DNA from: Candidatus Aminicenantes bacterium
GTDB lineage: Bacteria; Acidobacteriota; Aminicenantia; Aminicenantales; Aminicenantaceae
Length of the DNA: 64,000 nucleotides
Reading direction: 5' to 3'
NCBI GenBank assembly: GCA_011772475.1
Contig: WVZK01000086.1
Span: forward strand, 4,406 to 68,405
Of this stretch, positions 1 to 64,000 are shown piece after piece; the stretch's first letter is position 1, and the number at the start of each line of letters is the position of its first letter. The translations under genes and the position numbers were made by a program. Below the pieces are notes generated by a model that saw only the letters and a program-made list of their open reading frames with translations, did no database searches and was not told the origin of the DNA.

Positions 1-715
1 CCAGGAGCATATCTCCAATTTTAAACAGAACTTCACCCAGCATTACACCTCCGAGGGTATTAAGAGCAAGATCATTTGAAGAAGGATGGATCGCTTCAAA
101 AAAAACCTCCCAGGTATAGCTCCCAAAAGCAGAACAGACTGTGGATTCCAGGAAATTTAATCCATTCGCCCTTCCTATTGAATAATGAACTGCGCCATGA
201 TAGGGATGTGCTAATTTGTTCATTCTGTACATATCGATATCAAAATCAAAACCAGTTGAGAGATTTTTTAAGATGGATTTCATCGAAATTTTTGTCCACG
301 GTCGAGGATCTATATACCTGCTAAAAGCCCATAATGCTACATTGACGTACGTAATTTCTAGGGCTGCCTTTGAATAGCTCTTCTTGTTTCTTTTTATGGA
401 GAATGTTTCGGAAGGAACCTTAAAGGAAAAAGTCGCTGAGTCCATTGCTGCCAGACTAAACCGGGCTGTGTAAGCGGTTTGTTTTCGCACGTAATTCTCG
501 GATGATAGGGACTCGTTAACGTTGGGCTCTAATATATCTGCCGAATTCTCTATATCGTCGGAGATAGTAAAGGCATGAGAATTTATCTTATAATCAAAGG
601 TAAGCTTTTGGTAATTGGATGATAGAATAAGAGTGTCATTTTTTTCTGCCGCAAATAAGTTCGTAAAACTTATTAAACACACAACCAGAGCTGTAGCAGT
701 AATTGTTTTTTTCAT
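1..715 (-). CDS. DUF3943-like secreted protein, C-terminal part cut by the window edge
   Basis: Not in the ORF track because it runs off the window. A reverse-strand ATG at 715..713 gives MKKTITATALVVCLISFTNLFA (signal peptide) and the frame stays open to position 1. The distal part reads NKLAHPYHGAVHYSIGRANGLNFLESTVCSAFGSYTWEVFFEAIHPSSNDLALNTLGGVMLGE, which matches the DUF3943 signature as I remember it. The + ORF 76..324 is its antisense shadow. Confidence 0.55.
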   Translation of the reverse strand, partial: MKKTITATALVVCLISFTNLFAAEKNDTLILSSNYQKLTFDYKINSHAFTISDDIENSADILEPNVNESLSSENYVRKQTAYTARFSLAAMDSATFSFKVPSETFSIKRNKKSYSKAALEITYVNVALWAFSRYIDPRPWTKISMKSILKNLSTGFDFDIDMYRMNKLAHPYHGAVHYSIGRANGLNFLESTVCSAFGSYTWEVFFEAIHPSSNDLALNTLGGVMLGEVLFKIGDMLL

Positions 716-962
716 TTTTTCTTAATTTACTCTGCTAGAGGGCTTATAGACTGTCTAAAATGCGCTCATCCAAAGCGCTTTTTGACAGCTTCGTATCCAA
801 TAAAAAGATAACGGTTTTATCAATATTTGTCAATAGCAAGGAAAATTAGCCAGGGTAAAGCATTTCTATTGAGAAAGGAAATTTTCCTCTCTTGACATGT
901 AATCTAAATAAATTTAATTTTATATTCGCGCCTAAAAGCCTTTAGACATCGGACTTATATCA

Positions 963-2984
963 ATGAATAACGTTAAAGAACATTTATGTGATGATGATCC
1001 TGCTAAGGGCCATCCTGATGTCAGAACGAAGCTCAAAGATGTGTCTTATTTTTTTCTCGGTAATGGACACATTCAGGCTGCTGTTCAAATCGCTCCTTCC
1101 GGGGAAGGAACACCCATAGGCCTATTGATCATGAATCCGGAGCATCTGGGGAAAAAGCGAGAAGCTTTAACCTTTGATCCAGATTCCGGACTGGAAAACA
1201 CTATGATCCGCATCATCTCTGCGCCGACCGCTAAAACCACAGGAACCAGAGCTCTTGAAGCTGGTTGGCTTGAGGGATATGAAATCCCTGTTGCCCAGAT
1301 CATATGGCGGGGTGGTAATTTCCAAGTCGCTGAGTACTTTTACTGCCCGAACTTATCTCATCCCGAGATTATGCGCGAGGTTCGCCTAAGAAACATAAGC
1401 AACCTTACAATTAAGGCTCGCCTGAAAACAGGAGTTCTTGATAAAACTATTGATGAGGAATTCTATTTACAACCTGAAGGAATAAAAATAGTATTACTCC
1501 GTTATACTTTGAATAGTTCAGGGAAACATATTACTCTTGATTTGGTGCCGAAAGGGGGAATAGGCCGTAAAGCCCTTCAGTATTGGAAAGAGAAAGCTTG
1601 TGCCTCGTTTGGTTCGCCTATCTTGGATCATTTTTTTACCGCATCACAGTTTCAATTGCCTGCAGTTGTCTCGAAGTTTGGAAAAGTAGATGGTAATATC
1701 TGGCAGCATAACCGTGAACGGGCTAGGGATCAGGCGATGGTGGCTGTGGGTTTGACAATAACAGGCCACTATGAGATTGCTTACAGGATACTCGACCGCA
1801 TGATTGAAGAATTTGTGACCAAGAAAGGGGATATCACAGATTCCGAAAAGGCGCGAGGTTCAGACGAGATAGATTTAGATCAGAATGGATCGCTTCTCTT
1901 TGCCTTGAAAAACTATGTTCTCTGGACTGACTCCTATGAAATAGTTACAAAACACTGGAACAAAATTGTAGCTGCTGCCGAGTTTCCTCTAGCTGGTGCT
2001 TTTGTTCATAGCCGCTCTGGCTTATTAGCCAACAGAAAGGAGTACTGGGGGCGACACCAGACTCATGGGATTGTAAAAGGGATGGAGTTAGCCCATCAAT
2101 TGTTTGCTGTCCTAGGGCTTTCTGCGGCTTCCACCATTGCCTCACTTATCTCCCGAAAATCTGAAGCGTCACACTGGAAACATAAAGCAGAACGGATAAT
2201 GAACGCCACCTTAGACGAAGCTCAATACGGCCTGGTTGATGCTCGTGGGTTCATCAAAAGGCGCGGTATCGATGGGGTAATTCAGGAAATTGTCAAGCCT
2301 CTGCCTAAAGCTCAATTTCCAGAAGGATCCCCATTATCTTTGAAGGGTGAGCATCGCCTCAACCCTGATGCTACATCTGTTCTACCCATCGCTATGGGCA
2401 TTATATCTCCAGATTCTCCTCTGGCATCATTGACATTGGATAGTGTCGAGAAACTTTGGAATCAAGCTTGGAAGGATGGAGGCTACGGGCGATATGATAT
2501 AAGTTCAGAACCTGATTCTCCTGGCTCCTGGCCTATCGCCTCCTTATTTGTTGCCCGTTCTTATGCTGAAACTGGAAATTTTGATAAAATGTGGAGAACG
2601 TTAGAGTGGCTTAATTCAGCACCTGGCGCTTTGTCTGGTTCATGGTTTGAATTTTACGGACAGCGTTTAGATCCGCGATTTTCTCAGGAAGGTATTGCAC
2701 CCTGGATTTGGGCAGAAATGCTAATCCTGCTGATTCACCATATCATAGGGATTCAGCCCGACGTAGACCATCTCCGGATAAGGCCAAAATTGGTCCCTGG
2801 AATAGAAAAAATCACCGCATCTTTCCCGCTGAGAGATAGAAAGATAAATATCGAAATTAAGAGTGGTCGCAAAAAGAAATCTTATGGCTTTAGTTCGGAC
2901 GGGAAAATCATACAATCATCAGAAAAGGAAGCCTATATTTCCTATCCCGAAAAAGACATTTGGGTTGAAGCTTCTCTGCCTTAG
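963..2984 (+). CDS. Glycoside hydrolase family 15-like (alpha/alpha)6-barrel protein
   Basis: 673-aa ORF. The motifs WQHNRERARDQAMV, GGYGRYDISSEPDSPGSWPIASLF and APWIWAEMLILL resemble glucoamylase/glucodextranase-type GH15 catalytic domains. The family call is from memory of motifs only. Confidence 0.5.
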   Translation: MNNVKEHLCDDDPAKGHPDVRTKLKDVSYFFLGNGHIQAAVQIAPSGEGTPIGLLIMNPEHLGKKREALTFDPDSGLENTMIRIISAPTAKTTGTRALEAGWLEGYEIPVAQIIWRGGNFQVAEYFYCPNLSHPEIMREVRLRNISNLTIKARLKTGVLDKTIDEEFYLQPEGIKIVLLRYTLNSSGKHITLDLVPKGGIGRKALQYWKEKACASFGSPILDHFFTASQFQLPAVVSKFGKVDGNIWQHNRERARDQAMVAVGLTITGHYEIAYRILDRMIEEFVTKKGDITDSEKARGSDEIDLDQNGSLLFALKNYVLWTDSYEIVTKHWNKIVAAAEFPLAGAFVHSRSGLLANRKEYWGRHQTHGIVKGMELAHQLFAVLGLSAASTIASLISRKSEASHWKHKAERIMNATLDEAQYGLVDARGFIKRRGIDGVIQEIVKPLPKAQFPEGSPLSLKGEHRLNPDATSVLPIAMGIISPDSPLASLTLDSVEKLWNQAWKDGGYGRYDISSEPDSPGSWPIASLFVARSYAETGNFDKMWRTLEWLNSAPGALSGSWFEFYGQRLDPRFSQEGIAPWIWAEMLILLIHHIIGIQPDVDHLRIRPKLVPGIEKITASFPLRDRKINIEIKSGRKKKSYGFSSDGKIIQSSEKEAYISYPEKDIWVEASLP

Positions 2985-3141
2985 CGTTTTAATAATAGCT
3001 AACCGGGGTTAGGCCTTGCCAGAAGGAAAAGATATTGGCGTGTTTTTTGTCAATGGGGTCATTCCTTTCCCTAAGGAGAAGATTTTAGCATGCTTTTTGT
3101 CCTTACGCTATTCCGATGGATAAGGCCTAACGCCGATATTT

Positions 3142-3170
3142 TTGACATCAAATTTTTCCTGTGCTATAGG
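3142..3170 (+). promoter_or_regulatory. Sigma70-type promoter (module copy A): TTGACA-N17-TATAGG with TG at -15/-14
   Basis: TTGACA at 3142-3147, a 17-nt spacer TCAAATTTTTCCTGTGC, and TATAGG at 3165-3170. The 28 bp at 3140-3167 are identical to 44166-44193. The promoter lies inside the long version of ORF 3090..3866, which argues for the start at 3213. Confidence 0.5.
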
Positions 3171-3212
3171 ACTATTTTAAATTTATTCATGGCTAATAAG
3201 AGAGAGGGTGGA

Positions 3213-3866
3213 ATGCTAAGAAAAATAGTTTTGGTCATCGTTATCATTAGTGTTTTATGGGTGAATTACGGCTGCGTTGCACAAGAACAAAATATTCGTT
3301 GGGTTACTTTAAAAGATATTGCTAAGAGTCTGGAGAATCAACAGCCGATGAATGTTGGATTTGATATTGATGATACTGTGTTGTTTTCAAGCCCAGGCTA
3401 TTACTATGGACGACAGAAGTATTCCCCAGGAAACAAAGGTTTTGCAATTATGGAAGAATTTTGGAATGAAATGAACAACGGGCTTGATCAATTCAGCATT
3501 CCCAAAGAATGTGCCCGAAGATTGATTGAATTGCATAAAAAAAGAGGCGACTCAATTTATTTCATAACGGCGAGAACAAAAACTAAAACAGAATCAGTTA
3601 CTGAGCTTCTTGCAAAGACTTTCGATTTAGAGAATCCACATAAAGTAATTTTTGCTGGCATCAAGCTTGGGGAAAATTTAAAAATCAAACCGATAAAGGA
3701 AAATAAAATTCAAATATTTTATGGAGACGCAGACTCTGATATTGAAGCTGCTTTAGAAGCGGGAATCCGAGCGATAAGAATTATGCGGGCTGTAAATTCC
3801 ACAAATAAGCCACTGCCCTGCAACGGAAGCTTCGGGGAGGAAGTTCTTGTTAATTCAGAGTATTGA
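3213..3866 (+). CDS. aphA: Class B acid phosphatase (AphA-like, HAD superfamily), secreted
   Basis: The internal ATG at 3213 follows AGAGAGGGTGGA. It gives a signal peptide MLRKIVLVIVIISVLWVNYGCVA. VGFDIDDTVLFSSPGYYYG is the AphA DDDD-type motif I, and FYGDADSDI is motif IV. Confidence 0.75.
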   Translation: MLRKIVLVIVIISVLWVNYGCVAQEQNIRWVTLKDIAKSLENQQPMNVGFDIDDTVLFSSPGYYYGRQKYSPGNKGFAIMEEFWNEMNNGLDQFSIPKECARRLIELHKKRGDSIYFITARTKTKTESVTELLAKTFDLENPHKVIFAGIKLGENLKIKPIKENKIQIFYGDADSDIEAALEAGIRAIRIMRAVNSTNKPLPCNGSFGEEVLVNSEY

Positions 3867-3872
3867 GAGGCC

Positions 3873-4709
3873 CTATTTTAGTCCTAAAATAGCGGCAGCG
3901 TTTTCATAGAGGATTTTTCTTATAGATTCTTCAGCCAGGGGAAGTTCTTTTATAGCTTCAATATTGCTGTTGATTGTCTTTATTCCTGGCCAATCTGATC
4001 CGTAGACAAATTTCTCGATGTCTTTCTCCATCTCAGGAAAATAATTCAGCAGATTTTTAGGGGGCAGTCCTGAAATTTCCAGATAAATATTAGGATGAAG
4101 TCGAGATAGAAAAAATGCTTTTTCATACCAGAGACCTCTTCCGCTGTGAGCCATGAGGAGGAGAAGGTCAGGAAAATCGGAAGCCACGTCATCCAGATAG
4201 ATGGGATCAGCATACTTTACTTTTGAACCTTTAAACACAGAGGAGCCTGTATGGATGAGAACCGGTAGTCTATGCTCTTGGGCTATTTCATAAAGAGGAT
4301 AGAGAGAGCTATCATTTGGGTAGAAGTGATTGTAAGAAGGATAAAGTTTTATTCCTTTTACACCCATCTTGATGTATTTTCTAAGTTCCTGGGTTGGCTG
4401 ACTGACCAGTAAGGGATTAACAGTACAAAAGGGAAGGAAAGTGTCATTGCCCAGGCAAAAATCGATGACATATTCGTTAGAAACAACGCCAGTGGTAATA
4501 GGACTTATTTCAGGTAGGATCACGGCCTTTTCTATTTGATGGCTCTTGAGGTAGGCAGCAAACCTCTTCGGATCAATCATTTCCTCATAGCGTTCATAAT
4601 ACTCTGAATGTGCTTTTTTTTGGTAGGCGTGGATCCATTCATACCAGTGTTCTTTGAGACCGATGTGGACATGGAAATCGATGATTTTTATTTCATCTAG
4701 TTTTTTCAT
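3873..4709 (-). CDS. Metal-dependent amidohydrolase (TIM-barrel, amidohydrolase-2-like)
   Basis: IIDFHVHIG (HxH), LLLMAHSG and YGSDWP are the ligand motifs typical of PF04909-type hydrolases. Confidence 0.75.
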   Translation of the reverse strand: MKKLDEIKIIDFHVHIGLKEHWYEWIHAYQKKAHSEYYERYEEMIDPKRFAAYLKSHQIEKAVILPEISPITTGVVSNEYVIDFCLGNDTFLPFCTVNPLLVSQPTQELRKYIKMGVKGIKLYPSYNHFYPNDSSLYPLYEIAQEHRLPVLIHTGSSVFKGSKVKYADPIYLDDVASDFPDLLLLMAHSGRGLWYEKAFFLSRLHPNIYLEISGLPPKNLLNYFPEMEKDIEKFVYGSDWPGIKTINSNIEAIKELPLAEESIRKILYENAAAILGLK

Positions 4710-4865
4710 TCTCGTTAGAAGATAAAAAACATAAACTCATCTATTTCCAGAATCTCCCGTGACGTTCACTGTTTTGAGAAAAGACGAGGGGGATTATCAT
4801 TCTTTACGGGATAAGAAAAGATATAAGGCCAGGTGATGTTAGTAGATTTTGGTTTTTGATTTCCG

Positions 4866-5141
4866 TTATGTTTGCTCTTCTATTTTACTGGTGTTTTCTT
4901 CTTTTTTAGCTTTTAATTTTTCTTCGAGTTCTTTGATCTTGAGGATGAGTGTTTCTTTTTCTTTTTTCTTCATCCTTTTTAGAATTCTAACAACCACTCC
5001 CACAATACAAGCTATAATTAGTGTGTTGATAATAGCAGAAACTGAGTATGGCGACTTCATTTGCATTGTGAAAAGGATATCCAACTGCGCTAAGAAGGAT
5101 AGAATTACCAAAACAAGCAGTATCAAAACCCACCAGAGCAT
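4866..5141 (-). CDS. Small membrane protein with two TM segments and a K/E-rich coiled-coil tail
   Basis: MLWWVLILLVLVILSFLAQL ... IINTLIIACIVGVVVRIL, followed by KRMKKKEKETLILKIKELEEKLKAKKEE. GGAGAG lies 5 nt before the ATG. It has its own promoter at 5209-5236. The overlapping + ORF 4849..5163 is less protein-like. Confidence 0.5.
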   Translation of the reverse strand: MLWWVLILLVLVILSFLAQLDILFTMQMKSPYSVSAIINTLIIACIVGVVVRILKRMKKKEKETLILKIKELEEKLKAKKEENTSKIEEQT

Positions 5142-5208
5142 TTGGCACTCTCCTTCAGGGTAATGAAAATTCCCTTCTCGAGTTTAAATGCAAAAATTTC
5201 TCGTATAG

Positions 5209-5236
5209 CTTATAGCAAAGGAAAACCTGAAGTCAA
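5209..5236 (-). promoter_or_regulatory. Sigma70-type promoter (diverged module copy): TTGACT-N16-TATAAG
   Basis: The reverse strand reads TTGACT TCAGGTTTTCCTTTGC TATAAG. The spacer resembles module copies A/B/C (TTTTCCTkTGC). Confidence 0.4.
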
Positions 5237-5245
5237 GAGAGCATT

Positions 5246-6205
5246 TTATTCAGGAACATACTTGATTTTAAATTTATTAAGTGTCACTCCCTCATCTGCC
5301 CTTGAATAGAGGAAATCGTTACTGTCAATATAAATACAGTGGCTTGAATCAGGCAACGTAAAAGTAGTCAAGTGCTTGCCGCCCGGGCTGAGGACATAGA
5401 CGTCACAGCTTGGATTTTTAGAAAAACTGCCGCCCAAAATGAATAAATTTCCTGAACTATCCAGAGCTATATCTTTGTAGACAAATTTGGTGGGAAGCAC
5501 GAATTGTCCAATTTTTTCTTTTTTGATATCTTTGATGCCCAGCAATTTTTGAGACCATATTTTTATTCCTTCAGGATCAAATTTTTCAATTTTATCTTGG
5601 TAGTTGTAAACAAGATAAAGGTTCCCCTGAGAATCAAGATCAAAGTTCACCACATCAGTCAGAAGACGTGATTTTTTGTCAGAGTACTGGAGCTCGCGTT
5701 TGATCTTTCCTTTTGAGTTAAGGATGAAAATCATCCCTGCTTTAGCCGTGGAGACGGTGGTAACTGCAATCTCGTCGTCTTCGAGAACTTTCAAATCGTA
5801 AACAGGTACTGAAACTGAAATGCCGTGGCTATAATTTAAATCTTTATCAAAAACCTGAATGCCGGATTTGAACTGATCAGTGACATAAAGAAGCTCGCTG
5901 GAGATTCCTAAATACCTTGGAGCTAAGAATTCTCCCGGGCCTTGTCCTTTTCGCCCAGTTTTCTTTATGAGATTTCCCTTGTCATCGAATTTTTTCAGTG
6001 AATAATCCATGTTATCAGTAACATAAATATGACCAGTGGAATCAGAGATAACTCCTACCCATTGAAATAAAACATCGTCCTCCAAGCTTCCTATAGATAG
6101 AACCTCTTCAAGTAATATTTTTTGGATATCATTTCCGCCTAAGCCAGGGAGATTCATCTGAAAAGCGATTGATAAAAGATAGACAAGAAATAATGGTTTT
6201 TTCAA
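5246..6205 (-). CDS. Secreted NHL-repeat / six-bladed beta-propeller protein
   Basis: TTG start after AAGGAGG. Signal peptide MKKPLFLVYLLSIAFQ. Repeated units such as GQGPGEFLAPRYLGISSELLYVTD, IYVTDNMDYSLKKFD and LYLVYNYQDKIEKFDPEG are typical of NHL blades. Confidence 0.65.
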   Translation of the reverse strand: MKKPLFLVYLLSIAFQMNLPGLGGNDIQKILLEEVLSIGSLEDDVLFQWVGVISDSTGHIYVTDNMDYSLKKFDDKGNLIKKTGRKGQGPGEFLAPRYLGISSELLYVTDQFKSGIQVFDKDLNYSHGISVSVPVYDLKVLEDDEIAVTTVSTAKAGMIFILNSKGKIKRELQYSDKKSRLLTDVVNFDLDSQGNLYLVYNYQDKIEKFDPEGIKIWSQKLLGIKDIKKEKIGQFVLPTKFVYKDIALDSSGNLFILGGSFSKNPSCDVYVLSPGGKHLTTFTLPDSSHCIYIDSNDFLYSRADEGVTLNKFKIKYVPE

Positions 6206-6262
6206 CTTTTTTGTTTCCTCCTTGGGAATTCGTGATTACCTATGCTTTCATACTGCGAGAGA

Positions 6263-6493
6263 TTAATTTTCAAGGTATTTTCTGCAAAAAATCCAGCCAT
6301 TAACGCAGTAGGCAACATCTGTGTATACCCTAGCGAAAAAGGGGATGTTCAATATCGCGTCGAGCAAACAATTCGAAAGAGCTTTTTCACACCTCCCAGC
6401 CTCCATCGGAGATACATTTACGCTAAAGAATATCGTAATAATGATCAAGATTAGAAATGCTTTTTTTATGTGTTTTTGGATTTGTGAAATCAT
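6263..6493 (-). CDS. Small secreted twin-CX6C peptide (76 aa precursor), paralog of 6570..6857
   Basis: Strong SD (AAAGGAGGG) before the ATG. Signal peptide with cleavage motif MEA|GRC. Mature part is GRCEKALSNC...YCVNGWIFCRKYLEN. It aligns at both ends with the neighbouring ORF. Confidence 0.6.
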   Translation of the reverse strand: MISQIQKHIKKAFLILIIITIFFSVNVSPMEAGRCEKALSNCLLDAILNIPFFARVYTDVAYCVNGWIFCRKYLEN

Positions 6494-6569
6494 GTTTTCC
6501 CTCCTTTAGTCTTTAATTTCCTGTAAAGTTTCTTCTTATAATAGCCCGTGTGCGATGTATGTGAGCTTA

Positions 6570-6857
6570 TCAATATTCATAATAGCGCTTGCAGAAGTGG
6601 TAGCCACCAAGGCACATGGTTGAGTAGGAACCGCCTGCTGCGACCGCGCCGAGCATAGAGCCAAACATGTTGCCTGAAAAAAAGCCAGCGATAGCTCCCA
6701 GCACAGTGGCAATTCCGGCATCGATCATGCAGTTCAATAAAGCTCTTGAGCATTGTCCTGCATTGAGTTGGTCGGGAGCTACAAACATCGTGAAAAGAGA
6801 CATGAATAGAAATCCAGCAATTAATTTTTTGGCATTTTTTCCTCTTAAATTGTTCAT
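6570..6857 (-). CDS. Small secreted twin-CX6C peptide with glycine-zipper core (95 aa precursor)
   Basis: Strong SD (AAAGGAGG). Signal peptide with cleavage motif LNA|GQC. Mature part is GQCSRALLNCMIDAGIATVLGAIAGFFSGNMFGSMLGAVAAGGSYSTMCLGGYHFCKRYYEY. Confidence 0.65.
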   Translation of the reverse strand: MNNLRGKNAKKLIAGFLFMSLFTMFVAPDQLNAGQCSRALLNCMIDAGIATVLGAIAGFFSGNMFGSMLGAVAAGGSYSTMCLGGYHFCKRYYEY

Positions 6858-7063
6858 CCTAATACCTCCTTTAGATTGTTATTATGGCTGACTAAGATTA
6901 TTTAAAAATAATGATATTTAAAGAAGATTTCGTTCGTATTTATTATCGATTGTCTTCTCTTTTCTTTGACGGATATTTGACGAGAAAATCTCACTTTCAA
7001 ACCTTTCCAACTTTTATAGTTTGCGTGACATTGAGGTCAGATCTGTAAAACTTGAATTATAAG

Positions 7064-7100
7064 AAAATTGGGCCAACAAAATGGGGCCAGGCCCCATTTT
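7064..7100. repeat. REP-B element: half copy AAAATTGGGCC plus palindrome AAAATGGGGCC-A-GGCCCCATTTT (terminator-like)
   Basis: Perfect GC-rich inverted repeat at 7078-7100, flanked by an A-tract and a T-tract. It lies about 130 nt downstream of the minus-strand glycosyltransferase stop. The same composite element occurs at 12196-12231 and 57798-57875. Confidence 0.75.
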
Positions 7101-7228
7101 CTCCTGATGTTAAGATAGAGGATTAGGTCCTTAAATAAGAATTGGATTGAAACGGAGTCAGACTTTCCAGACTTTTATAACATGGATATTAAGCTACAGT
7201 TAAATAGGAACGGGGGATGGGAGAGAGG

Positions 7229-8452
7229 TCAGCATTTCTGTTGTTTTGTTGCCTTTTTTTTGGCCTCGTTCACATGCAAACCTAGATAATAGGGCTTTTG
7301 AGCTGCAAAGGCTTTTGCTTGTTCGAGTATTGCCTCCTCGACATACTTGGGGGTATAACGCCATGTTTCGTAATCAAAAGTCATTGAGCGTGTGAAATAC
7401 AGAGGCTTGAGGGCTTCTACAATATCTTTTCTGGCTTTTGGAGAACCATTCCTGTAAGAAAACAGGAGCTGATAAACCAGCTGGGTCCACATCAGAATAT
7501 CAATGCTGTACATATCATGATCAAACATTTTTGCCAGGCTCGAACTGGCATAATCACTTAGAATTCTTTTTAGAAGCTTTTCTCGTGGATAATACTCTTG
7601 CCTCAATTTATTTTTTAGCTCTCTCATATCGATCTTCAGTTCCTGCGGTAGACCAAGCTCTTTAAGGCCAAATCTTTTTTTAGGCGTGGGCTTCGACACT
7701 GGAATGCTTATCCAGGATGACTCTCGGGAGAGGAGCAGATCGAATAAAGTTGTAATCACCTGCGTAAACATGGGTCCGAGCTTAGGTGCACTTGCTTTGT
7801 GTATTTTTGCCCCAAGGCCTGTTTCGCAAATCTTGAAGTTGCCGAAAATGGCATGGAGCGTCATAAAAACATCAACGCCATACTGTTTTGCCTGAGTATC
7901 CCATTTTTGCTTTAACCAGTAATTCATAAGAGCCGGGGAAAAGCCAAGTTCACCACCAATAGGTTGCCGCAAATCCCTCCCTAATAATCCATAAAACAGC
8001 GGATAACAGATATGGTTGGTTATGGTTCCGTCGAATTGATGCCGAGAATACAGGGGCAAAGAATAATCATAGCCTTTAAGAATTGGCTCACCTAAGTACT
8101 TTATCCACTCAGGAGTAATCGAACGCAGGTCAGCATCAACAGTTAAAGCCGCCTTTAGGGTAGTGGCGTGGCCTTTCGCAAACCTTAGAAAATTAAAGAG
8201 GTTATTTCCTTTGCCTTTCACTCCTTCAGGGGTTGTAATATAGTGCTTTGGATTTTTTGTATCAGTGGCTAGAAATGACCCTTTTGTATCATCTTCGCTA
8301 TTGTTATCAACGTTTAGAATAATTGACTTGAGATTGCCGAAGTATCTTGAGAGACCAATATCAACCTGTTTTGTAACATAAGGTATTGTGTCTGCTTCCA
8401 TGTAGGAAGGAATTGCCACTATAAACTCAATGCCAGACCTCATGCTTCTCAT
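7229..8452 (-). CDS. GT-A fold glycosyltransferase (family 2/81-like)
   Basis: N-terminal IVAIPSYMEADTIPYV...NVDNNSEDDT and the VDADLRSITPEW (DxD-type) motif. GAGGAGG SD. The sugar and acceptor are unknown. Confidence 0.55.
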   Translation of the reverse strand: MRSMRSGIEFIVAIPSYMEADTIPYVTKQVDIGLSRYFGNLKSIILNVDNNSEDDTKGSFLATDTKNPKHYITTPEGVKGKGNNLFNFLRFAKGHATTLKAALTVDADLRSITPEWIKYLGEPILKGYDYSLPLYSRHQFDGTITNHICYPLFYGLLGRDLRQPIGGELGFSPALMNYWLKQKWDTQAKQYGVDVFMTLHAIFGNFKICETGLGAKIHKASAPKLGPMFTQVITTLFDLLLSRESSWISIPVSKPTPKKRFGLKELGLPQELKIDMRELKNKLRQEYYPREKLLKRILSDYASSSLAKMFDHDMYSIDILMWTQLVYQLLFSYRNGSPKARKDIVEALKPLYFTRSMTFDYETWRYTPKYVEEAILEQAKAFAAQKPYYLGLHVNEAKKKATKQQKC

Positions 8453-8836
8453 CCTAAAAATTCCTCCTCTTCCTTTTTTTTGTTTATAAATAATCTAAGA
8501 AATTTTCAAGCAACAGGATTTCCTCGATAATTTCGATATCTAGAATGGTATCTCTCCTGCGGCAAGGTGCACATTATAGGCAGATTTTATATATTTGTCT
8601 ATTATTAAAAGCATTCTACCGCGTATCTCCTCTTCCATATGGCTTAAATTAGCTACAAGTATATTTAATTAGTAATTTTTGTCAAAAAGTATATGAAGAA
8701 ACGTCATAGAGCTGTTAAAGAAGATCCCTGGATTTTTTGGGGCAAGCGTACTTTTCTTCTACTTCATTCATGCTAAAAACAGTAGAAAATAGACGAAACC
8801 TACATTTAAAAGCAGTAATAAAAAGTCATTTTTTCC

Positions 8837-8865
8837 TTGAATAAATTTTTATTTTAATTTATAAG
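8837..8865 (+). promoter_or_regulatory. Putative csp promoter TTGAAT-N17-TATAAG
   Basis: Hexamers at 8837-8842 and 8860-8865 predict a leader of about 125 nt. Confidence 0.4.
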
Positions 8866-8997
8866 TTATATTTCGACATAAGAAATGGCCCTGCTTTATC
8901 GGGGGTCGGCTTTGCTCTAAAGGATTTTTCCCTATGACAGAGCCGCGACCTAAGGCTTGGGACCATAAGTTAAAATTTTTTAAAGGAGGTCGAAGCT

Positions 8998-9204
8998 TTG
9001 CCGAAAGGGATCGTAAAGTGGTTCAACGACAAAAAGGGATACGGCTTCATTAAAGAAGAAGACGGTCGGGATATATTCGTTCACTTTTCATCAATCACTA
9101 TGCCAGGTTTCAAAACACTCGCTGAAGGCGAAGAAGTAAGTTTTGACATAGAAGAAAGCGACCGCGGACCCGTAGCCAAGAACGTCGTTAAGTCTGAGCA
9201 ATAG
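8998..9204 (+). CDS. cspA: Cold-shock protein (CspA family, CSD)
   Basis: TTG start after [24 protein letters not shown] (RNP1) and DIFVHFSSI (RNP2). Confidence 0.95.
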
Positions 9205-9233
9205 CAAAGAGCAAGGTCTCCAGATCTGAGATT

Positions 9234-9260
9234 TGAAGGGGCAACCCTTCATTATTTTCT
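9234..9260 (+). terminator. Intrinsic terminator of csp
   Basis: TGAAGGG-GCAA-CCCTTCA followed by TTATTTTCTT. Confidence 0.6.
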
Positions 9261-9373
9261 TGCCGCAAACGGAGTTCTCTGTTTTCATTCATTTGCTGCC
9301 TTGGGGAATTAGTATATCTTTTTGACAGAAAGATAAATATCAAAGACAATGAGATTATATAAAGGATGAAAAA

Positions 9374-9910
9374 ATGAGTGGTCAGCAAATAATTTTTGGC
9401 TTGTTAGAACTTTTGGTTTCTGTATTCATAAGTTTCATTCTTATCTTTGGCAGCTATCGCCTCTTCCTAGTTCTTACTCCGCGTTTCGATGAAGAGCGGC
9501 AGCTTAAAGGCAAAAATACTTCCGTAGGGATTATTTTGGGAAGCATTCTTTTAGGAGAAGCACTGGTTGTTAAGCAAGCAATTTATCCGGTCATGGCAGT
9601 CATCCAAATTTTTGCGCTCGGTCAGGAAAGAGATATTTTAAATTTTTTAAAAATGCTGGGCTATGGTGCTGGATATGTTCTCCTGGCCGGGATCTTGGCT
9701 ATAGTCTGCATCCTGCTCAGCTTATGGCTGTTTAATAAATTAACACCTCGAATAGATCATTATCAGGAAATAAAGGAGAATAATATTGCGATTGCTATTT
9801 TTATGGCTCTTTTTATTGTCGGGATTTGTCTTTTGATAAGCGCTGGTGTTTCAGGCTTAACAAGGGCCCTGGTTCCTTTCCCAGAGGTCGGGTCGATCCC
9901 CTTTAAGTAA
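9374..9910 (+). CDS. DUF350-like integral membrane protein
   Basis: Four hydrophobic segments. There are two copies of the pattern N-x-(A/S)-x-(A/G)-I...G, namely KNTSVGIILGSILLGEAL and ENNIAIAIFMALFIVGICL, as in YjfL/DUF350. Confidence 0.55.
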   Translation: MSGQQIIFGLLELLVSVFISFILIFGSYRLFLVLTPRFDEERQLKGKNTSVGIILGSILLGEALVVKQAIYPVMAVIQIFALGQERDILNFLKMLGYGAGYVLLAGILAIVCILLSLWLFNKLTPRIDHYQEIKENNIAIAIFMALFIVGICLLISAGVSGLTRALVPFPEVGSIPFK

Positions 9911-9917
9911 AGCTTAA

Positions 9918-11033
9918 ATGAAGACGCCCTTTCTACCCATCCTTATAATTTTATTCGCCTTAATCAGCCTAACATTTTTGGCTTCCTTTTTGGGTGACGA
10001 TGCTCCTTATAGCAACGATTCCTCTTGCAGGTTAAGTTTTCTGAATCTAAATCAAAAAATTGGCTCTAAACAAAGCCTGAATATCTTTGAAAGAATTGAT
10101 ATCGAAACAGGTTATGAACTCACTTACGGCTGGAAGGATTACAGAGGAGATGGTTACTCTATGACCTTTTCCGTTTCCAAACAGCAATTGTCTGATGCAG
10201 AGGAGGAGTATGGCTACTACCCAGAAGAATTGGAAAAATACTTGGAAGAAAGCTATGAAAAAATGAGAGAAGAGATGATGATTTATCTCGAGGAATTTGC
10301 CAGGCGGCAAATAGAAAGGAGCAAGTATCCTCAGTATATCTTAATCGAAAAGATTGATTCAAAGAAATTCAGATTAAAGATTTCCGTCCCCTCAGCTCTT
10401 TATGAAGAGGTTAAAGCTTCATCTGAGATAATTAAAGATAAACTTACGGCAGAAGAAAATGCTTATTTATTAAAGATAGATAAAGAGCAAAAAAAGAAGG
10501 AAAAAGCATTTTTAGAGAGGAAAGGATTTCGAGTTATTGGAGACACTATAGGAGTGGATTATTCTGTTTGTGTTCGGAACAATCGTCCCAGGCTAAAAAA
10601 TGTCGTGGACCGTATGAAAAAAATAAAGAAAAGAATGTCTCTTCGGCAGTTGCTGTTCTTAATGTCAGCTTTTATCCAGGAGATTAAATATGGCATCCCT
10701 CCCTTCGAAGAAAATAATAAAATCATAGCGGAATTCTGGGTTCCTCCTAAAGTCCTGGTTAACAATTTTGGAGATTGCGATTCAAAGGGAGTTGCCTTTG
10801 CCTCGATGTGGACTAATTTTAAGAGGTACCCTCTTATTTTGATAAAGATTCCAAAACATATGTTCTTAGGATTGGCTATTCCTTCAATAGGAAGAGATGA
10901 GATTACGATAAACGGACTAAACTATACTCTCTGTGAGGTTACAGGGCCCGACAAAATACCACCTGGATGGATTACTAATTACAGCCGTTTCTATCTCGAA
11001 AGCGGAAGATTCAGGTATGAACTGATAAGATAG
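9918..11033 (+). CDS. Hypothetical exported protein with a possible transglutaminase-like/papain-fold C-terminus
   Basis: N-terminal TM/signal segment and an acidic coiled-coil middle. The C-terminus has FGDCDSKGVAFASMW ... PKHMFLGLAI ... YTLCEVTG, which fits a Cys/His/acidic triad order. It is separated from the DUF350 gene by 7 nt. Confidence 0.4.
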   Translation: MKTPFLPILIILFALISLTFLASFLGDDAPYSNDSSCRLSFLNLNQKIGSKQSLNIFERIDIETGYELTYGWKDYRGDGYSMTFSVSKQQLSDAEEEYGYYPEELEKYLEESYEKMREEMMIYLEEFARRQIERSKYPQYILIEKIDSKKFRLKISVPSALYEEVKASSEIIKDKLTAEENAYLLKIDKEQKKKEKAFLERKGFRVIGDTIGVDYSVCVRNNRPRLKNVVDRMKKIKKRMSLRQLLFLMSAFIQEIKYGIPPFEENNKIIAEFWVPPKVLVNNFGDCDSKGVAFASMWTNFKRYPLILIKIPKHMFLGLAIPSIGRDEITINGLNYTLCEVTGPDKIPPGWITNYSRFYLESGRFRYELIR

Positions 11034-11043
11034 CTATTGTTCT

Positions 11044-11222
11044 TGTAGGGGCTCGATTTATCGTAGGGGCTCGATTTATTATACGTGTTTGATTCATCAA
11101 ACCCCCATTCTCTCTTATATTTTTATTTGTGGGGATTTGGTTCGTTGTAGGGGTTTGATTCATCAAACCTCCCTGCTTGCTAATATTTTTATTTGTAGGG
11201 GTTTGATTCATCAAACCCGCAC
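11044..11222 (+). repeat. REP-A cluster 1 (3 full and 3 half copies)
   Basis: TGTAGGGGTTTGATTCATCAAACC(C/T) occurs at 11146 and 11194 (49-bp spacing). There is a core copy at 11086-11106 and half copies at 11044, 11063 and 11128. Confidence 0.85.
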
Positions 11223-11257
11223 TTTTTATCTATATTTTTTTATAAATGAACGTTTTT

Positions 11258-11854
11258 TTACAATTTTTTAAATTTGATTTCTTTTAAATCGGGGAAAGCA
11301 TATACTCTTACTTTTTTACCTTCCCTGATTACGACGCCTCCTCTGCAGAGGCGGAATCTATTACTTATCTCTGTTGTATCATAACCTGAAAACGTTTTTA
11401 GAAGCTTTATTGTTCCGTCCTTAAACTCATAAACTTTAACTTCAGAAGCAACATGGTCTGTTTCAACAAGGTAGTATTTATCAGGATAGAAAAATTGGAG
11501 ATAGCCTTTTGTTTCGCCGAATTCTTCGATCTCAAAATTCTCTAGGTTCAATCTGGCATATTTTGGCCGTTTTGCACCTCTTCTCCACCCGTATTTCTCT
11601 TTTAGAGTGATATCGTTAAGCTTTGTTCTCCAAAATACGGTTCCGAAATGAAAACCCTTACTGTTTGGGATCTTCCTTATAGTTTCAAAACGTCCTTCCT
11701 TCTCACTGCTTATGATTACATTTTCTTCGGTGTAGCTGATGAGCATCCTATTAGAATAAAAAGCTGCTTTTTGACTTTCTCCGATGTTTTCAATCCGGCC
11801 ATCCTCCCATATTCTTAGGATTATATTTTTCCGGGTTTTTTCAGTGCACATCAT
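11258..11854 (-). CDS. Hypothetical protein (198 aa), possibly the distal part of an interrupted gene
   Basis: Starts ATGATG immediately after the in-frame TGA of ORF 11855..12187. No recognisable family. Shares a Y-x-L-[IV]-ETD motif with the upstream ORF. Confidence 0.5.
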   Translation of the reverse strand: MMCTEKTRKNIILRIWEDGRIENIGESQKAAFYSNRMLISYTEENVIISSEKEGRFETIRKIPNSKGFHFGTVFWRTKLNDITLKEKYGWRRGAKRPKYARLNLENFEIEEFGETKGYLQFFYPDKYYLVETDHVASEVKVYEFKDGTIKLLKTFSGYDTTEISNRFRLCRGGVVIREGKKVRVYAFPDLKEIKFKKL

Positions 11855-12187
11855 TCAGAACCGTTTTCCTTTAGCTATGTCTGTTTCGATAAGAGTTGGC
11901 CAATAGCTTTTTTCCAACAATTGATATTCCAGGGGAATTCTTGTTACTTCTTTTGATGCTTTGTCGACCAGAACAAGCTGAATATCATGGAAATCTTTTT
12001 TTCTCTTTCTTTCTATGAAAGCTATTGTTTGATCATATTTCCAAAACTGGAAAGCAATTTGTCTTTCAGGTTGCCCTTCGTAAAGAACTTCAGCCTTGTA
12101 GTTGTTTGTGTTGATCCTGATGATCCTATTATAGCGCCCAGTAATTTTGCTGTGAGCTCTTGCGTAAACATATTCATTATCTAACAA
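11855..12187 (-). CDS. Hypothetical protein (110 aa), possibly the proximal fragment of the same gene
   Basis: Only a TTG start with no SD. The REP-B hairpin abuts the start codon. It is in the same frame as 11258..11854, separated by one TGA. Confidence 0.35.
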   Translation of the reverse strand: MLDNEYVYARAHSKITGRYNRIIRINTNNYKAEVLYEGQPERQIAFQFWKYDQTIAFIERKRKKDFHDIQLVLVDKASKEVTRIPLEYQLLEKSYWPTLIETDIAKGKRF

Positions 12188-12195
12188 GGAGGAAT

Positions 12196-12231
12196 AAAAT
12201 GGGGCCGAATAAAATGGGGCCAGGCCCCATT
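12196..12231. repeat. REP-B element (half copy plus full palindrome)
   Basis: AAAATGGGGCC-GAAT-AAAATGGGGCCAGGCCCCATT. Confidence 0.75.
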
Positions 12232-12384
12232 CTTTTTCTTTAATCAGATAACGTTGCCATTTAAGATGAATGGAGGATAATTTTAAAGACAGTATTGAAA
12301 CCGATTTTAATTTTTGTTTTAATTAATCAACTGCATGATGTTAGTGGGAGTTATCAATCATTCTTATTTAAATAGGATAAGGAC

Positions 12385-12861
12385 ATGACAAGAAAAGATA
12401 TATTTAAACTTATATTATGTCTCATAATTTGTCAGTTAGCAGGGTTTGTGGGCTCTTTATTCACATCGCCTTCAATTCCCTCGTGGTATGCTTATCTAAA
12501 TAAGCCATCTTTCACACCACCGAATTGGGTATTCTCCCCGGTATGGATAAGCTTGTTTGTGATTATGGGGATATCTCTGTTTCTTGTATGGCAGAGAACT
12601 CTGCGCCATCCTTATGTAAAATCTGCCTTATTATGGTTTGCTTGCCAGCTGATTTTAAACATGCTTTGGTCAATCGTATTTTTCGGCCTTAAGTCCCCGT
12701 TTTTTGCTTTTATAGAGATTATTTTGCTGTGGATAGCAATCCTGATAACAATTATTAAGTTCTTTAGAGTCTCAAGATTGGCAGGAGTACTTCTTATTCC
12801 TTATATCCTTTGGGTAAGTTTTGCTGCAGTCCTTAATTTCTCCATATGGAATCTTAATTAA
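12385..12861 (+). CDS. tspO: TspO/MBR tryptophan-rich sensory protein
   Basis: PSWYAYLNKPSFTPPNWVFSPVWISLFVIMG with five TM segments is the diagnostic TspO N-terminal signature. Confidence 0.9.
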   Translation: MTRKDIFKLILCLIICQLAGFVGSLFTSPSIPSWYAYLNKPSFTPPNWVFSPVWISLFVIMGISLFLVWQRTLRHPYVKSALLWFACQLILNMLWSIVFFGLKSPFFAFIEIILLWIAILITIIKFFRVSRLAGVLLIPYILWVSFAAVLNFSIWNLN

Positions 12862-12925
12862 TAAATCCAAGCCGAGTATTTATTCGGATTTTTATATAAA
12901 TAGAAAAGCTGTAAGGAGGATAAAA

Positions 12926-15031
12926 ATGGTTCAGAAGTCTTTTAGGAAATTTTTCTTCGTTATTTTAATTTTTGCTTTTCTCCTTTCTCTTCCAGTTTCA
13001 GCGGTAGATAAAAAGGAAGGGCCCAAATCTAAAAAGCCCCCTGTTATCTCCGCAAAAGACACTTTGCGGATAAACCGAGTTTCTAATCCTCGCCTTTCTC
13101 CAGATGGCCAATGGGTACTTTACTCTAAGGCGATTCGAGATATGGAAGACAAAGATATGGAGAGCACCACGCATGTCTGGCGAGTGCGAGTTGACGGCAA
13201 GCAAAGAAGACAGATGACCTATGGTTCTGAGAGCTGCACCTCTCCTTCATGGTTTCCCGATGGGAAAAAGATCGCGTTTCTAAGCTCCCGCGGCAAAGCC
13301 GAAAGCTCCAGAGATAGACGAGAAGATGCCAGCGAACGCCCTCGTAATCAAATATATTCTATGTATCTTGACGGAGGAGAGGCCTGGCAAGTAACTGAGC
13401 ATAAAGAAGGTATTCAATCTTACGAAATTTCACCGGACTCAACCCGTATCCTTTTCACTGCTAGAGATCCCTTAACCGAAGAAGAAGAGAAAAGAAAAAA
13501 AGAAAAGGACGATGCTGAGGTTGTAGACGAGAAGTTTCGGATGAGCCATCTCTGGATTTACGATATAGATAAAAAAGAAGCTACGCAATTTACCAAAGGC
13601 GAATTTACAGTGAGTGATGCTCATTGGTCACCAGATTCTAAGAAAGTCGCCTATGTGACGCAGCCTAATACTAAAGTTGATGAAGATTGGAACAGCGATG
13701 TCTGGCTTATTGACATTGACACCAAAAACTATAAAAAGCTTTACGAAAATCCTGGAAGAGACGCCAGCCCCCGTTGGTCACCTGACGGAAAGACCATTGC
13801 TTTTTCTTCTGAGTCTCACGCTAGCTCAAACACATGGTATGACAAGCTTTATCTTTTTCCAGCGAGCGGCGGCAAACCAAAAATCCTGCTTAAAGATTTT
13901 GATCTCAATTATGGGCCTTCGATCTGGTCTCAAGATGGAAGGCGAATTTACTGGGCGACTGGGGACCGAACAACAGGGAACTTATTTTCGGTTGATATTC
14001 GCACCGGCGATATCAAGAAGATTACACCTCCCCGAGGATCTAATTCCCAGTGGAGGTTATCAAACGATGGGAAACGCTGGACGTGGTACCATTCTCCATC
14101 AAACTGGCCAGGAGAAATTTACGCTGCAGATTTGGATCTCAAGAATCCAGTTCGCCTAACAGATGCCAATCCCTGGCTTCGAGAAGAGAAAATAAAGCTC
14201 GGGAAAGTGGAGACAATTAAATGGAAAAACAGCGACGGCCAGTGGATTGAAGGAGTGCTCACCTGGCCTGTTGATTATAAGCAAGGCGAGAAATACCCCC
14301 TCATTCTCAATCCTCATGGAGGACCAAGCTCGGCAAGGATCGAATCGTTCAGCTCGTCAAATCAATTCTTTGCTGGCAATGGCTTTATGGTCCTCCAGCC
14401 GAACTTCCGAGGAAGCTCGAATTATGGTCAGGAATTCCTCAACGCTAATCGAGGCTATTGGGGGGTAAGGGATTATGATGACTGCATGACTGGAGTAGAC
14501 TTCTGCGTTGAGAAAGGCTGGGCTGATCCTGATCGGCTTATCTGTTACGGCTGGAGCTACGGCGGATACATGAGCTTCTGGATTGTCACCCAGACTGACC
14601 GTTTTAAGGCTGTTTCTCCAGGTGCGGGGCTTGCGAACCTCTACAGCATGTACAGTACTACAGACATACCTCGTTATCTCGCTTGGTTTTTCGGGACTCC
14701 TTGGGATTATGAAGACATGTACGAGAAGCTTTCTCCCATTCGTCACGTAAAGAAAGTAAAGAGCCCGGTACTTATAATGCATGGAGCAATTGACGCAAGG
14801 GTCCCTCCTGAGCAGTCGGTCGAGTTTTACCAGGCGCTTCGTGACCTGGGAAAAGATGTCACATTTGTGCGCTTCCCGAGGGAAAGGCATGGAATCAGGG
14901 AACCGCGGCATCAAATAGACCGTCTCCGAAGATACCTTTTTTTCTTCGCAGAACATGTGAACCTGATACCCGTTAGTGAGAAGAAAGAAGAAAAGGTGCC
15001 CAAAAAGGAAGAGAAGAAAAAAGATAAATAA
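12926..15031 (+). CDS. S9 family serine peptidase (acylaminoacyl-peptidase/DPP-like) with N-terminal beta-propeller
   Basis: ATG at 12926 after AAGGAGGA, with signal peptide. Propeller repeats LSPDGQWVLY, ISPDSTRILF, WSPDSKKVAY and WSPDGKTIAF. Catalytic GWSYGGYM, plus later D and H motifs (HGAIDARV, ERHGI). Confidence 0.9.
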   Translation: MVQKSFRKFFFVILIFAFLLSLPVSAVDKKEGPKSKKPPVISAKDTLRINRVSNPRLSPDGQWVLYSKAIRDMEDKDMESTTHVWRVRVDGKQRRQMTYGSESCTSPSWFPDGKKIAFLSSRGKAESSRDRREDASERPRNQIYSMYLDGGEAWQVTEHKEGIQSYEISPDSTRILFTARDPLTEEEEKRKKEKDDAEVVDEKFRMSHLWIYDIDKKEATQFTKGEFTVSDAHWSPDSKKVAYVTQPNTKVDEDWNSDVWLIDIDTKNYKKLYENPGRDASPRWSPDGKTIAFSSESHASSNTWYDKLYLFPASGGKPKILLKDFDLNYGPSIWSQDGRRIYWATGDRTTGNLFSVDIRTGDIKKITPPRGSNSQWRLSNDGKRWTWYHSPSNWPGEIYAADLDLKNPVRLTDANPWLREEKIKLGKVETIKWKNSDGQWIEGVLTWPVDYKQGEKYPLILNPHGGPSSARIESFSSSNQFFAGNGFMVLQPNFRGSSNYGQEFLNANRGYWGVRDYDDCMTGVDFCVEKGWADPDRLICYGWSYGGYMSFWIVTQTDRFKAVSPGAGLANLYSMYSTTDIPRYLAWFFGTPWDYEDMYEKLSPIRHVKKVKSPVLIMHGAIDARVPPEQSVEFYQALRDLGKDVTFVRFPRERHGIREPRHQIDRLRRYLFFFAEHVNLIPVSEKKEEKVPKKEEKKKDK

Positions 15032-15055
15032 AGTATATTAAGAAAAGAGGAGAAT

Positions 15056-16750
15056 ATGTCAGGAAAGAAGATATTCGTATCATTAATCGCATTGGTTGCT
15101 CTTGTTTCCTTTAAAAGCAGCCAAGGAGCACTCCATCCTGGGCGAGAAGCACAGAATCTTGGAAGGAAACTGACTCCAGCAGTTGGCACGAAAGGCATGG
15201 TCAGTTCCGCTCATCCGCTTGCGACCCAGGCGGGCCTGGATATTCTCAAAGCTGGCGGTAATGCTTTTGATGCGGCGGTGGCTATCGCCGCCATGTTAAA
15301 TGTCGTCGAACCGATGAATTCTGGGATCGGCGGCTACGGGACAATCCTTGTTTATGAGGCCGAAAAAAGAAATGCTCGTTTTCTTGATTCAAGCGGGAAG
15401 ATCCCTATTAACGTCGATTCAGATGCTTTCCGACCTCCCACGCCAAATTATAAGGATAATAGGCGAGGGCCCAAAGCAGTCTCGACTCCAGGAAACGTGA
15501 ATGCCTGGTGGGCTATGTCCTCAGAATACGGAAAGCTTAAGTGGTCTGAACTTTTTAAAAGCGCTATAAAGACAGCTGAACAGGGATTTGAGGTTAAAGA
15601 ACGGCTCGCCAGGAGTATTGAATATGCATTTTCCGAGTTCAACGAGCATGGACAAGAAGTCTACGGAAAAGAAGGCAAGCCACTGGGAAAAGGAGATGTT
15701 CTCGTCCAGAAAGATCTCGCAAAGTCGCTAGGGCTTATAGCCGAGCAAGGAGCCAAAGCTGTCTATGGGGGGAAACTCGGAAAGATAATAGATAAAGCGA
15801 TGCGAGAGAGTGGTGGCTTCTTGACCATCGAAGACCTTGTTGCTGACCGGGCTGAATGGTGGAAGCCGATAAGCATTAACTATCGTGGGTATAAGGTGGC
15901 GACCGCTTCGCCCCCTTCTACTGCATTTCCTTCCCTTATCCGGTTAGGCTTGATGAGCTGCTTCGATAACTTTCGTCTCGGACACAATAGCCCAGATTAT
16001 CTCCATTTTTTCGCCGAAGCAACCAAGCATGCTTTTTGGTGTCGTCTCGCCCACGCTGGAGACCCGGAAATTAATCCTCCACCCCTGGAGAAGCTACTTT
16101 CTGAAGAATACTGGGAAGATGTTGTAAGCAAGATTGACCATAAGAAAGCAAAACCGTTCAGCCCTCCCAGAATTGTAGTCAAGCAGGAGAAAAACACGAC
16201 TCATTTTGTTGTAGCTGATAGATGGGGAAACATAGTCAGCGCAACCCAGACGCTGGGCAATTCATTTGGTTGTCGCATAATGGTGGAAGGTACAGGCATC
16301 TGGCTTAATAATTCGCTCGCCTACTGTACGTTCGAACCTAAGGGGAATCCTATGGACGCCCATGCTGGCCACAGAAAACTTTCAGGGGATTGTCCTACAA
16401 TCATTTTTAAAAACGGAAAACCTTGGGCTGCTCTCGGGACACCAGGCGGTCATACAATAGGCCAGACCGTTCCTCAAATGGTCATGAATCTGATCGACTT
16501 CAAGATGGATATCCAGAAGGCTATCGCAGCTCCTCGCATCAGTTTTGCAGAACCTGACTTAATTCTTGTAGAGAATAGGATTGAAGCCTCGATACAGAAT
16601 GCTCTAAGAGAAAAAGGACATAACGTTCGAGAAGTCAGAGGCTTGGGCAACGCCCACGGCTTGATGATCGAGTATGATGCTGAAGGAAAACCTGCGCGTT
16701 TTTATGGAGCTGCCGATGTACGAGGGAATGGACTGGCAAAAGGATATTAA
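15056..16750 (+). CDS. ggt: Gamma-glutamyltranspeptidase
   Basis: Signal peptide. KNTTHFVVADRWGN (autoprocessing Thr nucleophile) and GTPGGHTIGQTVPQ. Confidence 0.9.
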   Translation: MSGKKIFVSLIALVALVSFKSSQGALHPGREAQNLGRKLTPAVGTKGMVSSAHPLATQAGLDILKAGGNAFDAAVAIAAMLNVVEPMNSGIGGYGTILVYEAEKRNARFLDSSGKIPINVDSDAFRPPTPNYKDNRRGPKAVSTPGNVNAWWAMSSEYGKLKWSELFKSAIKTAEQGFEVKERLARSIEYAFSEFNEHGQEVYGKEGKPLGKGDVLVQKDLAKSLGLIAEQGAKAVYGGKLGKIIDKAMRESGGFLTIEDLVADRAEWWKPISINYRGYKVATASPPSTAFPSLIRLGLMSCFDNFRLGHNSPDYLHFFAEATKHAFWCRLAHAGDPEINPPPLEKLLSEEYWEDVVSKIDHKKAKPFSPPRIVVKQEKNTTHFVVADRWGNIVSATQTLGNSFGCRIMVEGTGIWLNNSLAYCTFEPKGNPMDAHAGHRKLSGDCPTIIFKNGKPWAALGTPGGHTIGQTVPQMVMNLIDFKMDIQKAIAAPRISFAEPDLILVENRIEASIQNALREKGHNVREVRGLGNAHGLMIEYDAEGKPARFYGAADVRGNGLAKGY

Positions 16751-16770
16751 AATAATTTTTAATAACTGAG

Positions 16771-19551
16771 CTATTCGAGCTCTACGTTAGTTGACCCTCC
16801 ATAATAAATCCCGTTAAACAGAAATTTAAAGGTCCCATGAGGTTGGGCCCGTCGAGTTATCTCTGGTCCGTACAGGAAAAGCTTGCCTTGACCCACATCA
16901 GCCTCAATTACGGCGAGACCTCCATGCAGATAATGCTTCCCCCAGGCCCAGCCACTCCGTAGAGGGTTCTTATTTTCAAACCAGGCTACTGATCGAATCC
17001 TTTCCTGAGCGGTGTCTGGTTTTAACCGAAAGACAGGACTGTTGTTGAAAGCCACATCCACTTTCTCTGACAAACCGTAGGCCAGAGGATTGGTGTTATC
17101 AACGCTAACTTGAAGAATCGAGCCGGGTACGAAATATTTTTCCCTGGGCAAGCGTTTCTCCTTCCCATCTTTAAGCTTTTCGACCAAGGCATTGGCAATA
17201 GGGAGACCGGCATGGTATCCGATGTTAGTGGAGTCACTGATAGCCAGCAGAGTGCCGCCATTTTTGATGAATTCCAGTAAATTTGGAACCGTTTTAGCCA
17301 CGGTTACCTTACCGAGTCGTTTGCGGAATTCTGGAGGTATGCTTTCTGGTTTGGGCTGGGGGGATGAGCGCCAGCGGCGATTCTCGTCAGGTTGGTCGCT
17401 GAGCGGAATAGCGCCGTGGACAAAGATTAGGACATCGTATTTATTATTCAGGTTTCCAGCATCAAGAGTGGCGGGATAGACAACTTTAAAAGGGAACTCG
17501 AACTGCTCCAGCAGCCATCGCACCCAGCCCGAGTCCATGGATCCTCCGTATTGATCCCATAATCCAACGCGTAATGGTTGCAAACGGAGCGCTTCTCCTG
17601 AGGGCTTAGAACTAATGCCTTCAAAATTCAATCCGATCTCCTTGGCCATATTCTCAAGTCTGCGCAAAGTGGAGGACTTTGCTGGAATATAAATCGTCCC
17701 AGCAGGGTATGTCTTTTCCTTATGCTGAAAAGCCTTTTTTAACCAGTACACCTCTTCTTTTCTTTGAAGGAGGCGGTTGATGGCGATAAAGGCATCATTG
17801 ACTCTATGGTCTAAAAGAAAGCCAACAGCATTCGTGCTCTGGGTAACTTTTCCAGGAGGGCGATGGGCAAGATCCTCAATTTTCTCGAAGGGGCCTTCGA
17901 CACTTTCCAAAATTCGGTCGAATTCCACTCCCATTTGAAAAGCCAAAGTCCAACCAGCATTATCGTAGGGTGGAATAGGTGCTCCACCTGGATAAGGGAT
18001 ATCATCTGGGTGGTTTTGAGGTTCAAACATAGAGAGGATGTGGGGACGGAAGGCTTGAGCGGTCTTTACGATATAAGAACCCGAAGGATAGGACTTACCG
18101 CCCGCGCTGAAGGATTCAGTTGCTCTTAGGATAGTTATTCCATTCTTTATGAGAGCATTCACGAATTTGGTTGCGGTTAAAAAGTCGGGCTGGTCCGAGC
18201 TAAGAATATAGACTCGGGGATCACGCTCAGCTGGATCGAGCAGCATCTCATAATATTTGCGCGGATACCCTCGGTTTCGTCCGGCACCTACTCGCTGGGC
18301 CTTATCTTTTTTGATTGCGTCTTCGACTGCTGCAATCCTATGCGGACGGATAGTCCAGTGGTCGCGGCTTCCCCGTTCTATTGAGTTTTTTCCCATGAGA
18401 TAGATGTTGTACAGGAAATCCTCACGGTATTTAGAGGCCAGGTCGAGAATTGCCCTATCAGCTGTGATCATGTACTCGATTGATTGGCGGAAATGCCACT
18501 TCTGAGGAGCAATCGGAGCGGGAAGATCGTTTTTAGGAAGTTGTCTATCGGGAAGGAACGGAATTTCCACCGGCGTGGGATTTCCGATAGCTTCTGTTAG
18601 AATCCCGATCATGTTGTGAAAATAAGTAGATGTCCGCAGTCCGCCGTTCCACCAGGTCGAATATCTTGCTCCCGATCTCATTGTTGCCCCTGGCTTTCCC
18701 TCAGCAACGAAACGATTATGCATAGCAGCTCCAACAAGCTCGATTCCCAACGGAACAAGCGGATCATAGTAGTAGTTGAACGGGTCACGGAAGGGAGGTG
18801 CAAATAAGACTGTTCCTGCAGGACCAGTTTGATGCTGATTGTATACGATTTGAGGAAACCACTCGTGGTATAACACCCGGGTAAGGGCTTCTGTTTCGGG
18901 CTGAGTCACCATGTAAAAATCACGATTGTTATCGTGGCCGATGTATTTTTGGTACAGACGAGGTATGTCTCTCGTGGACCGCTTGGTTGGTTCCTTTTCT
19001 CGCATATACCAGTCTGAGACCAATTCCATTCCATCTGGATTTGAGGGGACGGCAAGCAAAATGACATCATCCAGGATCCTCAGCGTCTCAGGATCATTTC
19101 GGCTCGCCATTTGATACACAAGCTCTATCAAATGCTGTGCTCCCAATACTTCAGTTCCGTGTAAGCCCCCATCAATCCAGACAACCGCTCGTCCTTCAGA
19201 AGCAAGTTCTCGAGCTTCGCTATCAGTAAGTCCTTCAGCTAAGGCTAGTTTCTTTGAGATCTCTTTATAACGATCGAGTTTCCTTTGATTGTCTGGGGAA
19301 GTTATAACGGCCATGAACATCGGATGTTTCTCAGCTGTAATGCCGATTCCGGCAAGCGAAACCCGCTTGGATTCAAGAGCAATTTTTTTCAAATAAGCTA
19401 TGAATTGTGTATAGTTGGCCAGATAGTAATCGTCTCCCACATTAAAACCAAAGTGTTCTTTGGGCGTTGTGATTTTACGCTGGGCCAATAAAGGAATGAC
19501 CAATAGCGCTATTAAAATAAAAACTAAAATAAGACTCTTATTCTTGCCCAT
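16771..19551 (-). CDS. Large secreted M14 family zinc carboxypeptidase
   Basis: Start taken at ATG 19551 (GGGAGGA SD, signal peptide MGKNKSLILVFILIALLVIPLLA). GGLHGTEVLG (HxxE), HDNNRDF and YNQHQTG motifs. Long C-terminal extension. Confidence 0.85.
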   Translation of the reverse strand: MGKNKSLILVFILIALLVIPLLAQRKITTPKEHFGFNVGDDYYLANYTQFIAYLKKIALESKRVSLAGIGITAEKHPMFMAVITSPDNQRKLDRYKEISKKLALAEGLTDSEARELASEGRAVVWIDGGLHGTEVLGAQHLIELVYQMASRNDPETLRILDDVILLAVPSNPDGMELVSDWYMREKEPTKRSTRDIPRLYQKYIGHDNNRDFYMVTQPETEALTRVLYHEWFPQIVYNQHQTGPAGTVLFAPPFRDPFNYYYDPLVPLGIELVGAAMHNRFVAEGKPGATMRSGARYSTWWNGGLRTSTYFHNMIGILTEAIGNPTPVEIPFLPDRQLPKNDLPAPIAPQKWHFRQSIEYMITADRAILDLASKYREDFLYNIYLMGKNSIERGSRDHWTIRPHRIAAVEDAIKKDKAQRVGAGRNRGYPRKYYEMLLDPAERDPRVYILSSDQPDFLTATKFVNALIKNGITILRATESFSAGGKSYPSGSYIVKTAQAFRPHILSMFEPQNHPDDIPYPGGAPIPPYDNAGWTLAFQMGVEFDRILESVEGPFEKIEDLAHRPPGKVTQSTNAVGFLLDHRVNDAFIAINRLLQRKEEVYWLKKAFQHKEKTYPAGTIYIPAKSSTLRRLENMAKEIGLNFEGISSKPSGEALRLQPLRVGLWDQYGGSMDSGWVRWLLEQFEFPFKVVYPATLDAGNLNNKYDVLIFVHGAIPLSDQPDENRRWRSSPQPKPESIPPEFRKRLGKVTVAKTVPNLLEFIKNGGTLLAISDSTNIGYHAGLPIANALVEKLKDGKEKRLPREKYFVPGSILQVSVDNTNPLAYGLSEKVDVAFNNSPVFRLKPDTAQERIRSVAWFENKNPLRSGWAWGKHYLHGGLAVIEADVGQGKLFLYGPEITRRAQPHGTFKFLFNGIYYGGSTNVELE

Positions 19552-19668
19552 AAATTCCTCCCTTTTCCCAATCAGGGAAAGAAGTTTGTTTTTCTGTCTG
19601 CCACAGCTTTCCGCTCCCATGACGACCATTGAAATTTCTTATATAAGTAATAGATAAATTGAATCCCT

Positions 19669-19697
19669 AATTTAGCAAAGGAATAATTTGATGTCAA
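19669..19697 (-). promoter_or_regulatory. Sigma70-type promoter (module copy C): TTGACA-N17-TAAATT
   Basis: The reverse strand of 19680-19704 reads TTAACTTTTGACATCAAATTATTCC. It matches 24 of 25 positions of 44161-44185. Confidence 0.45.
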
Positions 19698-19803
19698 AAG
19701 TTAAATAATAAAAAGACATTTTTTGTTTTTTTTCGTATAATTCTTTGAACACTCGATGTCTTTAAAGATTAGACTTCGCTAATAATAATTAAAGGAGGAG
19801 ATT

Positions 19804-21714
19804 ATGCGTACACGAGTTATATCGTTATTGGTAGTCGCATCCATCTTTATTTTTGGATGCGTTCCCCTGGAGGAAATGCCTCGCCTTATCCCTATGAAAG
19901 ATTTTTTCCGGAATCCGGAAAGTGCTGTATTTGGACTTTCTCCTGATGGAAGCCACCTCGCCTTTTTGAAGCCTTGGGAAAATCGACTAAATGTTCACGT
20001 GCAAAAAATAGGGGAAGATAAAATTACGCGAATCACCGGTGCAACGGAGAGAGATATTGCCGGCTATTATTGGGCGAATAATAATCGCATCGCTTATGTG
20101 CAGGATACTGCAGGTGACGAAAACTTCAGGTTATATGCAGTTAACATTGATGGGTCCGATCTAAAAGAACTCACGCCGTTTGAAAAAGTAAAGGTAGAGC
20201 TAATTGATAAGCTGAAGAATGACGATGAACACATGCTGATTTCGATGAACAAGCGTGATTCTCGTGTGTTTGATGTATATCGTATAAACATCAACTCGGG
20301 CAAGATGAATATGATAGCTCAAAATCCTGGGAATATCATGGGCTGGCATACCGACCATGACGGCAATCTGAGGATAGCCGTGACCACTGATGGTGTTAAC
20401 ACAAGTGTTCTTTACCGTGACTCCGAGAAGGATAAGTTCCAAACTTTGATCACAACCAATTTTAAAGAATCAATGTCGCCTTTGTTCTTCACGTTCGACA
20501 ATAAAAATCTTTACGTTGCTTCCAGCATAGGCCGAGATAAAACAGCTATATATGAATACGATATCAAAAATAAAAAACATGCAAAATTATTATATGAACA
20601 CCCTGAAGTTGATGTTGATGGTTTATTAAAATCGGATAAACGGAAGAAGATTACAGGCGTTACCTATATCGTCGATAAAAGACATTATCATTTCTTTGAT
20701 GATGAGAGAAAGACATTACAGGAAGGACTTGAGAAGCGGCTTCCAGGGTATGAAGTTGTGATCGTCAGCCGAAGTAAAGATGAGAGGAAAGTACTGGTTA
20801 GAACTTACAGCGACAGATCGCTTGGTTCCTATTATTACTTTAACCGAGACACGAATGACTTCAGAAAGCTCGTGGATATCAGTCCTTGGTTGAATGAAGA
20901 TGAGCTGGCTGAGATGAAGCCAATCACTTACAAATCACGGGATGGATTAACAATCCATGGATATTTAACAGTGCCCAAAGGCGCGAAACCTAAGAACCTT
21001 CCTGTTGTCGTCAATCCTCATGGCGGTCCCTGGGACAGAGATACATGGGGTTATAGGTCTCATGTTCAATTTCTTGCTAATCGAGGCTATGCTGTTTTAC
21101 AGATGAATTTCAGGACTTCTACAGGCTATGGACGTAAGTTCTGGGAAGCCGGCTTTAAACAATCGGGACTTGCCATCCAGGATGATATAACCGACGGAGT
21201 AAAATGGTTGATTAACCAAGGAATTGCCGACCCAAAACGTGTCGGAATTTACGGCGGTTCTTACGGAGGTTACTGCGTTCTAGCAGGGCTAGCATTCACT
21301 CCGGATTTATATGCTGCTGGTGTGGATTACGTCGGAATCTCTAGCTTTTTTACAATATTAAAGACCATTCCGCCTTACTGGGAACCTATGTTAGAGATGA
21401 TGTACGAAATGGTCGGCCATCCAGAAAAAGACAAGGAATTGTTCGAGAAAGTTTCGCCTCTATTTCACGCTGATAAAATTAAGGCTCCCTTGTTTGTCGC
21501 TCAAGGGGCCAACGATCCTAGGGTGAATAAACAGGAATCAGATCAGATTGTAGAAGCACTTAGAAAACGAGGTATTGATGTCGAATATATGGTAAAAGAA
21601 GATGAAGGGCATGGCTTCCGCAACGAGGAAAATAGGTTTGATTTCTATAGGGCAATGGAAAAATTCCTAGGCAAACACCTCGGAGGCAGAGTGGAGACAG
21701 AAACCAACGATTAA
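19804..21714 (+). CDS. S9 family serine peptidase (prolyl oligopeptidase/DPP family)
   Basis: AAAGGAGGAG SD. Lipoprotein-like signal (FIFGC). NPHGGPW, catalytic GGSYGGY, GANDPRV and EGHGF. Confidence 0.9.
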   Translation: MRTRVISLLVVASIFIFGCVPLEEMPRLIPMKDFFRNPESAVFGLSPDGSHLAFLKPWENRLNVHVQKIGEDKITRITGATERDIAGYYWANNNRIAYVQDTAGDENFRLYAVNIDGSDLKELTPFEKVKVELIDKLKNDDEHMLISMNKRDSRVFDVYRININSGKMNMIAQNPGNIMGWHTDHDGNLRIAVTTDGVNTSVLYRDSEKDKFQTLITTNFKESMSPLFFTFDNKNLYVASSIGRDKTAIYEYDIKNKKHAKLLYEHPEVDVDGLLKSDKRKKITGVTYIVDKRHYHFFDDERKTLQEGLEKRLPGYEVVIVSRSKDERKVLVRTYSDRSLGSYYYFNRDTNDFRKLVDISPWLNEDELAEMKPITYKSRDGLTIHGYLTVPKGAKPKNLPVVVNPHGGPWDRDTWGYRSHVQFLANRGYAVLQMNFRTSTGYGRKFWEAGFKQSGLAIQDDITDGVKWLINQGIADPKRVGIYGGSYGGYCVLAGLAFTPDLYAAGVDYVGISSFFTILKTIPPYWEPMLEMMYEMVGHPEKDKELFEKVSPLFHADKIKAPLFVAQGANDPRVNKQESDQIVEALRKRGIDVEYMVKEDEGHGFRNEENRFDFYRAMEKFLGKHLGGRVETETND

Positions 21715-21727
21715 ATCGATATTTTTT

Positions 21728-21898
21728 TGTAGTTTGATTTATTTGGAGGTTTTACTTGTAGGGGCTTGATTTATCAAACTCACCTTTTATTTATCTAAGC
21801 GGGATTGTTTTTGTGTAGGGGCTTGATTATTCAAACCCACCTTATATTTATCTAAAGATGATTGTTTATGTGTAGGGGTTTGATTCATCAAACCCACC
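21728..21898 (+). repeat. REP-A cluster 2: three full copies in a 57-bp-period tandem array plus one degenerate copy
   Basis: Copies start at 21757, 21814 and 21871. The inter-copy segments are similar to each other (TTWTATTTATCTAA...GATTGTTTWTG). Confidence 0.85.
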
Positions 21899-21980
21899 TT
21901 ATCCATTCTTTGGATTAAAAAACATACCAATATAATTGTGCTAAAATATAAAGTAACTCCTTATGGTAGGGAGATTATTA

Positions 21981-23027
21981 ATGAAAAAACAGAATAAACA
22001 TCCATTGGCATGGCTCAGTGGCAAAGATTATAAAACTGGCAAAAGCGACTCCAATCGTGCCTGCGAAGTTAGTCAGACCGATGTTTCTGATGCAAAACTC
22101 CTTGATGCCTATTCGCATGCTGTTATCTCAGTAGTCGAAGCAGTTGGCCCGGCCATTGTTAGTATCTCAATTGGCAGAGAGTCTCAGGAGCCTGAGTTTG
22201 ATCTGATTGGCGCAGGTTCTGGCTTTGTTATTACCCCAGATGGTTATATACTTACTAACAGCCATGTGGTCTCCAAAGCCAAGAAGTTGGAGACCATTTT
22301 TGTGGATAGAAAGAGGCTATCCACGACCGTCATAGGCAAGGATGATTCTACAGACCTGGCTGTGATTCAAGTCAATGCCTCAGGTTTGCCCTATGCTACG
22401 TTAGGGGATTCATCTGGATTGCGTGTTGGTCAGCTAGTGATTGCCATGGGTAATCCCTTTGGTTTTCAGTCCACTGTTTCCACTGGCGTGATCAGTGCTC
22501 TCGGGCGTTCGTTGCGCAGCCAGCAAGGACGTCTGATTGAAAACATTATCCAGCATACTGCTCCGCTTAATCCAGGAAACTCGGGTGGTCCGCTCTTGGA
22601 CTCAAGGGGGCGTGTTGTCGGAATCAACACGGCCATCATTCCTATGGCCCAGGGCATAGGATTTTCCATTCCTTCCGATACAGGGAAATGGGTGCTTACC
22701 CAGCTTATGACTCAAGGACGAGTACGTCGAAGCTACCTGGGAATAGTAGGCTATAAACGCCCCTTAGAAAGAAGGATTGTGCGCTTTCATAAGCTTAGCA
22801 AGGATCATGGAGTTGAAATAGTGTCCACTGATCCTAAAGGTCCAGCCAGGGAGGCGGATTTGCGCGTGGGCGATATTGTAGTTGAGGTCAATAATCAGGG
22901 TATGGGAAGTGTTGATGATATTTACCGTTTCTTGGCCGAATGGCCTATTGGTCGCCCGCTGACTGTTACTGTGCTTCGTGGTAAAGATCGGATTAATCTA
23001 GAGGTCGTTCCCACTGAGGCAAGTTAA
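21981..23027 (+). CDS. HtrA/DegP-type trypsin-like serine protease with PDZ domain
   Basis: ATG at 21981 after GGGAGA. TNSHV (His), DLAVIQ (Asp), GNSGGPLLD (Ser), and a C-terminal PDZ (GDIVVEVNNQ). Confidence 0.9.
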   Translation: MKKQNKHPLAWLSGKDYKTGKSDSNRACEVSQTDVSDAKLLDAYSHAVISVVEAVGPAIVSISIGRESQEPEFDLIGAGSGFVITPDGYILTNSHVVSKAKKLETIFVDRKRLSTTVIGKDDSTDLAVIQVNASGLPYATLGDSSGLRVGQLVIAMGNPFGFQSTVSTGVISALGRSLRSQQGRLIENIIQHTAPLNPGNSGGPLLDSRGRVVGINTAIIPMAQGIGFSIPSDTGKWVLTQLMTQGRVRRSYLGIVGYKRPLERRIVRFHKLSKDHGVEIVSTDPKGPAREADLRVGDIVVEVNNQGMGSVDDIYRFLAEWPIGRPLTVTVLRGKDRINLEVVPTEAS

Positions 23028-23103
23028 TCATAATCTCATCCCAACCTGTCTGCATTTGATTTATCTGCAAGGATTTGACCTGTTTGCCTAGGATTATTTT
23101 CTT

Positions 23104-23131
23104 TGTAGAGGCTTGATTTATCAAGCCCACC
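23104..23131 (+). repeat. REP-A single copy
   Basis: TGTAGAGGCTTGATTTATCAAGCCCACC. Both arms carry the C/G variant. Confidence 0.8.
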
Positions 23132-23288
23132 TTATATGAACTTTAGGCATTTATTTTGTTTGTATAGGAGTGATCTAAGTTTATTGGGGGCCTAAATAGG
23201 TGCTGGACGCCGTACCTAAAATGTAACGTTTTCCTTATTTTTTTCGTATATATATATAGAAGTGGAGAGCAGAGAATGAGGTTAAAAA

Positions 23289-23438
23289 ATGAGATTAATA
23301 ACAAAGATAGAAATTTTTCTCATGGCCATCGTTTTAACCTTTTTTCTGTTCAACATAATGATTCCTCCCTCGGCAGTAGACCTTTTAAGGATTGGAAATC
23401 AAGCAGGATATGAAATTATTGTAAACGTAGTGCCTTGA
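23289..23438 (+). CDS. Possible 49-aa hydrophobic peptide
   Basis: Below the ORF-track cutoff. GAGG lies 7 nt before the ATG. Sequence is MRLITKIEIFLMAIVLTFFLFNIMIPPSAVDLLRIGNQAGYEIIVNVVP. An alternative overlapping frame exists from ATG 23275. There is no homology evidence. Confidence 0.25.
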   Translation: MRLITKIEIFLMAIVLTFFLFNIMIPPSAVDLLRIGNQAGYEIIVNVVP

Positions 23439-23478
23439 GAGCTAGAAAAAACGCCTTTCGTATACATCAGGATAATAT

Positions 23479-23859
23479 CTAATACAGCTTCTCTATCTCC
23501 TCTGTGTCAATGTGGAGGTGTCCTTTACGTTTTTCCCCCCTGAGAGGTCCTTCAAACCAAGCGACAGTCACCAGGCTGAGGGCTTCTAGCCTGTGGGTTT
23601 CTCCCATAGGGGTAAATACCATATCGCCAGGGCCAACCTCGAAAGGATCAGCTGTACCAGTTACAAGAGCTCGGCCGTTAATTATTATCCACCATTCATC
23701 ACAATCATGGTAGTGCACGTCTGAAGATGCTCCCTCGGATAAAGTGTCGACGCCATAGTTACAGATTATCGAATCCTCCGGCATGGGATCTATAGGTGAG
23801 AGTTTAGCCGTAATAAAAGCAGGAGGATTCTCGTATTGTTTTGCTCGGATATGTCGCAT
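23479..23859 (-). CDS. Cupin domain protein
   Basis: HYHDCDEWWIIINGRALV and GDMVFTPMGETHR are the two cupin motifs. Confidence 0.8.
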   Translation of the reverse strand: MRHIRAKQYENPPAFITAKLSPIDPMPEDSIICNYGVDTLSEGASSDVHYHDCDEWWIIINGRALVTGTADPFEVGPGDMVFTPMGETHRLEALSLVTVAWFEGPLRGEKRKGHLHIDTEEIEKLY

Positions 23860-24068
23860 GAGACTTTCTCCTCTATGTTAAATTACCCAACAATCAAATA
23901 AATAAATAGCCAAGTTATATATAAACAGTTACATCACCATCGTAACAATCCGCCGCTTACTTTTCTGTCTACGTCCATATTCTAAAGAAATCGATTCTGA
24001 TACGGAAAATATTCTAAGATATAGATACATAAAAGCGTGCTCGCTGTCAATAAACCTATTCTGCAGAG

Positions 24069-24097
24069 TTGACTATTTTGAAAGTAATTGTTATTCT
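24069..24097 (+). promoter_or_regulatory. Promoter of the ABM-kinase unit: TTGACT-N17-TATTCT (TGT extended -10)
   Basis: TTGACT at 24069-24074 and TGTTATTCTTTTGCC at 24089-24103. The latter 15-mer is identical at 56282-56296 upstream of the paralogous ABM locus. Confidence 0.5.
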
Positions 24098-24128
24098 TTT
24101 GCCACATTTGCAGAAGGAAAAAGAGGAA

Positions 24129-24248
24129 ATGCAAGGCCTTTTGTTTCTTGAAATCATAATCCTTATCGAAGACAAAAGGCTTTTTATATTATGGGGAAGA
24201 GAAAGCAAATTTGATACAATAGTTGCCAAGGAATATTCCCTAAGATAA
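24129..24248 (+). CDS. Possible 39-aa leader ORF
   Basis: MQGLLFLEIIILIEDKRLFILWGRESKFDTIVAKEYSLR. AAGGA lies 10 nt upstream. It occupies the same position relative to the promoter as the zinc-ribbon ORF at 56322. It contains a 9-12 bp hairpin (24133-24144 / 24172-24183) followed by TTTATATT. Confidence 0.2.
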   Translation: MQGLLFLEIIILIEDKRLFILWGRESKFDTIVAKEYSLR

Positions 24249-24275
24249 TCATAGATGAGAAAGGAGGAATGAGCC

Positions 24276-24569
24276 ATGTTTGCCAGGCAGACCACATTTC
24301 ATTATAGGGTAAACGAGTTAGATAAAGCCGTGGAGATAGTTAAGGAGAGCATTGTCCCTGCGGCTAAATCGCAGAAAGGTTATCAAGGATTCTATTACTT
24401 GATAGACCGTAAAACAGGCAAAGCAGTCGCCATTGTCCTGTGGGATAGCGAGGAGGACGCTATGGCTAATGAAAAGAGCCATTACTACCAAGAACAGTTG
24501 GTCAAGACCATGCATTTATACAGAGAACCCCCTATTCGCGAAGGATATGAGATCGTTGTCAAAGAATAA
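24276..24569 (+). CDS. ABM/Dabb-like (dimeric alpha+beta barrel) small protein
   Basis: 97 aa with AAGGAGG SD. The pattern ...GYQGFYYLIDRKTGKAVAIVLWDSEEDAMA... is typical of the antibiotic-biosynthesis-monooxygenase fold. Paralog at 56585..56878. Confidence 0.65.
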   Translation: MFARQTTFHYRVNELDKAVEIVKESIVPAAKSQKGYQGFYYLIDRKTGKAVAIVLWDSEEDAMANEKSHYYQEQLVKTMHLYREPPIREGYEIVVKE

Positions 24570-24581
24570 TTGGAGGGAAAG

Positions 24582-27500
24582 ATGAGCACGAAATGCCCTA
24601 AATGTGATTTTGATAATCCTTCTGACACAAGGTTTTGTGGAAGTTGTGGAACAAAACTCCCTCCAGAAGAAGAAGTTTCGGCTCCTCTAACTAAGACTCT
24701 TGAAACACCCATAAAAGAATTAAAGACAGGGAGCATTTTTGCTTCCAGGTACGAGGTCATTGAAGAACTGGGCAAAGGCGGCATGGGCAAGGTTTATAAA
24801 GTCCTTGATAAAGAAGTGAACGAGAAGATAGCCCTGAAGCTCTTAAATCCTGAGATTGGAGCAGATGAGAAAACGATCGATCGCTTCCGGAACGAGCTGA
24901 AGTTTGCCCGTAAGATTGGTCACAGGAACGTTTGCCGCATGTATGATCTAAGCAGAGAAGAGGGTACTCATTACATCACCATGGAGTATATTCCTGGTGA
25001 AGATTTGAAGAGTACGATAATTAGGGTGGGACAACTCAGTGTAGGGAAAGCGACTTTTATAGCTAAGCAAGTATGCGAAGGCCTGGCTGAAGCGCACAGA
25101 TTAGGCGTTGTACACCGTGATCTAAAGCCCCAGAACATAATGCTGGATAAGCAGGGTAATGCCCGGATAATGGATTTTGGAATAGCTCGCTCACTTAAAG
25201 CTAAGGGATTAACAGGCGCAGGTGTGATGATCGGAACACCCGAGTACATGTCTCCAGAGCAGGCAGAAGTGAAAGAGGTAGACCAACGTTCTGATATCTA
25301 TTCGTTGGGAGTGATCCTTTATGAAATGGTTACCGGGAGAGTGCCTTTTGAAGGAGAAACGCCTCTAAATATAGCCATGAAGCACAAGAGCGAGGCTCCT
25401 CGAAATCCAAAAGAGCTCAATTCTCAGATTCCCGAAGACTTAAGCCGGGTGATACTAAGATGCCTGGAGAAGGACAAGGAAAAAAGGTATCAAGGAGCTG
25501 AAACTATCCTTTCTGAGTTAGCCAGCATAGAAAAAGGCATGCCAACCACAGAGAGAGTGATTCCAGAGAGAAAGCCCATCACATCACGAGAAATAACAGT
25601 AACTATCGGATTAAAAAAACTTTTTATCCCAGCCTTAGTAGTTATAGGTCTGGCAGTAATTGGAATAGCTATCTGGCAGCTTATTCCCGGAAGAGAGCCA
25701 GTTAAGACTTCAGTAGCGGTGATAAACTTTGAAAACCAAACAGGGGATAAAGCTTATGATTATCTTCAAGAAGCCATCCCTAATCTTTTAATCACAAGTC
25801 TTGAGCAATCGAAATATCTGCAGGTAACGACATGGGAAAGAATGCATGATCTTCTTAAGCAAATAGGGAAGCAGGATGTGGAGATAATTGATAAGGATTT
25901 AGGCTTTGAGTTGTGTCGAATGGACGGCGTCAATGCTATTGTCCTGGGGAGTTTCGTCAAAGCCGGCGATGTATTTGCAACAGACGTTAAAGTTTTGGAT
26001 GTAGAAACCAAAGAACTTCTGAAGAGCGCCAGCTCAAAAGGCGAAGGAGTTGGGAGCATACTGGAAAGACAGATTGGTGAACTGAGCAGGGATATTTCCC
26101 GAGGTATAGGCATATCTGAGCGCAAGATAGAAGCAATTCAACCCAGGATTGCTGAGGTTACGACTAATTCGATGGATGCCTATAACTATTTCTTGAGAGG
26201 AAGAGAGGACTTTGAAAAATTCTATTATGAAGAAGCCCGCCAGTCTCTCGAGAAGGCAGTCGAGCTTGATCCCAACTTTGCTGTTGCCTATCTCTGGCTT
26301 GCGCGGTCATACTCTTCGTTAGGAGAGAGAAAGGCAAGAATTGAAGCCTGCGAGAAAGCTAAAACTCTTTCGGGGAAGGCTACGGATAAAGAGAGACTTT
26401 ATATAGAAGCAGATTATGCTAGGGTAATTGAAAGAGATCCAGAAAAAAGATTTCGTATCCTGAAAGAAATGGCCAGGAAATATCCCAAAGAGAAACGAAT
26501 TCATTACCATTTAGGTTCTTATTATGGCGGCAAAAGGATGTATGACGAAGGAATAGAAGAATACAACAAAGCACTGGAGCTTGATCCCAACTATGGATAT
26601 GCCCTTAATTCGCTGGCCTACACATACTCTGACATAGGAAATTATGAAAAGGCTATCGAGTATTTTAAGAAGTATGCCTCTGTCTCGCCCGGGGATGCCA
26701 ATCCTTTAGATTCCATGGCGGAGCTTTATTTCCGGATGGGAAGGCTTGATGAGGCGATAGCAAAATATAAAGAAACATTAGAAGTTAAGCCTGATTTTTT
26801 CCAAACATACTGGAGAGTTGGATACATCTATGCTTTAAAGCAACGTTACGATGAAGCGATGAAATGGATTGATAAGGATATTGCTGCAGCTCCATCTCTT
26901 GGAGCAAAAGGTCTGGGATATTTTTGGAAAGGTTTTTATCAATACTGGCTCGGCAATTTTGAAGTGTCGTTAAGTGGCTTTCGGAGAAACCTGGATCTTG
27001 CCGAAGCGGTTGGACAAGATGTTATGAAAGCCTGGACAGAATGGATGATAGGCTTGGTCTATTATGACAGGGGAGAGCCTGAACTGAGCCGGGAATACTT
27101 TAAAAGCTGGTTCGATTTTATAAAAGAATATAATCCATCATACATACCAGATTATACTATAGATTACAATTTCATTCTTGCTTTAGTAGACTTGAATCAA
27201 GGGCGAATCGATTCAGCAAAGTCCAGATTAGCTGAGATAAAATCACTTTTGCCTGAAATAGATCCGTCTAGTGAAGATCGGGCAGAATTTGAATATGATT
27301 TTCTCCACGGAGAAGTGTTGCTTTTAGAAGGCTCCTTAGAGAAGGCTATCGACGTACTAGTAAAAGCATCGCCTTTAGGAAAACCTCCGCGTATACAGTA
27401 TATAGGTCCCTATAACTTTCCATTTCTTAAAGATGTGCTGGCAAGAGCTTATCAACAAAAAGGAGAATTAGACAAAGCCATTGCCGAATATGAGCGGCTG

Positions 27501-27707
27501 ATTACCTTTGATCCAAACCGTGAGGAACGCTATCTTATTCATCCAAAATATTATTACAGGTTGGCCAAATTATACGAAGAGAAGGGCTGGACCGGGAAAG
27601 CTATAGAACACCACGAGAAATTTCTCCATTTCTGGAAGAATGCTGATGAAGGGCTGCCAGAATTAGTAGATGCAAAAAAACGCCTTGCCGCCCTCAAAGC
27701 CAAGTAA
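24582..27707 (+). CDS. Zinc-ribbon / Hanks-type Ser/Thr kinase / TM / periplasmic domain / TPR sensor protein
   Basis: ATG at 24582 after GGAGGG, 12 nt after the ABM stop. [55 protein letters not shown], one TM segment ([19 protein letters not shown]), [22 protein letters not shown], then multiple TPRs. Confidence 0.9.
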
Positions 27708-27719
27708 AAAGGTAACATA

Positions 27720-27806
27720 AAAAGGGGACAGGCTAGTTTTTCGAAAATTTCGTAGGGGTTTGATTTATCAAACCCGCACATTAAAAAAGTAGCCTGTCCC
27801 TTTTTT
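27720..27806 (+). terminator. A-tract / 11-bp stem / T-tract terminator whose loop holds a REP-A copy
   Basis: GGGACAGGCTA (27725-27735) pairs with TAGCCTGTCCC (27790-27800), followed by T6. The 54-nt loop contains REP-A 27751-27779. Confidence 0.55.
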
Positions 27807-27946
27807 CTTAGACTTTTAGGGGCTTGATTCATCGTAGGGGCTTGATTTATCAAGCCCACCTTATTTAATATGGTTACAAATACCTGCTTTGATAAATCAA
27901 ACCCCTACAAGATAATTAGAGGGATTTGAGAAATCAAATCCCTTTA
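27751..27946. repeat. REP-A cluster 4 (forward copies 27751 and 27834, half copy 27816, reverse copy 27886-27909, variant palindrome 27919-27946)
   Basis: Read directly. 27834-27860 (forward) and 27886-27909 (reverse) form an inverted doublet with a 25-bp spacer. Confidence 0.85.
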
Positions 27947-27994
27947 GGTAAATCCAAATCGACAAACAAAAGTTGGAATGTTTAACGCCTAATT

Positions 27995-28660
27995 CTATTC
28001 AAATACCTCCTTGAAGATTTCGACAAGGTCCAACGCGTATTCAATCATGGTGAGAGGGATTCCCTTTTCTTTGGCTATGGTGTCAAACCTTCCGTCTTTG
28101 TTCCCATCTCCGGTAACAATAAGATAGTCTGCGAAAGGAGCTACAGCATCTATCATCCTTTCGTTGTCGCTCCCCGGAGCTCCTCTTTTTGAAGTTCCTC
28201 CAACATGAACGGCGATGATGAACATCTTTTTTTTCTTGCAATTATCAATGATCTTTTTCAACCGGCTCACTTCAGTTTCTACAGTAAGCCCTGATGCACC
28301 CATGCCCTTCAAGCTGGCTCCAATAGCTATAATCACCGTTTTATATGGAGTTCCTTCTGGGAACTTTTCTTTATCCGTATAGACCTCGACATGAAAGCCA
28401 GGGCCGGACTCTTTTCCTGCAAGACCGACGCCCGCATTCACGATTTCAACATCAGGCACATCGCAGTAATCGTATGCTATTCCAGCCTCTTCGAGAACGA
28501 TGTTTATCGTTGTAACATCCGGACTTTGACCAGCAGAGGTGGTGAGCACAGGCAATCTAGCTTTGGCAATTTCTGCTTCTGAAAAACCAGGCATTGTTAG
28601 ACCGAGATAAATAATTAAAAAGAGAGACAATGCTTGACCTGATATCTTTAATTTTTTCAT
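27995..28660 (-). CDS. Secreted protein of unknown function (alpha/beta-like)
   Basis: Start taken at ATG 28660 (MKKLKISGQALSLFLIIYLGLTMPGFSEA signal). VLTTSAGQSPDV, IIAIGASLKGMGASG and IIAVHVGGTSKRGAPGSD. I cannot name a characterised family. It is the last gene of the C69-C69 run. Confidence 0.6.
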   Translation of the reverse strand: MKKLKISGQALSLFLIIYLGLTMPGFSEAEIAKARLPVLTTSAGQSPDVTTINIVLEEAGIAYDYCDVPDVEIVNAGVGLAGKESGPGFHVEVYTDKEKFPEGTPYKTVIIAIGASLKGMGASGLTVETEVSRLKKIIDNCKKKKMFIIAVHVGGTSKRGAPGSDNERMIDAVAPFADYLIVTGDGNKDGRFDTIAKEKGIPLTMIEYALDLVEIFKEVFE

Positions 28661-28744
28661 TTGAAACACTATCTCCTTATGTGTATTTAACACATTTGTA
28701 TTTAATTCACTACTGCTTTGTCTTGGCGACCAGACAGTGCGAGG

Positions 28745-30517
28745 TTAATTATCTTCCTTCTTTTTTTGCGGTTCCTGTGGCACCAGCTTATCGTACTTAA
28801 CGAGCTCCCTGAGCCACCATTCAGGAAACTCTAACCTGTTCGTTTTTCTTGTTTCAACGTCATAGAGCCATAAATTATTGTATTTGACCAGCAATTGGTC
28901 GCCAAGCTCCCACCAGGCATCAATAACTCTGTTCGCGTTATTTACGCAGTAGTCGGTTAAAAATTTTCTTGCCTCGGCTGGATCCTTCTTGTAGAGCTCG
29001 TGAGCGAATTTATCCGTGGTGGCTGTCTTAGCTACTGCGCTCCCCTCCCACTTTTCCTGAGCCTTCCTGACATCCTTGATAGCATGCGAGTAGACAACCT
29101 GCGCATGGAAATCCACATAATCAAATGCCCAGCGCGCAGATTTTCTGTCGAATTTCCAGTGGTCACCAATCTTGAATGACTCCGGTATTTTCGTAATGCC
29201 GGCATAAAGAGGCATAAAACAGGATGTGTCCTGAGCGCCGAACGCAAGCCATACTATCCCTCCGATTATATTCGGCAACCATTCCCTGCACTGAGTCACG
29301 GTAACATATTCCGCCCTGTTCACGCTTATGAATCTCGTCGTATTATAGGTCAGGCCATCCAGTTCAAAAGGTCTAGGGAGGTAGTTTGGGTTCTTGAATG
29401 GTCCGCCTTGAAGACCTCTAACCGGGTCAAAAGGTGTCCCTTCACACTTGTCCCGGGTGATGCTCATCACATCCTGTACCGAAAGCTTCTTGTCAGGCTT
29501 GACCGAGAAGGGGAGTTCCATGTTAGGTGTATCCGGACTGATTTTACGGGAGGAAGCCACTATATCAAAAAAACGCCAGAGACGGACACGTGTTCCCCTT
29601 GAGCTGCTTGCACTGTATTCGCTCGGAGAGTAAGCTTTCTTCCAGTTAAAGGGCTCACCACTTTTTGGATCATAATAGCCGTTCTCTACTGCATAAGAGA
29701 TAACATTGGGGGAAGCCATGAAGTAATCCTTATTCTTGAGGTCGATTTCGCCTATCCTGGATTCATTCGGACAGACACTGACGTGGTCATCCGGCACCCT
29801 CTGGGCGCACCATATCGAGCCTGGCTTTCCGCTCTTTGGGGTCCACAACGCTCCGACGGGCATGATCTCAAAAATCCAGACCTCGTTAGGATCAGCTACG
29901 GCGAGCATCTCTCCATCGTCATGAAATCCATATCCATGCTCTTCTGTTATTTTTCCCATGAACTTGATTGCCTCTCGGGCTGTCTTGCATCTCTCTATGG
30001 CAAGAAGCGTCAACATTGAAAGGTCAATTTTGGCAGATGGAGTCTCATTTTTCATCTTATCGTGGCATCCTATGGTTGACTCTGCTATGGCCAGTTGCTG
30101 GTCATTCATGTACCCGAACATCCCATGAAGATGAGCATAGGTATGGGGCACTTGAGGGATTTCAAGACCTGTAAAGTTCTCTTTATACTTCTCCCATTTA
30201 AGACCTTCCTCTGGAGGCCACGTCTTATACTGGGAAATATGATAGATTTTACGAGTTGATCCAGGCTCATGGTCTGCTGCTGGCACGTACCGCCATGTCC
30301 AATCACAAAAGCTGCAATCACACGTATGGGTGGTCATTACCGAGCCGTCCACCGAGGCATCTTTCCCGACGATGACCACAGTACAGCCATCGTGTGGATA
30401 TTCTGCCGGTCCCGAATCACAATTTTTACATTCTGGCGTTGTTGATACCTGCGAACTTAATAAAATTCCTGCAACAAACAACATCCCCACGAATAAAAAT
30501 AATTTTTTTGAATTCAT
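28745..30517 (-). CDS. Peptidase family C69 dipeptidase (Ntn-hydrolase), secreted
   Basis: AAGGAGG SD and a signal peptide. DGCTVVIVGKDASVDGSVMTTHTCD (nucleophile Cys). Roughly 70 percent identical by eye to 30591..32354. Confidence 0.85.
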   Translation of the reverse strand: MNSKKLFLFVGMLFVAGILLSSQVSTTPECKNCDSGPAEYPHDGCTVVIVGKDASVDGSVMTTHTCDCSFCDWTWRYVPAADHEPGSTRKIYHISQYKTWPPEEGLKWEKYKENFTGLEIPQVPHTYAHLHGMFGYMNDQQLAIAESTIGCHDKMKNETPSAKIDLSMLTLLAIERCKTAREAIKFMGKITEEHGYGFHDDGEMLAVADPNEVWIFEIMPVGALWTPKSGKPGSIWCAQRVPDDHVSVCPNESRIGEIDLKNKDYFMASPNVISYAVENGYYDPKSGEPFNWKKAYSPSEYSASSSRGTRVRLWRFFDIVASSRKISPDTPNMELPFSVKPDKKLSVQDVMSITRDKCEGTPFDPVRGLQGGPFKNPNYLPRPFELDGLTYNTTRFISVNRAEYVTVTQCREWLPNIIGGIVWLAFGAQDTSCFMPLYAGITKIPESFKIGDHWKFDRKSARWAFDYVDFHAQVVYSHAIKDVRKAQEKWEGSAVAKTATTDKFAHELYKKDPAEARKFLTDYCVNNANRVIDAWWELGDQLLVKYNNLWLYDVETRKTNRLEFPEWWLRELVKYDKLVPQEPQKKKEDN

Positions 30518-30590
30518 TTTTTACCTCCTTAAATGCCCATAATTTTTTGAATTATTCACGAAAAAAAAGCTGCTATTTCATATAAATTTT

Positions 30591-32354
30591 TCACTTTTTA
30601 GCTTGTTCTTGAGGTTCCAGTTTGTGATATTTAATAACCTCTTTAAACCAAGATTCAGGATATGGCAGGTTGCTCCGCTTTCTATTTTCTGTGTCATAAA
30701 TGCTCAGGTGATTGTACTTGACCAGCAAGTGGTCGCCCAGTTTCCACCAGGCATCGATGACTTTTTCGGCGTTGTTCATGCAGTAATCAGTTAAGTATTC
30801 GGCTGCAAGCTTCGGGTTCTGCTCGTACAACTCTTTGGCCGTTATATCGATAGAAGGTACTCTTTCAATCGCCGACGTTTCCCATTCTGCCTGAGCCTTT
30901 TTAACATCTTTTAAAGCGTGAGAGTAAGCCACCAGAGTATGGAAATCAACATAATCAAATGCCCATCTTGCAGATTCTCTGTTGAACACCCAGTGATCTC
31001 CTATACTAAAGGATTCAGGGATTGCGGTTATCCCGGCATACAGGGGCATGTAACATGATGTGTCCTGCGCACCGAAGGCAAGCCAAACAATCCCTCCTAT
31101 TGGATCTGGTAACCAGTCTCTGGATTGCGTAACGGTCGTGTACTCTGCCCGGTTGACACTGATAGTTCGAGGAGTATTGTAAGTTTTGTCCTCGACTGTA
31201 ACTGGCCTGGGGTGATAGTTCGGATTGCTGAAAGGCCCTCCTCTTAGCCCTTCTGCCGGATCAAAAAGAGTCCCCTGGTATTTATCTCGTGTGATGTCTA
31301 TTACGTCATGTAAAGAAAGTTTTTTGTCTGGCTTCACTGAGAAGGGGAATTCCATGTTGGGAGTTTCAGGGCTGAAATTGCGGGAAGGAGCGACAAGGTC
31401 AAAAAAACGCCAGAGCCGAGCTCTTGTCCCTCTGCTGCTTGCGGCGCTGGCCTCAGTGGGGGAGTAGGCTTTTTTCCAGTTAAACGGCTTCCCGCATTCA
31501 GGATCATAGTACCCGTTCTCTACTGCATAGGAAATAACATTCGAAGAAGCCAAAAAATAATCCGGGTTCTTGAGGTCGATTTCTCCTATTCTGGATTCAT
31601 TAGGACAAACACTGACGTGGTCATCCGGAATCCTTTGGGCACACCACACAGTACCCGGCTTGCCGCTCTTTGGGGTCCATAAGGGGCCGACCGGCATAAT
31701 CTCGAAAATCCAGACTTCATCCGGATCAGCCACAGCGAGCATCTCACCCGAGTCGTGAAACCCATATCCGTATTTTTCAGCCAGCGATCCCATGGTCTTG
31801 ATAGCCTCCCGGGCTGTCTTGGATCTCTCCATGGCAATCAGGGTGAGGGTTGTTATGTCAAACACGCCAGATGGAGTGGCATTTTCCATCTTACGGCGAC
31901 AGCCGATTGTCGACTCAGCTATGGCCAATTGATATTCGTTCATGTAGCCGAATACGCCATGGTGATAGGCATAAGTATGAGAAACTTGAGGTATTTCAAC
32001 ACCTGTATAGTCTTGCTTGGACATATCCCATTTATTTCCCACGTCTGGCGGCCATGTCTTTATCTGTGAGATATGGTAGATTTTACGTGTCGAGCCAGGC
32101 TCATGGTCTGCTGCTGGCACATGCCGCCAGGTCCAATCACAAACACCGCAATCAGCTGTATGGGTTGTTATTACCGACCTGTCGGCAGAAGCATCTTTGC
32201 CGACCATAACTACGGTACAGCCTTCTGTAATCGGTTCCAATACGATAGATTCGTCCAGGCCAATCCCTGGGTTAATAATCATAAAGGCTATTACCGCTAA
32301 CGCCAGTGCCGAAAGAGGTAAACCAAATATTAAAAATGATTTTTTTAGATTCAC
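30591..32354 (-). CDS. Peptidase family C69 dipeptidase, tandem paralog
   Basis: GTG start after GAGGGAG, with a signal/TM segment. EGCTVVMVGKDASADRSVITTHTAD. Confidence 0.85.
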   Translation of the reverse strand: MNLKKSFLIFGLPLSALALAVIAFMIINPGIGLDESIVLEPITEGCTVVMVGKDASADRSVITTHTADCGVCDWTWRHVPAADHEPGSTRKIYHISQIKTWPPDVGNKWDMSKQDYTGVEIPQVSHTYAYHHGVFGYMNEYQLAIAESTIGCRRKMENATPSGVFDITTLTLIAMERSKTAREAIKTMGSLAEKYGYGFHDSGEMLAVADPDEVWIFEIMPVGPLWTPKSGKPGTVWCAQRIPDDHVSVCPNESRIGEIDLKNPDYFLASSNVISYAVENGYYDPECGKPFNWKKAYSPTEASAASSRGTRARLWRFFDLVAPSRNFSPETPNMEFPFSVKPDKKLSLHDVIDITRDKYQGTLFDPAEGLRGGPFSNPNYHPRPVTVEDKTYNTPRTISVNRAEYTTVTQSRDWLPDPIGGIVWLAFGAQDTSCYMPLYAGITAIPESFSIGDHWVFNRESARWAFDYVDFHTLVAYSHALKDVKKAQAEWETSAIERVPSIDITAKELYEQNPKLAAEYLTDYCMNNAEKVIDAWWKLGDHLLVKYNHLSIYDTENRKRSNLPYPESWFKEVIKYHKLEPQEQAKK

Positions 32355-32425
32355 CTTTTTACTCCCTCAAAAATTATCTTTCTTAATTTAAAATGAAATA
32401 ATTTTTCATTTATAACATGAATCGG

Positions 32426-32454
32426 GATATACTACCTCATGCCAAATTTGTCAA
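32426..32454 (-). promoter_or_regulatory. Promoter of the C69 run: TTGACA-N17-TATATC
   Basis: The reverse strand reads CTTGACAAATTTGGCATGAGGTAGTATATCC, about 70 nt upstream of the GTG at 32354. Confidence 0.45.
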
Positions 32455-32527
32455 GAAGGTTGTATCCACCGCGCGGTGATAGATGGTTATATCCTGCATT
32501 ATTCTTGAGGATGGTGATTGAAAGGAG

Positions 32528-33010
32528 TTATTTTCTTCTCTTTTTTTGTTCCTTATCTAATTCTGTCTTGGCCGCTTCGGCATTCTGATTAGCTACCTGA
32601 AGTTTCTGGAATGTTTCGAAAATTTCTCTCTGCATCTCAGCTCTGTCATACTGGTTCTCAAAGCTGAAAAATCTCTGCTGCAATTCGTTCATCCTTAAGG
32701 TTAAGAGACTAGCTCGTTCACTTGCTTTCTTCCAGTCCGCTTCAAGTCTTGCTTGTTCTTCAATATTCTCCGGCTCTATTTCTTCTTCTGGGAGTGATAA
32801 CATATCCTCGTTGAACGCAGGCTCGATAATTTCCACGGCAGCCGTTCTACCAAGGCTTCTCAGATCATCGTTGGTCACAACAACGGCTCTTTTTCCTTTA
32901 AGTTTTGCCCTTCTCTCTTTCTCCTTTTTAGCCAATTCGACTACACTTTGAGAGCAGAGAAAACTTACGAATAGCATAAACGAGAAGATTATTGTGATGA
33001 TTTTTTTCAT
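32528..33010 (-). CDS. Secreted coiled-coil protein, unknown function
   Basis: ATG at 33010 after AGAGGA. Signal peptide MKKIITIIFSFMLFVSFLCSQ. The rest is charged heptad-like sequence. Confidence 0.55.
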   Translation of the reverse strand: MKKIITIIFSFMLFVSFLCSQSVVELAKKEKERRAKLKGKRAVVVTNDDLRSLGRTAAVEIIEPAFNEDMLSLPEEEIEPENIEEQARLEADWKKASERASLLTLRMNELQQRFFSFENQYDRAEMQREIFETFQKLQVANQNAEAAKTELDKEQKKRRK

Positions 33011-33063
33011 ACCCGTCTTTCCTCTGACCATTTTATAGAATTTAATCTCTTTAGTCAATATTA

Positions 33064-34248
33064 TCAGTTAAAGTGTACAACAGCCTTATCCACTTTATCT
33101 GGATCATGATAATAATGACCGACACCGTTTTTCACTACATCTGCATAGCGTGGTACATTGCGGAGTTCGACTGCCCTTTCCGGGAATTTTCTTGAAAATT
33201 GACGTATAATCTCGAGAATAACTGAACAGTGCTGGCCGACTCTTTTTTCCATTGGCCAACCTGTCTCATCATAAGGCACAAACAATTTCCTTTTCTTTGA
33301 GAGGCTCAGCAAAAAGGGATCTTTCCCATCCAACAGAAGCTTCACAGTCTTTGGGCCGGTAGGTTGGTCTAAAAAGGGAAGAGGCGCCTCCAGAAGAAAA
33401 GGCAAAGTATCAGAATAATCTCCGATTTCTCTATGAGAAAGTCCTCGGAATCCAGATGGGGAAGGCTCAACATGGTTATCAAATTTCTCTCTGGCTTTTA
33501 CGGTAAGAGAGGTCATCGTTGCTATTCTCATAGATTTCTCGGGTGCTACGATACAGTTCGTGACCGGGAACATCGTCTCAGCTCCGTGGATGTCAATAGC
33601 GATGTCCACTTCCATCTCCCTCATGATCTGCATCGCTCCGTAGGTGACCCGCTCCATGAGAGGGCCGTTGGGCCTTCCAGGCCATGTCCTGTTTGTGTTC
33701 CTGACATCGAGAAAAGAAAGCAACTGTTTATCAGGATAATGAACATAGACATCCGGGTCCGGCCATTGGTCTAAGGGAGAAGCATCACGGTTTCCCATCC
33801 TGAATTTTTTGCTTCCCCATTCTGTGGGGATTTCATAGTAAAGCGGATAGCCGTCTCCCGGTCTAGTATTGCGCCCCGCGCTGTTGTTGAACTCGGGAAT
33901 TATGATGAGTGTTCCCTTATCGACTAGGGCGTTTTCTACAAATATGAGGGCCGTCAGGATTGCTGCTGGCTCGTTGGAATGGGTGTTAGCCATGATGAAC
34001 ATCTTCCCGCCTTTTTCTTTTCCTTCCAGGTAAAACACATTAGTGTCCGCTACAGTTTCCTTCACTCCTTCAGCATAATCGCTAAGCTTTGCAACTTTCG
34101 TTACCCCTTGTCCAGCCACTATGGGTAGCTTGAAATGCCGATGCTCATAAAGCTGCGCCCCTGCGATAATCATTAAAGTTATTATGATCAAAAGAAGTAT
34201 CGATTTTATTATCCAAACACGAGACATGTTTTTCTCCGTTTTCTGCAT
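33064..34248 (-). CDS. M14-like zinc deacylase/carboxypeptidase (succinylglutamate desuccinylase/aspartoacylase-type)
   Basis: N-terminal TM anchor. MANTHSNEPAA (HxxE) and AIDIHGAE (second His). An alternative start at ATG 34227 has the better SD (ACGGAGA). Confidence 0.6.
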   Translation of the reverse strand: MQKTEKNMSRVWIIKSILLLIIITLMIIAGAQLYEHRHFKLPIVAGQGVTKVAKLSDYAEGVKETVADTNVFYLEGKEKGGKMFIMANTHSNEPAAILTALIFVENALVDKGTLIIIPEFNNSAGRNTRPGDGYPLYYEIPTEWGSKKFRMGNRDASPLDQWPDPDVYVHYPDKQLLSFLDVRNTNRTWPGRPNGPLMERVTYGAMQIMREMEVDIAIDIHGAETMFPVTNCIVAPEKSMRIATMTSLTVKAREKFDNHVEPSPSGFRGLSHREIGDYSDTLPFLLEAPLPFLDQPTGPKTVKLLLDGKDPFLLSLSKKRKLFVPYDETGWPMEKRVGQHCSVILEIIRQFSRKFPERAVELRNVPRYADVVKNGVGHYYHDPDKVDKAVVHFN

Positions 34249-34252
34249 CGCC

Positions 34253-34396
34253 CTACTTTACACGCAAGATCCTCAAAACAAGCGGGATCATGACCAATAA
34301 ATAGAGGAGCATATCGTTTACGCTCTTTTTTTCTCTGATGAAATTCCAGACCAACATGCCTGCAATGTAAGCACAAATGATATAGTATAAAATCAT
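34253..34396 (-). CDS. Possible 47-aa two-TM micro-protein between the permease and the deacylase
   Basis: Below the ORF-track cutoff. MILYYIICAYIAGMLVWNFIREKKSVNDMLLYLLVMIPLVLRILRVK. It competes with the overlapping Cys/His/Arg-rich ORF 34209..34412. The AGGAGG is 18 nt upstream, which is a poor spacing. Confidence 0.3.
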   Translation of the reverse strand: MILYYIICAYIAGMLVWNFIREKKSVNDMLLYLLVMIPLVLRILRVK

Positions 34397-34435
34397 TATC
34401 AAAGGCATTCATAGCCTCCTAAGCTTGTTTATATT

Positions 34436-35749
34436 TTATATGCTCCATCGCACAAGAAACTCTAAGTCGGCACTGAATTTAATCATGAGAATTCCCACAA
34501 CAGTAATAATCAACCAGGGCAACCAGGTGCTCCTTAAGAAGGTCCAGTATGAATCCTTATACTCCGAGACCATAACACTGAGCCTTCCTATTAGAGCTGT
34601 GGGAGGAAGCCCATCTCCTAAAGGCCAAAGCAAGCTCAGCCCTGCAATAGCCACAGTGGCGTGCAAACCTATGGAATCTAAGAACCATATAAGAGGAATT
34701 CCGATAATAGCTGCGCCGCCATAGGTTAAGACTCCTTCTGAGACAGGAATAATCACGGCCAAAAGTATAAACAGTAAGGTAATGGGTGTGCTGATAACAG
34801 CAAACGATAGAAGCCCTCGGACTCCGGTTGCGGTCATTACCTGCTGCAGCATTCCCACTACAACCATTGTTGCTAGCAACGGCAGCAGCCGTTTCATAGT
34901 ATCTCTAGATAGCTCAAGGATTTTAATCTTCTTGGGGCTTACCAGAAGCGCAACTAAAGCAGCTATAACAAACTCCAGGGGCAATCCCAGTATCGGAGTT
35001 GAGAAAGGCAAAATTCGGGAAGCTACAATCAACCCGAAAAAGATGAGGAAAGGCAAAATCACTCTCCACCAGCTCATCCTTTCCGGCACTTCAGGCATCT
35101 CTTTCAAGACTTCCCCTAAATCCATCGTCCTCTCCCTTTTCCATCCAAGGAAAAGGACAGTAAAAGTCCCGAGGATAAGAACGGGAATTCCAAGAGGAAG
35201 CTCAAAGCCAACATAGGGTATGGCTGTGCCTGCAGATAATATCATAGCCCAGATATTAACCGGAGGCGCGGCCGCGCTTAATCCAGCGACTATAAAAAGA
35301 ATAGCAGCGATCCTTCTCTTAGTTATTCCCAGGTAACCGAGCGCCAATGCTACCGGTGCTCCCACAACAAGCAGAGATACACTACCTGCTCCTGTGAGGG
35401 CTCCAGGTATTAGGACAATTATCATCAAAAGAATTAGGGCAATAATACGCAGGTTATAGAAGTATTTTATCGTGGCCCTGACAACGTAATTGACGCCGCC
35501 GGATTCCCTGACTATTGCCATAAATATGGTGGCGGTTGAAAAAACTAAGATTACATCAAGATATGTAAAAGCCCCCTCTACAAGATGGCGGGCTAGCTGA
35601 CCTATCGGTGGCGTGCTTACGAACGCGCCGGCTATTCCTCCGCAAACTGCAGCGGAAAGCATGCTAAGCTCAACTGATAAATTCTTCCACTTTGCCAAAG
35701 AATAAGCGACCACCATGATGGCCAAGATAATTCCGATCCGCAGATACAT
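34436..35749 (-). CDS. Polytopic permease (about 12 TM), ion-transporter-superfamily-like, substrate unknown
   Basis: 437 aa and almost entirely hydrophobic. The two halves look related (IPGALTGAGSV / IIPVSEGVLTYGGA). The family is not confidently recognised. Confidence 0.6.
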   Translation of the reverse strand: MYLRIGIILAIMVVAYSLAKWKNLSVELSMLSAAVCGGIAGAFVSTPPIGQLARHLVEGAFTYLDVILVFSTATIFMAIVRESGGVNYVVRATIKYFYNLRIIALILLMIIVLIPGALTGAGSVSLLVVGAPVALALGYLGITKRRIAAILFIVAGLSAAAPPVNIWAMILSAGTAIPYVGFELPLGIPVLILGTFTVLFLGWKRERTMDLGEVLKEMPEVPERMSWWRVILPFLIFFGLIVASRILPFSTPILGLPLEFVIAALVALLVSPKKIKILELSRDTMKRLLPLLATMVVVGMLQQVMTATGVRGLLSFAVISTPITLLFILLAVIIPVSEGVLTYGGAAIIGIPLIWFLDSIGLHATVAIAGLSLLWPLGDGLPPTALIGRLSVMVSEYKDSYWTFLRSTWLPWLIITVVGILMIKFSADLEFLVRWSI

Positions 35750-35851
35750 GCTCTAAACCCTCCGCAATTTTACATTTCACATTTCACCTTAGTCAAGCAA
35801 TCTTGTTAGGCCCGGATGTTTCGCTCTTTTTCTTTGCTTATTATTTTCTTT

Positions 35852-35879
35852 TGTAGGGGTTTGATTTATCAAACCCACA
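35852..35879 (+). repeat. REP-A single copy
   Basis: TGTAGGGGTTTGATTTATCAAACCCACA in a divergent intergenic gap. Confidence 0.8.
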
Positions 35880-35985
35880 TTTTTGCTTGTAAAGATAACT
35901 TAAAATAATTAAATATGATAAGGTAATACTAAAAATAATGTTAATTCGTATAATAGGTAGGTCAATTTAAGTTTGGATATTAAAG

Positions 35986-36183
35986 ATGGTTAAATTTTTA
36001 CTCTGGCTAATTTTATTGGTGCTCTGCTGGCCACTTGCTCTTCTGGCGCTTCTACTCTATCCTATTGTCTGGCTCCTACTTATACCTTTCAGACTTCTTG
36101 GCATCACAGTGAACGCTGTCCTGGATCTATTTAAAACAATCATAACGCTCCCTGCCAGGGTTTTGAGAGGTGGAAGAGGTTAA
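35986..36183 (+). CDS. Small two-TM membrane protein
   Basis: MVKFLLWLILLVLCWPLALLALLLYPIVWLLLIPF... with a basic tail. Weak SD. Confidence 0.4.
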   Translation: MVKFLLWLILLVLCWPLALLALLLYPIVWLLLIPFRLLGITVNAVLDLFKTIITLPARVLRGGRG

Positions 36184-36193
36184 TACCGCCAAT

Positions 36194-36222
36194 TTGACGT
36201 TGATGTTTGCTCGTGATAAAAG
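36194..36222 (+). promoter_or_regulatory. Putative ptrB promoter TTGACG-N17-TAAAAG
   Basis: The hexamers were read directly. The -10 is weak. Confidence 0.3.
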
Positions 36223-36316
36223 CGATATACGGAGTCATTCGATAGGATTCTTGCATAAGAATAGTAAAATGTTTTCAAACCTATAGATTCCAAAAAAATA
36301 AAAAAAGGAGGAATTA

Positions 36317-38470
36317 ATGAAAAACCTAAAAATTTATGGATGGCCTAAACACGCCATGCTCGGATTTACCGTCATTTGCCTCGCATTTTTATTTAGTTCA
36401 GGTTTTACAGGATGCACAACTGAAAGGCCTGAACCGCCGGTTGCTGAAAAGATTCCAAAGGAATTAACCTTTCACGGAGACACAAGGTTGGATAATTACT
36501 ACTGGCTCAACGAGAGGGATAATCCCAAGGTCATTGCTTACCTAACTGCAGAGAATGAGTACAAAGATGCTATGATGAAGCATACAGAGCGTTTTCAGAA
36601 AAAGCTCTACGAAGAAATTGTAGGAAGGATAAAAAAGACAGATATGTCTGTTCCCTATAAAGAAAGAAGCTATTACTATTATTCACGCTACGAGGGAGAG
36701 GGAGAATACCCGATTTACTGCAGGAAAAAGGGGAGCATGGAAGCAGAAGAAGAAATATTATTGAACGTCAATGAAATGGCCAAGGGACATGCTTTTTATA
36801 GCGTTGCAGGTTATACAGTAAGCACCGATAACAATCTTATCGCCTTCGGAGTTGATACGGTTAGCAGAAGAAAATATACGATTAACTTTAAAAACCTGAA
36901 AACAGGAGAGATGCTCCCAGACAAGATTCCAGTTACATCAGGAAGAGCTGCTTGGGCGAACGATAATAAAACGGTTTTTTATACTCTCAAAGATGATGAA
37001 ACACTCCGCTCGTACAAAGTCATGAAGCACGTACTCGGAACCGATATATCTACAGATAAAGAAGTCTTCGAGGAAAAAGATGTGACATTCAGTACTTACG
37101 TCTATAAAACTAAATCTGAAAAGTACCTGTTTATCGGTTCAGGCAGCACTCTTTCTGACGAATACCGCTTCCTGGATGCAGACAATCCTGATGGAAAATT
37201 TAAGATAATACATCCGAGAGAGAAAGACCTTTTATACGATGTAGCCCACTACAAAGACAAATTCTACATCCGGACGAATTATAAAGCGAAGAATTTCAGA
37301 CTGATAGCGACACCTGTCAATAGAACTACCAAGGAAAACTGGAAAGAAGTTATACCTCACCGTGGTGATATTTTGCTCCAGGGATTTGAAGTATTTAAGG
37401 ATTTCCTTGTTCTCAATGAGCGGATAAAAGGACTGCCTAACCTGAGGATAATGAGATGGGATAAGAAAGGCGAACACTATCTTGATTTTGGGGAAGAAAC
37501 CTACTCAGCATATATCGCTTATAATCCCGAATTTGATACTGATATATTACGTTATGGATATACATCTATGACCACTCCCAGGTCTGATTTCGATTACAAC
37601 ATGAATACCAAGGATAAAACGCTATTAAAGCAGCAGGAAGTAGTCGGTGATTTCGATTCGAACAATTATCATGCGGAAAGACTTTATGCTACAGCCAGAG
37701 ACGGCACAAAAGTACCTATATCTTTGGTGTACAGAAAAGGACTAGAGAAAAACGGAGACAATCCGCTCCTCCTTTACGGCTATGGTTCCTACGGTGCCAC
37801 CATGAATGCTAGTTTCAGTTCGGTTCGGTTGAGCCTTCTGGATAGAGGTTTTGTTTATGCCATTGCCCACATTCGAGGCGGCCAGGAGATGGGAAGATAC
37901 TGGTATGAGGAAGGAAAGCTCTTTAAGAAGAAAAACACGTTTACAGATTTTATTGATTGCGCAGAGCATCTAATCGCCGAAAAATTCACTAATCCTGACA
38001 AGCTGTTTGCTCAGGGAGGAAGTGCAGGAGGCTTGCTGATGGGTGCGGTGGTTAATATGCGGCCTGACCTATTTAAAGGAGTTATGGCTGCTGTGCCCTG
38101 GGTGGATGTCATAACAACAATGCTTGACCCGGATATTCCGCTGACGACAGGTGAATATGACGAGTGGGGGGATCCAAATAAGAAGGAATACTACGATTAT
38201 ATGCTTTCCTATTCTCCCTACGATAACGTAGAGGCTAAAGATTATCCTGCGATGCTGGTCACAACTGGTTTACATGATTCTCAAGTTCAGTACTTTGAAC
38301 CGGCCAAGTGGGTAGCGAAACTCAGAGAGTTGAAAACAGATGATAATATTTTGTTACTCGATACAGATATGGAAAGTGGACATGGTGGAGCTTCAGGTCG
38401 TTTTAGACGGTATAAGAGAACTGCATTACAATATGCGTTTTTTCTGGACCTGCTGGGAATCAAAAAATAG
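36317..38470 (+). CDS. ptrB: Oligopeptidase B (S9A)
   Basis: Lipoprotein-type signal (SSGFTGC). DNYYWLNERDNPKVIAYLTAENEY, GGSAGGLLMG, and the D/H motifs LHDSQV and SGHGG. Confidence 0.9.
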   Translation: MKNLKIYGWPKHAMLGFTVICLAFLFSSGFTGCTTERPEPPVAEKIPKELTFHGDTRLDNYYWLNERDNPKVIAYLTAENEYKDAMMKHTERFQKKLYEEIVGRIKKTDMSVPYKERSYYYYSRYEGEGEYPIYCRKKGSMEAEEEILLNVNEMAKGHAFYSVAGYTVSTDNNLIAFGVDTVSRRKYTINFKNLKTGEMLPDKIPVTSGRAAWANDNKTVFYTLKDDETLRSYKVMKHVLGTDISTDKEVFEEKDVTFSTYVYKTKSEKYLFIGSGSTLSDEYRFLDADNPDGKFKIIHPREKDLLYDVAHYKDKFYIRTNYKAKNFRLIATPVNRTTKENWKEVIPHRGDILLQGFEVFKDFLVLNERIKGLPNLRIMRWDKKGEHYLDFGEETYSAYIAYNPEFDTDILRYGYTSMTTPRSDFDYNMNTKDKTLLKQQEVVGDFDSNNYHAERLYATARDGTKVPISLVYRKGLEKNGDNPLLLYGYGSYGATMNASFSSVRLSLLDRGFVYAIAHIRGGQEMGRYWYEEGKLFKKKNTFTDFIDCAEHLIAEKFTNPDKLFAQGGSAGGLLMGAVVNMRPDLFKGVMAAVPWVDVITTMLDPDIPLTTGEYDEWGDPNKKEYYDYMLSYSPYDNVEAKDYPAMLVTTGLHDSQVQYFEPAKWVAKLRELKTDDNILLLDTDMESGHGGASGRFRRYKRTALQYAFFLDLLGIKK

Positions 38471-38472
38471 AT

Positions 38473-38567
38473 TGTAGGGGTTTGATTCCTCAAACCCACC
38501 TTTTTAATTCTAAAAATACGCTGGTTAAATTTACCAATTTGTAGGGGTTTGATTCCTCAAACCCACA
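38473..38567 (+). repeat. REP-A cluster 6, two copies (loop variant TTCC)
   Basis: TGTAGGGGTTTGATTCCTCAAACCCAC occurs at 38473 and 38540, between the convergent ptrB and trkH. Confidence 0.85.
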
Positions 38568-38574
38568 TTTTGTT

Positions 38575-40020
38575 TTAAGATTTTTTCCAAAAGGAGGGGG
38601 CAAAGAGGATAAGTACGGTATAGACCTCTAAGCGTCCGGCCAGCATAAAAAAGGCAAGCACCCATTTTCCAACGAGAGGAACGTGAGCATAATGATCGGT
38701 CGGACCTACGCTCCCCAGACCAGGGCCAATGTTGTTCAGAGTGGCTGCAACAGCCGCAATAGCAGATACGATGTCCAATCCTAAAATGGTCATCACAATT
38801 ACTCCGCCTATAAACAATGCGATAAGCAGAGCTAAGAAACCAAGAATGTTTCTGACAATATCTGGAGGGATAACCACATTTCCCACCCGCACCGGGATAA
38901 CCGCTTTGGGATGCATCAAGCGCCTTATTTCGGCAATAACAAACTTAATCAGGATATAGAGCCGGATGATTTTCATTCCGCCGCCAGTGCTCCCTGCACA
39001 TCCTCCACAAAACATTAAAATTAAAAGGATAAACTGCGAATTAAACGCCCACTGCTCAAAATCAGCTGTCGTGAAGCCTGTAGTAGTACAAATTGAGGTT
39101 ACTTGAAACAATGTTTTACGAAATGCTGTTTCTACATTTGAATACTGCTGCGAAAAAGTGTGGAATCCGATAAGAAGCGTGGAGCTGCTGATTAAAAAGA
39201 CAAGAAGCCGCCATTCATTGTTTTTGATATAGCTTTTAAATTCTTTTTTTAGGAATCGATAATGCAGGGAAAAATTTGTCCCCGCAGCAAGCATAAAAAA
39301 GATAATTACATAATCAACATATGCGCTGTTGTAATATCCTATGCTGGCGTTTTTTGTTGAAAAACCGCCTGTAGCCATCGTTCCAAAAGTATGACAAAGA
39401 GCTTCAAAAAGATTCATCCCTCCCAGCATTAATAAAAGCGTTTCAGCTGCGGAGATTAAAACATACACGCCCCACAGTATTTTTGCGGTTTGCGTAACCC
39501 GCGGGGTCAGTTTGTCTGGAGTTGGCCCGGGAACCTCAGCCTTAAAAAGCTGCATGCCTCCCACGCCCAGGAAGGGAAGGATGGCGATCGAGAGAACGAT
39601 GATACCCATTCCTCCCAGCCAATGGGTGAGGCTTCGCCAAAAAAGGATTCCCTGGGGCAGACCTTCTATCTCAACCAAGATGGTTGCTCCGGTGGTGGTG
39701 AAGCCGGACATGGTTTCAAAAAAAGCATTAGTTAATGATGGGATATATCCGGATAGAAGGAAGGGCAGACAACCGAACAAAGCAAAAGAAATCCAACCCA
39801 GGGTAACAATCGCAAAACCCTCACGAGCGCGAACATCTCTATCTAAGCGGGTTAGTTTGAACGAGATAAAACCTACCAAAAAAGTGATTAGAGCTGAAAT
39901 AATAAAGTAAATGTGAACCCCATCACCGTAGTATAGCGAAAAGGGGATAGGCAGAAGCATCACCGCGGAGAGAAAGATCAGAAGCAATCCAAGAACATGG
40001 ATAACTAGTCTAATATGCAT
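38575..40020 (-). CDS. trkH: Potassium uptake protein TrkH
   Basis: 481 aa, polytopic. Repeated pore-loop motifs ETMSGFTTTGAT, FGTMATGGFS and TSICTTTGFTT. Confidence 0.9.
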   Translation of the reverse strand: MHIRLVIHVLGLLLIFLSAVMLLPIPFSLYYGDGVHIYFIISALITFLVGFISFKLTRLDRDVRAREGFAIVTLGWISFALFGCLPFLLSGYIPSLTNAFFETMSGFTTTGATILVEIEGLPQGILFWRSLTHWLGGMGIIVLSIAILPFLGVGGMQLFKAEVPGPTPDKLTPRVTQTAKILWGVYVLISAAETLLLMLGGMNLFEALCHTFGTMATGGFSTKNASIGYYNSAYVDYVIIFFMLAAGTNFSLHYRFLKKEFKSYIKNNEWRLLVFLISSSTLLIGFHTFSQQYSNVETAFRKTLFQVTSICTTTGFTTADFEQWAFNSQFILLILMFCGGCAGSTGGGMKIIRLYILIKFVIAEIRRLMHPKAVIPVRVGNVVIPPDIVRNILGFLALLIALFIGGVIVMTILGLDIVSAIAAVAATLNNIGPGLGSVGPTDHYAHVPLVGKWVLAFFMLAGRLEVYTVLILFAPSFWKKS

Positions 40021-40093
40021 ATGAAAATTGCCAGAATATACTTGATTTTTTCAACCAATAAAGAATGGAAAATATCTCCATTAACGCTTCAGA

Positions 40094-41434
40094 TTATTTA
40101 AACAATTTCTCTACATCAGCAATTGCTTTAGGGAGGGCAAAAACCACGACACGATCCCCACTTTCTATCCGCGTCTCCCCAGTTGGAATAATCACTTTGT
40201 TATTGCGAGTCACAGAACCAAAGATTGCTGAGGGACGAACATGTAGATTCTTTAATGGATGTTTTGTAATCCTAGAACCTTTTTGGGGAATTATTTCAAC
40301 AATCTCTGCATCTAAGCCAGGAATTGAGTCCACGTTTTCAAGCGTGCTTTTCCGGATATAACGCAGGATGGAGTTAACAGTAATCAATTTTTTGCTCACG
40401 ACCGCATCCATGCCGATTGTAGGAGTAATAGGAAGATATTCAGTTTTATTAACCAAAGCAATAGTTCGAGGCACCTTTAGATGCCTGGCTATAAGAGTGC
40501 ATATAATGTTGGTCTCATCATCACCTGTTGCTGCAATAAAAGCATCCATATCGAGGATACCCTCTGTTGCCAAAAGGTCTACATCGGTACCATCTCCGTG
40601 AATAACCAGCGTTTTTTTGAGAATATTAGCAATTTCTTCTGACTTATCCGAGCGGCTTTCGATAACTTTGACATTAATCGTATCCTCTAAGCTTTCGGCC
40701 ACAAACTGCCCGACTAAACCACCGCCGAGAATCATTATATTTTGAATTGAAACATCTTCTTTACCAGTAATGCGCACGATCGTCGGGATCATTTGCTTTT
40801 CACAAATGATGAATATTTGATCACCAGTAACCAGGATTTCTTGCCCACCAGGAATTAATGTACGTTCCTTCCTTTTAATGGCGACGATGCGGGCAGCAAT
40901 GTTGCCATGTTCTTCCCAGAGTTCTCTTAAAGTCTTTCCCAGTACAGGAGAGTTTTTTTCAAGGCGAATACCCAACAGTTGAATCTTACCACCCTCAAAC
41001 TCCACCACACCAGTAGCGCTGCTTTGATGAATCAGGCGGGCTATGGCGTTGGCTGTTTCTCTTTCAGGATGAACGAGAAGGTCAACACCCATCTCGAAGT
41101 CTGACAGTATGAAATCGGGCCGGGTGTATTCAGGATTTCGGACCCGAGCGATTTTATGGGGGACATTAAGTTTTTGAGCAAACCGGCAACTAAGGAGATT
41201 GACGTCGTCTGAATCAGTGAGGCAAGCGAAAACATCTGCTTGGTCTACGTTAGCCTTTTTTAGATCTTCCACGCTCGAACTTGAACCAACTGTAACCAGG
41301 GCATCAAGGTGTTCTTCTGCATATCGTGCTTTTTCTGGATCTATTTCCAGTACAGTAATGTTATGCTTCTCTTCTGAAAGCCGCTTGGCCAAATGAAAAC
41401 CAACTTCACCCGCGCCTACTATCAATATGTTCAT
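40094..41434 (-). CDS. trkA: Potassium uptake protein TrkA (two RCK/KTN modules)
   Basis: MNILIVGAGEVGFHLAKRL and a second ILGGGLVGQFVAESL Rossmann motif. Confidence 0.9.
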   Translation of the reverse strand: MNILIVGAGEVGFHLAKRLSEEKHNITVLEIDPEKARYAEEHLDALVTVGSSSSVEDLKKANVDQADVFACLTDSDDVNLLSCRFAQKLNVPHKIARVRNPEYTRPDFILSDFEMGVDLLVHPERETANAIARLIHQSSATGVVEFEGGKIQLLGIRLEKNSPVLGKTLRELWEEHGNIAARIVAIKRKERTLIPGGQEILVTGDQIFIICEKQMIPTIVRITGKEDVSIQNIMILGGGLVGQFVAESLEDTINVKVIESRSDKSEEIANILKKTLVIHGDGTDVDLLATEGILDMDAFIAATGDDETNIICTLIARHLKVPRTIALVNKTEYLPITPTIGMDAVVSKKLITVNSILRYIRKSTLENVDSIPGLDAEIVEIIPQKGSRITKHPLKNLHVRPSAIFGSVTRNNKVIIPTGETRIESGDRVVVFALPKAIADVEKLFK

Positions 41435-41501
41435 AATCTTTTTTTGTTCTCCTATATCTATCTGGATTGCTTGAATTCCCTCCTATTTCTTCCTTATTTA
41501 G

Positions 41502-41530
41502 CTTCTAACATAGGAGAAAATTAAAGTCAA
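41502..41530 (-). promoter_or_regulatory. Putative trkAH promoter TTGACT-N17-TAGAAG
   Basis: The reverse strand reads TTGACT TTAATTTTCTCCTATGT TAGAAG. The spacer is reminiscent of the module copies. Confidence 0.35.
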
Positions 41531-41694
41531 ATATGCGCCCCTGACAATGTATATAGGCATTTTAAATATTTCCTGTTCTTAGCAGCGTGAAAACTTCTGG
41601 TTTTGCCGTGACTTGATTTCCTTCCGTAGAGCTTTTAATATCTATTCTTGAAACATCCGGTTTGGTTTTTAACCTGAGAAATAAAGGAAATAAT

Positions 41695-42375
41695 ATGAAG
41701 TATGAAGAAATCATAAATAAGCTGAATTCCCTAGCCTGCCCAGAGATAGTCAACGATATGGCGAGGTTCGGAATTAGCCCTAAGAATACCCTAGGAGTAT
41801 CAATCACAAATCTGAAGAAAATGGCCAAGGAAACAGGGATAGACCATGATCTTGCCCTAAGGTTATGGGATTCAAAGATACATGAAGCTCGCATACTGGC
41901 TAGCCTGATTGATGATCCTGAGATAGTTACCGAAGAGCAAATGGAAAAGTGGGCAAAAGATATCGACTCCTGGGACGTTTGTGACCTATGTTGTGGTAAT
42001 CTTTTTGATAAGACAAGGTATGCTTATAAAAAGGCAGTTGAATGGAGCTTTAGGGAGGAAGAATTCGTTAAGAGAGCAGGATTTGTTCTGATGGCAATCC
42101 TTGCAGTACATGATAAAAAAGCAGAAGACAAAAAGTTCCAGAAGTTCTTTCCTCTCATTATTAGAGAAGCCACGGATAACAGGAACTATGTAAAAAAAGG
42201 AGTGAATTGGGCGTTGCGACAAATCGGAAAGCGAAACCTTAACCTGAACAAGGAGGCGATTAAAACGGCAGATAAGATAGAAACAGTAGAATCCAAAGCC
42301 GCCAAATGGATCGCCTCTGATGCGATAAGGGAATTAAGAAGCGACCCAGTACAAAAAAGGCTGAGGAAAGGATAA
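41695..42375 (+). CDS. DNA alkylation repair enzyme (AlkD/AlkC-like HEAT-repeat glycosylase family)
   Basis: ATG at 41695 after AAAGGA. WDVCDLCCGNLF and NYVKKGVNWALRQIGKRN are typical of PF08713. Confidence 0.8.
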   Translation: MKYEEIINKLNSLACPEIVNDMARFGISPKNTLGVSITNLKKMAKETGIDHDLALRLWDSKIHEARILASLIDDPEIVTEEQMEKWAKDIDSWDVCDLCCGNLFDKTRYAYKKAVEWSFREEEFVKRAGFVLMAILAVHDKKAEDKKFQKFFPLIIREATDNRNYVKKGVNWALRQIGKRNLNLNKEAIKTADKIETVESKAAKWIASDAIRELRSDPVQKRLRKG

Positions 42376-42378
42376 AAC

Positions 42379-44058
42379 CTACTTTTTATCAAATCTGAGG
42401 TTTTTGACCCGTCCAGCGTCCAGTATAAAACCGGTTGGTTCTTCCTCCTCGTTACGAATAAAATTAATCCTGTAACTCCTTACATTAAACTTATCCTTTA
42501 ATGTGGGCAGCAAGGGATTCTCAGGAGCATTCCTATGAACAAAATGCAGCTTTCCTTCCTTCAGAGCTAACCTGAATGTTACCTGAAGTTCTTCACTATA
42601 ATAATCTCCTGTATATTCTTCTAGCTGCTCAGGAGTTGCTTTTACTTGCTTGAAAGATTCGTATGTTTCAGATTTCTTCCCATCTCGATAAATATGCATT
42701 AATATAGGTTTTCCCTTGTCCTGTTTTTCAAACTTAAGCATCATCTCGACCGGTACTTTCAGCACTTTAAATTCTGTTTCGCTTACGGCTGCAAGGTTAT
42801 ACCTTTGGCCAGACACTTCAAGGATTAATGCGTTGCCTCTTAAACCCAGTCTTCTAAATGCCCCGGTTTTTGGATCCATGTAAGTGCCAGCTTTTTCTTG
42901 AAGTTTTTTCTTCGGGAGCTTAATAAATCTAGTCTCTTCTACTGGCTTCGCTACAGGTTTTTCCTTTTCTACTGTGAATTGATCCGCAAGATAAATGTCA
43001 GTCACTTGCTGGCCTAGCCTTGATGGGTTAAACGAGCTCAGGTTGGAGAGACAGATTACAGAGAAATTTTGTTCTGGAAAGCGAACAAACACTGATCTGT
43101 AGCCTCCCAAGGCACCTCCGTGGCCAACAGTTTTTAATCCTTTATATTTCCCTATACCGAGAGCAAAAGCATAATCAAGCTCTTCGCCGCTGTTCAATTT
43201 TCCTTTGGTAAGCATGAGGTTGATCAAGTCTTTCTCCCCAACCTTATAGTGGTAGAAATTTTGATCCCAAAGAAAAAGGTCTTCGACAGAAGTGAATAAG
43301 CCGCCGGATCCGACACAGTCAAAAGTGGAAATAAAATTCCTAAATTTTCCTTTTCCTGAAGGAAAATAACCAGAAGCTCTGTTCTTTATGAGCATCATGT
43401 AATCATCATGGAAATGAGAGTTTTTCATTCCCAGGGGCTTGAAGATGTTTTCCTCTGCGAATTCTCTGAGGCTTTTGCCACTGGCTCTCTCCGCGATCAC
43501 CGCAAGAAGGAAGTAGCCTGAATTGCTGTAAAGATATTCCTCTCCAGGATTGAAATTTAATTGTTTCTGACGTGCGATAAGTTCGACCACATCCTCTTTG
43601 TGATAAGTGCCATAATCAATACCCGCAATCCCCAGCAGGGTGAGATAATCACGGAGCCCGCTCGTATGGTGGATCAAATGGCGAATAGTGATAGGAGTTC
43701 CATAATCCGGCAATTCTGGCACTAACTTACGGATGTTATCGTCAAGGGAAAGTTTTTCCTCCTTGGCCAGGAGCACGATACACATGGATACGAATTGTTT
43801 TGAAACAGAACCTATATAAAAAACTGATTGAGGAGTGATGGGGATGTTGAGTTCCAGATTGGCCATGCCATACCCTTTTTTATAGATAATCTCGCCATCT
43901 TTAATGACGGCCAGCGCGCAGCCCGGCGAATCTTTCTTGTCCCATTGAGAAAAAAGCTTATCCACTGCGTCTGTTTTTTTATCAGCGGTAGCCGACGAAA
44001 CAAAAACCAGGAAGAGAATAAGCGTGAGTATTGTCTTTAGTCTATATGATCTTTTCAT
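42379..44058 (-). CDS. Serine hydrolase of the beta-lactamase/S12 (D-aminopeptidase-like) family with C-terminal domain
   Basis: Start at ATG 44058 (GAAGGAGG upstream, signal peptide). IGSVSKQF (SxxK), YSNSGY (YxN) and HGG. Confidence 0.85.
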   Translation of the reverse strand: MKRSYRLKTILTLILFLVFVSSATADKKTDAVDKLFSQWDKKDSPGCALAVIKDGEIIYKKGYGMANLELNIPITPQSVFYIGSVSKQFVSMCIVLLAKEEKLSLDDNIRKLVPELPDYGTPITIRHLIHHTSGLRDYLTLLGIAGIDYGTYHKEDVVELIARQKQLNFNPGEEYLYSNSGYFLLAVIAERASGKSLREFAEENIFKPLGMKNSHFHDDYMMLIKNRASGYFPSGKGKFRNFISTFDCVGSGGLFTSVEDLFLWDQNFYHYKVGEKDLINLMLTKGKLNSGEELDYAFALGIGKYKGLKTVGHGGALGGYRSVFVRFPEQNFSVICLSNLSSFNPSRLGQQVTDIYLADQFTVEKEKPVAKPVEETRFIKLPKKKLQEKAGTYMDPKTGAFRRLGLRGNALILEVSGQRYNLAAVSETEFKVLKVPVEMMLKFEKQDKGKPILMHIYRDGKKSETYESFKQVKATPEQLEEYTGDYYSEELQVTFRLALKEGKLHFVHRNAPENPLLPTLKDKFNVRSYRINFIRNEEEEPTGFILDAGRVKNLRFDKK

Positions 44059-44167
44059 GGTTAGATGTGCCTCCTTCATTCACAACTGAGGTTAATGATT
44101 ATATGAATTTTTCCGGCTCATATCTACATTATTCTTAGGTTTGAAGTGCTGAAGACAATTTTAACTT

Positions 44168-44196
44168 TTGACATCAAATTTTTCCTGTGCTATTAG
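44168..44196 (+). promoter_or_regulatory. Sigma70-type promoter (module copy B): TTGACA-N17-TATTAG
   Basis: 44166-44193 is identical to 3140-3167. It lies upstream of the 99-aa / Na-Pi / PhoU-like unit. Confidence 0.5.
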
Positions 44197-44326
44197 GTAT
44201 CTAATAAAAACCAAAACAAGGAGCGAGATATAGGAGACAATTTGACCTGCCAGGTCGAATGTAAAAAAACTCATGGAATTTCCAGATAGAATCGCTCAAA
44301 AGTAAATTATAGAGCGAGCTTGTGCT

Positions 44327-44626
44327 ATGACTAAAGTTGCCCGTGTGAACGCAGAAAAAAAAATAAAAGATTGTCGTCAACTCGTTTCTTCAAAGAAAGT
44401 GATTAAATGTCTTGAAGATTTATTTTTAAACACAAATAACGGCTTGGTTGCCTATGAGATTGGACATGAATATGAAAAAACAGGAAAAACCGAGGAGGCT
44501 ATTGAATACTATGAGCGGGCTGAGAATCTGTTCAACCAGCCCATATATAAGAATATGGCGAGAGCTGCTATAAATAATTTAGCTATAGAATCTCTCCTTG
44601 CTGCGAAGAAAAAAAAGAGAAATTAA
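44327..44626 (+). CDS. Small hypothetical protein with one TPR-like motif
   Basis: AYEIGHEYEKTGKTEEAIEYYERAENLF. No SD seen. Confidence 0.4.
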   Translation: MTKVARVNAEKKIKDCRQLVSSKKVIKCLEDLFLNTNNGLVAYEIGHEYEKTGKTEEAIEYYERAENLFNQPIYKNMARAAINNLAIESLLAAKKKKRN

Positions 44627-44661
44627 GCTTTCATTTCTGGAGATAAGGCCCATCAAACCTT

Positions 44662-45762
44662 ATGAAATCAATATTGAAGTTCTATAAACAGCACGCCGCC
44701 CTTTTCGAATTCCTTAAGTTATTGATTTTCCTTTATCTGTTCGTTTTTAGTCTCGAATTGATGGGGACTTCGCTTAAAATGTTCGGGAAAGGGCTGGCGA
44801 CAAATCTAATTCAAACCACGACCAATCCTCTAGTAGGCTTATTTATCGGAATTCTGGCGACTTCTTTTATCCAATCCTCTTCTTCTACTACATCCATTGT
44901 CGTAGGCCTCGTGGGGGGCGGAGTTTTGAATGTCGCTAATGCCATACCCATAATAATGGGGGCCAATATAGGAACTTCCGTGACTAACACGCTCGCCTCT
45001 CTTACCCAGATTAATCGCAATATTGAATTTCAACGCTCATTTTCAGTAGCAGTTGTGCACGATTTTTTCAATTTGCTGGCAGTAATTGTGATATTTCCTT
45101 TGCAGTATTTTACGAATTTCTTGGGCCAGATTGCGAGCTTTATGGGCGAGGAATTTCAACACATTGGAGGCCTGAAATTTCTAAGTCCTGTAAAAGCGAT
45201 AACCAAACCTGTCGTAGGAGTTATAAAGAACTGGATTGGAGATCAACCCTGGATTTTGTTGGTTTTATCTTTTGTTTGTCTGCTTTTGGCGTTATCTCAG
45301 ATGGTGAAATCTTTAAAAGCCTTGGTAGTGACAAGGGCGGAGGCCTGGTTCGATCGCTATTTATTCAAGACACCTTTGAGGGCATTTCTGGTTGGATTAA
45401 TGTTGACTGTAATGGTGCAGAGTAGTTCTATCACGACTTCCCTTGCGGTTCCAATGGCAGGGGCAGGCCTCTTGACCATTGTCCAGATTTTCCCTTACAC
45501 TGTAGGGGCCAATATCGGGACAACGGTAACAGCGATTCTTGCTGCTCTAGTAACGGGAAATCTTTCGGCGATCATTGTGGCTTTTTCTCATCTACTTTTT
45601 AATATATCTGGAATGATTATCTGGTGGCCTTTGAAATTCGTGCCTGTCTCTTTAGCCCAAAGATTTTCCAAGTTTGCGACCCGGAAGAAACTGATTCCAG
45701 TCTTTTATATTCTGATTGTTTTTTTCCTTATACCCATTCTATTGATTTATTTTTTGAGGTAG
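44662..45762 (+). CDS. Na/Pi cotransporter family protein (membrane part only)
   Basis: Duplicated motif IQSSSSTTSIVVGLV / VQSSSITTSLAVPMA, typical of PF02690. Confidence 0.8.
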   Translation: MKSILKFYKQHAALFEFLKLLIFLYLFVFSLELMGTSLKMFGKGLATNLIQTTTNPLVGLFIGILATSFIQSSSSTTSIVVGLVGGGVLNVANAIPIIMGANIGTSVTNTLASLTQINRNIEFQRSFSVAVVHDFFNLLAVIVIFPLQYFTNFLGQIASFMGEEFQHIGGLKFLSPVKAITKPVVGVIKNWIGDQPWILLVLSFVCLLLALSQMVKSLKALVVTRAEAWFDRYLFKTPLRAFLVGLMLTVMVQSSSITTSLAVPMAGAGLLTIVQIFPYTVGANIGTTVTAILAALVTGNLSAIIVAFSHLLFNISGMIIWWPLKFVPVSLAQRFSKFATRKKLIPVFYILIVFFLIPILLIYFLR

Positions 45763-45772
45763 GAGGGAGTCG

Positions 45773-46444
45773 ATGTTTAAAGAATGGATTGCAATCTTTA
45801 AGAAGGATACGTTGATGGACCGTGCTTATAAACGATCTTATTTGATGTTAGACTTAACGCGCCAAATGTTTATAAGGGCCAAGGAATCGCTGCGGTATTT
45901 AGAGGATAATCAAGTTGATATTGATATTAAGGATAAAGATTTGGAAATCAATAAGTATGAGCGGGAGGTGCGTCGTAATGTGTTTAATCACCTTGCAGTC
46001 AGCGGAGCGGCTAAGCTGCCTTCAGGTTTGGTTTTAGTAAGCATTATCATCGACATTGAACGAATCGGAGATTACACCAAAAATATTGTTGAACTGGCCC
46101 TGAATCATTCTGGGAAGTTACACGGAGGGAAATTTGAAAAAGATTTGCAGCGAGTGGAAGAGGCGATGGAAGAGAATTTTGCTAAGACTCGAGATTGCTT
46201 TGAATCCTGCGAAGAGGCTGAGGCTTTGAAGCTGCTTGAAGAATATAAATGGGTAAATCCCATCTGTGACAAAATATTAATAGGGCTGATTAAAGAAGAG
46301 GACAAAAACATCCGTCCTGGCGATGCGGTATCTCTTGCCATGTATTTCCGCTGGCTAAAACGGATCAATTCTCATATGCGGAACATTATGACAAGCGTCG
46401 TCAATCCATTTGATAGAATAGGCTTCGAGCCAAAGACACGATAA
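45773..46444 (+). CDS. PhoU-like domain protein
   Basis: IIDIERIGDYTKNIVE and helical repeats. It sits where Na/Pi cotransporters of the YjbB type carry a fused PhoU-like tail. Confidence 0.7.
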   Translation: MFKEWIAIFKKDTLMDRAYKRSYLMLDLTRQMFIRAKESLRYLEDNQVDIDIKDKDLEINKYEREVRRNVFNHLAVSGAAKLPSGLVLVSIIIDIERIGDYTKNIVELALNHSGKLHGGKFEKDLQRVEEAMEENFAKTRDCFESCEEAEALKLLEEYKWVNPICDKILIGLIKEEDKNIRPGDAVSLAMYFRWLKRINSHMRNIMTSVVNPFDRIGFEPKTR

Positions 46445-46463
46445 ATCTTGCAGGGAATCGATC

Positions 46464-47822
46464 TTATTTTTCGTTTATTCTCTTAAAAATATAATATGCG
46501 GGAATTCCCGCTAGCACGGTTAGAATCGCAATCAATGAGGGAATCGGGCCTTCAAGAAAACCCAGAGTAAGAATCGAAACACCTGCGAGTATGTATATGA
46601 TGGGAATAACGGGATAACCCAGCATTTTATACTCACTTTTATTTAAACTTCTTAGCTTAAAAACACCAATTACTGCCAGAATCGGGAAAATGCCAAGGGA
46701 AAAACCCATATAAGTCAATATCTTGTCAAGAGTCCCTGATAACACTATGACTATCGCAATTACACACTGCAGCAATATTGATTTTGAAGGAACTCGGTAA
46801 ACACTGTTGACCTTGGAAGCAAACTTGAAGAAATACCCATCTTTAGCCATTGAGTAATAAACTCTCGGGCCCAGAATGATGAAGGCGCTCAAAGATGATA
46901 GAAGGGCGAAGGATATCAGGACTGATAAAAAGCTCTCGAAAGATTTACTGAACAGATTTCTCACTGCAAGACCACCTATGGAGATGACCCCACTCATTTC
47001 TTCAGGCGAAGCGCCATAGACATAAAATAGATTCAAGCCGAAATAAAGAAGGATGACTATTCCAGTTCCCAGGATCAAAGAAAGAGGCAGATTTTTCTTC
47101 GGGTTTTTTATCTCTGATCCTATGTAAGCGGATGCGTTCCAACCGCTGTAGGCAAACATTATCCACATTAGAGAAAGACCAATGACTTTCCATCCTCCAA
47201 AATCAAAGATGAACTCTTTACCCTGGGAGAAATGATCGAAATTCCCTTTTCCAAAGGAAAATCCTATCAATATAAGACCAGCTATCAAACCGACTTTTAA
47301 TAATGTCAGTAAATTTTGAACTCTTGTCCCGAATATAATCCCTCTAAGATGAACCAAGGTAAAAACCAAGATAACAAGGATCGAATAAAACTTTTTTAAG
47401 GCCATTGCTTCAAAATCTTCCCCGAAAATCCCTAAACTTAGAAGCTGAGGAAAAGCTCTGGTTAAATATTCTGTAAATCCTATGGCAGAAGCAGCTACCG
47501 GAGCAGAAAAACCGACAAAAAAGGAGACCCAACCGCTTAAGAAGCCGAACAGAGGATTGAATAATCTGGAAAGGAAAATATATTCACCTCCTGCCTGCGG
47601 TATTGCTGCGCCAAGTTCGCTGTAGCATAAAGCGCCGCACAGCGCTATCAGTCCCCCCACAATCCACAATGCCATCAGTAATAAAGGATTACCCAGGTCT
47701 TCCATTAACAGCCCGGATGTAACGAATATTCCGGCTCCGATCATATTGGCAACGACGATGTTTGTTACGGGGAAAAGCCCAAGTTTTCTTTCTAGGGAAT
47801 TTTCAGGTAACTTATCGGGCAT
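46464..47822 (-). CDS. APC superfamily amino acid permease
   Basis: 12 TM segments. The N-terminal VANMIGAGIFVTSG motif. Confidence 0.85.
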   Translation of the reverse strand: MPDKLPENSLERKLGLFPVTNIVVANMIGAGIFVTSGLLMEDLGNPLLLMALWIVGGLIALCGALCYSELGAAIPQAGGEYIFLSRLFNPLFGFLSGWVSFFVGFSAPVAASAIGFTEYLTRAFPQLLSLGIFGEDFEAMALKKFYSILVILVFTLVHLRGIIFGTRVQNLLTLLKVGLIAGLILIGFSFGKGNFDHFSQGKEFIFDFGGWKVIGLSLMWIMFAYSGWNASAYIGSEIKNPKKNLPLSLILGTGIVILLYFGLNLFYVYGASPEEMSGVISIGGLAVRNLFSKSFESFLSVLISFALLSSLSAFIILGPRVYYSMAKDGYFFKFASKVNSVYRVPSKSILLQCVIAIVIVLSGTLDKILTYMGFSLGIFPILAVIGVFKLRSLNKSEYKMLGYPVIPIIYILAGVSILTLGFLEGPIPSLIAILTVLAGIPAYYIFKRINEK

Positions 47823-48048
47823 GATGTTATTTTGACGTATGAAATAAAAAAATCTTCCTATTGAAGGAATTAACTAAGAATTCTAATTACTTTGCCTCCT
47901 TTCTTTATGAGTAGTCATAGTAAGGAAGCATCTTTATCCCAGAATTTGGGGAAATCAAAAGATATATTTTAACAAGTTCTTCCTTTTATTGCGAGGAAAC
48001 TGTCACGTAACAATCCCCGCCTTATATCTGGATGGGATTAATTGTATT

Positions 48049-48134
48049 TGTAGGGGTTTGATTCATCAAATCAACGCTTTTTATTGTGCAGGGATTTGAT
48101 TTGTTTGTAGGGGTTTGATTCATCAAACCCGCAC
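48049..48134 (+). repeat. REP-A cluster 7 (two full copies and one half copy)
   Basis: Full copies at 48049 and 48106, and a half copy at 48086. Confidence 0.85.
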
Positions 48135-48341
48135 TTATTCAAAATTGTAATATGCAGTTTTACCCGAATTGAGGACTCGAACCTTTTTTCCCTTTTATTA
48201 TGTTATATTAATTTTTATAATATGGAAGTTTTAAAGAGTCCATACTTATAAAAAGGAGTCCTTTTCTATTTTTTGCGCCCAGCATGGACTAGGCTTCAGA
48301 ATTTCTGTAGTCTACAAAATTAGTAGAAAGGCGGTCTTGCC

Positions 48342-49214
48342 ATGGGAAAGGTTATAACTCGAAGGGATTTTATTTGTGGAAGTACCTTTGCAGTATTAGG
48401 AGCTGCAATAGGATTTTCCTCTCAACAGACAAAAAAATCAAAAGTCGTTTTGGTTCGCCATCCTGATGCACTGGATGAAAATTCCAAGATCAACGCAGAA
48501 ATAATCCAGCAGATGGTTGATGAAGCGGTTATGGCTTTGTTTGGTGAGGAAGATCCAGTTAAAGCTCTTGAAATGATCGTTAAGCCGGGCGAGGTTGTGG
48601 GGATTAAAAGCAATGTTTGGTCCTATCTTCCTACTCCGTCTGAGCTTGAGAGGGCGATCGAGCGCCGGCTGATAGATGTTGGGGTGAAAAAAGATGACAT
48701 CAGTGTTGATGATCATGGCGTGCGGAGAAATCCGGTTTTCTTAAAAGCAACTTCTCTTATCAATGTCAGACCTCTAAGAACTCATTATCTCGCAGGTATC
48801 AGCGGCTGTATGAAAAATTACATAATGTTTGCAAGGTCTCAATCCGCTTATCATCCCAACAGCTGTGCAGACCTGGGAGCCCTGTTTTCTCTACCCCAAG
48901 TAAAGGGAAAGACCCGGTTGAATATTTTGTGTGCACTTACGCCGCAGTTTCATGGTCGTGGACCCCACCATTTTAGCCGAAGGTATGTTTGGAATTACAA
49001 GGGCCTGTTTGTAAGTCAAGATCCTGTCGCGGTTGATGCCCTTGGCCTGCGGCTGCTCATGGCTAAACGCCGCGAAAAGCTTGGCAAAGATCGAGAAATT
49101 CCGCCAGTTCCGAGGCATATAGAAGTTGCCGATGTAAAGCATGGATTGGGTACAAGCGACATAAATAAAATAGAATTGATAAAACTTGGGTGGAAAGAGG
49201 ATATCTTAATTTGA
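48342..49214 (+). CDS. DUF362-like protein with twin-arginine (Tat) signal
   Basis: ITRRDFICGSTFAVLGAAIG. The VVGIKSNVW / LNILCALTPQFHGRG pattern is reminiscent of DUF362. Confidence 0.5.
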   Translation: MGKVITRRDFICGSTFAVLGAAIGFSSQQTKKSKVVLVRHPDALDENSKINAEIIQQMVDEAVMALFGEEDPVKALEMIVKPGEVVGIKSNVWSYLPTPSELERAIERRLIDVGVKKDDISVDDHGVRRNPVFLKATSLINVRPLRTHYLAGISGCMKNYIMFARSQSAYHPNSCADLGALFSLPQVKGKTRLNILCALTPQFHGRGPHHFSRRYVWNYKGLFVSQDPVAVDALGLRLLMAKRREKLGKDREIPPVPRHIEVADVKHGLGTSDINKIELIKLGWKEDILI

Positions 49215-49222
49215 GACGATCT

Positions 49223-49249
49223 TGTAGGGATTTGATTCACCAAAACTGC
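49223..49249 (+). repeat. REP-A degenerate copy
   Basis: TGTAGGGATTTGATTCACCAAAACTGC. Confidence 0.55.
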
Positions 49250-49288
49250 AATTTTTGGGAATGGTAATTTTAAAATGGGAGACATGAA

Positions 49289-51133
49289 ATGGGCTTTGCT
49301 ATGAGAAAGCTACTTTTTAAACAATCCGTTTTGCTGCTCGCAATACTGCTTGCATGTTCATTCTCTGCTGAGATTTTAGAAGCCTCTAATCTTGAATATG
49401 TAAGCAGTATATTATGGACAAAAGCCTATGATGCAAAAATAGACGGCGATCATGCTTATTGTGCCTTTTTAAACGGTCTTGTTATTCTCGATATTTCAAA
49501 CAAGTTGAAACCTGTTTTCATCTCCCGTCTCTTTCTAGGAGGAGGATTCGGAATTGATTTGAAAGACAACCTCGCCTTTATCGCTGCCGGGAAGAAAGGT
49601 TTGAAGATTGTGGATGTATCCAACATTAACGCTCCTTCTCTTACTGGCTTCTTAGACACCCCGGGCGAAGCTAAAGATATAGCATTGAAAGGCGAGCATG
49701 CTTATATTGCTGATGGCCCTTCAGGACTGCAGATAATAGACATAAGCAATCCATCATCTCCCAAACTTGCCGCCTCCTTTGATACAACTGATGACGCCCG
49801 AGGAGTGACTTTAAAAGGTAATTTCGCCTATGTAGCGGATAACTCCTCCGGATTACAAATAATAAACACCAGCAATCCTTTAACTCCGAAGCTAACAAGC
49901 TCCTACGACACGCCTGGCACCGCAGAAAGAGTTGCTGTATCCGGGGATTATGCTTATGTGGCGGATGGTTCACCTGGCCTTCAAATAATTGATATCAGCG
50001 ATCCGTCATCTCCCAAGCTTGCCACCTCTTTCATCACTTCAGGCTATGCTCATGGAGTTGCAGTAAGCGGTGATTATGCCTACGTGGGAAATCTTTATGA
50101 TGGGGCCTTTCAGATAATAAACATCAGCAATCCAAGTGCTCCTATCCTTGCTGTTACCCGCAAATACACTATGTACAACGAGGCCTGGGATGTGGCTGTA
50201 AGCGGCGAATATGCTTATATAGTGGATTATTTCGCAGGTCTCCATATCATGTCAGTGATCGATCCCTCTAAACCCGTAATGAAAGGCGTCTATTATACCC
50301 CTGGCTCAATAATAGATGCTGCAGTTAACGGCAAGTATGTTTGTGCGGTGGGCGACCTCTCTGGCTTGCAGATAGTAGATATCAGCAATGCTTCTGACCC
50401 AAAGATTGTAGGCTCAATAGGCCGCATGCGAGGAGTTCATGGTTTAACGGCAAGCGGTAATTATGTCTATATCACCGACAGATGGTCGTTAAAAATATAC
50501 AACATAAGCGATCCCGCAAAAATAAAGCTTGCCCGGCAATTTCCTGTTCCCGGTGTGCCGCGAGCAATAGTTGTAAGAGGAAACTATGCTTATATGACCT
50601 CTGATCATTCAGGATTTCATGTCATAGATATCAGCGATCCATCAGCTCCTTCGATCGTTGGCACGCATAAAATGCCGGGCTTTGCTTACGGCATTGCTGT
50701 CGAAGGAGACTATGCATATATCGCCAACAGCGACACTGGATTCCACATAATAGATGTAAGCAATCCATCTTCTCCCAAACTTACAGGCTCTTACAAAACG
50801 CCAGGCCTTACTTATGATGTGGCTATTAGAAGGGGGCATGCATATGTAGCAGATGGCTCTTCAGGATTGCAGATATTAGATATAAGCAAGCCTTCAGCTC
50901 CATCGATTGTTGGTTCGTTTGAAATGTCAGGCTTTGCCAACGGAATAACGGTTAAAGGTTATTATGCCTATGTCTCGGATGAGATTTCAGGGCTAAAGAA
51001 AATCGATATAAGTAATCCATCTTCTCCCAAACTGGTCAGCTCGTTTGATACACCTGGTGAATCTGCAAGAGCACTTGTATGCGGAGAATATATTGTTGTG
51101 GCGGATTCTTTTTCACTCTTGATACTCAAATGA
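49289..51133 (+). CDS. Secreted LVIVD-repeat beta-propeller protein
   Basis: Signal peptide. By my count there are 13 repeats of about 44 aa of the type Y-A-Y-V-A-D-x-x-S-G-L-Q-I-I-D-I-S-N-P-S-S-P-K-L. Confidence 0.75.
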   Translation: MGFAMRKLLFKQSVLLLAILLACSFSAEILEASNLEYVSSILWTKAYDAKIDGDHAYCAFLNGLVILDISNKLKPVFISRLFLGGGFGIDLKDNLAFIAAGKKGLKIVDVSNINAPSLTGFLDTPGEAKDIALKGEHAYIADGPSGLQIIDISNPSSPKLAASFDTTDDARGVTLKGNFAYVADNSSGLQIINTSNPLTPKLTSSYDTPGTAERVAVSGDYAYVADGSPGLQIIDISDPSSPKLATSFITSGYAHGVAVSGDYAYVGNLYDGAFQIINISNPSAPILAVTRKYTMYNEAWDVAVSGEYAYIVDYFAGLHIMSVIDPSKPVMKGVYYTPGSIIDAAVNGKYVCAVGDLSGLQIVDISNASDPKIVGSIGRMRGVHGLTASGNYVYITDRWSLKIYNISDPAKIKLARQFPVPGVPRAIVVRGNYAYMTSDHSGFHVIDISDPSAPSIVGTHKMPGFAYGIAVEGDYAYIANSDTGFHIIDVSNPSSPKLTGSYKTPGLTYDVAIRRGHAYVADGSSGLQILDISKPSAPSIVGSFEMSGFANGITVKGYYAYVSDEISGLKKIDISNPSSPKLVSSFDTPGESARALVCGEYIVVADSFSLLILK

Positions 51134-51190
51134 TTTATAGATTTTGAATAAATTAAAAACGGAATCTATTTAGGTTAAAAGGAGAGTAAT

Positions 51191-51529
51191 ATGAGCAAGA
51201 AGAAGAAGGAGAAGGATATCTTTTCCGAGATCGGAGATAAATTCAAGGAGCTCGGTGAGGAGATCAAGCCACATCTTGATAAGGCAGAAAAGAAGCTGCG
51301 TGATTTTGATAAGGCCATTGAGCCATCCATGGCCGAACTCGGCGAGAAGCTCAAGGAACTGGGAAGTACACTCAAACCTCCAATGGAGGATATTTCCGGC
51401 CGGATGAAAGAGTGGGGAGAGTCTATGAAGAGCACAATAGACGATATGAGTAAGCGCGTCAAAAAGTGGAAAAAAGAACAGAAAAAAAGCGAAAAGACCA
51501 AAGCAGTTAAGAAGAAGAAATCATTATAA
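51191..51529 (+). CDS. Lys/Glu-rich hypothetical protein (112 aa)
   Basis: AAAGGAGAG SD. Internal repeat GDKFKELGEEIKPHL / GEKLKELGSTLKPPM. The antisense ORF 51175..51591 is a shadow. Confidence 0.55.
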   Translation: MSKKKKEKDIFSEIGDKFKELGEEIKPHLDKAEKKLRDFDKAIEPSMAELGEKLKELGSTLKPPMEDISGRMKEWGESMKSTIDDMSKRVKKWKKEQKKSEKTKAVKKKKSL

Positions 51530-51559
51530 GCAAGCGTCTTGGGGAAGGCCCGCTTTCCA

Positions 51560-51588
51560 TTGACGCTTTTGTCTTTCTGTGGTATCAT
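51560..51588 (+). promoter_or_regulatory. Promoter of the RRM gene: TTGACG-N17-TATCAT (TGG extended -10)
   Basis: Hexamers at 51560-51565 and 51583-51588 predict a leader of about 125 nt. Confidence 0.45.
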
Positions 51589-51720
51589 CATTCATGTTGA
51601 AATTGAGGAGACCTGTGCAGCTACAAAACAAGCAGGCATCATAAGGGATGAGGGAAAATTTCAATAGGTAAAAAATATGTCCTCCCCTTATAAAAAATCC
51701 AATATTAAAAGGAAGTCAAA

Positions 51721-52032
51721 ATGAATATTTATGTAGGTAATTTGCCACGCGAGGCTACCGAAGAAGATTTGAAAGAGGCTTTTGAAGCCTTTGGGGAGGT
51801 CACATCTTACAAGATCATCAAAGACAAATTCACCGGAGATTCTAGGGGATTTGGATTCGTTGAAATGTCCAACAGTTCCGAAGCTCAAGCCGCGATCTCA
51901 GGCCTTGATGGCAAAGATCTGAAGGGGAGCACTCTTAGGGTTAACGAGGCCCGCCCTCGTCGCGATGACCGAGGCAGAGGAGGTTTTGGCCGAGGAGGCG
52001 GCGGAGGAAGCGGGGGTAGAAGACGTTTCTGA
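51721..52032 (+). CDS. RRM-type RNA-binding protein with RGG tail
   Basis: MNIYVGNL (RNP2), RGFGFVEM (RNP1), and the C-terminal RGRGGFGRGGGGGSGGRRRF. Confidence 0.9.
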   Translation: MNIYVGNLPREATEEDLKEAFEAFGEVTSYKIIKDKFTGDSRGFGFVEMSNSSEAQAAISGLDGKDLKGSTLRVNEARPRRDDRGRGGFGRGGGGGSGGRRRF

Positions 52033-52459
52033 TAATCTCCACTCTGACATTAAAGCTCACAGCCAAATTCTGAATTAAGGCTTACTTGAAAGCTGCCCAT
52101 CCGACGCATTTGTCCCAACAAATTCGTAAATACACCTACCATTCTAGTCAAAAAAAGAAGAATACCGCCAGAAAAATGCCTGATTTATCTTCACGATTGC
52201 ATGCTAATCCAGTTGTTCAATTGCGCGCTTCTCCTGATAGGCCGCAATATCCTATGCGGAGGGTAAGAAGTTGGGTTCAACTATTAAATTCCAAAAAGGA
52301 ATAATGAATGAAAAAGTATAAAAGAAATGAAAGAAAAAAAAGAGATAGGAAGAGAGAGAAAAGAAAAAGAGAAAAAAGAAAAAATAATAAATATTACATG
52401 AACTCCGGCTCCTGCTTTATCGTATAATACAATAAAGTAGATGTGAGGAGCCAGGTACT

Positions 52460-53599
52460 ATGAAAAAGGTTATTTTTATCATCGTAATAGTGGTCGTGGT
52501 CGTTGGTCTTTCTATTGTGGCCATAAGAGGTTGCCGACCGGGTAGTGACACTCAGATAGAAAACACAGCAAAAGTGGAAAGGGGGAACATCTCGAAGACT
52601 GTCGTGGCCACGGGCAAGATAGAACCTCTTTACAAGGCTGAGATCAAATCAAAAATTGGTGGCCTGATTAATCAATTTTATGTTGAGGAAGGGGACAGGG
52701 TAACTGTTGGCCAGAAGTTGGTGGAGATTATTCCCGGGGCAACACCGGTTGAAATGGTGCAGGCCCGCACCGAAGTAAAGGCCGCAGCCTACGACAAGCT
52801 CGTCGCTGAAAGACAATATCTGAGAAACAAGGAGTTAAAGGAGCAAGAACTGATTGCGCCAGAAAAGTACGATCAAGCCAAAGCCAGTTATTATACGGCT
52901 AAAGCTCGCTTTTATGCAGCTATGGCTCAATTACGAGTGCTGGAGCAGGGGTCGAATGTGGAGTCGCTAGCTGAAGGTATCGAGATTAGTGAACAAGATA
53001 GGCTTGAAATCGAAAAAGAGACACGGGAGGCCATTGCCAGCATGACACTGATTGCTCCCATCTCAGGAATTATCCTTTCCCGCGACACCGATAAAGGGAG
53101 CGCAGTCATCCCCATTTCTTCAGCCTACGGAGGAACAGTAATCATGATTCTCGCCGATGTTTCTGAGAAACATTTTCGAGGCGACGTGGACGAAGCAGAT
53201 ATCGGAAAAGTACATCTTGGCCTGCCGGCCAGAATATATGTAGAAGCTTATCCGGACGAGCCTTTTAAAGCAGAGCTAACCCACATCAGTCCTAGGGGTC
53301 GTGAGGAAGAGGACATCATTAATTTCGAGATTAAAGCGACAGTTAGAGATCAGGAGAATAAGCTCCGTGTGGGTATGTCAGCAGATGCCGAGCTTATTCT
53401 GGAGGAACATGAAAATGTTCTTGTTGTTCCGGAAGGGGCAATAATATACGAGGATGGAAAAACTTTCGTCAATATCCAGGACGATTCTGTAGAAGAAGGC
53501 ATGCGTAAGGTAGAAATAACCAAGGGCATTTCCGACGGTCTTCGGACAGAGGTTCTCTCTGGCCTTGAAGAGGGCCTGGTTGTGGTTCTTCCTATATAA
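52460..53599 (+). CDS. Periplasmic adaptor (membrane fusion protein, HlyD/MacA-like)
   Basis: N-terminal TM segment. Lipoyl-like KVERGNISKTVVATGKIEP...GDRVTVGQKLVEI, a coiled-coil hairpin and beta-barrel motifs. Confidence 0.85.
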   Translation: MKKVIFIIVIVVVVVGLSIVAIRGCRPGSDTQIENTAKVERGNISKTVVATGKIEPLYKAEIKSKIGGLINQFYVEEGDRVTVGQKLVEIIPGATPVEMVQARTEVKAAAYDKLVAERQYLRNKELKEQELIAPEKYDQAKASYYTAKARFYAAMAQLRVLEQGSNVESLAEGIEISEQDRLEIEKETREAIASMTLIAPISGIILSRDTDKGSAVIPISSAYGGTVIMILADVSEKHFRGDVDEADIGKVHLGLPARIYVEAYPDEPFKAELTHISPRGREEEDIINFEIKATVRDQENKLRVGMSADAELILEEHENVLVVPEGAIIYEDGKTFVNIQDDSVEEGMRKVEITKGISDGLRTEVLSGLEEGLVVVLPI

Positions 53600-53675
53600 T
53601 ATCCTCGCAGAAGATTTCTGTGGCCGTCCTGCAGGGATTGTATGCCTGATTTAGCCTCATGGCAAGGATTAAGTT

Positions 53676-56234
53676 ATGCGATTATCCGAGATTATTAGAC
53701 AGGCTTTCGAAGACCTGAAGGCACACCGACTACGAAGCATCCTCACGCTTTTTGGGATTATCTGGGGGATTATGGCCATAATGATCTTATTGGGATGGGG
53801 TTTTGGATTCCGCGATTATATGTGGGAAGGTATGCATAAAATCGGTGAGGACCTGGTTTTTTTTATGCCAGGTCACACTTCGATCGGAATTGGTGGGTAT
53901 AAAACCGGACGACCTATAGTACCGGAAATAAAGGATATCGAGGCTATTGAAATGCAATGTCCTTCAGTGGGCAAGATAAGCCCGCAGATGACACGGTGGT
54001 ACCAGGTAAAAGCCGAAACTGAAGCCCGAAGGTTCAATATTCGTGGTGTGCTGCCGGTGGCCAAGGAGATGAACAACTGGCAAGTGGCTAAAGGGCGATT
54101 TATCATTGATGACGATGTAAAAAATCGCAGGCGTTTTGCGTTTATCGGCAACAATATTAGAGAGCAGCTTTTTGGCGAAGAATCTAATCCAGTAGGAAAA
54201 AAGATCAAGATTCGTGGTGTAACCTTCTCTATTATAGGCTTAGCCGTTGAAAAAGAGCTTCAATTGTCTACCATAAACAGCCGGCATGATGACCAGGTTC
54301 TAGTTCCCCTAAGCACAGCCCAGCAATTATGGGGCGACGGGAAGAGCCTTAATCTCGTTTTTGCCTCTCCCAAGGAGAATTATAAATCCAGTCAAGTAGT
54401 TAAGGAGATACGTAGTCTCATGGCTGAACGTCATCATTTTGATCCCGATGATGAAGAAGCGTTGACGATTTTTGAATTTGCCTTTTTTGATAAGATGTTC
54501 AGTCTGCTCTCTCTCGGATTGAATAGTCTCTTGGGCCTAATAGGGATAATCACCTTGTTTATCGGCGGCGTTGGAGTAATGAACATAATGTTTGTCTCTG
54601 TGCAGGAACGCACGCGTGAGATAGGCATCCGTAAGTCAGTAGGAGCTAGGAAAAGGGACATCCGGCTCCATTTCTTAGCCGAAGCGCTGTTCATTACGAT
54701 GCTGGGTGGACTCATTGGTTTTCTGTTGGGGTCTGCTCTTCTGGGGGGAGTTAATCTTTTGCCTTTGCCCCGGTTCATTCCTCTTCCTCAGAACTCACCA
54801 GAGCTCTCGTTGATCGTTGTCTTGGTGATGATCTTGACCGGAGTTATTTCAGGATACATCCCAGCCAAAAACGCGGCCGAGATGGAGCCGGCTAAAGCCC
54901 TGCAGTATGAACGGGGTGAAACAGTTGTTGGTAAGAAAGTGCCAAAGCCCCTTTGGGTCTCGCGAACACTGACGGGTGAACTTATAGGACAAGCCTTTCT
55001 CGAGATTCGCAGCAGCAAATCCAGAAGTTTTCTCACCATGTTCGGAATTTTTTGGGGCATTGCTGCTGTGATTGTGCTTATAGGATTCGGTGCAGGTTTT
55101 CAGGGATTTTTCAACCGTGAATGGGGCAAGATGGGTGAAAAAACTATACACGTGAGAGGTGGTCGTGTTCAAAGCAAAAGAGGTACTTACAGAGAAGCGC
55201 GAAGAGTCCGGCTTTCAGAAAGAGACATAGACGCACTCTTAGCCTTTCCTGTTGAGATAGAGGTAGCCATACCAGAATATGATTGCGGACATCCGGTAGT
55301 GAAATACGGCAACGAAAACCGCGCTGTCCACACCCTGGGTGTGGTTCCAGATACTTCAGAGATGCGTAGTTTTAAAACCGCCTGGGGTCGGTTCATAAAT
55401 CAAGGAGATATTGAGGAAAGCAGGAGGGTCTGCTTTTTAGGATCGACTATTCAAGAGCGGCTTTTTGGGAGCCGCACTCGCGACGTCACAGGTGAGTATG
55501 TCAATATCAACGGAATTCGCTATCTGGTCGTAGGTACTTCTCAGCCAAAAGGATTTCAGCTTTCTATAAACATTTCCCTGGATGATGAAAAGATGCTTAT
55601 TCCGCTCACTGCAGCTCTTAAAGACTTCAGCGGAGAAAAATACATTTCTCGAATCCTTGTTTCGCCAGTAAGTAAAGAACGCTATAGGAAGACAGAATCG
55701 GAGATTCGCCAAGTTCTGTCCAAACTGCATAGGTTTGATCCTGAAGATGAAGATGCTTTAAATATTTTCAGCATGCTTGAAGGCACGGAATTCCTGGATT
55801 ATATCGTGCTGGCACTTCAGGTATTCTTGGGAGGAGTGGGAGTGATCACTCTAATGATCGGGGCTGTGGGAGTGATGAACATCATGTATTTTGTCGTCAC
55901 CCAGCGAACCCGGGAGATAGGCATTCGTAGAGCTGTCGGAGCGCTCAAGAGACATATTTTCCAGCAGCTCTTCACAGAGGCACTCGCAATCACATTTCTT
56001 AGCGGGCTTATCGGATTTGGGATCGGATGGAGCATAAACGCCGGCCTCACGGGTCTTGTTGCCTTCTTAAGAACTCAGAGCGTACAGCTTATGATGCTTT
56101 TTTCGCCCGAGAATTCTTTCCTTGCCTCCATAATTACAGTCTTTTTAATGATAGCAGCTGGCTTTTTGGCTGGGCTGACTCCAGCACTTCGAGCCATGCG
56201 CTTGGATATCGTTGATTCCTTACGCTACGAATAA
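53676..56234 (+). CDS. Duplicated MacB/FtsX-type ABC permease (two complete TM1-periplasmic domain-FtsX modules), no cognate ATPase nearby
   Basis: Module 1: LKAHRLRSILTLFGIIWGI ... MNIMFVSVQERTREIGIRKSVGARKRDI. Module 2: IRSSKSRSFLTMFGIFWGI ... MNIMYFVVTQRTREIGIRRAVGALKRHI. Confidence 0.85.
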   Translation: MRLSEIIRQAFEDLKAHRLRSILTLFGIIWGIMAIMILLGWGFGFRDYMWEGMHKIGEDLVFFMPGHTSIGIGGYKTGRPIVPEIKDIEAIEMQCPSVGKISPQMTRWYQVKAETEARRFNIRGVLPVAKEMNNWQVAKGRFIIDDDVKNRRRFAFIGNNIREQLFGEESNPVGKKIKIRGVTFSIIGLAVEKELQLSTINSRHDDQVLVPLSTAQQLWGDGKSLNLVFASPKENYKSSQVVKEIRSLMAERHHFDPDDEEALTIFEFAFFDKMFSLLSLGLNSLLGLIGIITLFIGGVGVMNIMFVSVQERTREIGIRKSVGARKRDIRLHFLAEALFITMLGGLIGFLLGSALLGGVNLLPLPRFIPLPQNSPELSLIVVLVMILTGVISGYIPAKNAAEMEPAKALQYERGETVVGKKVPKPLWVSRTLTGELIGQAFLEIRSSKSRSFLTMFGIFWGIAAVIVLIGFGAGFQGFFNREWGKMGEKTIHVRGGRVQSKRGTYREARRVRLSERDIDALLAFPVEIEVAIPEYDCGHPVVKYGNENRAVHTLGVVPDTSEMRSFKTAWGRFINQGDIEESRRVCFLGSTIQERLFGSRTRDVTGEYVNINGIRYLVVGTSQPKGFQLSINISLDDEKMLIPLTAALKDFSGEKYISRILVSPVSKERYRKTESEIRQVLSKLHRFDPEDEDALNIFSMLEGTEFLDYIVLALQVFLGGVGVITLMIGAVGVMNIMYFVVTQRTREIGIRRAVGALKRHIFQQLFTEALAITFLSGLIGFGIGWSINAGLTGLVAFLRTQSVQLMMLFSPENSFLASIITVFLMIAAGFLAGLTPALRAMRLDIVDSLRYE

Positions 56235-56261
56235 GAAGCAAAGCGAAACACATAAGACAAT

Positions 56262-56290
56262 TTGACTAATTTCCCGTTTGTTGTTATTCT
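56262..56290 (+). promoter_or_regulatory. Promoter of the zinc-ribbon/ABM unit: TTGACT-N17-TATTCT
   Basis: Same hexamers and spacing as 24069-24097. The 15-mer TGTTATTCTTTTGCC is shared. Confidence 0.5.
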
Positions 56291-56321
56291 TTTGCCGAAA
56301 ATTCAAAGGGGAGAATGAACT

Positions 56322-56420
56322 ATGGAATGCCCCGCTTGTCATTTTAAAAATCCTGAAGATATATCCTATTGCGGCAAGTGCGGGAAGCAGCTGGCCGAGC
56401 TGAAAGGATTGTCTAAATGA
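56322..56420 (+). CDS. Stand-alone 32-aa zinc-ribbon mini-protein
   Basis: Below the ORF-track cutoff. AAAGGGGAG lies about 8 nt before the ATG. MECPACHFKNPEDISYCGKCGKQLAELKGLSK aligns with the N-termini of both kinases ([23 protein letters not shown] / KCPKCNYDNPESTNFCGNCGEQL). Confidence 0.45.
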   Translation: MECPACHFKNPEDISYCGKCGKQLAELKGLSK

Positions 56421-56584
56421 TTAATAAAAGCTTTACTGGATAAGTATATAGATGATGCATAAATAGATAGATATGCAGATAGACGGTGCGCATAAAGATA
56501 TCGATGAGGATTTAAGGGAAAGCCAATATGAAAAAATTATTCCCATCCCTTTATTCCATAAATCAATAAAAGGAGGGAAATGAT

Positions 56585-56878
56585 ATGTTTGCCCGTTTAC
56601 TCAGACTTCAAATCAAAATCAATCGGATAGATGAAGCCACAAAGCTCTTTGAGGAGAGCGTTATTCCGTTGTGCAAAGATAAGAAGGGTTATAAGGGAGC
56701 CTATTTCCTGACCGACCGTAAAACAGGTACAAGCATTCCTATAACCTTATGGCAAAGTGAAAAGGATATGCTTGCTACTGAAAGCAGCCATTTTTTCCAG
56801 GAACAGTTGGTCAAGTTCGTGAGATTTTTCAAAGGACCTCCTATTCGCGAAACCTACGAAGTGATCGTCCACGATTAA
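56585..56878 (+). CDS. ABM/Dabb-like small protein, paralog of 24276..24569
   Basis: 97 aa with AAAGGAGGG SD. About half of the positions are identical by eye to the paralog (MFAR..., KGY.G.Y.L.DRKTG, LW.SE.D, SH..QEQLVK, PPIRE.YE). Confidence 0.65.
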   Translation: MFARLLRLQIKINRIDEATKLFEESVIPLCKDKKGYKGAYFLTDRKTGTSIPITLWQSEKDMLATESSHFFQEQLVKFVRFFKGPPIRETYEVIVHD

Positions 56879-56954
56879 ATGAAAGTGCGTTTATTTCTCT
56901 TCTTGGTTTCCGTCGGCTGAGTTATTCGGCTAAAAGTTTCCAATCGGCCTACCC

Positions 56955-57725
56955 TCATTTATCTTGAGACTGCTCTATAATAAATTCTGAAATCATATCC
57001 AGCATCTTTTCAAAGTGTGACGCCTCAGAGTATGTATGGTCTGCACCTTCAATTATTTCCAGACGGCAATTCTGGATTAAGCTTGCCGTCTTTTTACTCT
57101 GTTCGATAGGTACAGTCTCATCTTCATCTCCGTGAACAATCAACGCGGGAATCTTGATATTTTGGGCAGCCTCGTATGCCTTAACTTTTTCAGCTTCTTC
57201 ATAAAAAGAGTATTTTAATTTACGAGCTTCATCATCCACTCCGGTGACGTCGATGATTCCCTTTTCTTTCCAGTTCTTGATATCTTTTTCATCCACTCGA
57301 GAATGTATAAGGGCCGTATAATCTGATACCGGCGATTTTAGAGCCAGAACATACAGAGCATTTGATTTTGAGGCAGCTAGTATACTAGCCATCCCGCCAA
57401 AACTTGAACCGATAAGTCCAATTTTCTTGTAGTCTGATTCCTTCAGAAGCTTAATGGCGTTCTGGATATCGTCAACAGCTTCAAAAGTAGTTATCTCTTC
57501 GAATTTCCCTTCGCTTTCACCGTGCCCGAAAAAATCAAACCTAAAAGTGGAAATCCCTTTGTCATTCAGAATATCCTCCAGGCGTACATAGGTGCGGCCT
57601 TCCTTACTTGTGGAGAAACCATGACACAGAATTATAATCGGCTTTTCTTTCTGAGATGTGGGATTAGATAATATCCCACAAAGCTTGTCTCCTTTGCTGT
57701 TTTTAAAGTAAACCTTTTCTTTCAC
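56955..57725 (-). CDS. Alpha/beta hydrolase (dienelactone hydrolase/S9-like esterase)
   Basis: GTG start. HGFSTSKEG, nucleophile elbow GSSFGG, HGDEDETVP and GADHTY. Confidence 0.8.
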   Translation of the reverse strand: MKEKVYFKNSKGDKLCGILSNPTSQKEKPIIILCHGFSTSKEGRTYVRLEDILNDKGISTFRFDFFGHGESEGKFEEITTFEAVDDIQNAIKLLKESDYKKIGLIGSSFGGMASILAASKSNALYVLALKSPVSDYTALIHSRVDEKDIKNWKEKGIIDVTGVDDEARKLKYSFYEEAEKVKAYEAAQNIKIPALIVHGDEDETVPIEQSKKTASLIQNCRLEIIEGADHTYSEASHFEKMLDMISEFIIEQSQDK

Positions 57726-57797
57726 GGGCGAGGTTGATCTCCAATATAACAGAATTATAGATTATACAGAATAATGAAGAGAATACCAGATGCACAT

Positions 57798-57875
57798 AAA
57801 AATGGGAGCAAAAAATGGGGCCACAAAAAATGGGGCCAGGCCCCAATAAAAATAAATGGGGCCTGGCCCCATTTT
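57798..57875. repeat. REP-B cluster (partial, half, and two full palindromes in opposite loop orientation)
   Basis: AAAAATGGGAGC, AAAAAATGGGGCC, AAAAAATGGGGCCAGGCCCCA and AAATAAATGGGGCCTGGCCCCATTTT. It lies directly downstream of the M28 gene stop. Confidence 0.8.
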
Positions 57876-57938
57876 CTACCATTTTTTTTACAGCTGATAA
57901 GGCTGAAAAAATTAATAATAGGGAAGGGATTTAAGCTC

Positions 57939-59612
57939 CTATTTTTTCTTTGCCGCCTCCATATCCGCATCTCTTTTTGCCTTGAATTCAGTTCCTTCTT
58001 TCCAGTTGGGAAATGTAGATTCCATGCTTAGCTTATAACCAACTCTGAAAAGTAGGCGAAGATCATCGATAGCACCCGAAAGGTCCCAGTTCGGGTTAAA
58101 CTCATCAGATGGTTTATGGTAATTTTCTGCTGTATATTTTTCCTTTCTGGCCAGAGTCCAATCTTCACCGTGTTCAACATGGTCAATGCCAGAACTTGTA
58201 TAAAGAGCAGGTATACCTTGTTTGGCAAACGGAAAATGATCTGAGCGGTAAAAAGAACCTTTTTCTGGCGTCGGATTCGGTCGAACTCTGCGTCCTTGCT
58301 CTTTAGCGGCAGCTTTAACATAATCGTCTAGCTCAGAGTTTCCGTAGCCAATAATTGTGATATCTTTCATCTTGCCATAAATATTGAGAGCATCCATATT
58401 GATAGCAGCTGCGGTTTTAGCTGTGGGGCAGACAGGATGAGTGGCATAGTATTGCGAGCCGAGAAGTCCCTGTTCCTCCGCGGTGGTTGCGAGAAAAATT
58501 ATCGACCGGGAGGGGAGTGATTCGAGCATCTTGAAAGCTTCTGCCAATTCGATAAGCGCAGCTGTCCCAGTAGCGTTGTCAAGCGCGCCGTTGAAAATTT
58601 GGTCTCCTTCAAGTGTTGAATCAATGCCAAAATGGTCCCAATGTGCCATATAGATGATGCATTCGTCAGCTCGATCTGCTCCGGGGAGAAGCGCTATCAC
58701 GTTATTTGACTTCGATTGCCTTAGACTGTTTATTAGAGTGACCGATGCCTTCAAGCCGAGAGGGATGGATTTAAATCCGCGCTTGGCTGCAGCAGGTTTT
58801 ATCTCGTCATAATCCAGGCCGGCGCTCTCAAAGATTTTGTGCGCAGTTTCAATCGTTACCCAGCCCTCAACAGCACAGCGGGATAAGTTTTTATCCTCGC
58901 TTATCAAGTAGAATTGGGGCCCAGTCCAGCCATTCTTAACGACTCCCCATGGATAAGCAGCGGGTTCGGTCTCGTGTATGATAAATACACCGGCGGCACC
59001 CTGCCGGGCAGCTTCTTCGAACTTATAAGTCCAGCGTCCGTAGTACGTCATGGCTCGACCTTTAAAAAATTCAGGATCTTTTGTAGCAAATCCAGGGTCG
59101 TTGACCAGCATCACAACAGTTTTACCACGCACATCAAGACCCTCATAATCATTCCAATCGTATTCAGGTGCAACTATGCCGTAGCCAACAAAGATCATTT
59201 CGGAATCATCCAGCGAAACCTTCTCTACGACTCGAAGTGTAACTCCCACAAATTCGTCGCCATAAGCAAAATGCATCGATTTTTTATCGCTTTTTATTTC
59301 GAGCTTAGTCACAGGGTCTGCAGTTATTTCCACCATCGGAAGCTCTTGGAAGAAACTCTCGCCGTTTCCTGGCTTTAAACCGACTTTTAGAAATTCCTCT
59401 TTTAAGAAGTTTATAGTCTTTTCCTCTCCCTTTGAATCTGGCGATCGCCCTTCAAATTCATCTGAAGAGAGGATTTCCACGTCCCTTGATAACTCCTCTG
59501 CTGTAATGCTCTCCAATGCTGCTTTCAATTCTTGATCTTTTTTTGCACATCCAAAAAAGAATAGAGCCAATAAGACCAGGGGGATTGCCGTCGAAAAGTA
59601 TTTTTTATTCAT
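57939..59612 (-). CDS. M28 family aminopeptidase with PA domain, lipoprotein
   Basis: GGAGGA SD. Lipobox LFFFGC. AHWDHFG, GALDNATG, EEQGLLGS and SDHFPF. Confidence 0.85.
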   Translation of the reverse strand: MNKKYFSTAIPLVLLALFFFGCAKKDQELKAALESITAEELSRDVEILSSDEFEGRSPDSKGEEKTINFLKEEFLKVGLKPGNGESFFQELPMVEITADPVTKLEIKSDKKSMHFAYGDEFVGVTLRVVEKVSLDDSEMIFVGYGIVAPEYDWNDYEGLDVRGKTVVMLVNDPGFATKDPEFFKGRAMTYYGRWTYKFEEAARQGAAGVFIIHETEPAAYPWGVVKNGWTGPQFYLISEDKNLSRCAVEGWVTIETAHKIFESAGLDYDEIKPAAAKRGFKSIPLGLKASVTLINSLRQSKSNNVIALLPGADRADECIIYMAHWDHFGIDSTLEGDQIFNGALDNATGTAALIELAEAFKMLESLPSRSIIFLATTAEEQGLLGSQYYATHPVCPTAKTAAAINMDALNIYGKMKDITIIGYGNSELDDYVKAAAKEQGRRVRPNPTPEKGSFYRSDHFPFAKQGIPALYTSSGIDHVEHGEDWTLARKEKYTAENYHKPSDEFNPNWDLSGAIDDLRLLFRVGYKLSMESTFPNWKEGTEFKAKRDADMEAAKKK

Positions 59613-59645
59613 TGATTATCCTCCATGAAATATTTATTTTCATAT

Positions 59646-59766
59646 TGTAGGGGCTTGATTCATCAAGTCCACCTTATATATTTGTTTTTTTTCAAAATGT
59701 GGGTTTGATAAATCAAACCCCTACTCAACCTGAATCAAGCTCTTATGCATGAATCAAGCCTCTACA
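59646..59766. repeat. REP-A cluster 9 (forward 59646-59673, reverse 59698-59724, reverse half copies 59730-59742 and 59751-59766)
   Basis: Read directly. The forward/reverse pair forms an inverted doublet with a 24-bp spacer. Confidence 0.85.
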
Positions 59767-60009
59767 AGAAATAATTCGAACGCCTCACATGTATTAAGCA
59801 TTATCTTTGCGCTGCGAATAACATTTAGTTTTTATACTATTCTTAATTTAAAAATCAAATGATTTTCAACGGGAGTTCGGATATATAAAGAAAACTACTT
59901 CCTGGTTGCTGACAACTAAATAATTGGCGTGAGCTAAGAAAACAGTAAAATGAAAAAAAGTTCTTTTCTCTAAGAGCATTTTGGTATAATGATTTTTAGG
60001 AGAGACACG

Positions 60010-60630
60010 ATGCTTAGAAAAAGTTTGTTGATTTATATCTTATTCATGTTTATCGCCTGTGGCCCTAAAGTGCTGGTTCCTCCCGAGATCGACTTATTGC
60101 CTTATGAAAAAGTTGGATTAATTTCCTTTTCAGTCGAAAATGCTGAAGGGCAGCTGGATGAGATGGCAACACAGCGTTTTTTGCAGGAAATTACCAGATT
60201 TCAAAGAGGGGTTCAGGTTATTGAACTCGGCCCCCTTGAGAAAGTCCTGGAAAAGATCAACGAAACAAGCCTGGATCAAGAAGCAAAGAGTGCTATCGGG
60301 GAATATTTTGGTGTGGCATCGTTTTTTCATGGAGAAATTAAAATCTCTGAGGTCAAGCCCGACGTAGACATTGGAGCGCTAATAAAGAGCCTAAGAGTAG
60401 GGGCGAGTTTTAATATTTCAATGACGGCCAGACTTTTTTCAACCGAAACAGGAGCAACCCTGTGGACGGACTCAGTTTTAAGGAAAGAGTCTTTAGCAAA
60501 CATGAGTATTAGTCAAGACCAGATTCCCTATTTTGATGTTAAAGACCAGGATGAGACTCAAAAAAGATTAATTGAATACATGGTCCATGAATTGACCCGG
60601 GACTTCCGCCCAACGAAAAGGCGTCTATAA
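60010..60630 (+). CDS. Lipoprotein of unknown function
   Basis: ATG at 60010 after AGGAGA. Lipobox MFIAC. GLISFSVENAEGQLDEMATQRFLQEI resembles the periplasmic segment of the two kinases. Confidence 0.6.
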   Translation: MLRKSLLIYILFMFIACGPKVLVPPEIDLLPYEKVGLISFSVENAEGQLDEMATQRFLQEITRFQRGVQVIELGPLEKVLEKINETSLDQEAKSAIGEYFGVASFFHGEIKISEVKPDVDIGALIKSLRVGASFNISMTARLFSTETGATLWTDSVLRKESLANMSISQDQIPYFDVKDQDETQKRLIEYMVHELTRDFRPTKRRL

Positions 60631-60660
60631 AAGTTATTTAAGCTTTCAAATTTTAAGCCC

Positions 60661-63435
60661 ATGAAATGTCCTAAATGCAATTACGATAATCCTGAAAGCA
60701 CCAATTTCTGTGGCAATTGCGGAGAGCAGCTTCTTCCGTCCAAGAAAGCCGGAGTGCCTCACACCAAAACTCTCCAAACGCCTCTTAAAGAATTAGCCCG
60801 CGGCGCGGTTTTTGCCGATAGGTACGAGGTTATCGATGAGCTGGGTAAAGGAGGCATGGGCAAAGTCTATAGGGTGTTCGATAAGACGATAAAAGAAGAG
60901 GTCGCCTTAAAACTCATAAATCCAGAAATTGCTAAAGCAGAGAGGACGATAGAGCGTTTCAGTAATGAACTTAAACTTGCCCGCAAGATAGCTCACAGGA
61001 ATGTCTGTCGCATGTTTGACCTTGGTGAAGAAGAAGGAACTCATTACATAACCATGGAATATATTCCTGGGAAAAGCTTGAAGAGCGTGATCGGGATGAT
61101 GGGACAGTTGAGCCCAGCTCAAGTTGTTTTCCTGGCTAAACAAGTTTGTGAGGGATTGGACGAGGCACACAGGTTAGGGGTTGTGCATCGGGATTTGAAG
61201 CCGAGCAACATCATAATCGATAAAGAGGGGAATACTCGCATCATGGATTTTGGCATAGCTCGGTCGATTAAAGAAAAAGGAATAACTGGCGCTGGAGTTA
61301 TGGTCGGAACCCCGGAGTACATGTCACCTGAGCAAGTGGGAGCAGAAGAAGTTGATAGAAGATCTGACATCTATTCGTTGGGAGTCATCATGTACGAGAT
61401 GACAACAGGAAAGCTTCCTTTTGAAGGGGAGACAGCTTTGAGTATTGCCTTGAAGCATAAGACAGAAAAACCTCTTAGCCCCAAGCAGTTCAATTCTCAG
61501 ATCCCAGAAGATTTGGACCGAGTGATCATGAAATGCATAGCGAAGAATAAAGAGAAGAGATATCAGGAGACAAAGGAGCTCCTTGCGGAATTAAGCAAGA
61601 TAAAAGAGGGGATTACTACAGGAGAGAGGATTATCCCCAAGAGAAAGCCGACCACTTCAAAGAAGATAAAAGAGACGTTCAGGCTGCGTTGGATGCTGAT
61701 TGCCGCTGTGTTAATGGCAGTCGTTGCAGCAGGACTTGCTATTTTATATTTCGTAAGCAGAATAACTGCACCTCCTCCTGGGGAAAAGATGCTTGTCGTT
61801 CTGCCGTTTAAGAATCTTGGTCCCCCAGGAGATGAGTATTTCGCCGACGGAATAACAGAGGAAATTACCAGTCGTCTTGCCTCCTTGCAGGGGCTCGGAG
61901 TAATCTCTCGGACAAGCGCAATCCAGTATAAAAATACAGATAAGACAATAAGGCAAATAGGGGATGAATTGGGCATTGATTATGCGCTTGAGGGATCTGT
62001 GCGTTGGGATAGGAGTGCTGGAGGCAAAGGACGAGTGCGGGTAACTCCTCAACTTATCAGGGCTTCCGATGACGCTCACCTCTGGTCAGAGCGTTATGAC
62101 AGGGTATTAGAAGACATATTTTCGGTCCAATCTGAAATTGCAGAGCAAGTCGCCCAGCAATTAGACCTCACGGTGTTGGAACCTGAACGCAGGGCTTTAA
62201 ATGCTGGACCCACTGATAATCTTGAAGCTTATGACTATTATTTGCGCGGATTAGAGCACGAAAGTAGAGGCTGGGCACGCTTGGATAATCAAGAATTTGT
62301 ACAAGCAGTCGAGATGCTTGAAAAAGCGACTGAATTAGATCCTGAATTTGTACTGGCTTATGTCAGGATATCTCGTATCCATTCTAGGATGTATCATTTT
62401 GGCATAGGCCGCACCGAAGAACGCCTGGAAAAATCAAGGGCTGCAGTGGACAGAGCGCTGGAGCTCCAGCCTGATCTGCCCGAAGCGCAACAGGCCCTTG
62501 CGGTTTACTACTACAGGGGATTTCTTGACTATGACCGCGCAGCCGAAATATTTGAATCCCTCCAAAAAGCGCGACCTAACGTCTCACCGTCAATACTCGG
62601 CTACATCCAGAGACGAAAGGGTATGTGGGAGCGGTCGTTGGTAACGCTTGAAAGGGCATTCAGGCTCAACCCGCGTAACCCGCAATTAGCTTATGAGACA
62701 GGATTATCATACATAAGCATGCGCAGATATGATGAAGCTGCAGAGTGGTTCCACCGTGTCCTCTCGATTAATCCAGATCATTTTACAGCTCAACTGGGCA
62801 TCGTTGCAATCCATCTACTCTCAGAAGGAAATATAAAAGAAACGAAAGCCTTGTTGGAAGCCTTGCCCCAGCACCAGCTAAAAGATTACATGCGGTTCAC
62901 TCTTGGCATGCTTGAGCGAAACTTCCAGGAGGTGCTGGACCAACTTGCCTCCTTATCTTATGATTCTTTCGAGGGACAACAATTCTATTTCTTAAAAAAC
63001 CTGACTTACGCTTCAGTGTATCATGCTATGAAAGAGCTTTCGCTTGTGAAGAGCAGGGCTGAGTTAGCGCGCATTGCGCTTGAGAGGGCTGTTAAAGATC
63101 ATCCGGGAGATCCGAGATTCCACGCTTCACTTGGTCTTGCTTATGCTTACTTGGGCCAGAAGAGTGAAGCCATCCAAGAAGGAAATCGTGCAACAGAGCT
63201 TAATCCAGTATCAAAAGATGCTGCCCTTGGTCCTCCTTACATCCTGAATTTAGCCAGGATTTATGTTTTGGTTGGCGAACATGAGGAGGCTCTTAATCTG
63301 ATAGAGTATCTGCTATCTATTCCATCCTCTGAATTTATTTGGCAATTTGTATCTGTTCCGTTACTGCGCCTTGACCCACTCTGGGATCCGCTCCGTGAGA
63401 ATCCAAGGTTTCAGAGCTTGCTGGAAAAGGAATAG
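60661..63435 (+). CDS. Zinc-ribbon / Hanks-type Ser/Thr kinase / TM / periplasmic domain / TPR sensor protein (paralog)
   Basis: [45 protein letters not shown], a TM segment (MLIAAVLMAVVAAGLAILYFV), LVVLPFKNLGPPGDEYFADGITEEITSRL, then TPRs. Confidence 0.9.
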   Translation: MKCPKCNYDNPESTNFCGNCGEQLLPSKKAGVPHTKTLQTPLKELARGAVFADRYEVIDELGKGGMGKVYRVFDKTIKEEVALKLINPEIAKAERTIERFSNELKLARKIAHRNVCRMFDLGEEEGTHYITMEYIPGKSLKSVIGMMGQLSPAQVVFLAKQVCEGLDEAHRLGVVHRDLKPSNIIIDKEGNTRIMDFGIARSIKEKGITGAGVMVGTPEYMSPEQVGAEEVDRRSDIYSLGVIMYEMTTGKLPFEGETALSIALKHKTEKPLSPKQFNSQIPEDLDRVIMKCIAKNKEKRYQETKELLAELSKIKEGITTGERIIPKRKPTTSKKIKETFRLRWMLIAAVLMAVVAAGLAILYFVSRITAPPPGEKMLVVLPFKNLGPPGDEYFADGITEEITSRLASLQGLGVISRTSAIQYKNTDKTIRQIGDELGIDYALEGSVRWDRSAGGKGRVRVTPQLIRASDDAHLWSERYDRVLEDIFSVQSEIAEQVAQQLDLTVLEPERRALNAGPTDNLEAYDYYLRGLEHESRGWARLDNQEFVQAVEMLEKATELDPEFVLAYVRISRIHSRMYHFGIGRTEERLEKSRAAVDRALELQPDLPEAQQALAVYYYRGFLDYDRAAEIFESLQKARPNVSPSILGYIQRRKGMWERSLVTLERAFRLNPRNPQLAYETGLSYISMRRYDEAAEWFHRVLSINPDHFTAQLGIVAIHLLSEGNIKETKALLEALPQHQLKDYMRFTLGMLERNFQEVLDQLASLSYDSFEGQQFYFLKNLTYASVYHAMKELSLVKSRAELARIALERAVKDHPGDPRFHASLGLAYAYLGQKSEAIQEGNRATELNPVSKDAALGPPYILNLARIYVLVGEHEEALNLIEYLLSIPSSEFIWQFVSVPLLRLDPLWDPLRENPRFQSLLEKE

Positions 63436-63459
63436 AATAATTGATATTATAAGGGCAAT

Positions 63460-63840
63460 ATGATGGATAAGTTAGGTTATATTAGATTATTTATTGTTTT
63501 TATCTATGCTTTTATAGGATGGACGCTTTGTGGAGCTGTTATGTTTATCGGAATGGCAGTTACGACTGAATTTGTTACACTGATAATTCATGCTATCGCC
63601 GCTCCTATCATTTTTGTCGTAGTAACTTCATTTTACTTCAAAAAATACGATTTCACTACTCCACTGGAGACCGCAGCTTTATTCGTTGCTTTTGTTATAC
63701 TCATGGACTTTTTCATTGTTGCTCTCATCATTAATAGAAGCCTTGCCATGTTTGGAAATGTTTTAGGAACCTGGATTCCGTTCATCCTAATCTTTATCGC
63801 AACCTACTACACGGGCCGACACGAAGAAAAAAAAGACTAA
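63460..63840 (+). CDS. Four-TM membrane protein, unknown function
   Basis: 126 aa with a hydrophobic pattern throughout. Confidence 0.5.
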   Translation: MMDKLGYIRLFIVFIYAFIGWTLCGAVMFIGMAVTTEFVTLIIHAIAAPIIFVVVTSFYFKKYDFTTPLETAALFVAFVILMDFFIVALIINRSLAMFGNVLGTWIPFILIFIATYYTGRHEEKKD

Positions 63841-63859
63841 GTCGCCTATTGGAGAGAAA

Positions 63860-64000
63860 ATGAAAAGAGTCATTTTAGCAGGAATATTTCTTTTCGTTTT
63901 TTGCGCTTCCCTAACCCTCAATGCCCAGTGGGCAAGAACCTACGGAGGGAGTGACTTTGATCGAGCTTTTTTTATCCAGCAGACAAGCGACGGAGGTTAT
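63860..64000 (+). CDS. Secreted repeat protein, N-terminal 47 codons only (runs off the window)
   Basis: GGAGAG SD. MKRVILAGIFLFVFCASLTLNAQ signal, then WARTYGGSDFDRAFFIQQTSDGGY, a motif seen in many uncharacterised secreted repeat proteins. Confidence 0.45.
   Translation, partial: MKRVILAGIFLFVFCASLTLNAQWARTYGGSDFDRAFFIQQTSDGGY

What the first reader, a model, noticed from the sequence alone, without database searches (positions are those of the whole stretch)
5246..6857. Tandem paralogous Sec-signal mini-proteins with a twin CX6C frame around a variable (glycine-zipper) core, co-oriented with an NHL beta-propeller
- **The pair:** Two adjacent minus-strand ORFs (6570..6857, 95 aa; 6263..6493, 76 aa) each follow a strong SD (CTAAAGGAGG). 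Each begins with a basic n-region, a hydrophobic h-region and a small-x-small cleavage motif (LNA|GQC and MEA|GRC).
- **Conserved frame:** After the predicted cleavage they align at both ends: AG[QR]C-x2-AL-x-NC[ML][IL]DA ... C-x2-G[YW]-x-FC[KR][KR]Y-x-E. That gives two CX6C pairs.
- **Variable core:** The segment between the pairs is 38 aa of GxxxG/AxxxG zipper (GIATVLGAIAGFFSGNMFGSMLGAVAAGG) in one peptide. In the other it is an unrelated 20 aa.
- **Interpretation:** A conserved Cys frame, a variable core and a Sec leader is the layout of disulfide-stapled helical-hairpin, membrane-active peptides (bacteriocin/toxin-like). I do not recognise it as a named family.
- **Neighbourhood:** 57 bp downstream, on the same strand and with no terminator seen, lies a signal-peptide NHL propeller (5246..6205). 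A small TM plus K/E coiled-coil protein with its own promoter (4866..5141) follows. The REP-B hairpin at 7078-7100 insulates the unit from the upstream glycosyltransferase.
Basis: partly seen in the sequence, partly recalled or inferred. Interest (0 to 1): 0.7.

Follow-up and report, generated by a model that had tools for sequence, protein, structure and literature searches.

The report
Stapled hairpin peptide pair with propeller
Two neighbouring small genes in an uncultured sediment bacterium (Aminicenantes) encode exported four-cysteine helical-hairpin peptides from an undescribed family that always sits beside one special NHL propeller gene and usually a thioredoxin-like gene, so this is a new cell-envelope gene cassette whose biological role is still unknown.

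Summary

- **The genes:** pepA (6570-6857) and pepB (6263-6493) are real genes under purifying selection. Each has a Sec-type leader and four invariant cysteines (CX6C...CX6C).
- **The fold:** AlphaFold2 predicts a helix-turn-helix for both. The turn lies at (pepA) or next to (pepB) the mirror point that would bring C1 opposite C4 and C2 opposite C3.
- **The family:** It is small (63 small proteins among 65 hits in 1.84 billion representative proteins). It matches no Pfam, NCBIfam, PADLOC or PHROGs model.
- **The linkage:** In 51 unique loci (GC 27-68%, differing flanks) a long-tip and a short-tip peptide sit directly upstream of one NHL-propeller subfamily. More distant propellers never have them.
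- **The fourth gene:** It is usually a TlpA/StoA-like CxxC protein, often overlapping the propeller gene and once fused to it. The window's clade has a 2-TM K/E-rich protein instead.
- **Best reading:** A periplasmic cassette makes a disulfide-stapled, membrane-inserting hairpin pair with help from the propeller and the thioredoxin-like protein.
- **Closest analogue:** The two-peptide bacteriocin gallocin A. Membership fails: the leader is Sec-type, there is no ABC exporter, and no universal immunity gene.

The biological role is unresolved.

The parts
6570..6857 (-). pepA: 95-aa precursor of the long-tip ('A-type') twin-CX6C hairpin mini-protein (stop codon included).
   Evidence: ORF. 32 homologs at 67-100% identity with 4 invariant Cys. 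Family HMM 1.7e-25. AF2 pLDDT 81 with helices 35-61 and 64-92. dN/dS of the mature part 0.06-0.31.
6759..6857 (-). pepA leader (residues 1-33: MNNLRGKNAKK / LIAGFLFMSLFTMFVA / PDQLNA). Predicted Sec signal peptide, cleaved around LNA|GQC.
   Evidence: n/h/c architecture. AF2 helix 7-26. dN/dS 0.4-1.2 against 0.06-0.31 for the mature part. The cleavage site is inferred; SignalP was not available.
6573..6758 (-). pepA mature part (residues 34-95). C36/C43 lie on helix 1 and C82/C89 on helix 2. The 38-aa Gly-zipper tip has its turn at G62-N63.
   Evidence: Mirror rule 36+89 = 43+82 = 62+63 = 125. The AF2 turn is at 62-63. Small residues A39 and G85 lie between the Cys of each helix.
6865..6874 (-). 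Shine-Dalgarno CTAAAGGAGG of pepA.
   Evidence: Read directly from the sequence.
6263..6493 (-). pepB: 76-aa precursor of the short-tip ('B-type') twin-CX6C hairpin mini-protein (stop codon included).
   Evidence: ORF. 22 homologs at 68-92% identity. Family HMM 4.1e-25. AF2 pLDDT 86 with helices 34-47 and 53-74. dN/dS of the mature part 0.09-0.52.
6398..6493 (-). pepB leader (residues 1-32). Predicted Sec signal peptide, cleaved around MEA|GRC.
   Evidence: The cleavage site is inferred.
6266..6397 (-). pepB mature part (residues 33-76). C35/C42 and C63/C70, with a 20-aa amphipathic tip and a turn at N-I-P.
6500..6509 (-). Shine-Dalgarno CTAAAGGAGG of pepB.
   Evidence: Read directly from the sequence.
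5246..6205 (-). Exported six-bladed NHL beta-propeller (319 aa, TTG start). It is the invariant operon partner of the peptide pair.
   Evidence: Pfam DUF5128 1.2e-11, above its cut-off. TRIM-NHL structures 4e-17. The subfamily alignment has about 30 invariant residues. Peptide pairs sit upstream in all subfamily loci with enough DNA.
6217..6223 (-). Shine-Dalgarno AAGGAGG of the propeller gene.
   Evidence: Read directly from the sequence.
4866..5141 (-). 91-aa protein with two predicted TM helices and a K/E-rich tail. It is the clade-specific fourth gene of the cassette, taking the place held by the Trx-like or membrane-protein genes in other lineages.
   Evidence: ORF. Conserved orthologs of 85-91 aa directly downstream of the propeller in L001, L003-L009 and L028; L011 has only a relative about 2.8 kb further downstream. 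dN/dS 0.08-0.22. Only sub-threshold family hits. A TTGACT-16-TATAAG promoter-like site lies in the 104-nt gap (read; not flagged).
7078..7100 (.). Perfect palindrome AAAATGGGGCC-N-GGCCCCATTTT between the upstream glycosyltransferase gene and the cassette. It is a repeated REP-like or terminator-like element.
   Evidence: four copies in the window, 0 expected.

Best explanation
pepA and pepB encode a fixed pair of Sec-exported mini-proteins, roughly 61 and 44 aa when mature.

**Proposed fold.** In the periplasm each folds into an antiparallel alpha-helical hairpin. Two inter-helix disulfides (C1-C4 and C2-C3) close its open end. A small residue (Ala or Gly) between the Cys of each helix lets the helices pack closely. 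This leaves a hydrophobic Gly/Ala-rich tip whose length changes in whole helical turns.

**Proposed partners.**
- The pair works with a dedicated periplasmic NHL propeller. I infer that the propeller binds the conserved stapled base, as chaperone, receptor or partner.
- In most lineages there is also a translationally coupled TlpA/StoA-like CxxC thioredoxin-fold protein. I infer that it forms or proof-reads the staples.
- The window's clade has lost that gene from the locus. It may be supplied in trans; one closed genome carries both cassette types.

**Proposed action.** The tips then insert into a membrane. My leading specific reading of the role is a two-component membrane-active peptide pair that works like gallocin A-type disulfide-stapled hairpin bacteriocins.

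**Shown versus inferred.**
- Shown: gene reality, paralogy, leader-like N-termini, predicted hairpins, strict gene linkage, and the accessory gene's weak but consistent thioredoxin-fold hits with an invariant CxxC.
- Inferred: disulfide formation, propeller binding, membrane insertion and antagonistic function.
For: **Genes and fold**
- Real genes and paralogs.
- Leaders: plus the dN/dS contrast between leader and mature part.
- Hairpin: AF2 pLDDT 81 and 86, with the turn at the mirror point of the Cys pairs in pepA and adjacent to it in pepB.
- In the long-tip peptides the Pro/Gly turn tracks the midpoint as the core length varies; in the short-tip peptides it lies before the midpoint. Core lengths cluster at 22 / 29-30 / 37-39 / 44 (long tip) and 13-15 / 20-21 / 27 (short tip), which is one helical turn per arm.
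- Family-wide invariants are C36, C43, C82, G85 and C89. A39, D46 and Y92 are at least 90% conserved.

**Pair and linkage**
- Fixed long-tip-first, short-tip-second order in 41/49 and 47/49 loci.
- Peptide side: 10 of 10 look-ups have the propeller directly downstream, in different genomic contexts.
- Propeller side: 22 of 26 propeller relatives at 36% identity or more, with upstream DNA available, show both peptides. The exceptions are explained.
- 0 of 37 relatives below 36% identity have the peptides.
- Two paralogous cassettes occur in one closed genome (L007 and L013).

**Thioredoxin-like accessory**
- 21 of 37 loci have it immediately downstream. Eight have overlapping stop/start codons, and one is fused to the propeller.
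- It has an invariant CxxC and a near-invariant F-P loop. The best PDB hits are StoA (E=0.0017), YkuV and ResA.

**Precedents**
- Gallocin A: two mature peptides of 42 and 60 aa, disulfide-stabilised helical hairpins, a requirement for a thioredoxin-domain protein, and a hairpin-like small immunity peptide (PMC10100652).
- NHL and Trx-like domains forming one functional cleft in NHLRC2/SOQ1 (PMC6107167).
Against:
- **The redox direction is uncertain.** The hosts are anaerobes, and TlpA/ResA/StoA-type proteins are usually reductants.
- **Missing bacteriocin components.** No exporter across an outer membrane, no leader protease and no regulator is conserved in the cassette.
- **No consistent immunity candidate.** A small membrane protein is present in only a minority of loci.
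- **No sign of an arms race.** The mature peptides are under purifying selection, and the window-type cassette sits at a conserved chromosomal position among its close relatives.
- **Short tips.** Many family members have arms of about 9-10 residues, too short to span a bilayer.
- **No structural match.** Foldseek found no significant neighbour; all hits have E of at least 1.
- **Weak thioredoxin assignment.** It rests on marginal E-values, and Pfam found nothing.
Confidence: 0.4

Rival explanations
1. Envelope-intrinsic complex. A and B are small membrane-embedded anchor or accessory subunits of a periplasmic NHL(-thioredoxin) protein, a split NHLRC2/SOQ1-like redox or repair module. They tether it to the membrane. 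The disulfides are purely structural, and the real substrate is something else.
For: - Strict stoichiometry-like operon linkage with translational coupling, and one propeller-Trx fusion.
- Purifying selection, a conserved chromosomal position for the window-type cassette, and 1-2 copies per genome.
- No exporter or universal immunity gene.
- The best Foldseek neighbours, although not significant, are single-hairpin subunits of membrane complexes.
- NHL plus Trx forms a conserved functional cleft in NHLRC2/SOQ1.
Against: - The window clade and several other loci keep A, B and the propeller under selection without any Trx-like gene in the cassette. The core function therefore does not need a cis-encoded thioredoxin.
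- Tips of 9-10 residues per arm are poor membrane anchors.
- The propeller has its own signal peptide.
- The propeller and the Trx-like protein show no specific sequence affinity to NHLRC2/SOQ1, and the active-site motif differs: CxPC-like, not CC(I/V)NC.
Confidence: 0.3
2. Redox- or metal-handling mini-proteins. The four cysteines are functional rather than structural: Cu/Zn/Fe binding, or a thiol-disulfide relay. The TlpA-like partner keeps them reduced, as TlpA does for ScoI/CoxB.
For: - The four Cys are the only universally invariant side chains besides one Gly.
- The accessory protein resembles reductant-type thioredoxins: StoA, ResA and YkuV.
- The hosts live in anoxic sediments.
Against: - CX6C places the two Cys of one helix about two turns apart. 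All four cannot share one metal, and no His or Met ligands are conserved.
- The conserved small residues between the Cys, and the mirror symmetry, fit inter-helix staples.
- The cassette has no metal transporter, chaperone or CcdA/DsbD gene.
Confidence: 0.12
3. Ordinary unrelated small secreted or membrane proteins that merely happen to lie next to an NHL gene, with linkage due to local synteny among close relatives.
For: The first hits were all close relatives that share the wider synteny: GT2, cold-shock protein, DUF350, amidohydrolase.
Against: The linkage persists in loci with unrelated flanks, across GC 27-68%, down to 36% propeller identity, and in a second paralogous locus of one genome. 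It is absent from all 37 more distant propeller loci.
Confidence: 0.02

Closest known systems
Gallocin A-type class IIb two-peptide bacteriocins (GllA1/GllA2 of Streptococcus gallolyticus; PMC10100652)
   Same: - Two adjacent small genes.
- Mature peptides of about 42 and 60 aa (here about 44 and 61).
- Few charged residues.
- Predicted alpha-helical hairpins closed by intramolecular disulfide(s) between Cys near the N and C termini.
- A co-encoded extracytoplasmic thioredoxin-domain protein is needed.
- A small hairpin-like membrane protein lies downstream (here only in some loci).
   Different: - Sec-type leader instead of a double-glycine leader.
- No ABC/C39 exporter.
- Presumed diderm host.
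- Two disulfides (twin CX6C) instead of one.
- An obligatory NHL propeller partner with no counterpart in gallocin loci.
- No sequence similarity (no Pfam hit).
- No universal immunity gene.
Disulfide-stapled helix-loop-helix mini-proteins: mitochondrial twin CX9C (CHCH) and twin CX3C proteins, and plant alpha-hairpinins (CX3C...CX3C). Recalled from established knowledge; CHCH is also mentioned in PMC12114033.
   Same: - Two antiparallel helices, each carrying a CXnC pair.
- The outer and inner Cys pairs form two parallel staples.
- They fold in an oxidising compartment with help from a dedicated oxidoreductase.
   Different: - The spacing is 6, a heptad repeat, not 3 or 9.
- The loop end is a long hydrophobic Gly/Ala-rich tip of variable, quantised length.
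- Bacterial, with Sec export.
- No sequence relationship.
NHLRC2 / SOQ1 (thioredoxin-like domain plus NHL propeller; PMC6107167; bioRxiv 10.1101/2021.03.16.435614)
   Same: - An NHL six-bladed propeller is functionally coupled to a thioredoxin-fold CxxC-type domain in an extracytoplasmic or oxidising compartment.
- One locus here (L041) even fuses the two.
   Different: - Here they are separate genes, and in the fusion the order is NHL then Trx.
- The active site is C-x-[PS]-C-like rather than CC(I/V)NC.
- There is no specific sequence affinity.
- NHLRC2 homologs were reported to have no conserved operon partners, whereas this propeller always has the two peptides.
Glycine-zipper membrane hairpins (Pfam Gly-zipper_Omp; SlyB/Pcp-type lipoproteins)
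   Same: GxxxGxxxG runs in both arms of pepA's tip, forming a hydrophobic helical hairpin in the cell envelope.
   Different: - The hit is below threshold: 14 bits against a cut-off of 25, and in only 1 of 63 family members.
- No lipobox.
- Cys staples are present.
- Most family members are not Gly-zipper-rich.
Bacteroidetes NVEALA small proteins next to DUF5128/TolB-like six-bladed propellers (recalled from memory of genome annotations; a lead only)
   Same: Proteins of 70-90 aa encoded beside propellers of the same Pfam family (DUF5128).
   Different: - No NVEALA (PF14055) hit for any of 63 members, even at E up to 10.
- The adjacency in Bacteroidetes could not be checked with the tools available.
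- No literature was found.

Membership tests
Class IIb two-peptide bacteriocins (including the gallocin A subgroup) | Two adjacent genes for complementary small peptides | tested here: met
   A long-tip and a short-tip peptide lie in tandem in 51 unique loci, with fixed order in 41/49 and 47/49.
Class IIb two-peptide bacteriocins (including the gallocin A subgroup) | Double-glycine leader processed by a dedicated C39-peptidase ABC exporter | tested here: not met
   The N-termini are Sec-like, with a basic n-region, a hydrophobic h-region and a small -3/-1 site. No ABC or C39 gene appears among the called genes of the 13 loci returned by the 10 look-ups.
Class IIb two-peptide bacteriocins (including the gallocin A subgroup) | Sequence membership (Pfam bacteriocin models such as PF10439) | tested here: not met
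   No bacteriocin family appeared among the families listed for the 63 members at E up to 10; the call lists the 25 most-hit of 46.
Class IIb two-peptide bacteriocins (including the gallocin A subgroup) | Cognate immunity gene in the operon | tested here: inconclusive
   Small membrane proteins follow in some loci: the TM-K/E protein in the window clade, the ~160-aa membrane protein in about 7 loci, and 2-TM 60-aa proteins in L024 and L032. Many cassettes end with the Trx-like gene.
Class IIb two-peptide bacteriocins (including the gallocin A subgroup) | Antimicrobial, membrane-permeabilising activity that needs both peptides | not testable with these tools
   Needs synthesis or expression, followed by assays.
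Twin CXnC disulfide-stapled helical hairpins (CHCH, small Tims, alpha-hairpinins) | Helix-turn-helix with one CXnC per helix, placed so that the Cys face each other | tested here: met
   AF2 helices 35-61/64-92 and 34-47/53-74. The mirror rule holds, and the turn tracks the midpoint across long-tip core lengths of 22-44.
Twin CXnC disulfide-stapled helical hairpins (CHCH, small Tims, alpha-hairpinins) | Canonical spacing (n = 9 or 3) and homology to those families | tested here: not met
   n = 6 in all 63 members. There are no Pfam hits to CHCH or Tim10 families.
Twin CXnC disulfide-stapled helical hairpins (CHCH, small Tims, alpha-hairpinins) | The two disulfides are actually formed | not testable with these tools
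   Model coordinates are not exposed, and there are no biochemical data.
NHL-repeat six-bladed beta-propeller (partner protein) | NHL repeats detectable by sequence, six blades | tested here: met
   TRIM2/3/71 and Thin NHL domains at 4e-17 to 5e-9. Pfam DUF5128 '6-bladed beta-propeller' scores above its cut-off. Blade motifs YVTD / IQVFD / IEKFD / DVYVL / IYID are conserved.
NHLRC2/SOQ1-type Trx-NHL proteins | Trx-like and NHL domains in one polypeptide with a CC(I/V)NC active site | tested here: not met
   They are separate genes except in the L041 fusion, where the order is reversed. The motif is C-x-[PS/x]-C. No NHLRC2 or SOQ1 chain appears among the PDB hits.
TlpA/ResA/StoA-like periplasmic thioredoxin fold (accessory protein, not in this window) | CxxC after a beta-strand, a cis-Pro loop, and profile similarity to the family | tested here: inconclusive
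   Invariant CxxC and a near-invariant F-P. Profile against PDB: StoA E=0.0017, aligning both motifs, then YkuV and ResA at E 0.2-0.8. Pfam and NCBIfam give no hit above threshold.
Glycine-zipper families (PF13488 and relatives) | Pfam model match above the gathering score | tested here: not met
   14.1 bits against a cut-off of 25 for pepA only; 1 of 63 members.
Methylamine dehydrogenase (mau) type: small Cys-rich subunit + propeller + MauD + MauE | Homology of any component to MauA, MauB, MauD or MauE | tested here: not met
   No such Pfam or NCBIfam hits for the peptides, the propeller, the Trx-like protein or the membrane protein.
NVEALA (PF14055) small proteins | NVEALA motif or Pfam match | tested here: not met
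   No hit in 63 members at E up to 10.

The most novel reading that the evidence does not exclude
The twin-CX6C hairpin pair is the dedicated client of a split NHL-propeller/thioredoxin machine. That would make this cassette the first case in which an NHL-Trx module, the same domain pairing as NHLRC2/SOQ1 whose substrates remain unclear, has genetically defined peptide substrates. The products would be a new class of Sec-dependent, doubly stapled, two-component membrane-active peptides in an uncultured diderm lineage. The propeller would act as periplasmic chaperone or immunity factor in place of the usual ABC exporter and immunity set.
Probability: 0.25. Interest if true: 0.75.

Novelty: new variant of a known kind. 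Interest (0 to 1): 0.55.

Why it matters
- **A new family and cassette.** It defines a compact, previously unnamed protein family (twin-CX6C hairpins) and a conserved 3-5 gene cassette confined to Aminicenantes-like sediment bacteria, for which almost no envelope biology is known.
- **If the peptides are membrane-active.** They would extend disulfide-stapled hairpin two-peptide agents, so far a Gram-positive, ABC-exported phenomenon, to Sec export in a presumed diderm, with a new accessory logic.
- **If they are clients or partners of the NHL-thioredoxin pair.** The cassette would offer a genetically simple model for what NHL-Trx modules bind. That question is open for NHLRC2 (human FINCA disease) and plant SOQ1.
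- **Protein design.** The heptad-quantised, doubly stapled hairpin is also a neat natural scaffold.

Tried and rejected
- **Family scans on the peptides.** Pfam, NCBIfam, PADLOC and PHROGs gave nothing above threshold. The only hits were sub-threshold: Gly-zipper_Omp and DUF7670 for pepA.
- **Structure search.** Foldseek of the pepA model against the PDB gave no match with E below 1.
- **NVEALA link.** This was my recollection for Bacteroidetes DUF5128 propellers. There was no HMM hit and no literature, so I kept it only as an untested lead.
- **Methylamine-dehydrogenase-like reading** (small Cys-rich subunit + propeller + MauD/MauE). No homology of any component, and the peptides are hydrophobic helices. 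Rejected.
- **Lipoprotein reading.** C1 is never preceded by a lipobox; the usual context is A-G-x-C. Rejected from the sequences.
- **DsbB/CcdA-like membrane redox-relay reading.** CX6C on one helix cannot form an intrahelical disulfide, and many tips are too short to span a membrane. Rejected as unlikely.
- **Locus search with the peptide alignment.** The search for related loci failed because no stretch was conserved enough. I used the propeller alignment instead.
- **Mobile-element searches.** Viral contigs and plasmids hold no relatives of the subfamily.
- **Thioredoxin-like or membrane-protein gene in this window.** None found.
- **Literature.** Searches for CX6C hairpins and for Aminicenantes with NHL found no description of this family.
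Full report
**1. The observation**

The window comes from a Candidatus Aminicenantes MAG: pepA is 100% identical to GTO16_06490. Both minus-strand ORFs are present at the stated coordinates, 6570..6857 (95 aa) and 6263..6493 (76 aa). Each is preceded by CTAAAGGAGG, 6-7 nt before its ATG.

The two proteins are paralogs. BLASTP gives 29% identity and E=8e-8, confined to the two Cys-bearing ends. A joint alignment of both ortholog sets leaves A33, C36, A39, C43, D46, Y78, C82, G85, F88, C89 and Y92 invariant. Of all six-frame ORFs of at least 40 aa in the window, only these two carry C-x6-C...C-x6-C.

The neighbours are also as described.
- The propeller gene (5246..6205) starts 57 nt after pepB. 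It is a genuine NHL propeller (Pfam DUF5128 1.2e-11; TRIM-NHL structures down to 4e-17).
- The 91-aa TM + K/E ORF (4866..5141) is conserved and under purifying selection.
- No terminator-like site was detected on the minus strand inside the unit.
- The palindrome at 7078-7100 is one of four copies of a repeated element in the window.

**2. Real genes with Sec-like leaders**

pepA has 32 relatives and pepB has 22, at 67-100% identity, with the four Cys conserved apart from one pepB relative (P0034).

Nei-Gojobori dN/dS against orthologous loci is 0.06-0.31 for mature pepA and 0.09-0.52 for mature pepB. For the N-terminal 32-33 residues it is 0.14-1.19. This is the usual signature of a signal peptide followed by a constrained mature domain.

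Across 63 family members:
- 61 have a net-positive n-region;
- all have a strongly hydrophobic 12-residue h-region;
- 62 have a small or aliphatic -3/-1 site 0-9 residues before C1.

C1 is never in a lipobox. SignalP was not available, so the exact cleavage site is inferred.

**3. The fold**

AlphaFold2, run with family alignments, gives these models.
- pepA: pLDDT 81, with helices 7-26 (leader), 35-61 and 64-92.
- pepB: pLDDT 86, with helices 2-25 (leader), 34-47 and 53-74.

In pepA the predicted turn (G62-N63) lies exactly at the mirror point that puts C43 opposite C82 and C36 opposite C89, since 36+89 = 43+82 = 62+63 = 125. It also puts A39 next to G85 and D46 next to Y78. In pepB the mirror point (52/53) falls at the end of the predicted loop.

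In the long-tip peptides the helix-breaking Pro/Gly motif tracks the midpoint of the C2-C3 segment as that segment varies from 22 to 44 residues. In the short-tip peptides it lies before the midpoint. Segment lengths cluster at 22, 29-30, 37-39 and 44 in the long-tip peptides and at 13-15, 20-21 and 27 in the short-tip ones. These steps of about 7 residues equal one helical turn added to each arm.

This supports an antiparallel helical hairpin whose open end can be closed by two inter-helix disulfides. The disulfides themselves are inferred. Foldseek found no significant structural neighbour.

**4. The family**

An exhaustive HMMER search of 1.84 billion representative proteins, using the joint profile, found only 65 hits at E of 1e-3 or better. 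Sixty-three are 63-130-aa proteins; all but one truncated sequence show the same architecture. The other two are repeat artefacts.

Family-wide invariants are the four Cys and G85. A39, D46 and Y92 are at least 90% conserved. None of the 63 members matches any Pfam family above threshold. NCBIfam, PADLOC and PHROGs gave nothing either. Literature searches found no description.

**5. Gene linkage**

From the peptide side, all ten look-ups returned the order peptide - peptide - propeller (317-345 aa). The proteins looked up were P0005, P0026, P0022, P0118, P0094, P0106, P0120, P0066, P0119 and P0089. The flanks differed: GT2/cold-shock, urocanase, sortilin-BNR, HDOD and others.

From the propeller side:
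- GTDB genomes gave 16 loci.
- Metagenomes gave 80 loci.
- Local HMMs for each component found 51 unique peptide-plus-propeller loci, with GC from 27% to 68%.

Among propeller relatives at 36% identity or more with at least 750 nt of upstream DNA, 22 of 26 show both peptides. The other four are explained.
- L046 has the second peptide, interrupted by an N.
- L053 has both peptides, separated from the propeller by an inserted opposite-strand gene.
- L097 and L106 are only partial matches.

Among 37 more distant propeller relatives, none has the peptides. One closed genome (CP070825.1) carries two paralogous cassettes, L007 and L013. The first gene is the long-tip type (core 21-44, with one exception at 16) and the second the short-tip type (core 14-20, with outliers at 24 and 27). 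This points to an ancient duplication and a heteromeric pair.

**6. Accessory genes**

Among 37 loci with at least 700 nt downstream of the propeller, the fourth gene is as follows:

| Fourth gene | Loci |
|---|---|
| ~150-200-aa exported thioredoxin-like protein, immediately downstream | 21 |
| The same protein, but upstream of the peptides | 1 |
| ~160-aa membrane protein only | 2 |
| 85-91-aa TM-K/E protein (window clade) | 7 |
| None detected | 6 |

The thioredoxin-like gene overlaps the propeller's stop codon in eight loci. In L041 it is fused to the propeller through a Pro-rich linker. It has an invariant C-x-x-C after a hydrophobic strand and a near-invariant F-P loop. Its profile hits StoA (E=0.0017, aligning both motifs), then YkuV and ResA. 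Pfam finds nothing, so the TlpA/ResA/StoA-like assignment is probable, not certain.

The window contains no copy of this gene or of the membrane-protein gene. No exporter, protease or regulator is conserved in the cassette, and a small membrane protein is not universal. No viral or plasmid relatives were found.

**7. Interpretation**

These points are shown:
- two real paralogous genes;
- Sec-like leaders;
- predicted hairpins whose geometry fits two staples;
- an obligate association with one NHL-propeller subfamily;
- frequent tight coupling to a CxxC protein that is probably thioredoxin-fold.

These points are inferred:
- the peptides are exported to the periplasm (Aminicenantes/Acidobacteriota are taken to be diderm from general knowledge; this was not tested here);
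- they are stapled by C1-C4 and C2-C3 disulfides, made or edited by the Trx-like protein;
- the propeller binds them through the conserved base;
- they insert their hydrophobic tip into a membrane.

The closest functional precedent is gallocin A. It comprises two peptides of 42 and 60 aa that form disulfide-stabilised helical hairpins. It depends on a thioredoxin-domain surface protein, and its small immunity peptide is also hairpin-like (PMC10100652). A second precedent, for the accessory pair, is the Trx-like/NHL cleft of NHLRC2/SOQ1 (PMC6107167).

Membership in either family fails on defining features.
- Against class IIb bacteriocins: a Sec-type rather than GG leader, no ABC/C39 exporter, and no sequence match.
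- Against NHLRC2/SOQ1: separate genes, a different active-site motif, and no specific similarity.

The main rival is that A and B are permanent small membrane subunits or anchors of an NHL(-Trx) periplasmic enzyme. That fits the purifying selection, the stable chromosomal position of the window-type cassette and the lack of an exporter. It fits less well with cassettes, including this window's, that keep A, B and the propeller without a cis-encoded Trx gene. It also fits poorly with tips too short to anchor.

I put about 0.7 on the structural and mechanistic core (exported, stapled hairpin pair that depends on the propeller). I put about 0.3-0.4 on the membrane-active or antagonistic role, which gives 0.4 for the combined statement.

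**8. Verdict**

It is an unnamed family and an undescribed cassette, best classed as a new variant of known themes: disulfide-stapled hairpin peptide pairs, and NHL-thioredoxin modules. It is moderately interesting now. Its interest would rise if the propeller-peptide interaction or membrane activity were demonstrated.

Noticed in passing
window 7078-7100, 12211-12233, 57827-57849, 57853-57875: A perfect 23-nt palindrome, AAAATGGGGCC[A/T]GGCCCCATTTT, recurs four times (0 expected from shuffles). It is a REP-like or bidirectional terminator-like element. The two copies near 57.8 kb lie in tandem.
   Followed up: partly
L041:864-2486: In one metagenomic locus the NHL propeller and the thioredoxin-like protein form a single 540-aa ORF joined by a Pro-rich linker. 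This is a Rosetta-stone-type fusion, seen in a single contig and not checked for frameshift.
   Followed up: partly
L013, L016-L019, L023, L108, L109 (upstream of the cassette): The thioredoxin-type cassettes repeatedly lie just downstream of a urocanase (hutU) gene. This is a second conserved chromosomal position, distinct from the window's GT2/amidohydrolase position.
   Followed up: no
L018:5965-7167, L023:7213-8415, L110:2681-3889: In one sub-lineage the cassette is followed by a Peptidase_S8 (subtilisin-like) gene (Pfam hit in L023 and L110; the 400-aa L018 ORF was not scanned), and in L023 also by a TPR/CHAT protein. The link could be lineage synteny or functional.
   Followed up: no
L053:1245-3428 (minus strand): A 727-aa protein resembling a beta-propeller-repeat protein, on the opposite strand, is inserted between pepB and the NHL gene. 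This is the only locus where the trio is interrupted.
   Followed up: partly
L020:37-2204: A paralogous propeller (about 40% identity) in a genome that also has a full cassette (L017) is followed by a 372-aa protein with a retropepsin-like aspartyl protease domain. The contig lacks the upstream DNA, so the presence of peptides is unknown.
   Followed up: no
L025:7789-10276: IS66/rve transposase fragments and a second DUF5128-like propeller gene lie just downstream of one cassette. This is the only mobile-element association seen.
   Followed up: no
window 12821-15031, 16771-19629, 19804-21714, 28745-30517, 30591-32354, 36317-38470: The window is dense in predicted peptidases: three S9, two tandem C69 and one M14.
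   Followed up: no
window 24570-27707 and 60661-63435: Two large Ser/Thr protein kinase plus TPR proteins (1045 and 924 aa).
   Followed up: no
window 963-2984: A 673-aa ORF has no Pfam hit at E up to 1e-5. An ORF of the same length occupies the corresponding position in locus L006.
   Followed up: no
window 5142-5245: The 104-nt gap before the TM-K/E gene contains TTGACT-16 nt-TATAAG.
   Followed up: no

What the first reader, a model, noticed from the sequence alone, without database searches (positions are those of the whole stretch)
11044..11222. Dense GTAG-headed palindromic repeat family (REP-like, here REP-A) occupying 9 intergenic gaps of this window
- **Consensus read off the copies:** a T-rich lead, then TGTAGGGG(T/C)TTGAT(T/C)(C/T)ATCAA(A/G)CCC(A/G)C(A/C)C, often continuing CTTATAT. 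The core GGG(T/C)TTGAT-NN-ATCAA(A/G)CCC is a hairpin with 9-bp arms.
- **Copy number and loci:** I count roughly 17 full and 8 half copies. They lie at 11044-11222, 21728-21898, 23104-23131, 27751-27946, 35852-35879, 38473-38567, 48049-48134, 49223-49249 and 59646-59766.
- **Placement:** All copies are outside confident CDSs. Both orientations occur. They are found in convergent, tandem and divergent gaps.
- **Structure is conserved:** Arm variants co-vary (GGGGCTTGAT...ATCAAGCCC at 23104 and 27834, versus GGGGTTTGAT...ATCAAACCC). This suggests the structure is maintained.
- **Link to known biology:** A GTAG tetranucleotide at the 5' side of the palindrome is the feature described for REPs mobilised by RAYT (IS200/IS605-type Y1) transposases. 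No such gene lies in this window.
- **Density:** About one locus per 7 kb is very high.
Basis: partly seen in the sequence, partly recalled or inferred. Interest (0 to 1): 0.6.

Follow-up and report, generated by a model that had tools for sequence, protein, structure and literature searches.

The report
GTAG-tagged REP hairpin repeats, Aminicenantes
The repeats are real and belong to a well-known class, the GTAG-tagged REP hairpins that RAYT transposases recognise; here they form a dense family in an uncultured Aminicenantes bacterium, so this is an ordinary new member, not a new kind of element.

Summary
I count 16-18 full and about 6 half copies of GTAG-GGGYTTGAT-TY-ATCAARCCC in the nine stated intergenic gaps (17 palindromes found, 0.01 expected by chance).

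- **Scaffold.** The form GTAG + GGG-NNNN-AT-TY-AT-NNNN-CCC recurs in MAGs labelled from more than 20 phyla. There it flanks small Y1/HUH transposase genes in inverted orientation. The only PDB match of one such transposase is E. coli TnpAREP, and 88 of its 120 closest homologues encode REP-derived peptides at their ends.
- **Prior literature.** This architecture is already described for TnpAY1 subclass 2.4 (PMC6006769) and the GTAG superfamily (PMC3733652). It includes the three G-C foot pairs, the 'double foot', and REPs in frame inside the transposase gene.
- **Close relatives (86-89% nt).** They keep the REPs at the same gaps but with different unit numbers. Orthologous copies swap T-A for C-G in the stem.
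- **Distant relatives.** They showed no such hairpin in 430 kb.
- **Reading.** An old invasion, followed by local expansion and contraction of arrays.

Verdict: new member of a known kind, modest interest.

The parts
11044..11222 (+). REP cluster 1 in the convergent gap 11034-11257. It holds two exact 5'-half copies (11045-11061, 11063-11079), a full copy with a degenerate head (11081-11104), and full copies at 11147-11170 and 11195-11218 with the tail GCAC.
21728..21898 (+). Tandem (head-to-tail) array of three units with a 57-bp period (21758, 21815, 21872). The spacers between units are homologous to each other. It lies between the S9 peptidase stop (21714) and the HtrA-like start (21981).
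   Evidence: The syntenic relative L127 has a 43-nt gap here.
23105..23128 (+). Single copy of the CTTG/CAAG stem variant, downstream of the HtrA-like gene.
27752..27775 (+). Single copy nested in the loop of a long terminator-like hairpin (27725-27735 pairs with 27790-27800, then a T run).
   Evidence: (fold -26.1 kcal/mol, z -9.2)
27816..27908 (.). A half copy (27816-27832, +), a full copy (27834-27857, +) and an inverted full copy (27885-27908, -). Together they form a head-outside doublet that can fold as one long hairpin.
35853..35876 (+). Single perfect copy in a divergent gap.
38474..38564 (+). Two units with a 67-bp period that fill the 104-nt convergent gap between the prolyl oligopeptidase and TrkH. 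Both carry the same rare A-to-C change (ATC to CTC). Relatives have one unit here, so this is a recent local duplication.
48050..48130 (+). A full copy (48050), a half copy (48088) and a full copy (48107) in a divergent gap. Relatives have one unit at the same place.
49224..49247 (+). Degenerate single copy between DUF362 and the LVIVD gene. Relatives carry 2-3 units here, so the window copy looks like the product of a deletion between two direct units.
59647..59765 (.). A full + copy (59647-59670), an inverted full copy (59701-59724, -) and a half copy (59749-59765, -) in a divergent gap.
46445..46463 (+). Remnant half copy (TGCAGGGAATCGATC) that makes up the whole 19-nt PhoU|permease gap. 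The same gap in relatives is 90-130 nt with 1-2 full REPs.

Best explanation
REP-A is a family of GTAG-tagged repetitive extragenic palindromes. Each unit has the form GTAG + GGGYTTGAT-TY-ATCAARCCC + a tail (A/G)C(A/C)(C/T)TT. It is often preceded by 1-3 degenerate copies of its own 5' arm.

**Proposed mechanism**
- A RAYT/TnpAREP-type HUH-Y1 enzyme of the kind described as TnpAY1 subclass 2.4 recognises the single-stranded hairpin. It reads the hairpin's shape and the GTAG foot, and cuts and rejoins DNA there. That seeded copies in intergenic DNA of an ancestor of this Aminicenantes lineage. This step is inferred.
- Since then the copies have stayed at the same gaps. The arrays grow and shrink by local tandem duplication and by deletion between direct units. 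This is shown by comparison with relatives.
- The stem is kept paired through T-A to C-G swaps. This is shown.
- In the GTAG orientation the hairpin is followed by a T run, so copies downstream of genes may also act as weak terminators or mRNA 3' stabilisers. This is inferred.
For: **Sequence and structure**
- Motif counts are far above chance.
- The unit folds as a 9-bp hairpin, z -4 to -5.
- In 795 kb of loci from other genomes, 177 of 195 matches to GTAGGGG-N4-AT-N2-AT-N4-CCC have perfectly complementary N4. The chance rate is 1 in 256. There are 17 different stems, GTAG is essentially obligatory, and the loops are TT, TC or TA.

**Link to RAYT genes in other genomes**
- Y1 transposase genes are flanked by these hairpins in inverted orientation with GTAG outside. 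The window's own YTTG stem class sits at the 3' side in L100, L117/118, L121 and L226/227.
- These proteins match NF047646 REP_Tyr_transpos and PF01797.
- The only PDB hit of the L100 protein is 4ER8, TnpAREP.
- The residues that contact GTAG in E. coli (W, Q, then E at +6, H at +7, R at +10) are 90-100% conserved (invariant or nearly so) in alignment A2 (residue roles from PMC6006769).
- 88 of 120 homologues carry REP-derived peptides at their ends, such as VGVRFIEP and GSDESDPY.

**Abundance and comparison with relatives**
- 249 contigs of the source run X1 carry the core, some at the same ~20x depth as the window but with other flanks.
- Distant relatives show 0 hairpins in 430 kb. The syntenic S9|HtrA gap is 43 nt in L127 against 267 nt in the window.
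- Close relatives show unit-number polymorphism and compensatory stem swaps at orthologous copies.
- Four copies score as terminator-like sites.
Against: - There is no RAYT in the window. The rest of the genome could not be searched.
- None of the compared REP gaps lacks REP sequence in relatives at 86-89% identity. No clearly new insertion was seen, and all variation found can be explained by local duplication or deletion without any transposase.
- Most copies are singletons or head-to-tail arrays. They are not the inverted doublets that dominate most described families.
- The strong + strand bias in the window has no confirmed explanation. REP orientation did not follow GC skew across 83 loci.
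Confidence: 0.8

Rival explanations
1. These are relic or domesticated REPs. The lineage has lost its RAYT. The copies persist because they serve the host, for example as terminators, mRNA 3' stabilisers or protein-binding sites. They change only by recombination, slippage and gene conversion.
For: - REP gaps are positionally conserved among relatives, and only the number of units changes.
- The hairpin plus T run scores as terminator-like.
- Six of nine loci lie downstream of a + strand gene in the sense orientation.
- REP-bearing genomes without RAYT are documented (PMC6006769).
Against: - The GTAG foot is not needed for a terminator, yet it is the best conserved part.
- Three loci sit in divergent gaps, where nothing needs terminating on that strand.
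- In convergent gaps only one of the two genes gets the T run.
- Whether the genome has a RAYT is simply unknown.
Confidence: 0.15
2. REP-A is a non-autonomous element of a different transposase, for example an IS200/IS605 TnpA (a PATE-like element) or an unrelated enzyme, and not of a RAYT.
For: IS200/IS605 enzymes also use hairpins on single-stranded DNA. No transposase of any kind was found beside the window copies.
Against: - Unbiased clustering of 2045 ORFs around 116 motif-bearing loci gave only one motif-adjacent recurrent family, and it is the RAYT-like one. The two larger clusters were ABC ATPase-type and signalling-type proteins not placed at the motif.
- The GTAG foot and three G-C foot pairs are the RAYT-type signature (PMC6006769).
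- The units have no distinct left and right ends.
Confidence: 0.03
3. The repeats are degenerate mini-CRISPR arrays or an assembly artefact.
For: The periods of 48-67 bp resemble CRISPR geometry.
Against: - The spacers between units are homologous to each other.
- Arrays have at most three units.
- The same units occur singly at many loci and in many genomes.
- An independent Logan assembly reproduces the junctions.
Confidence: 0.01

Closest known systems
GTAG-tagged REP superfamily (Di Nocera, De Gregorio & Rocco 2013, PMC3733652)
   Same: - A GTAG tag at one end of a 6-13 bp stem.
- A very short TY loop.
- Intergenic location, mainly in unidirectional and convergent gaps.
- Sub-families with complementary stem changes.
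- Singletons, dimers and tandem clusters.
- Occasional insertion inside other palindromes.
   Different: - The host is Aminicenantes, which the paper's text does not name among the phyla hosting GTAG repeats.
[quoted passage not shown]
- Full copies are preceded by 18-19 nt copies of the 5' arm. A term search of that paper's text ('half', 'truncated') found no mention of such half copies.
- I could not see the paper's Figure 1, so I cannot say whether this stem matches one of its 24 families.
REPs of TnpAY1 subclass 2.4 REPtrons (Quentin, Siguier, Chandler & Fichant 2018, PMC6006769)
   Same: - Three G-C pairs at the foot of the stem.
- 'Double foot' copies (GTAG...CTAC) in several loci.
[quoted passage not shown]
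- Patchy distribution over many phyla.
- More than one stem variant flanking a single gene.
   Different: I did not place these RAYTs in that paper's tree, so the subclass assignment rests on shared features only. The transposases here are small (about 142-200 aa). The window's genome has no RAYT shown.
E. coli REP/BIME with TnpAREP (PDB 4ER8)
   Same: - A GTAG foot recognised by conserved W/Q/E/H/R residues.
- An HUH-Y1 enzyme.
- REPs flank the gene in inverted orientation.
- REPs lie downstream of genes.
   Different: The E. coli stems are longer, GC-rich and bulged, and are arranged mostly as alternating inverted pairs (BIMEs). The protein match is weak (E = 3e-8, 37 bits).
REPINs (Bertels & Rainey 2011, PMC3116915)
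   Same: Two loci (27834/27908 and 59647/59724) are inverted doublets with 24-30 nt spacers that fold as one long hairpin.
   Different: Only 2 of 9 loci are doublets. The commonest unit here is a single REP or a direct tandem.

Membership tests
GTAG-tagged REP | Short imperfect palindrome (20-40 bp) able to form a stem-loop | tested here: met
   9-bp arms with a 2-nt spacer. 92.6% of cells are paired, against 24-51% when one arm is slid out of register. DNA folds are -7.3 to -8.4 kcal/mol, z -4 to -5.
GTAG-tagged REP | GT[AG]G tetranucleotide at the 5' foot of the hairpin | tested here: met
   In alignment A1, T22 and A23 of the GTAG are invariant and G21 and G24 are at least 90% conserved. 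Across the loci, 177 scaffold hairpins carry GTAG, against 0-1 for six control heads.
GTAG-tagged REP | High copy number, dispersed in the intergenic DNA of the genome | tested here: inconclusive
   - 18 full copies lie in 9 of the window's gaps, about 1 per 3.6 kb.
- 249 contigs of the source run carry the core, some at the genome's own ~20x depth.
GTAG-tagged REP / REPtron | A RAYT (TnpAREP) gene in the same genome, flanked by the same REPs | not testable with these tools
- In other genomes the feature is met for this REP class: L100, L117/118, L121 and L226/227.
- 88 of 120 RAYT homologues have REP-derived termini.
TnpAY1 subclass 2.4-type REP | Three consecutive G-C pairs at the stem foot; 'double foot' variants; REPs in frame inside tnpAREP | tested here: met
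   - The GGG...CCC foot is present in nearly all copies.
- Double-foot copies occur in L005, L018, L019, L036, L080, L092 and L094.
- In-frame REPs occur inside the L022 and L094 genes.
- In the window the second foot is only a degenerate GCAC or ACCT.
REPIN | The replicating unit is two REPs in inverted orientation | tested here: not met
   Only 2 of 9 loci are inverted doublets. 16 of 18 full copies point the same way.
CRISPR array | Regular repeats separated by unique spacers | tested here: not met
   Inter-unit segments are homologous to each other. There are at most three units per locus. Cas genes were not searched for, but none of the Pfam-scanned genes flanking the REP loci is Cas-like.
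Intrinsic terminator (function, not family) | GC-containing hairpin followed at once by a T run, at the 3' end of a transcript | tested here: inconclusive
   Four copies are among the top terminator-like sites in 20-40 kb. However, the T run starts 2-3 nt after a weak stem, and three loci are in divergent gaps. No RNA data exist.

The most novel reading that the evidence does not exclude
One REP scaffold and its small RAYT clade have spread horizontally across very distant lineages. Exact 24-mers occur in MAGs labelled from more than 20 phyla, in genomes of 31-63% G+C. These include CPR bacteria, one archaeal bin and one cultured betaproteobacterium. That would contrast with the prevailing view that REP-RAYT systems are mostly inherited vertically. 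In Aminicenantes the family would then have shifted to growth by strand-coherent tandem arrays with 5'-arm 'leader' copies. That pattern could reflect insertion or copying tied to the direction of replication.
Probability: 0.3. Interest if true: 0.5.

Novelty: new member of a known kind. Interest (0 to 1): 0.3.

Why it matters
- **Annotation.** It adds a dense and well-delimited REP family for a phylum with no cultured members. REP-derived peptides such as VGVRFIEP and GSDESDPY contaminate called ORFs, and REP arrays break assemblies at the 24-nt core.
- **Evolutionary timing.** The comparison with relatives gives a rare time-ordered picture. The family is absent in distant relatives and fixed in position among close ones. 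Its arrays grow and shrink locally, and its stem pairs swap with compensation.
- **A testable question.** The scaffold has only four free stem positions, and a single RAYT gene is flanked by different stems. This makes a clean case for testing how a RAYT reads hairpin shape as against hairpin sequence.
- **Limit.** None of this changes the known framework.

Tried and rejected
No whole-assembly search for a RAYT or for a copy count was possible.

**Searches that found nothing useful**
- Rfam at gathering thresholds gave no family in the window.
- No RNA runs hold the window, so 3'-end mapping is impossible.
- The look-up of encoding contigs with the longest prolyl-oligopeptidase ORF found nothing on record. 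The ORF start was probably too long.
- The window's own genome was not among the 116 genome-contig loci.
- Look-ups of RAYT homologues P0120 and P0116, chosen as possibly from this MAG, led to other organisms: 51% G+C, and a contig encoding Por_Secre_tail-domain proteins.

**Tests with negative results**
- Replication-strand hypothesis for the + bias: across 83 loci the GTAG strand follows GC skew in 47 (p = 0.27), so it is not supported.
- Other recurrent neighbour genes: clustering 2045 ORFs gave only one motif-adjacent family, the RAYT-like one. The two larger clusters were ABC ATPase-type and signalling-type proteins not placed at the motif.

**Readings considered and rejected**
- CRISPR: the spacers are homologous to each other.
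- FNR/CRP box: that site is TTGAT-N4-ATCAA, whereas the spacing here is N2. This comparison is from memory.
- attC: no R'/R'' cores. This comparison is also from memory.

Full report
**1. The observation**

The stretch 11044-11222 reads as follows: two exact 5'-half copies (GTAGGGGCTCGATTTAT), one full copy with a degenerate head, and two full copies GTAGGGGTTTGATTCATCAAACC(T/C).

- Over the window, the palindrome GGGYTTGATNNATCAARCCC (up to 2 mismatches) occurs 17 times against 0.01 expected.
- The asymmetric head TGTAGGGGYTYGAT occurs 23 times against 1.23 expected, 19 on + and 4 on -.
- My census gives 18 full copies, two of them degenerate. Sixteen are on + and two on -.
- The ORF map and Pfam scans place every copy between supported genes.
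- An alignment of 18 copies shows that the GTAG, the stem and a tail (A/G)C(A/C)(C/T)TT are conserved.
- Only one stem pair varies inside the window: T-A 13 times, C-G 3 times, mismatched twice.
- The single unit folds as a hairpin (-7.3 to -8.4 kcal/mol, z about -4 to -5). The two inverted doublets can fold as long hairpins. The copy at 27752 sits in the loop of a strong terminator-like hairpin.

**2. Not an artefact, and not confined to the window**

- The likely source run X1 holds 88% of the sampled words.
- Its independently built Logan contigs cover 21384-21898 with one mismatch, that is, from the gene into the full three-unit array. Other contigs meet inside the copy at 23105.
- On the single copy at 35853, 249 X1 contigs match at 95% or better. 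Summed depth rises from about 20 to about 11,000. Contigs at the window's own depth (about 20x) continue into other flanks.
- Sediment and mangrove runs that hold only relatives show the same pile-up.

**3. What the element is**

About 0.3 chance matches would be expected in 596 Gb by my own estimate. The hits are in MAGs labelled Aminicenantes (many), Omnitrophota, Elusimicrobia, Chloroflexota, Planctomycetes, Patescibacteria, Thermodesulfobacteriota, WOR-3, Zixibacteria, an Altiarchaeota bin, and the isolate Formosimonas limnophila. Their G+C ranges from 31 to 63%.

Reading the flanks shows a common scaffold: GTAG GGG-NNNN-AT-(TY)-AT-NNNN-CCC.
- In 795 kb of these loci, 177 of 195 scaffold matches have perfectly complementary NNNN. 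There are 17 different stems.
- GTAG is essentially the only head.
- The cross-phylum 'identity' is thus largely a very constrained scaffold with four free stem positions.

**4. The link to RAYT**

- Clustering all 2045 ORFs of the loci gave one small, motif-adjacent family. It has an HUH motif and the sequence WQRNYYEHxIRN.
- It matches NF047646 'REP-associated tyrosine transposase' (67 bits, below the curated cut-off of 80) and Pfam Y1_Tnp.
- The only PDB relative of the L100 protein is E. coli TnpAREP, 4ER8.
- In L100 the gene (4543-4974) lies between a + strand REP (4487-4510) and a - strand REP of the window's TTTG class (4981-5004), with GTAG outside.
- The same layout, with a CTTG-class REP at the 3' end, is seen in L117/L118, L121 and L226/L227.
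- The L100 protein has 4542 homologues at E no greater than 1e-10.
- Of the best 120, 72 begin with a VGxRFIE-like peptide. This is the translation of GTAGGGGTTCGATTCATCGAACCC. Sixty-four end with a GSD(E/K)SDPY-like peptide, the translation of GGGTCGGATGAATCCGACCCCTAC. In all, 88 show some REP-derived end.
- The residues reported to contact GTAG in E. coli TnpAREP (W94, Q95, E100, H101, R104) align with W104, Q105, E110, H111 and R114, which are invariant or at least 90% conserved in alignment A2.
- No RAYT is present in the window or in the loci of close relatives that I hold.

**5. Comparison with the literature**

- Di Nocera et al. (PMC3733652) define the GTAG superfamily. Their description includes TY loops, complementary stem sub-families, tandem reiteration, and insertion into other palindromes. 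They found head-to-tail dimers rare.
- Quentin et al. (PMC6006769) describe TnpAY1 subclass 2.4: REPs with three G-C foot pairs, 'double foot' copies, REPs inserted in frame inside tnpAREP between HuH and Y, and a patchwork distribution over phyla consistent with horizontal transfer.
- I saw all of these features: double-foot copies in seven loci, and in-frame REPs in the L022 and L094 genes.
- The features that looked surprising are therefore already described.

**6. History in this lineage**

The window's contig is about 69 kb. The 90% cluster of its TrkH protein includes a member named Candidatus Aminicenantes.

*Distant relatives.*
- Eighty metagenome loci encode HtrA-like proteins 59-69% identical to the window's.
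- They contain no scaffold hairpin in 430 kb, against 0.23 per kb in the window.
- In the one syntenic locus (L127; M14 76%, S9 77% identical), the S9|HtrA gap is 43 nt, against 267 nt with three REP units in the window.

*Close relatives.* Syntenic loci L215-L225 are 85-89% identical at the nucleotide level; L209-L214 come from the 90% TrkH protein cluster. All carry REPs at the same gaps, but with different numbers of units.

| Gap | Window | Close relatives |
|---|---|---|
| TrkH\|POP | 2 units, sharing a rare A-to-C change | 1 unit |
| PhoU\|permease | 19-nt remnant half copy | 90-130 nt with 1-2 full units |
| DUF362\|LVIVD | 1 degenerate unit | 2-3 units |

Orthologous copies differ by paired T-A to C-G swaps at three sites. 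Apart from these swaps and loop changes, the cores mostly stay intact, while flanking intergenic DNA diverges.

I read this as follows. The invasion came after the split from the distant relatives and before the split of the close group. It was followed by local duplication and deletion. No clearly new insertion site was seen within the close group.

**7. Function**

- Four copies rank among the top terminator-like sites in 20-40 kb.
- Six of nine loci lie downstream of a + strand gene in the sense orientation.
- Three loci are in divergent gaps, where a terminator has no obvious use.
- There are no RNA data.
- A terminator or mRNA-stabiliser role is therefore plausible for some copies but unproven.

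**8. Unexplained**

- Copy orientation is regionally coherent. In the window it is 16 on + against 2 on -. By my tally, 12 of 13 neighbouring clusters within loci agree.
- The window has positive GC skew throughout.
- However, across 83 loci the orientation did not follow skew (47 of 83, p = 0.27).
- The 18-19 nt 5'-arm 'leader' copies recur in other Aminicenantes-type MAGs. I have no tested mechanism for them.

**9. Verdict**

This is a real and dense GTAG-tagged REP family in Aminicenantes, of the RAYT subclass-2.4 type. It is a new member of a known kind. I re-derived that conclusion independently and added the comparison with relatives.

Noticed in passing
window 11044-59766; loci L009, L033, L042, L104, L109: REP orientation is regionally coherent. 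In the window it is 16 on + against 2 on -. By my tally, 12 of 13 neighbouring clusters within single loci agree. It is not explained by gene orientation, and a GC-skew test over 83 loci was negative.
   Followed up: partly
window 11045-11079, 27816-27832, 48088-48104, 59749-59765; L016, L021, L068, L033: Full copies are preceded by 1-3 direct copies of the 5' arm plus loop (GTAGGGGCTTGATTYATCT, 18-19 nt). No mention of such half copies turned up in term searches of PMC3733652 or in the sections I read of PMC6006769.
   Followed up: partly
L022 4828-4934; L094 598-625: REP hairpins lie in frame inside RAYT-like genes, between the HUH and Tyr motifs. Examples are the peptides VVGVSFMKPE...KKGLINQTPT. 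This is already described for TnpAY1 subclass 2.4.
   Followed up: yes
window 46445-46463: The whole 19-nt PhoU|permease gap is a remnant half copy. Relatives have 90-130 nt with full REPs, so this array appears to have contracted in the window's lineage.
   Followed up: yes
window 21963-21983: The HtrA-like gene most likely starts at 21981 and not at the first ATG, 21963. The 21981 product is the one on record, and it matches the relative's start.
   Followed up: partly
L001, L003, L016, L021, L037, L049, L053, L071, L109 (CAYUXD01); L004, L098, L104, L115 (CAYTBG01): Two MAGs labelled 'uncultured Eubacteriales' carry the Aminicenantes-type REP with the same ACCTTAT tail and half-copy leaders, at about 41-44% G+C. 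Their taxonomic label may be wrong.
   Followed up: no
window 27725-27800; L004 88-98, L009 5052-5062, L037 3297-3307 and 4186-4196, L058 224-234: The terminator stem GGGACAGGCTA...TAGCCTGTCCC that encloses a REP in the window recurs next to REPs in other MAGs that carry the Aminicenantes-type REP. It may itself be a repeated element.
   Followed up: partly
L202-L208 (IMG/VR contigs): Seven putative viral contigs contain an exact copy of the 24-nt motif. These could be a route for horizontal spread, or they could be misclassified cellular contigs.
   Followed up: no
L221 13863-16949, L222 10852-13938: Some close relatives carry an extra 1028-aa Ser/Thr kinase-TPR gene directly after the MacB-like permease. 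The window lacks it at that position.
   Followed up: no
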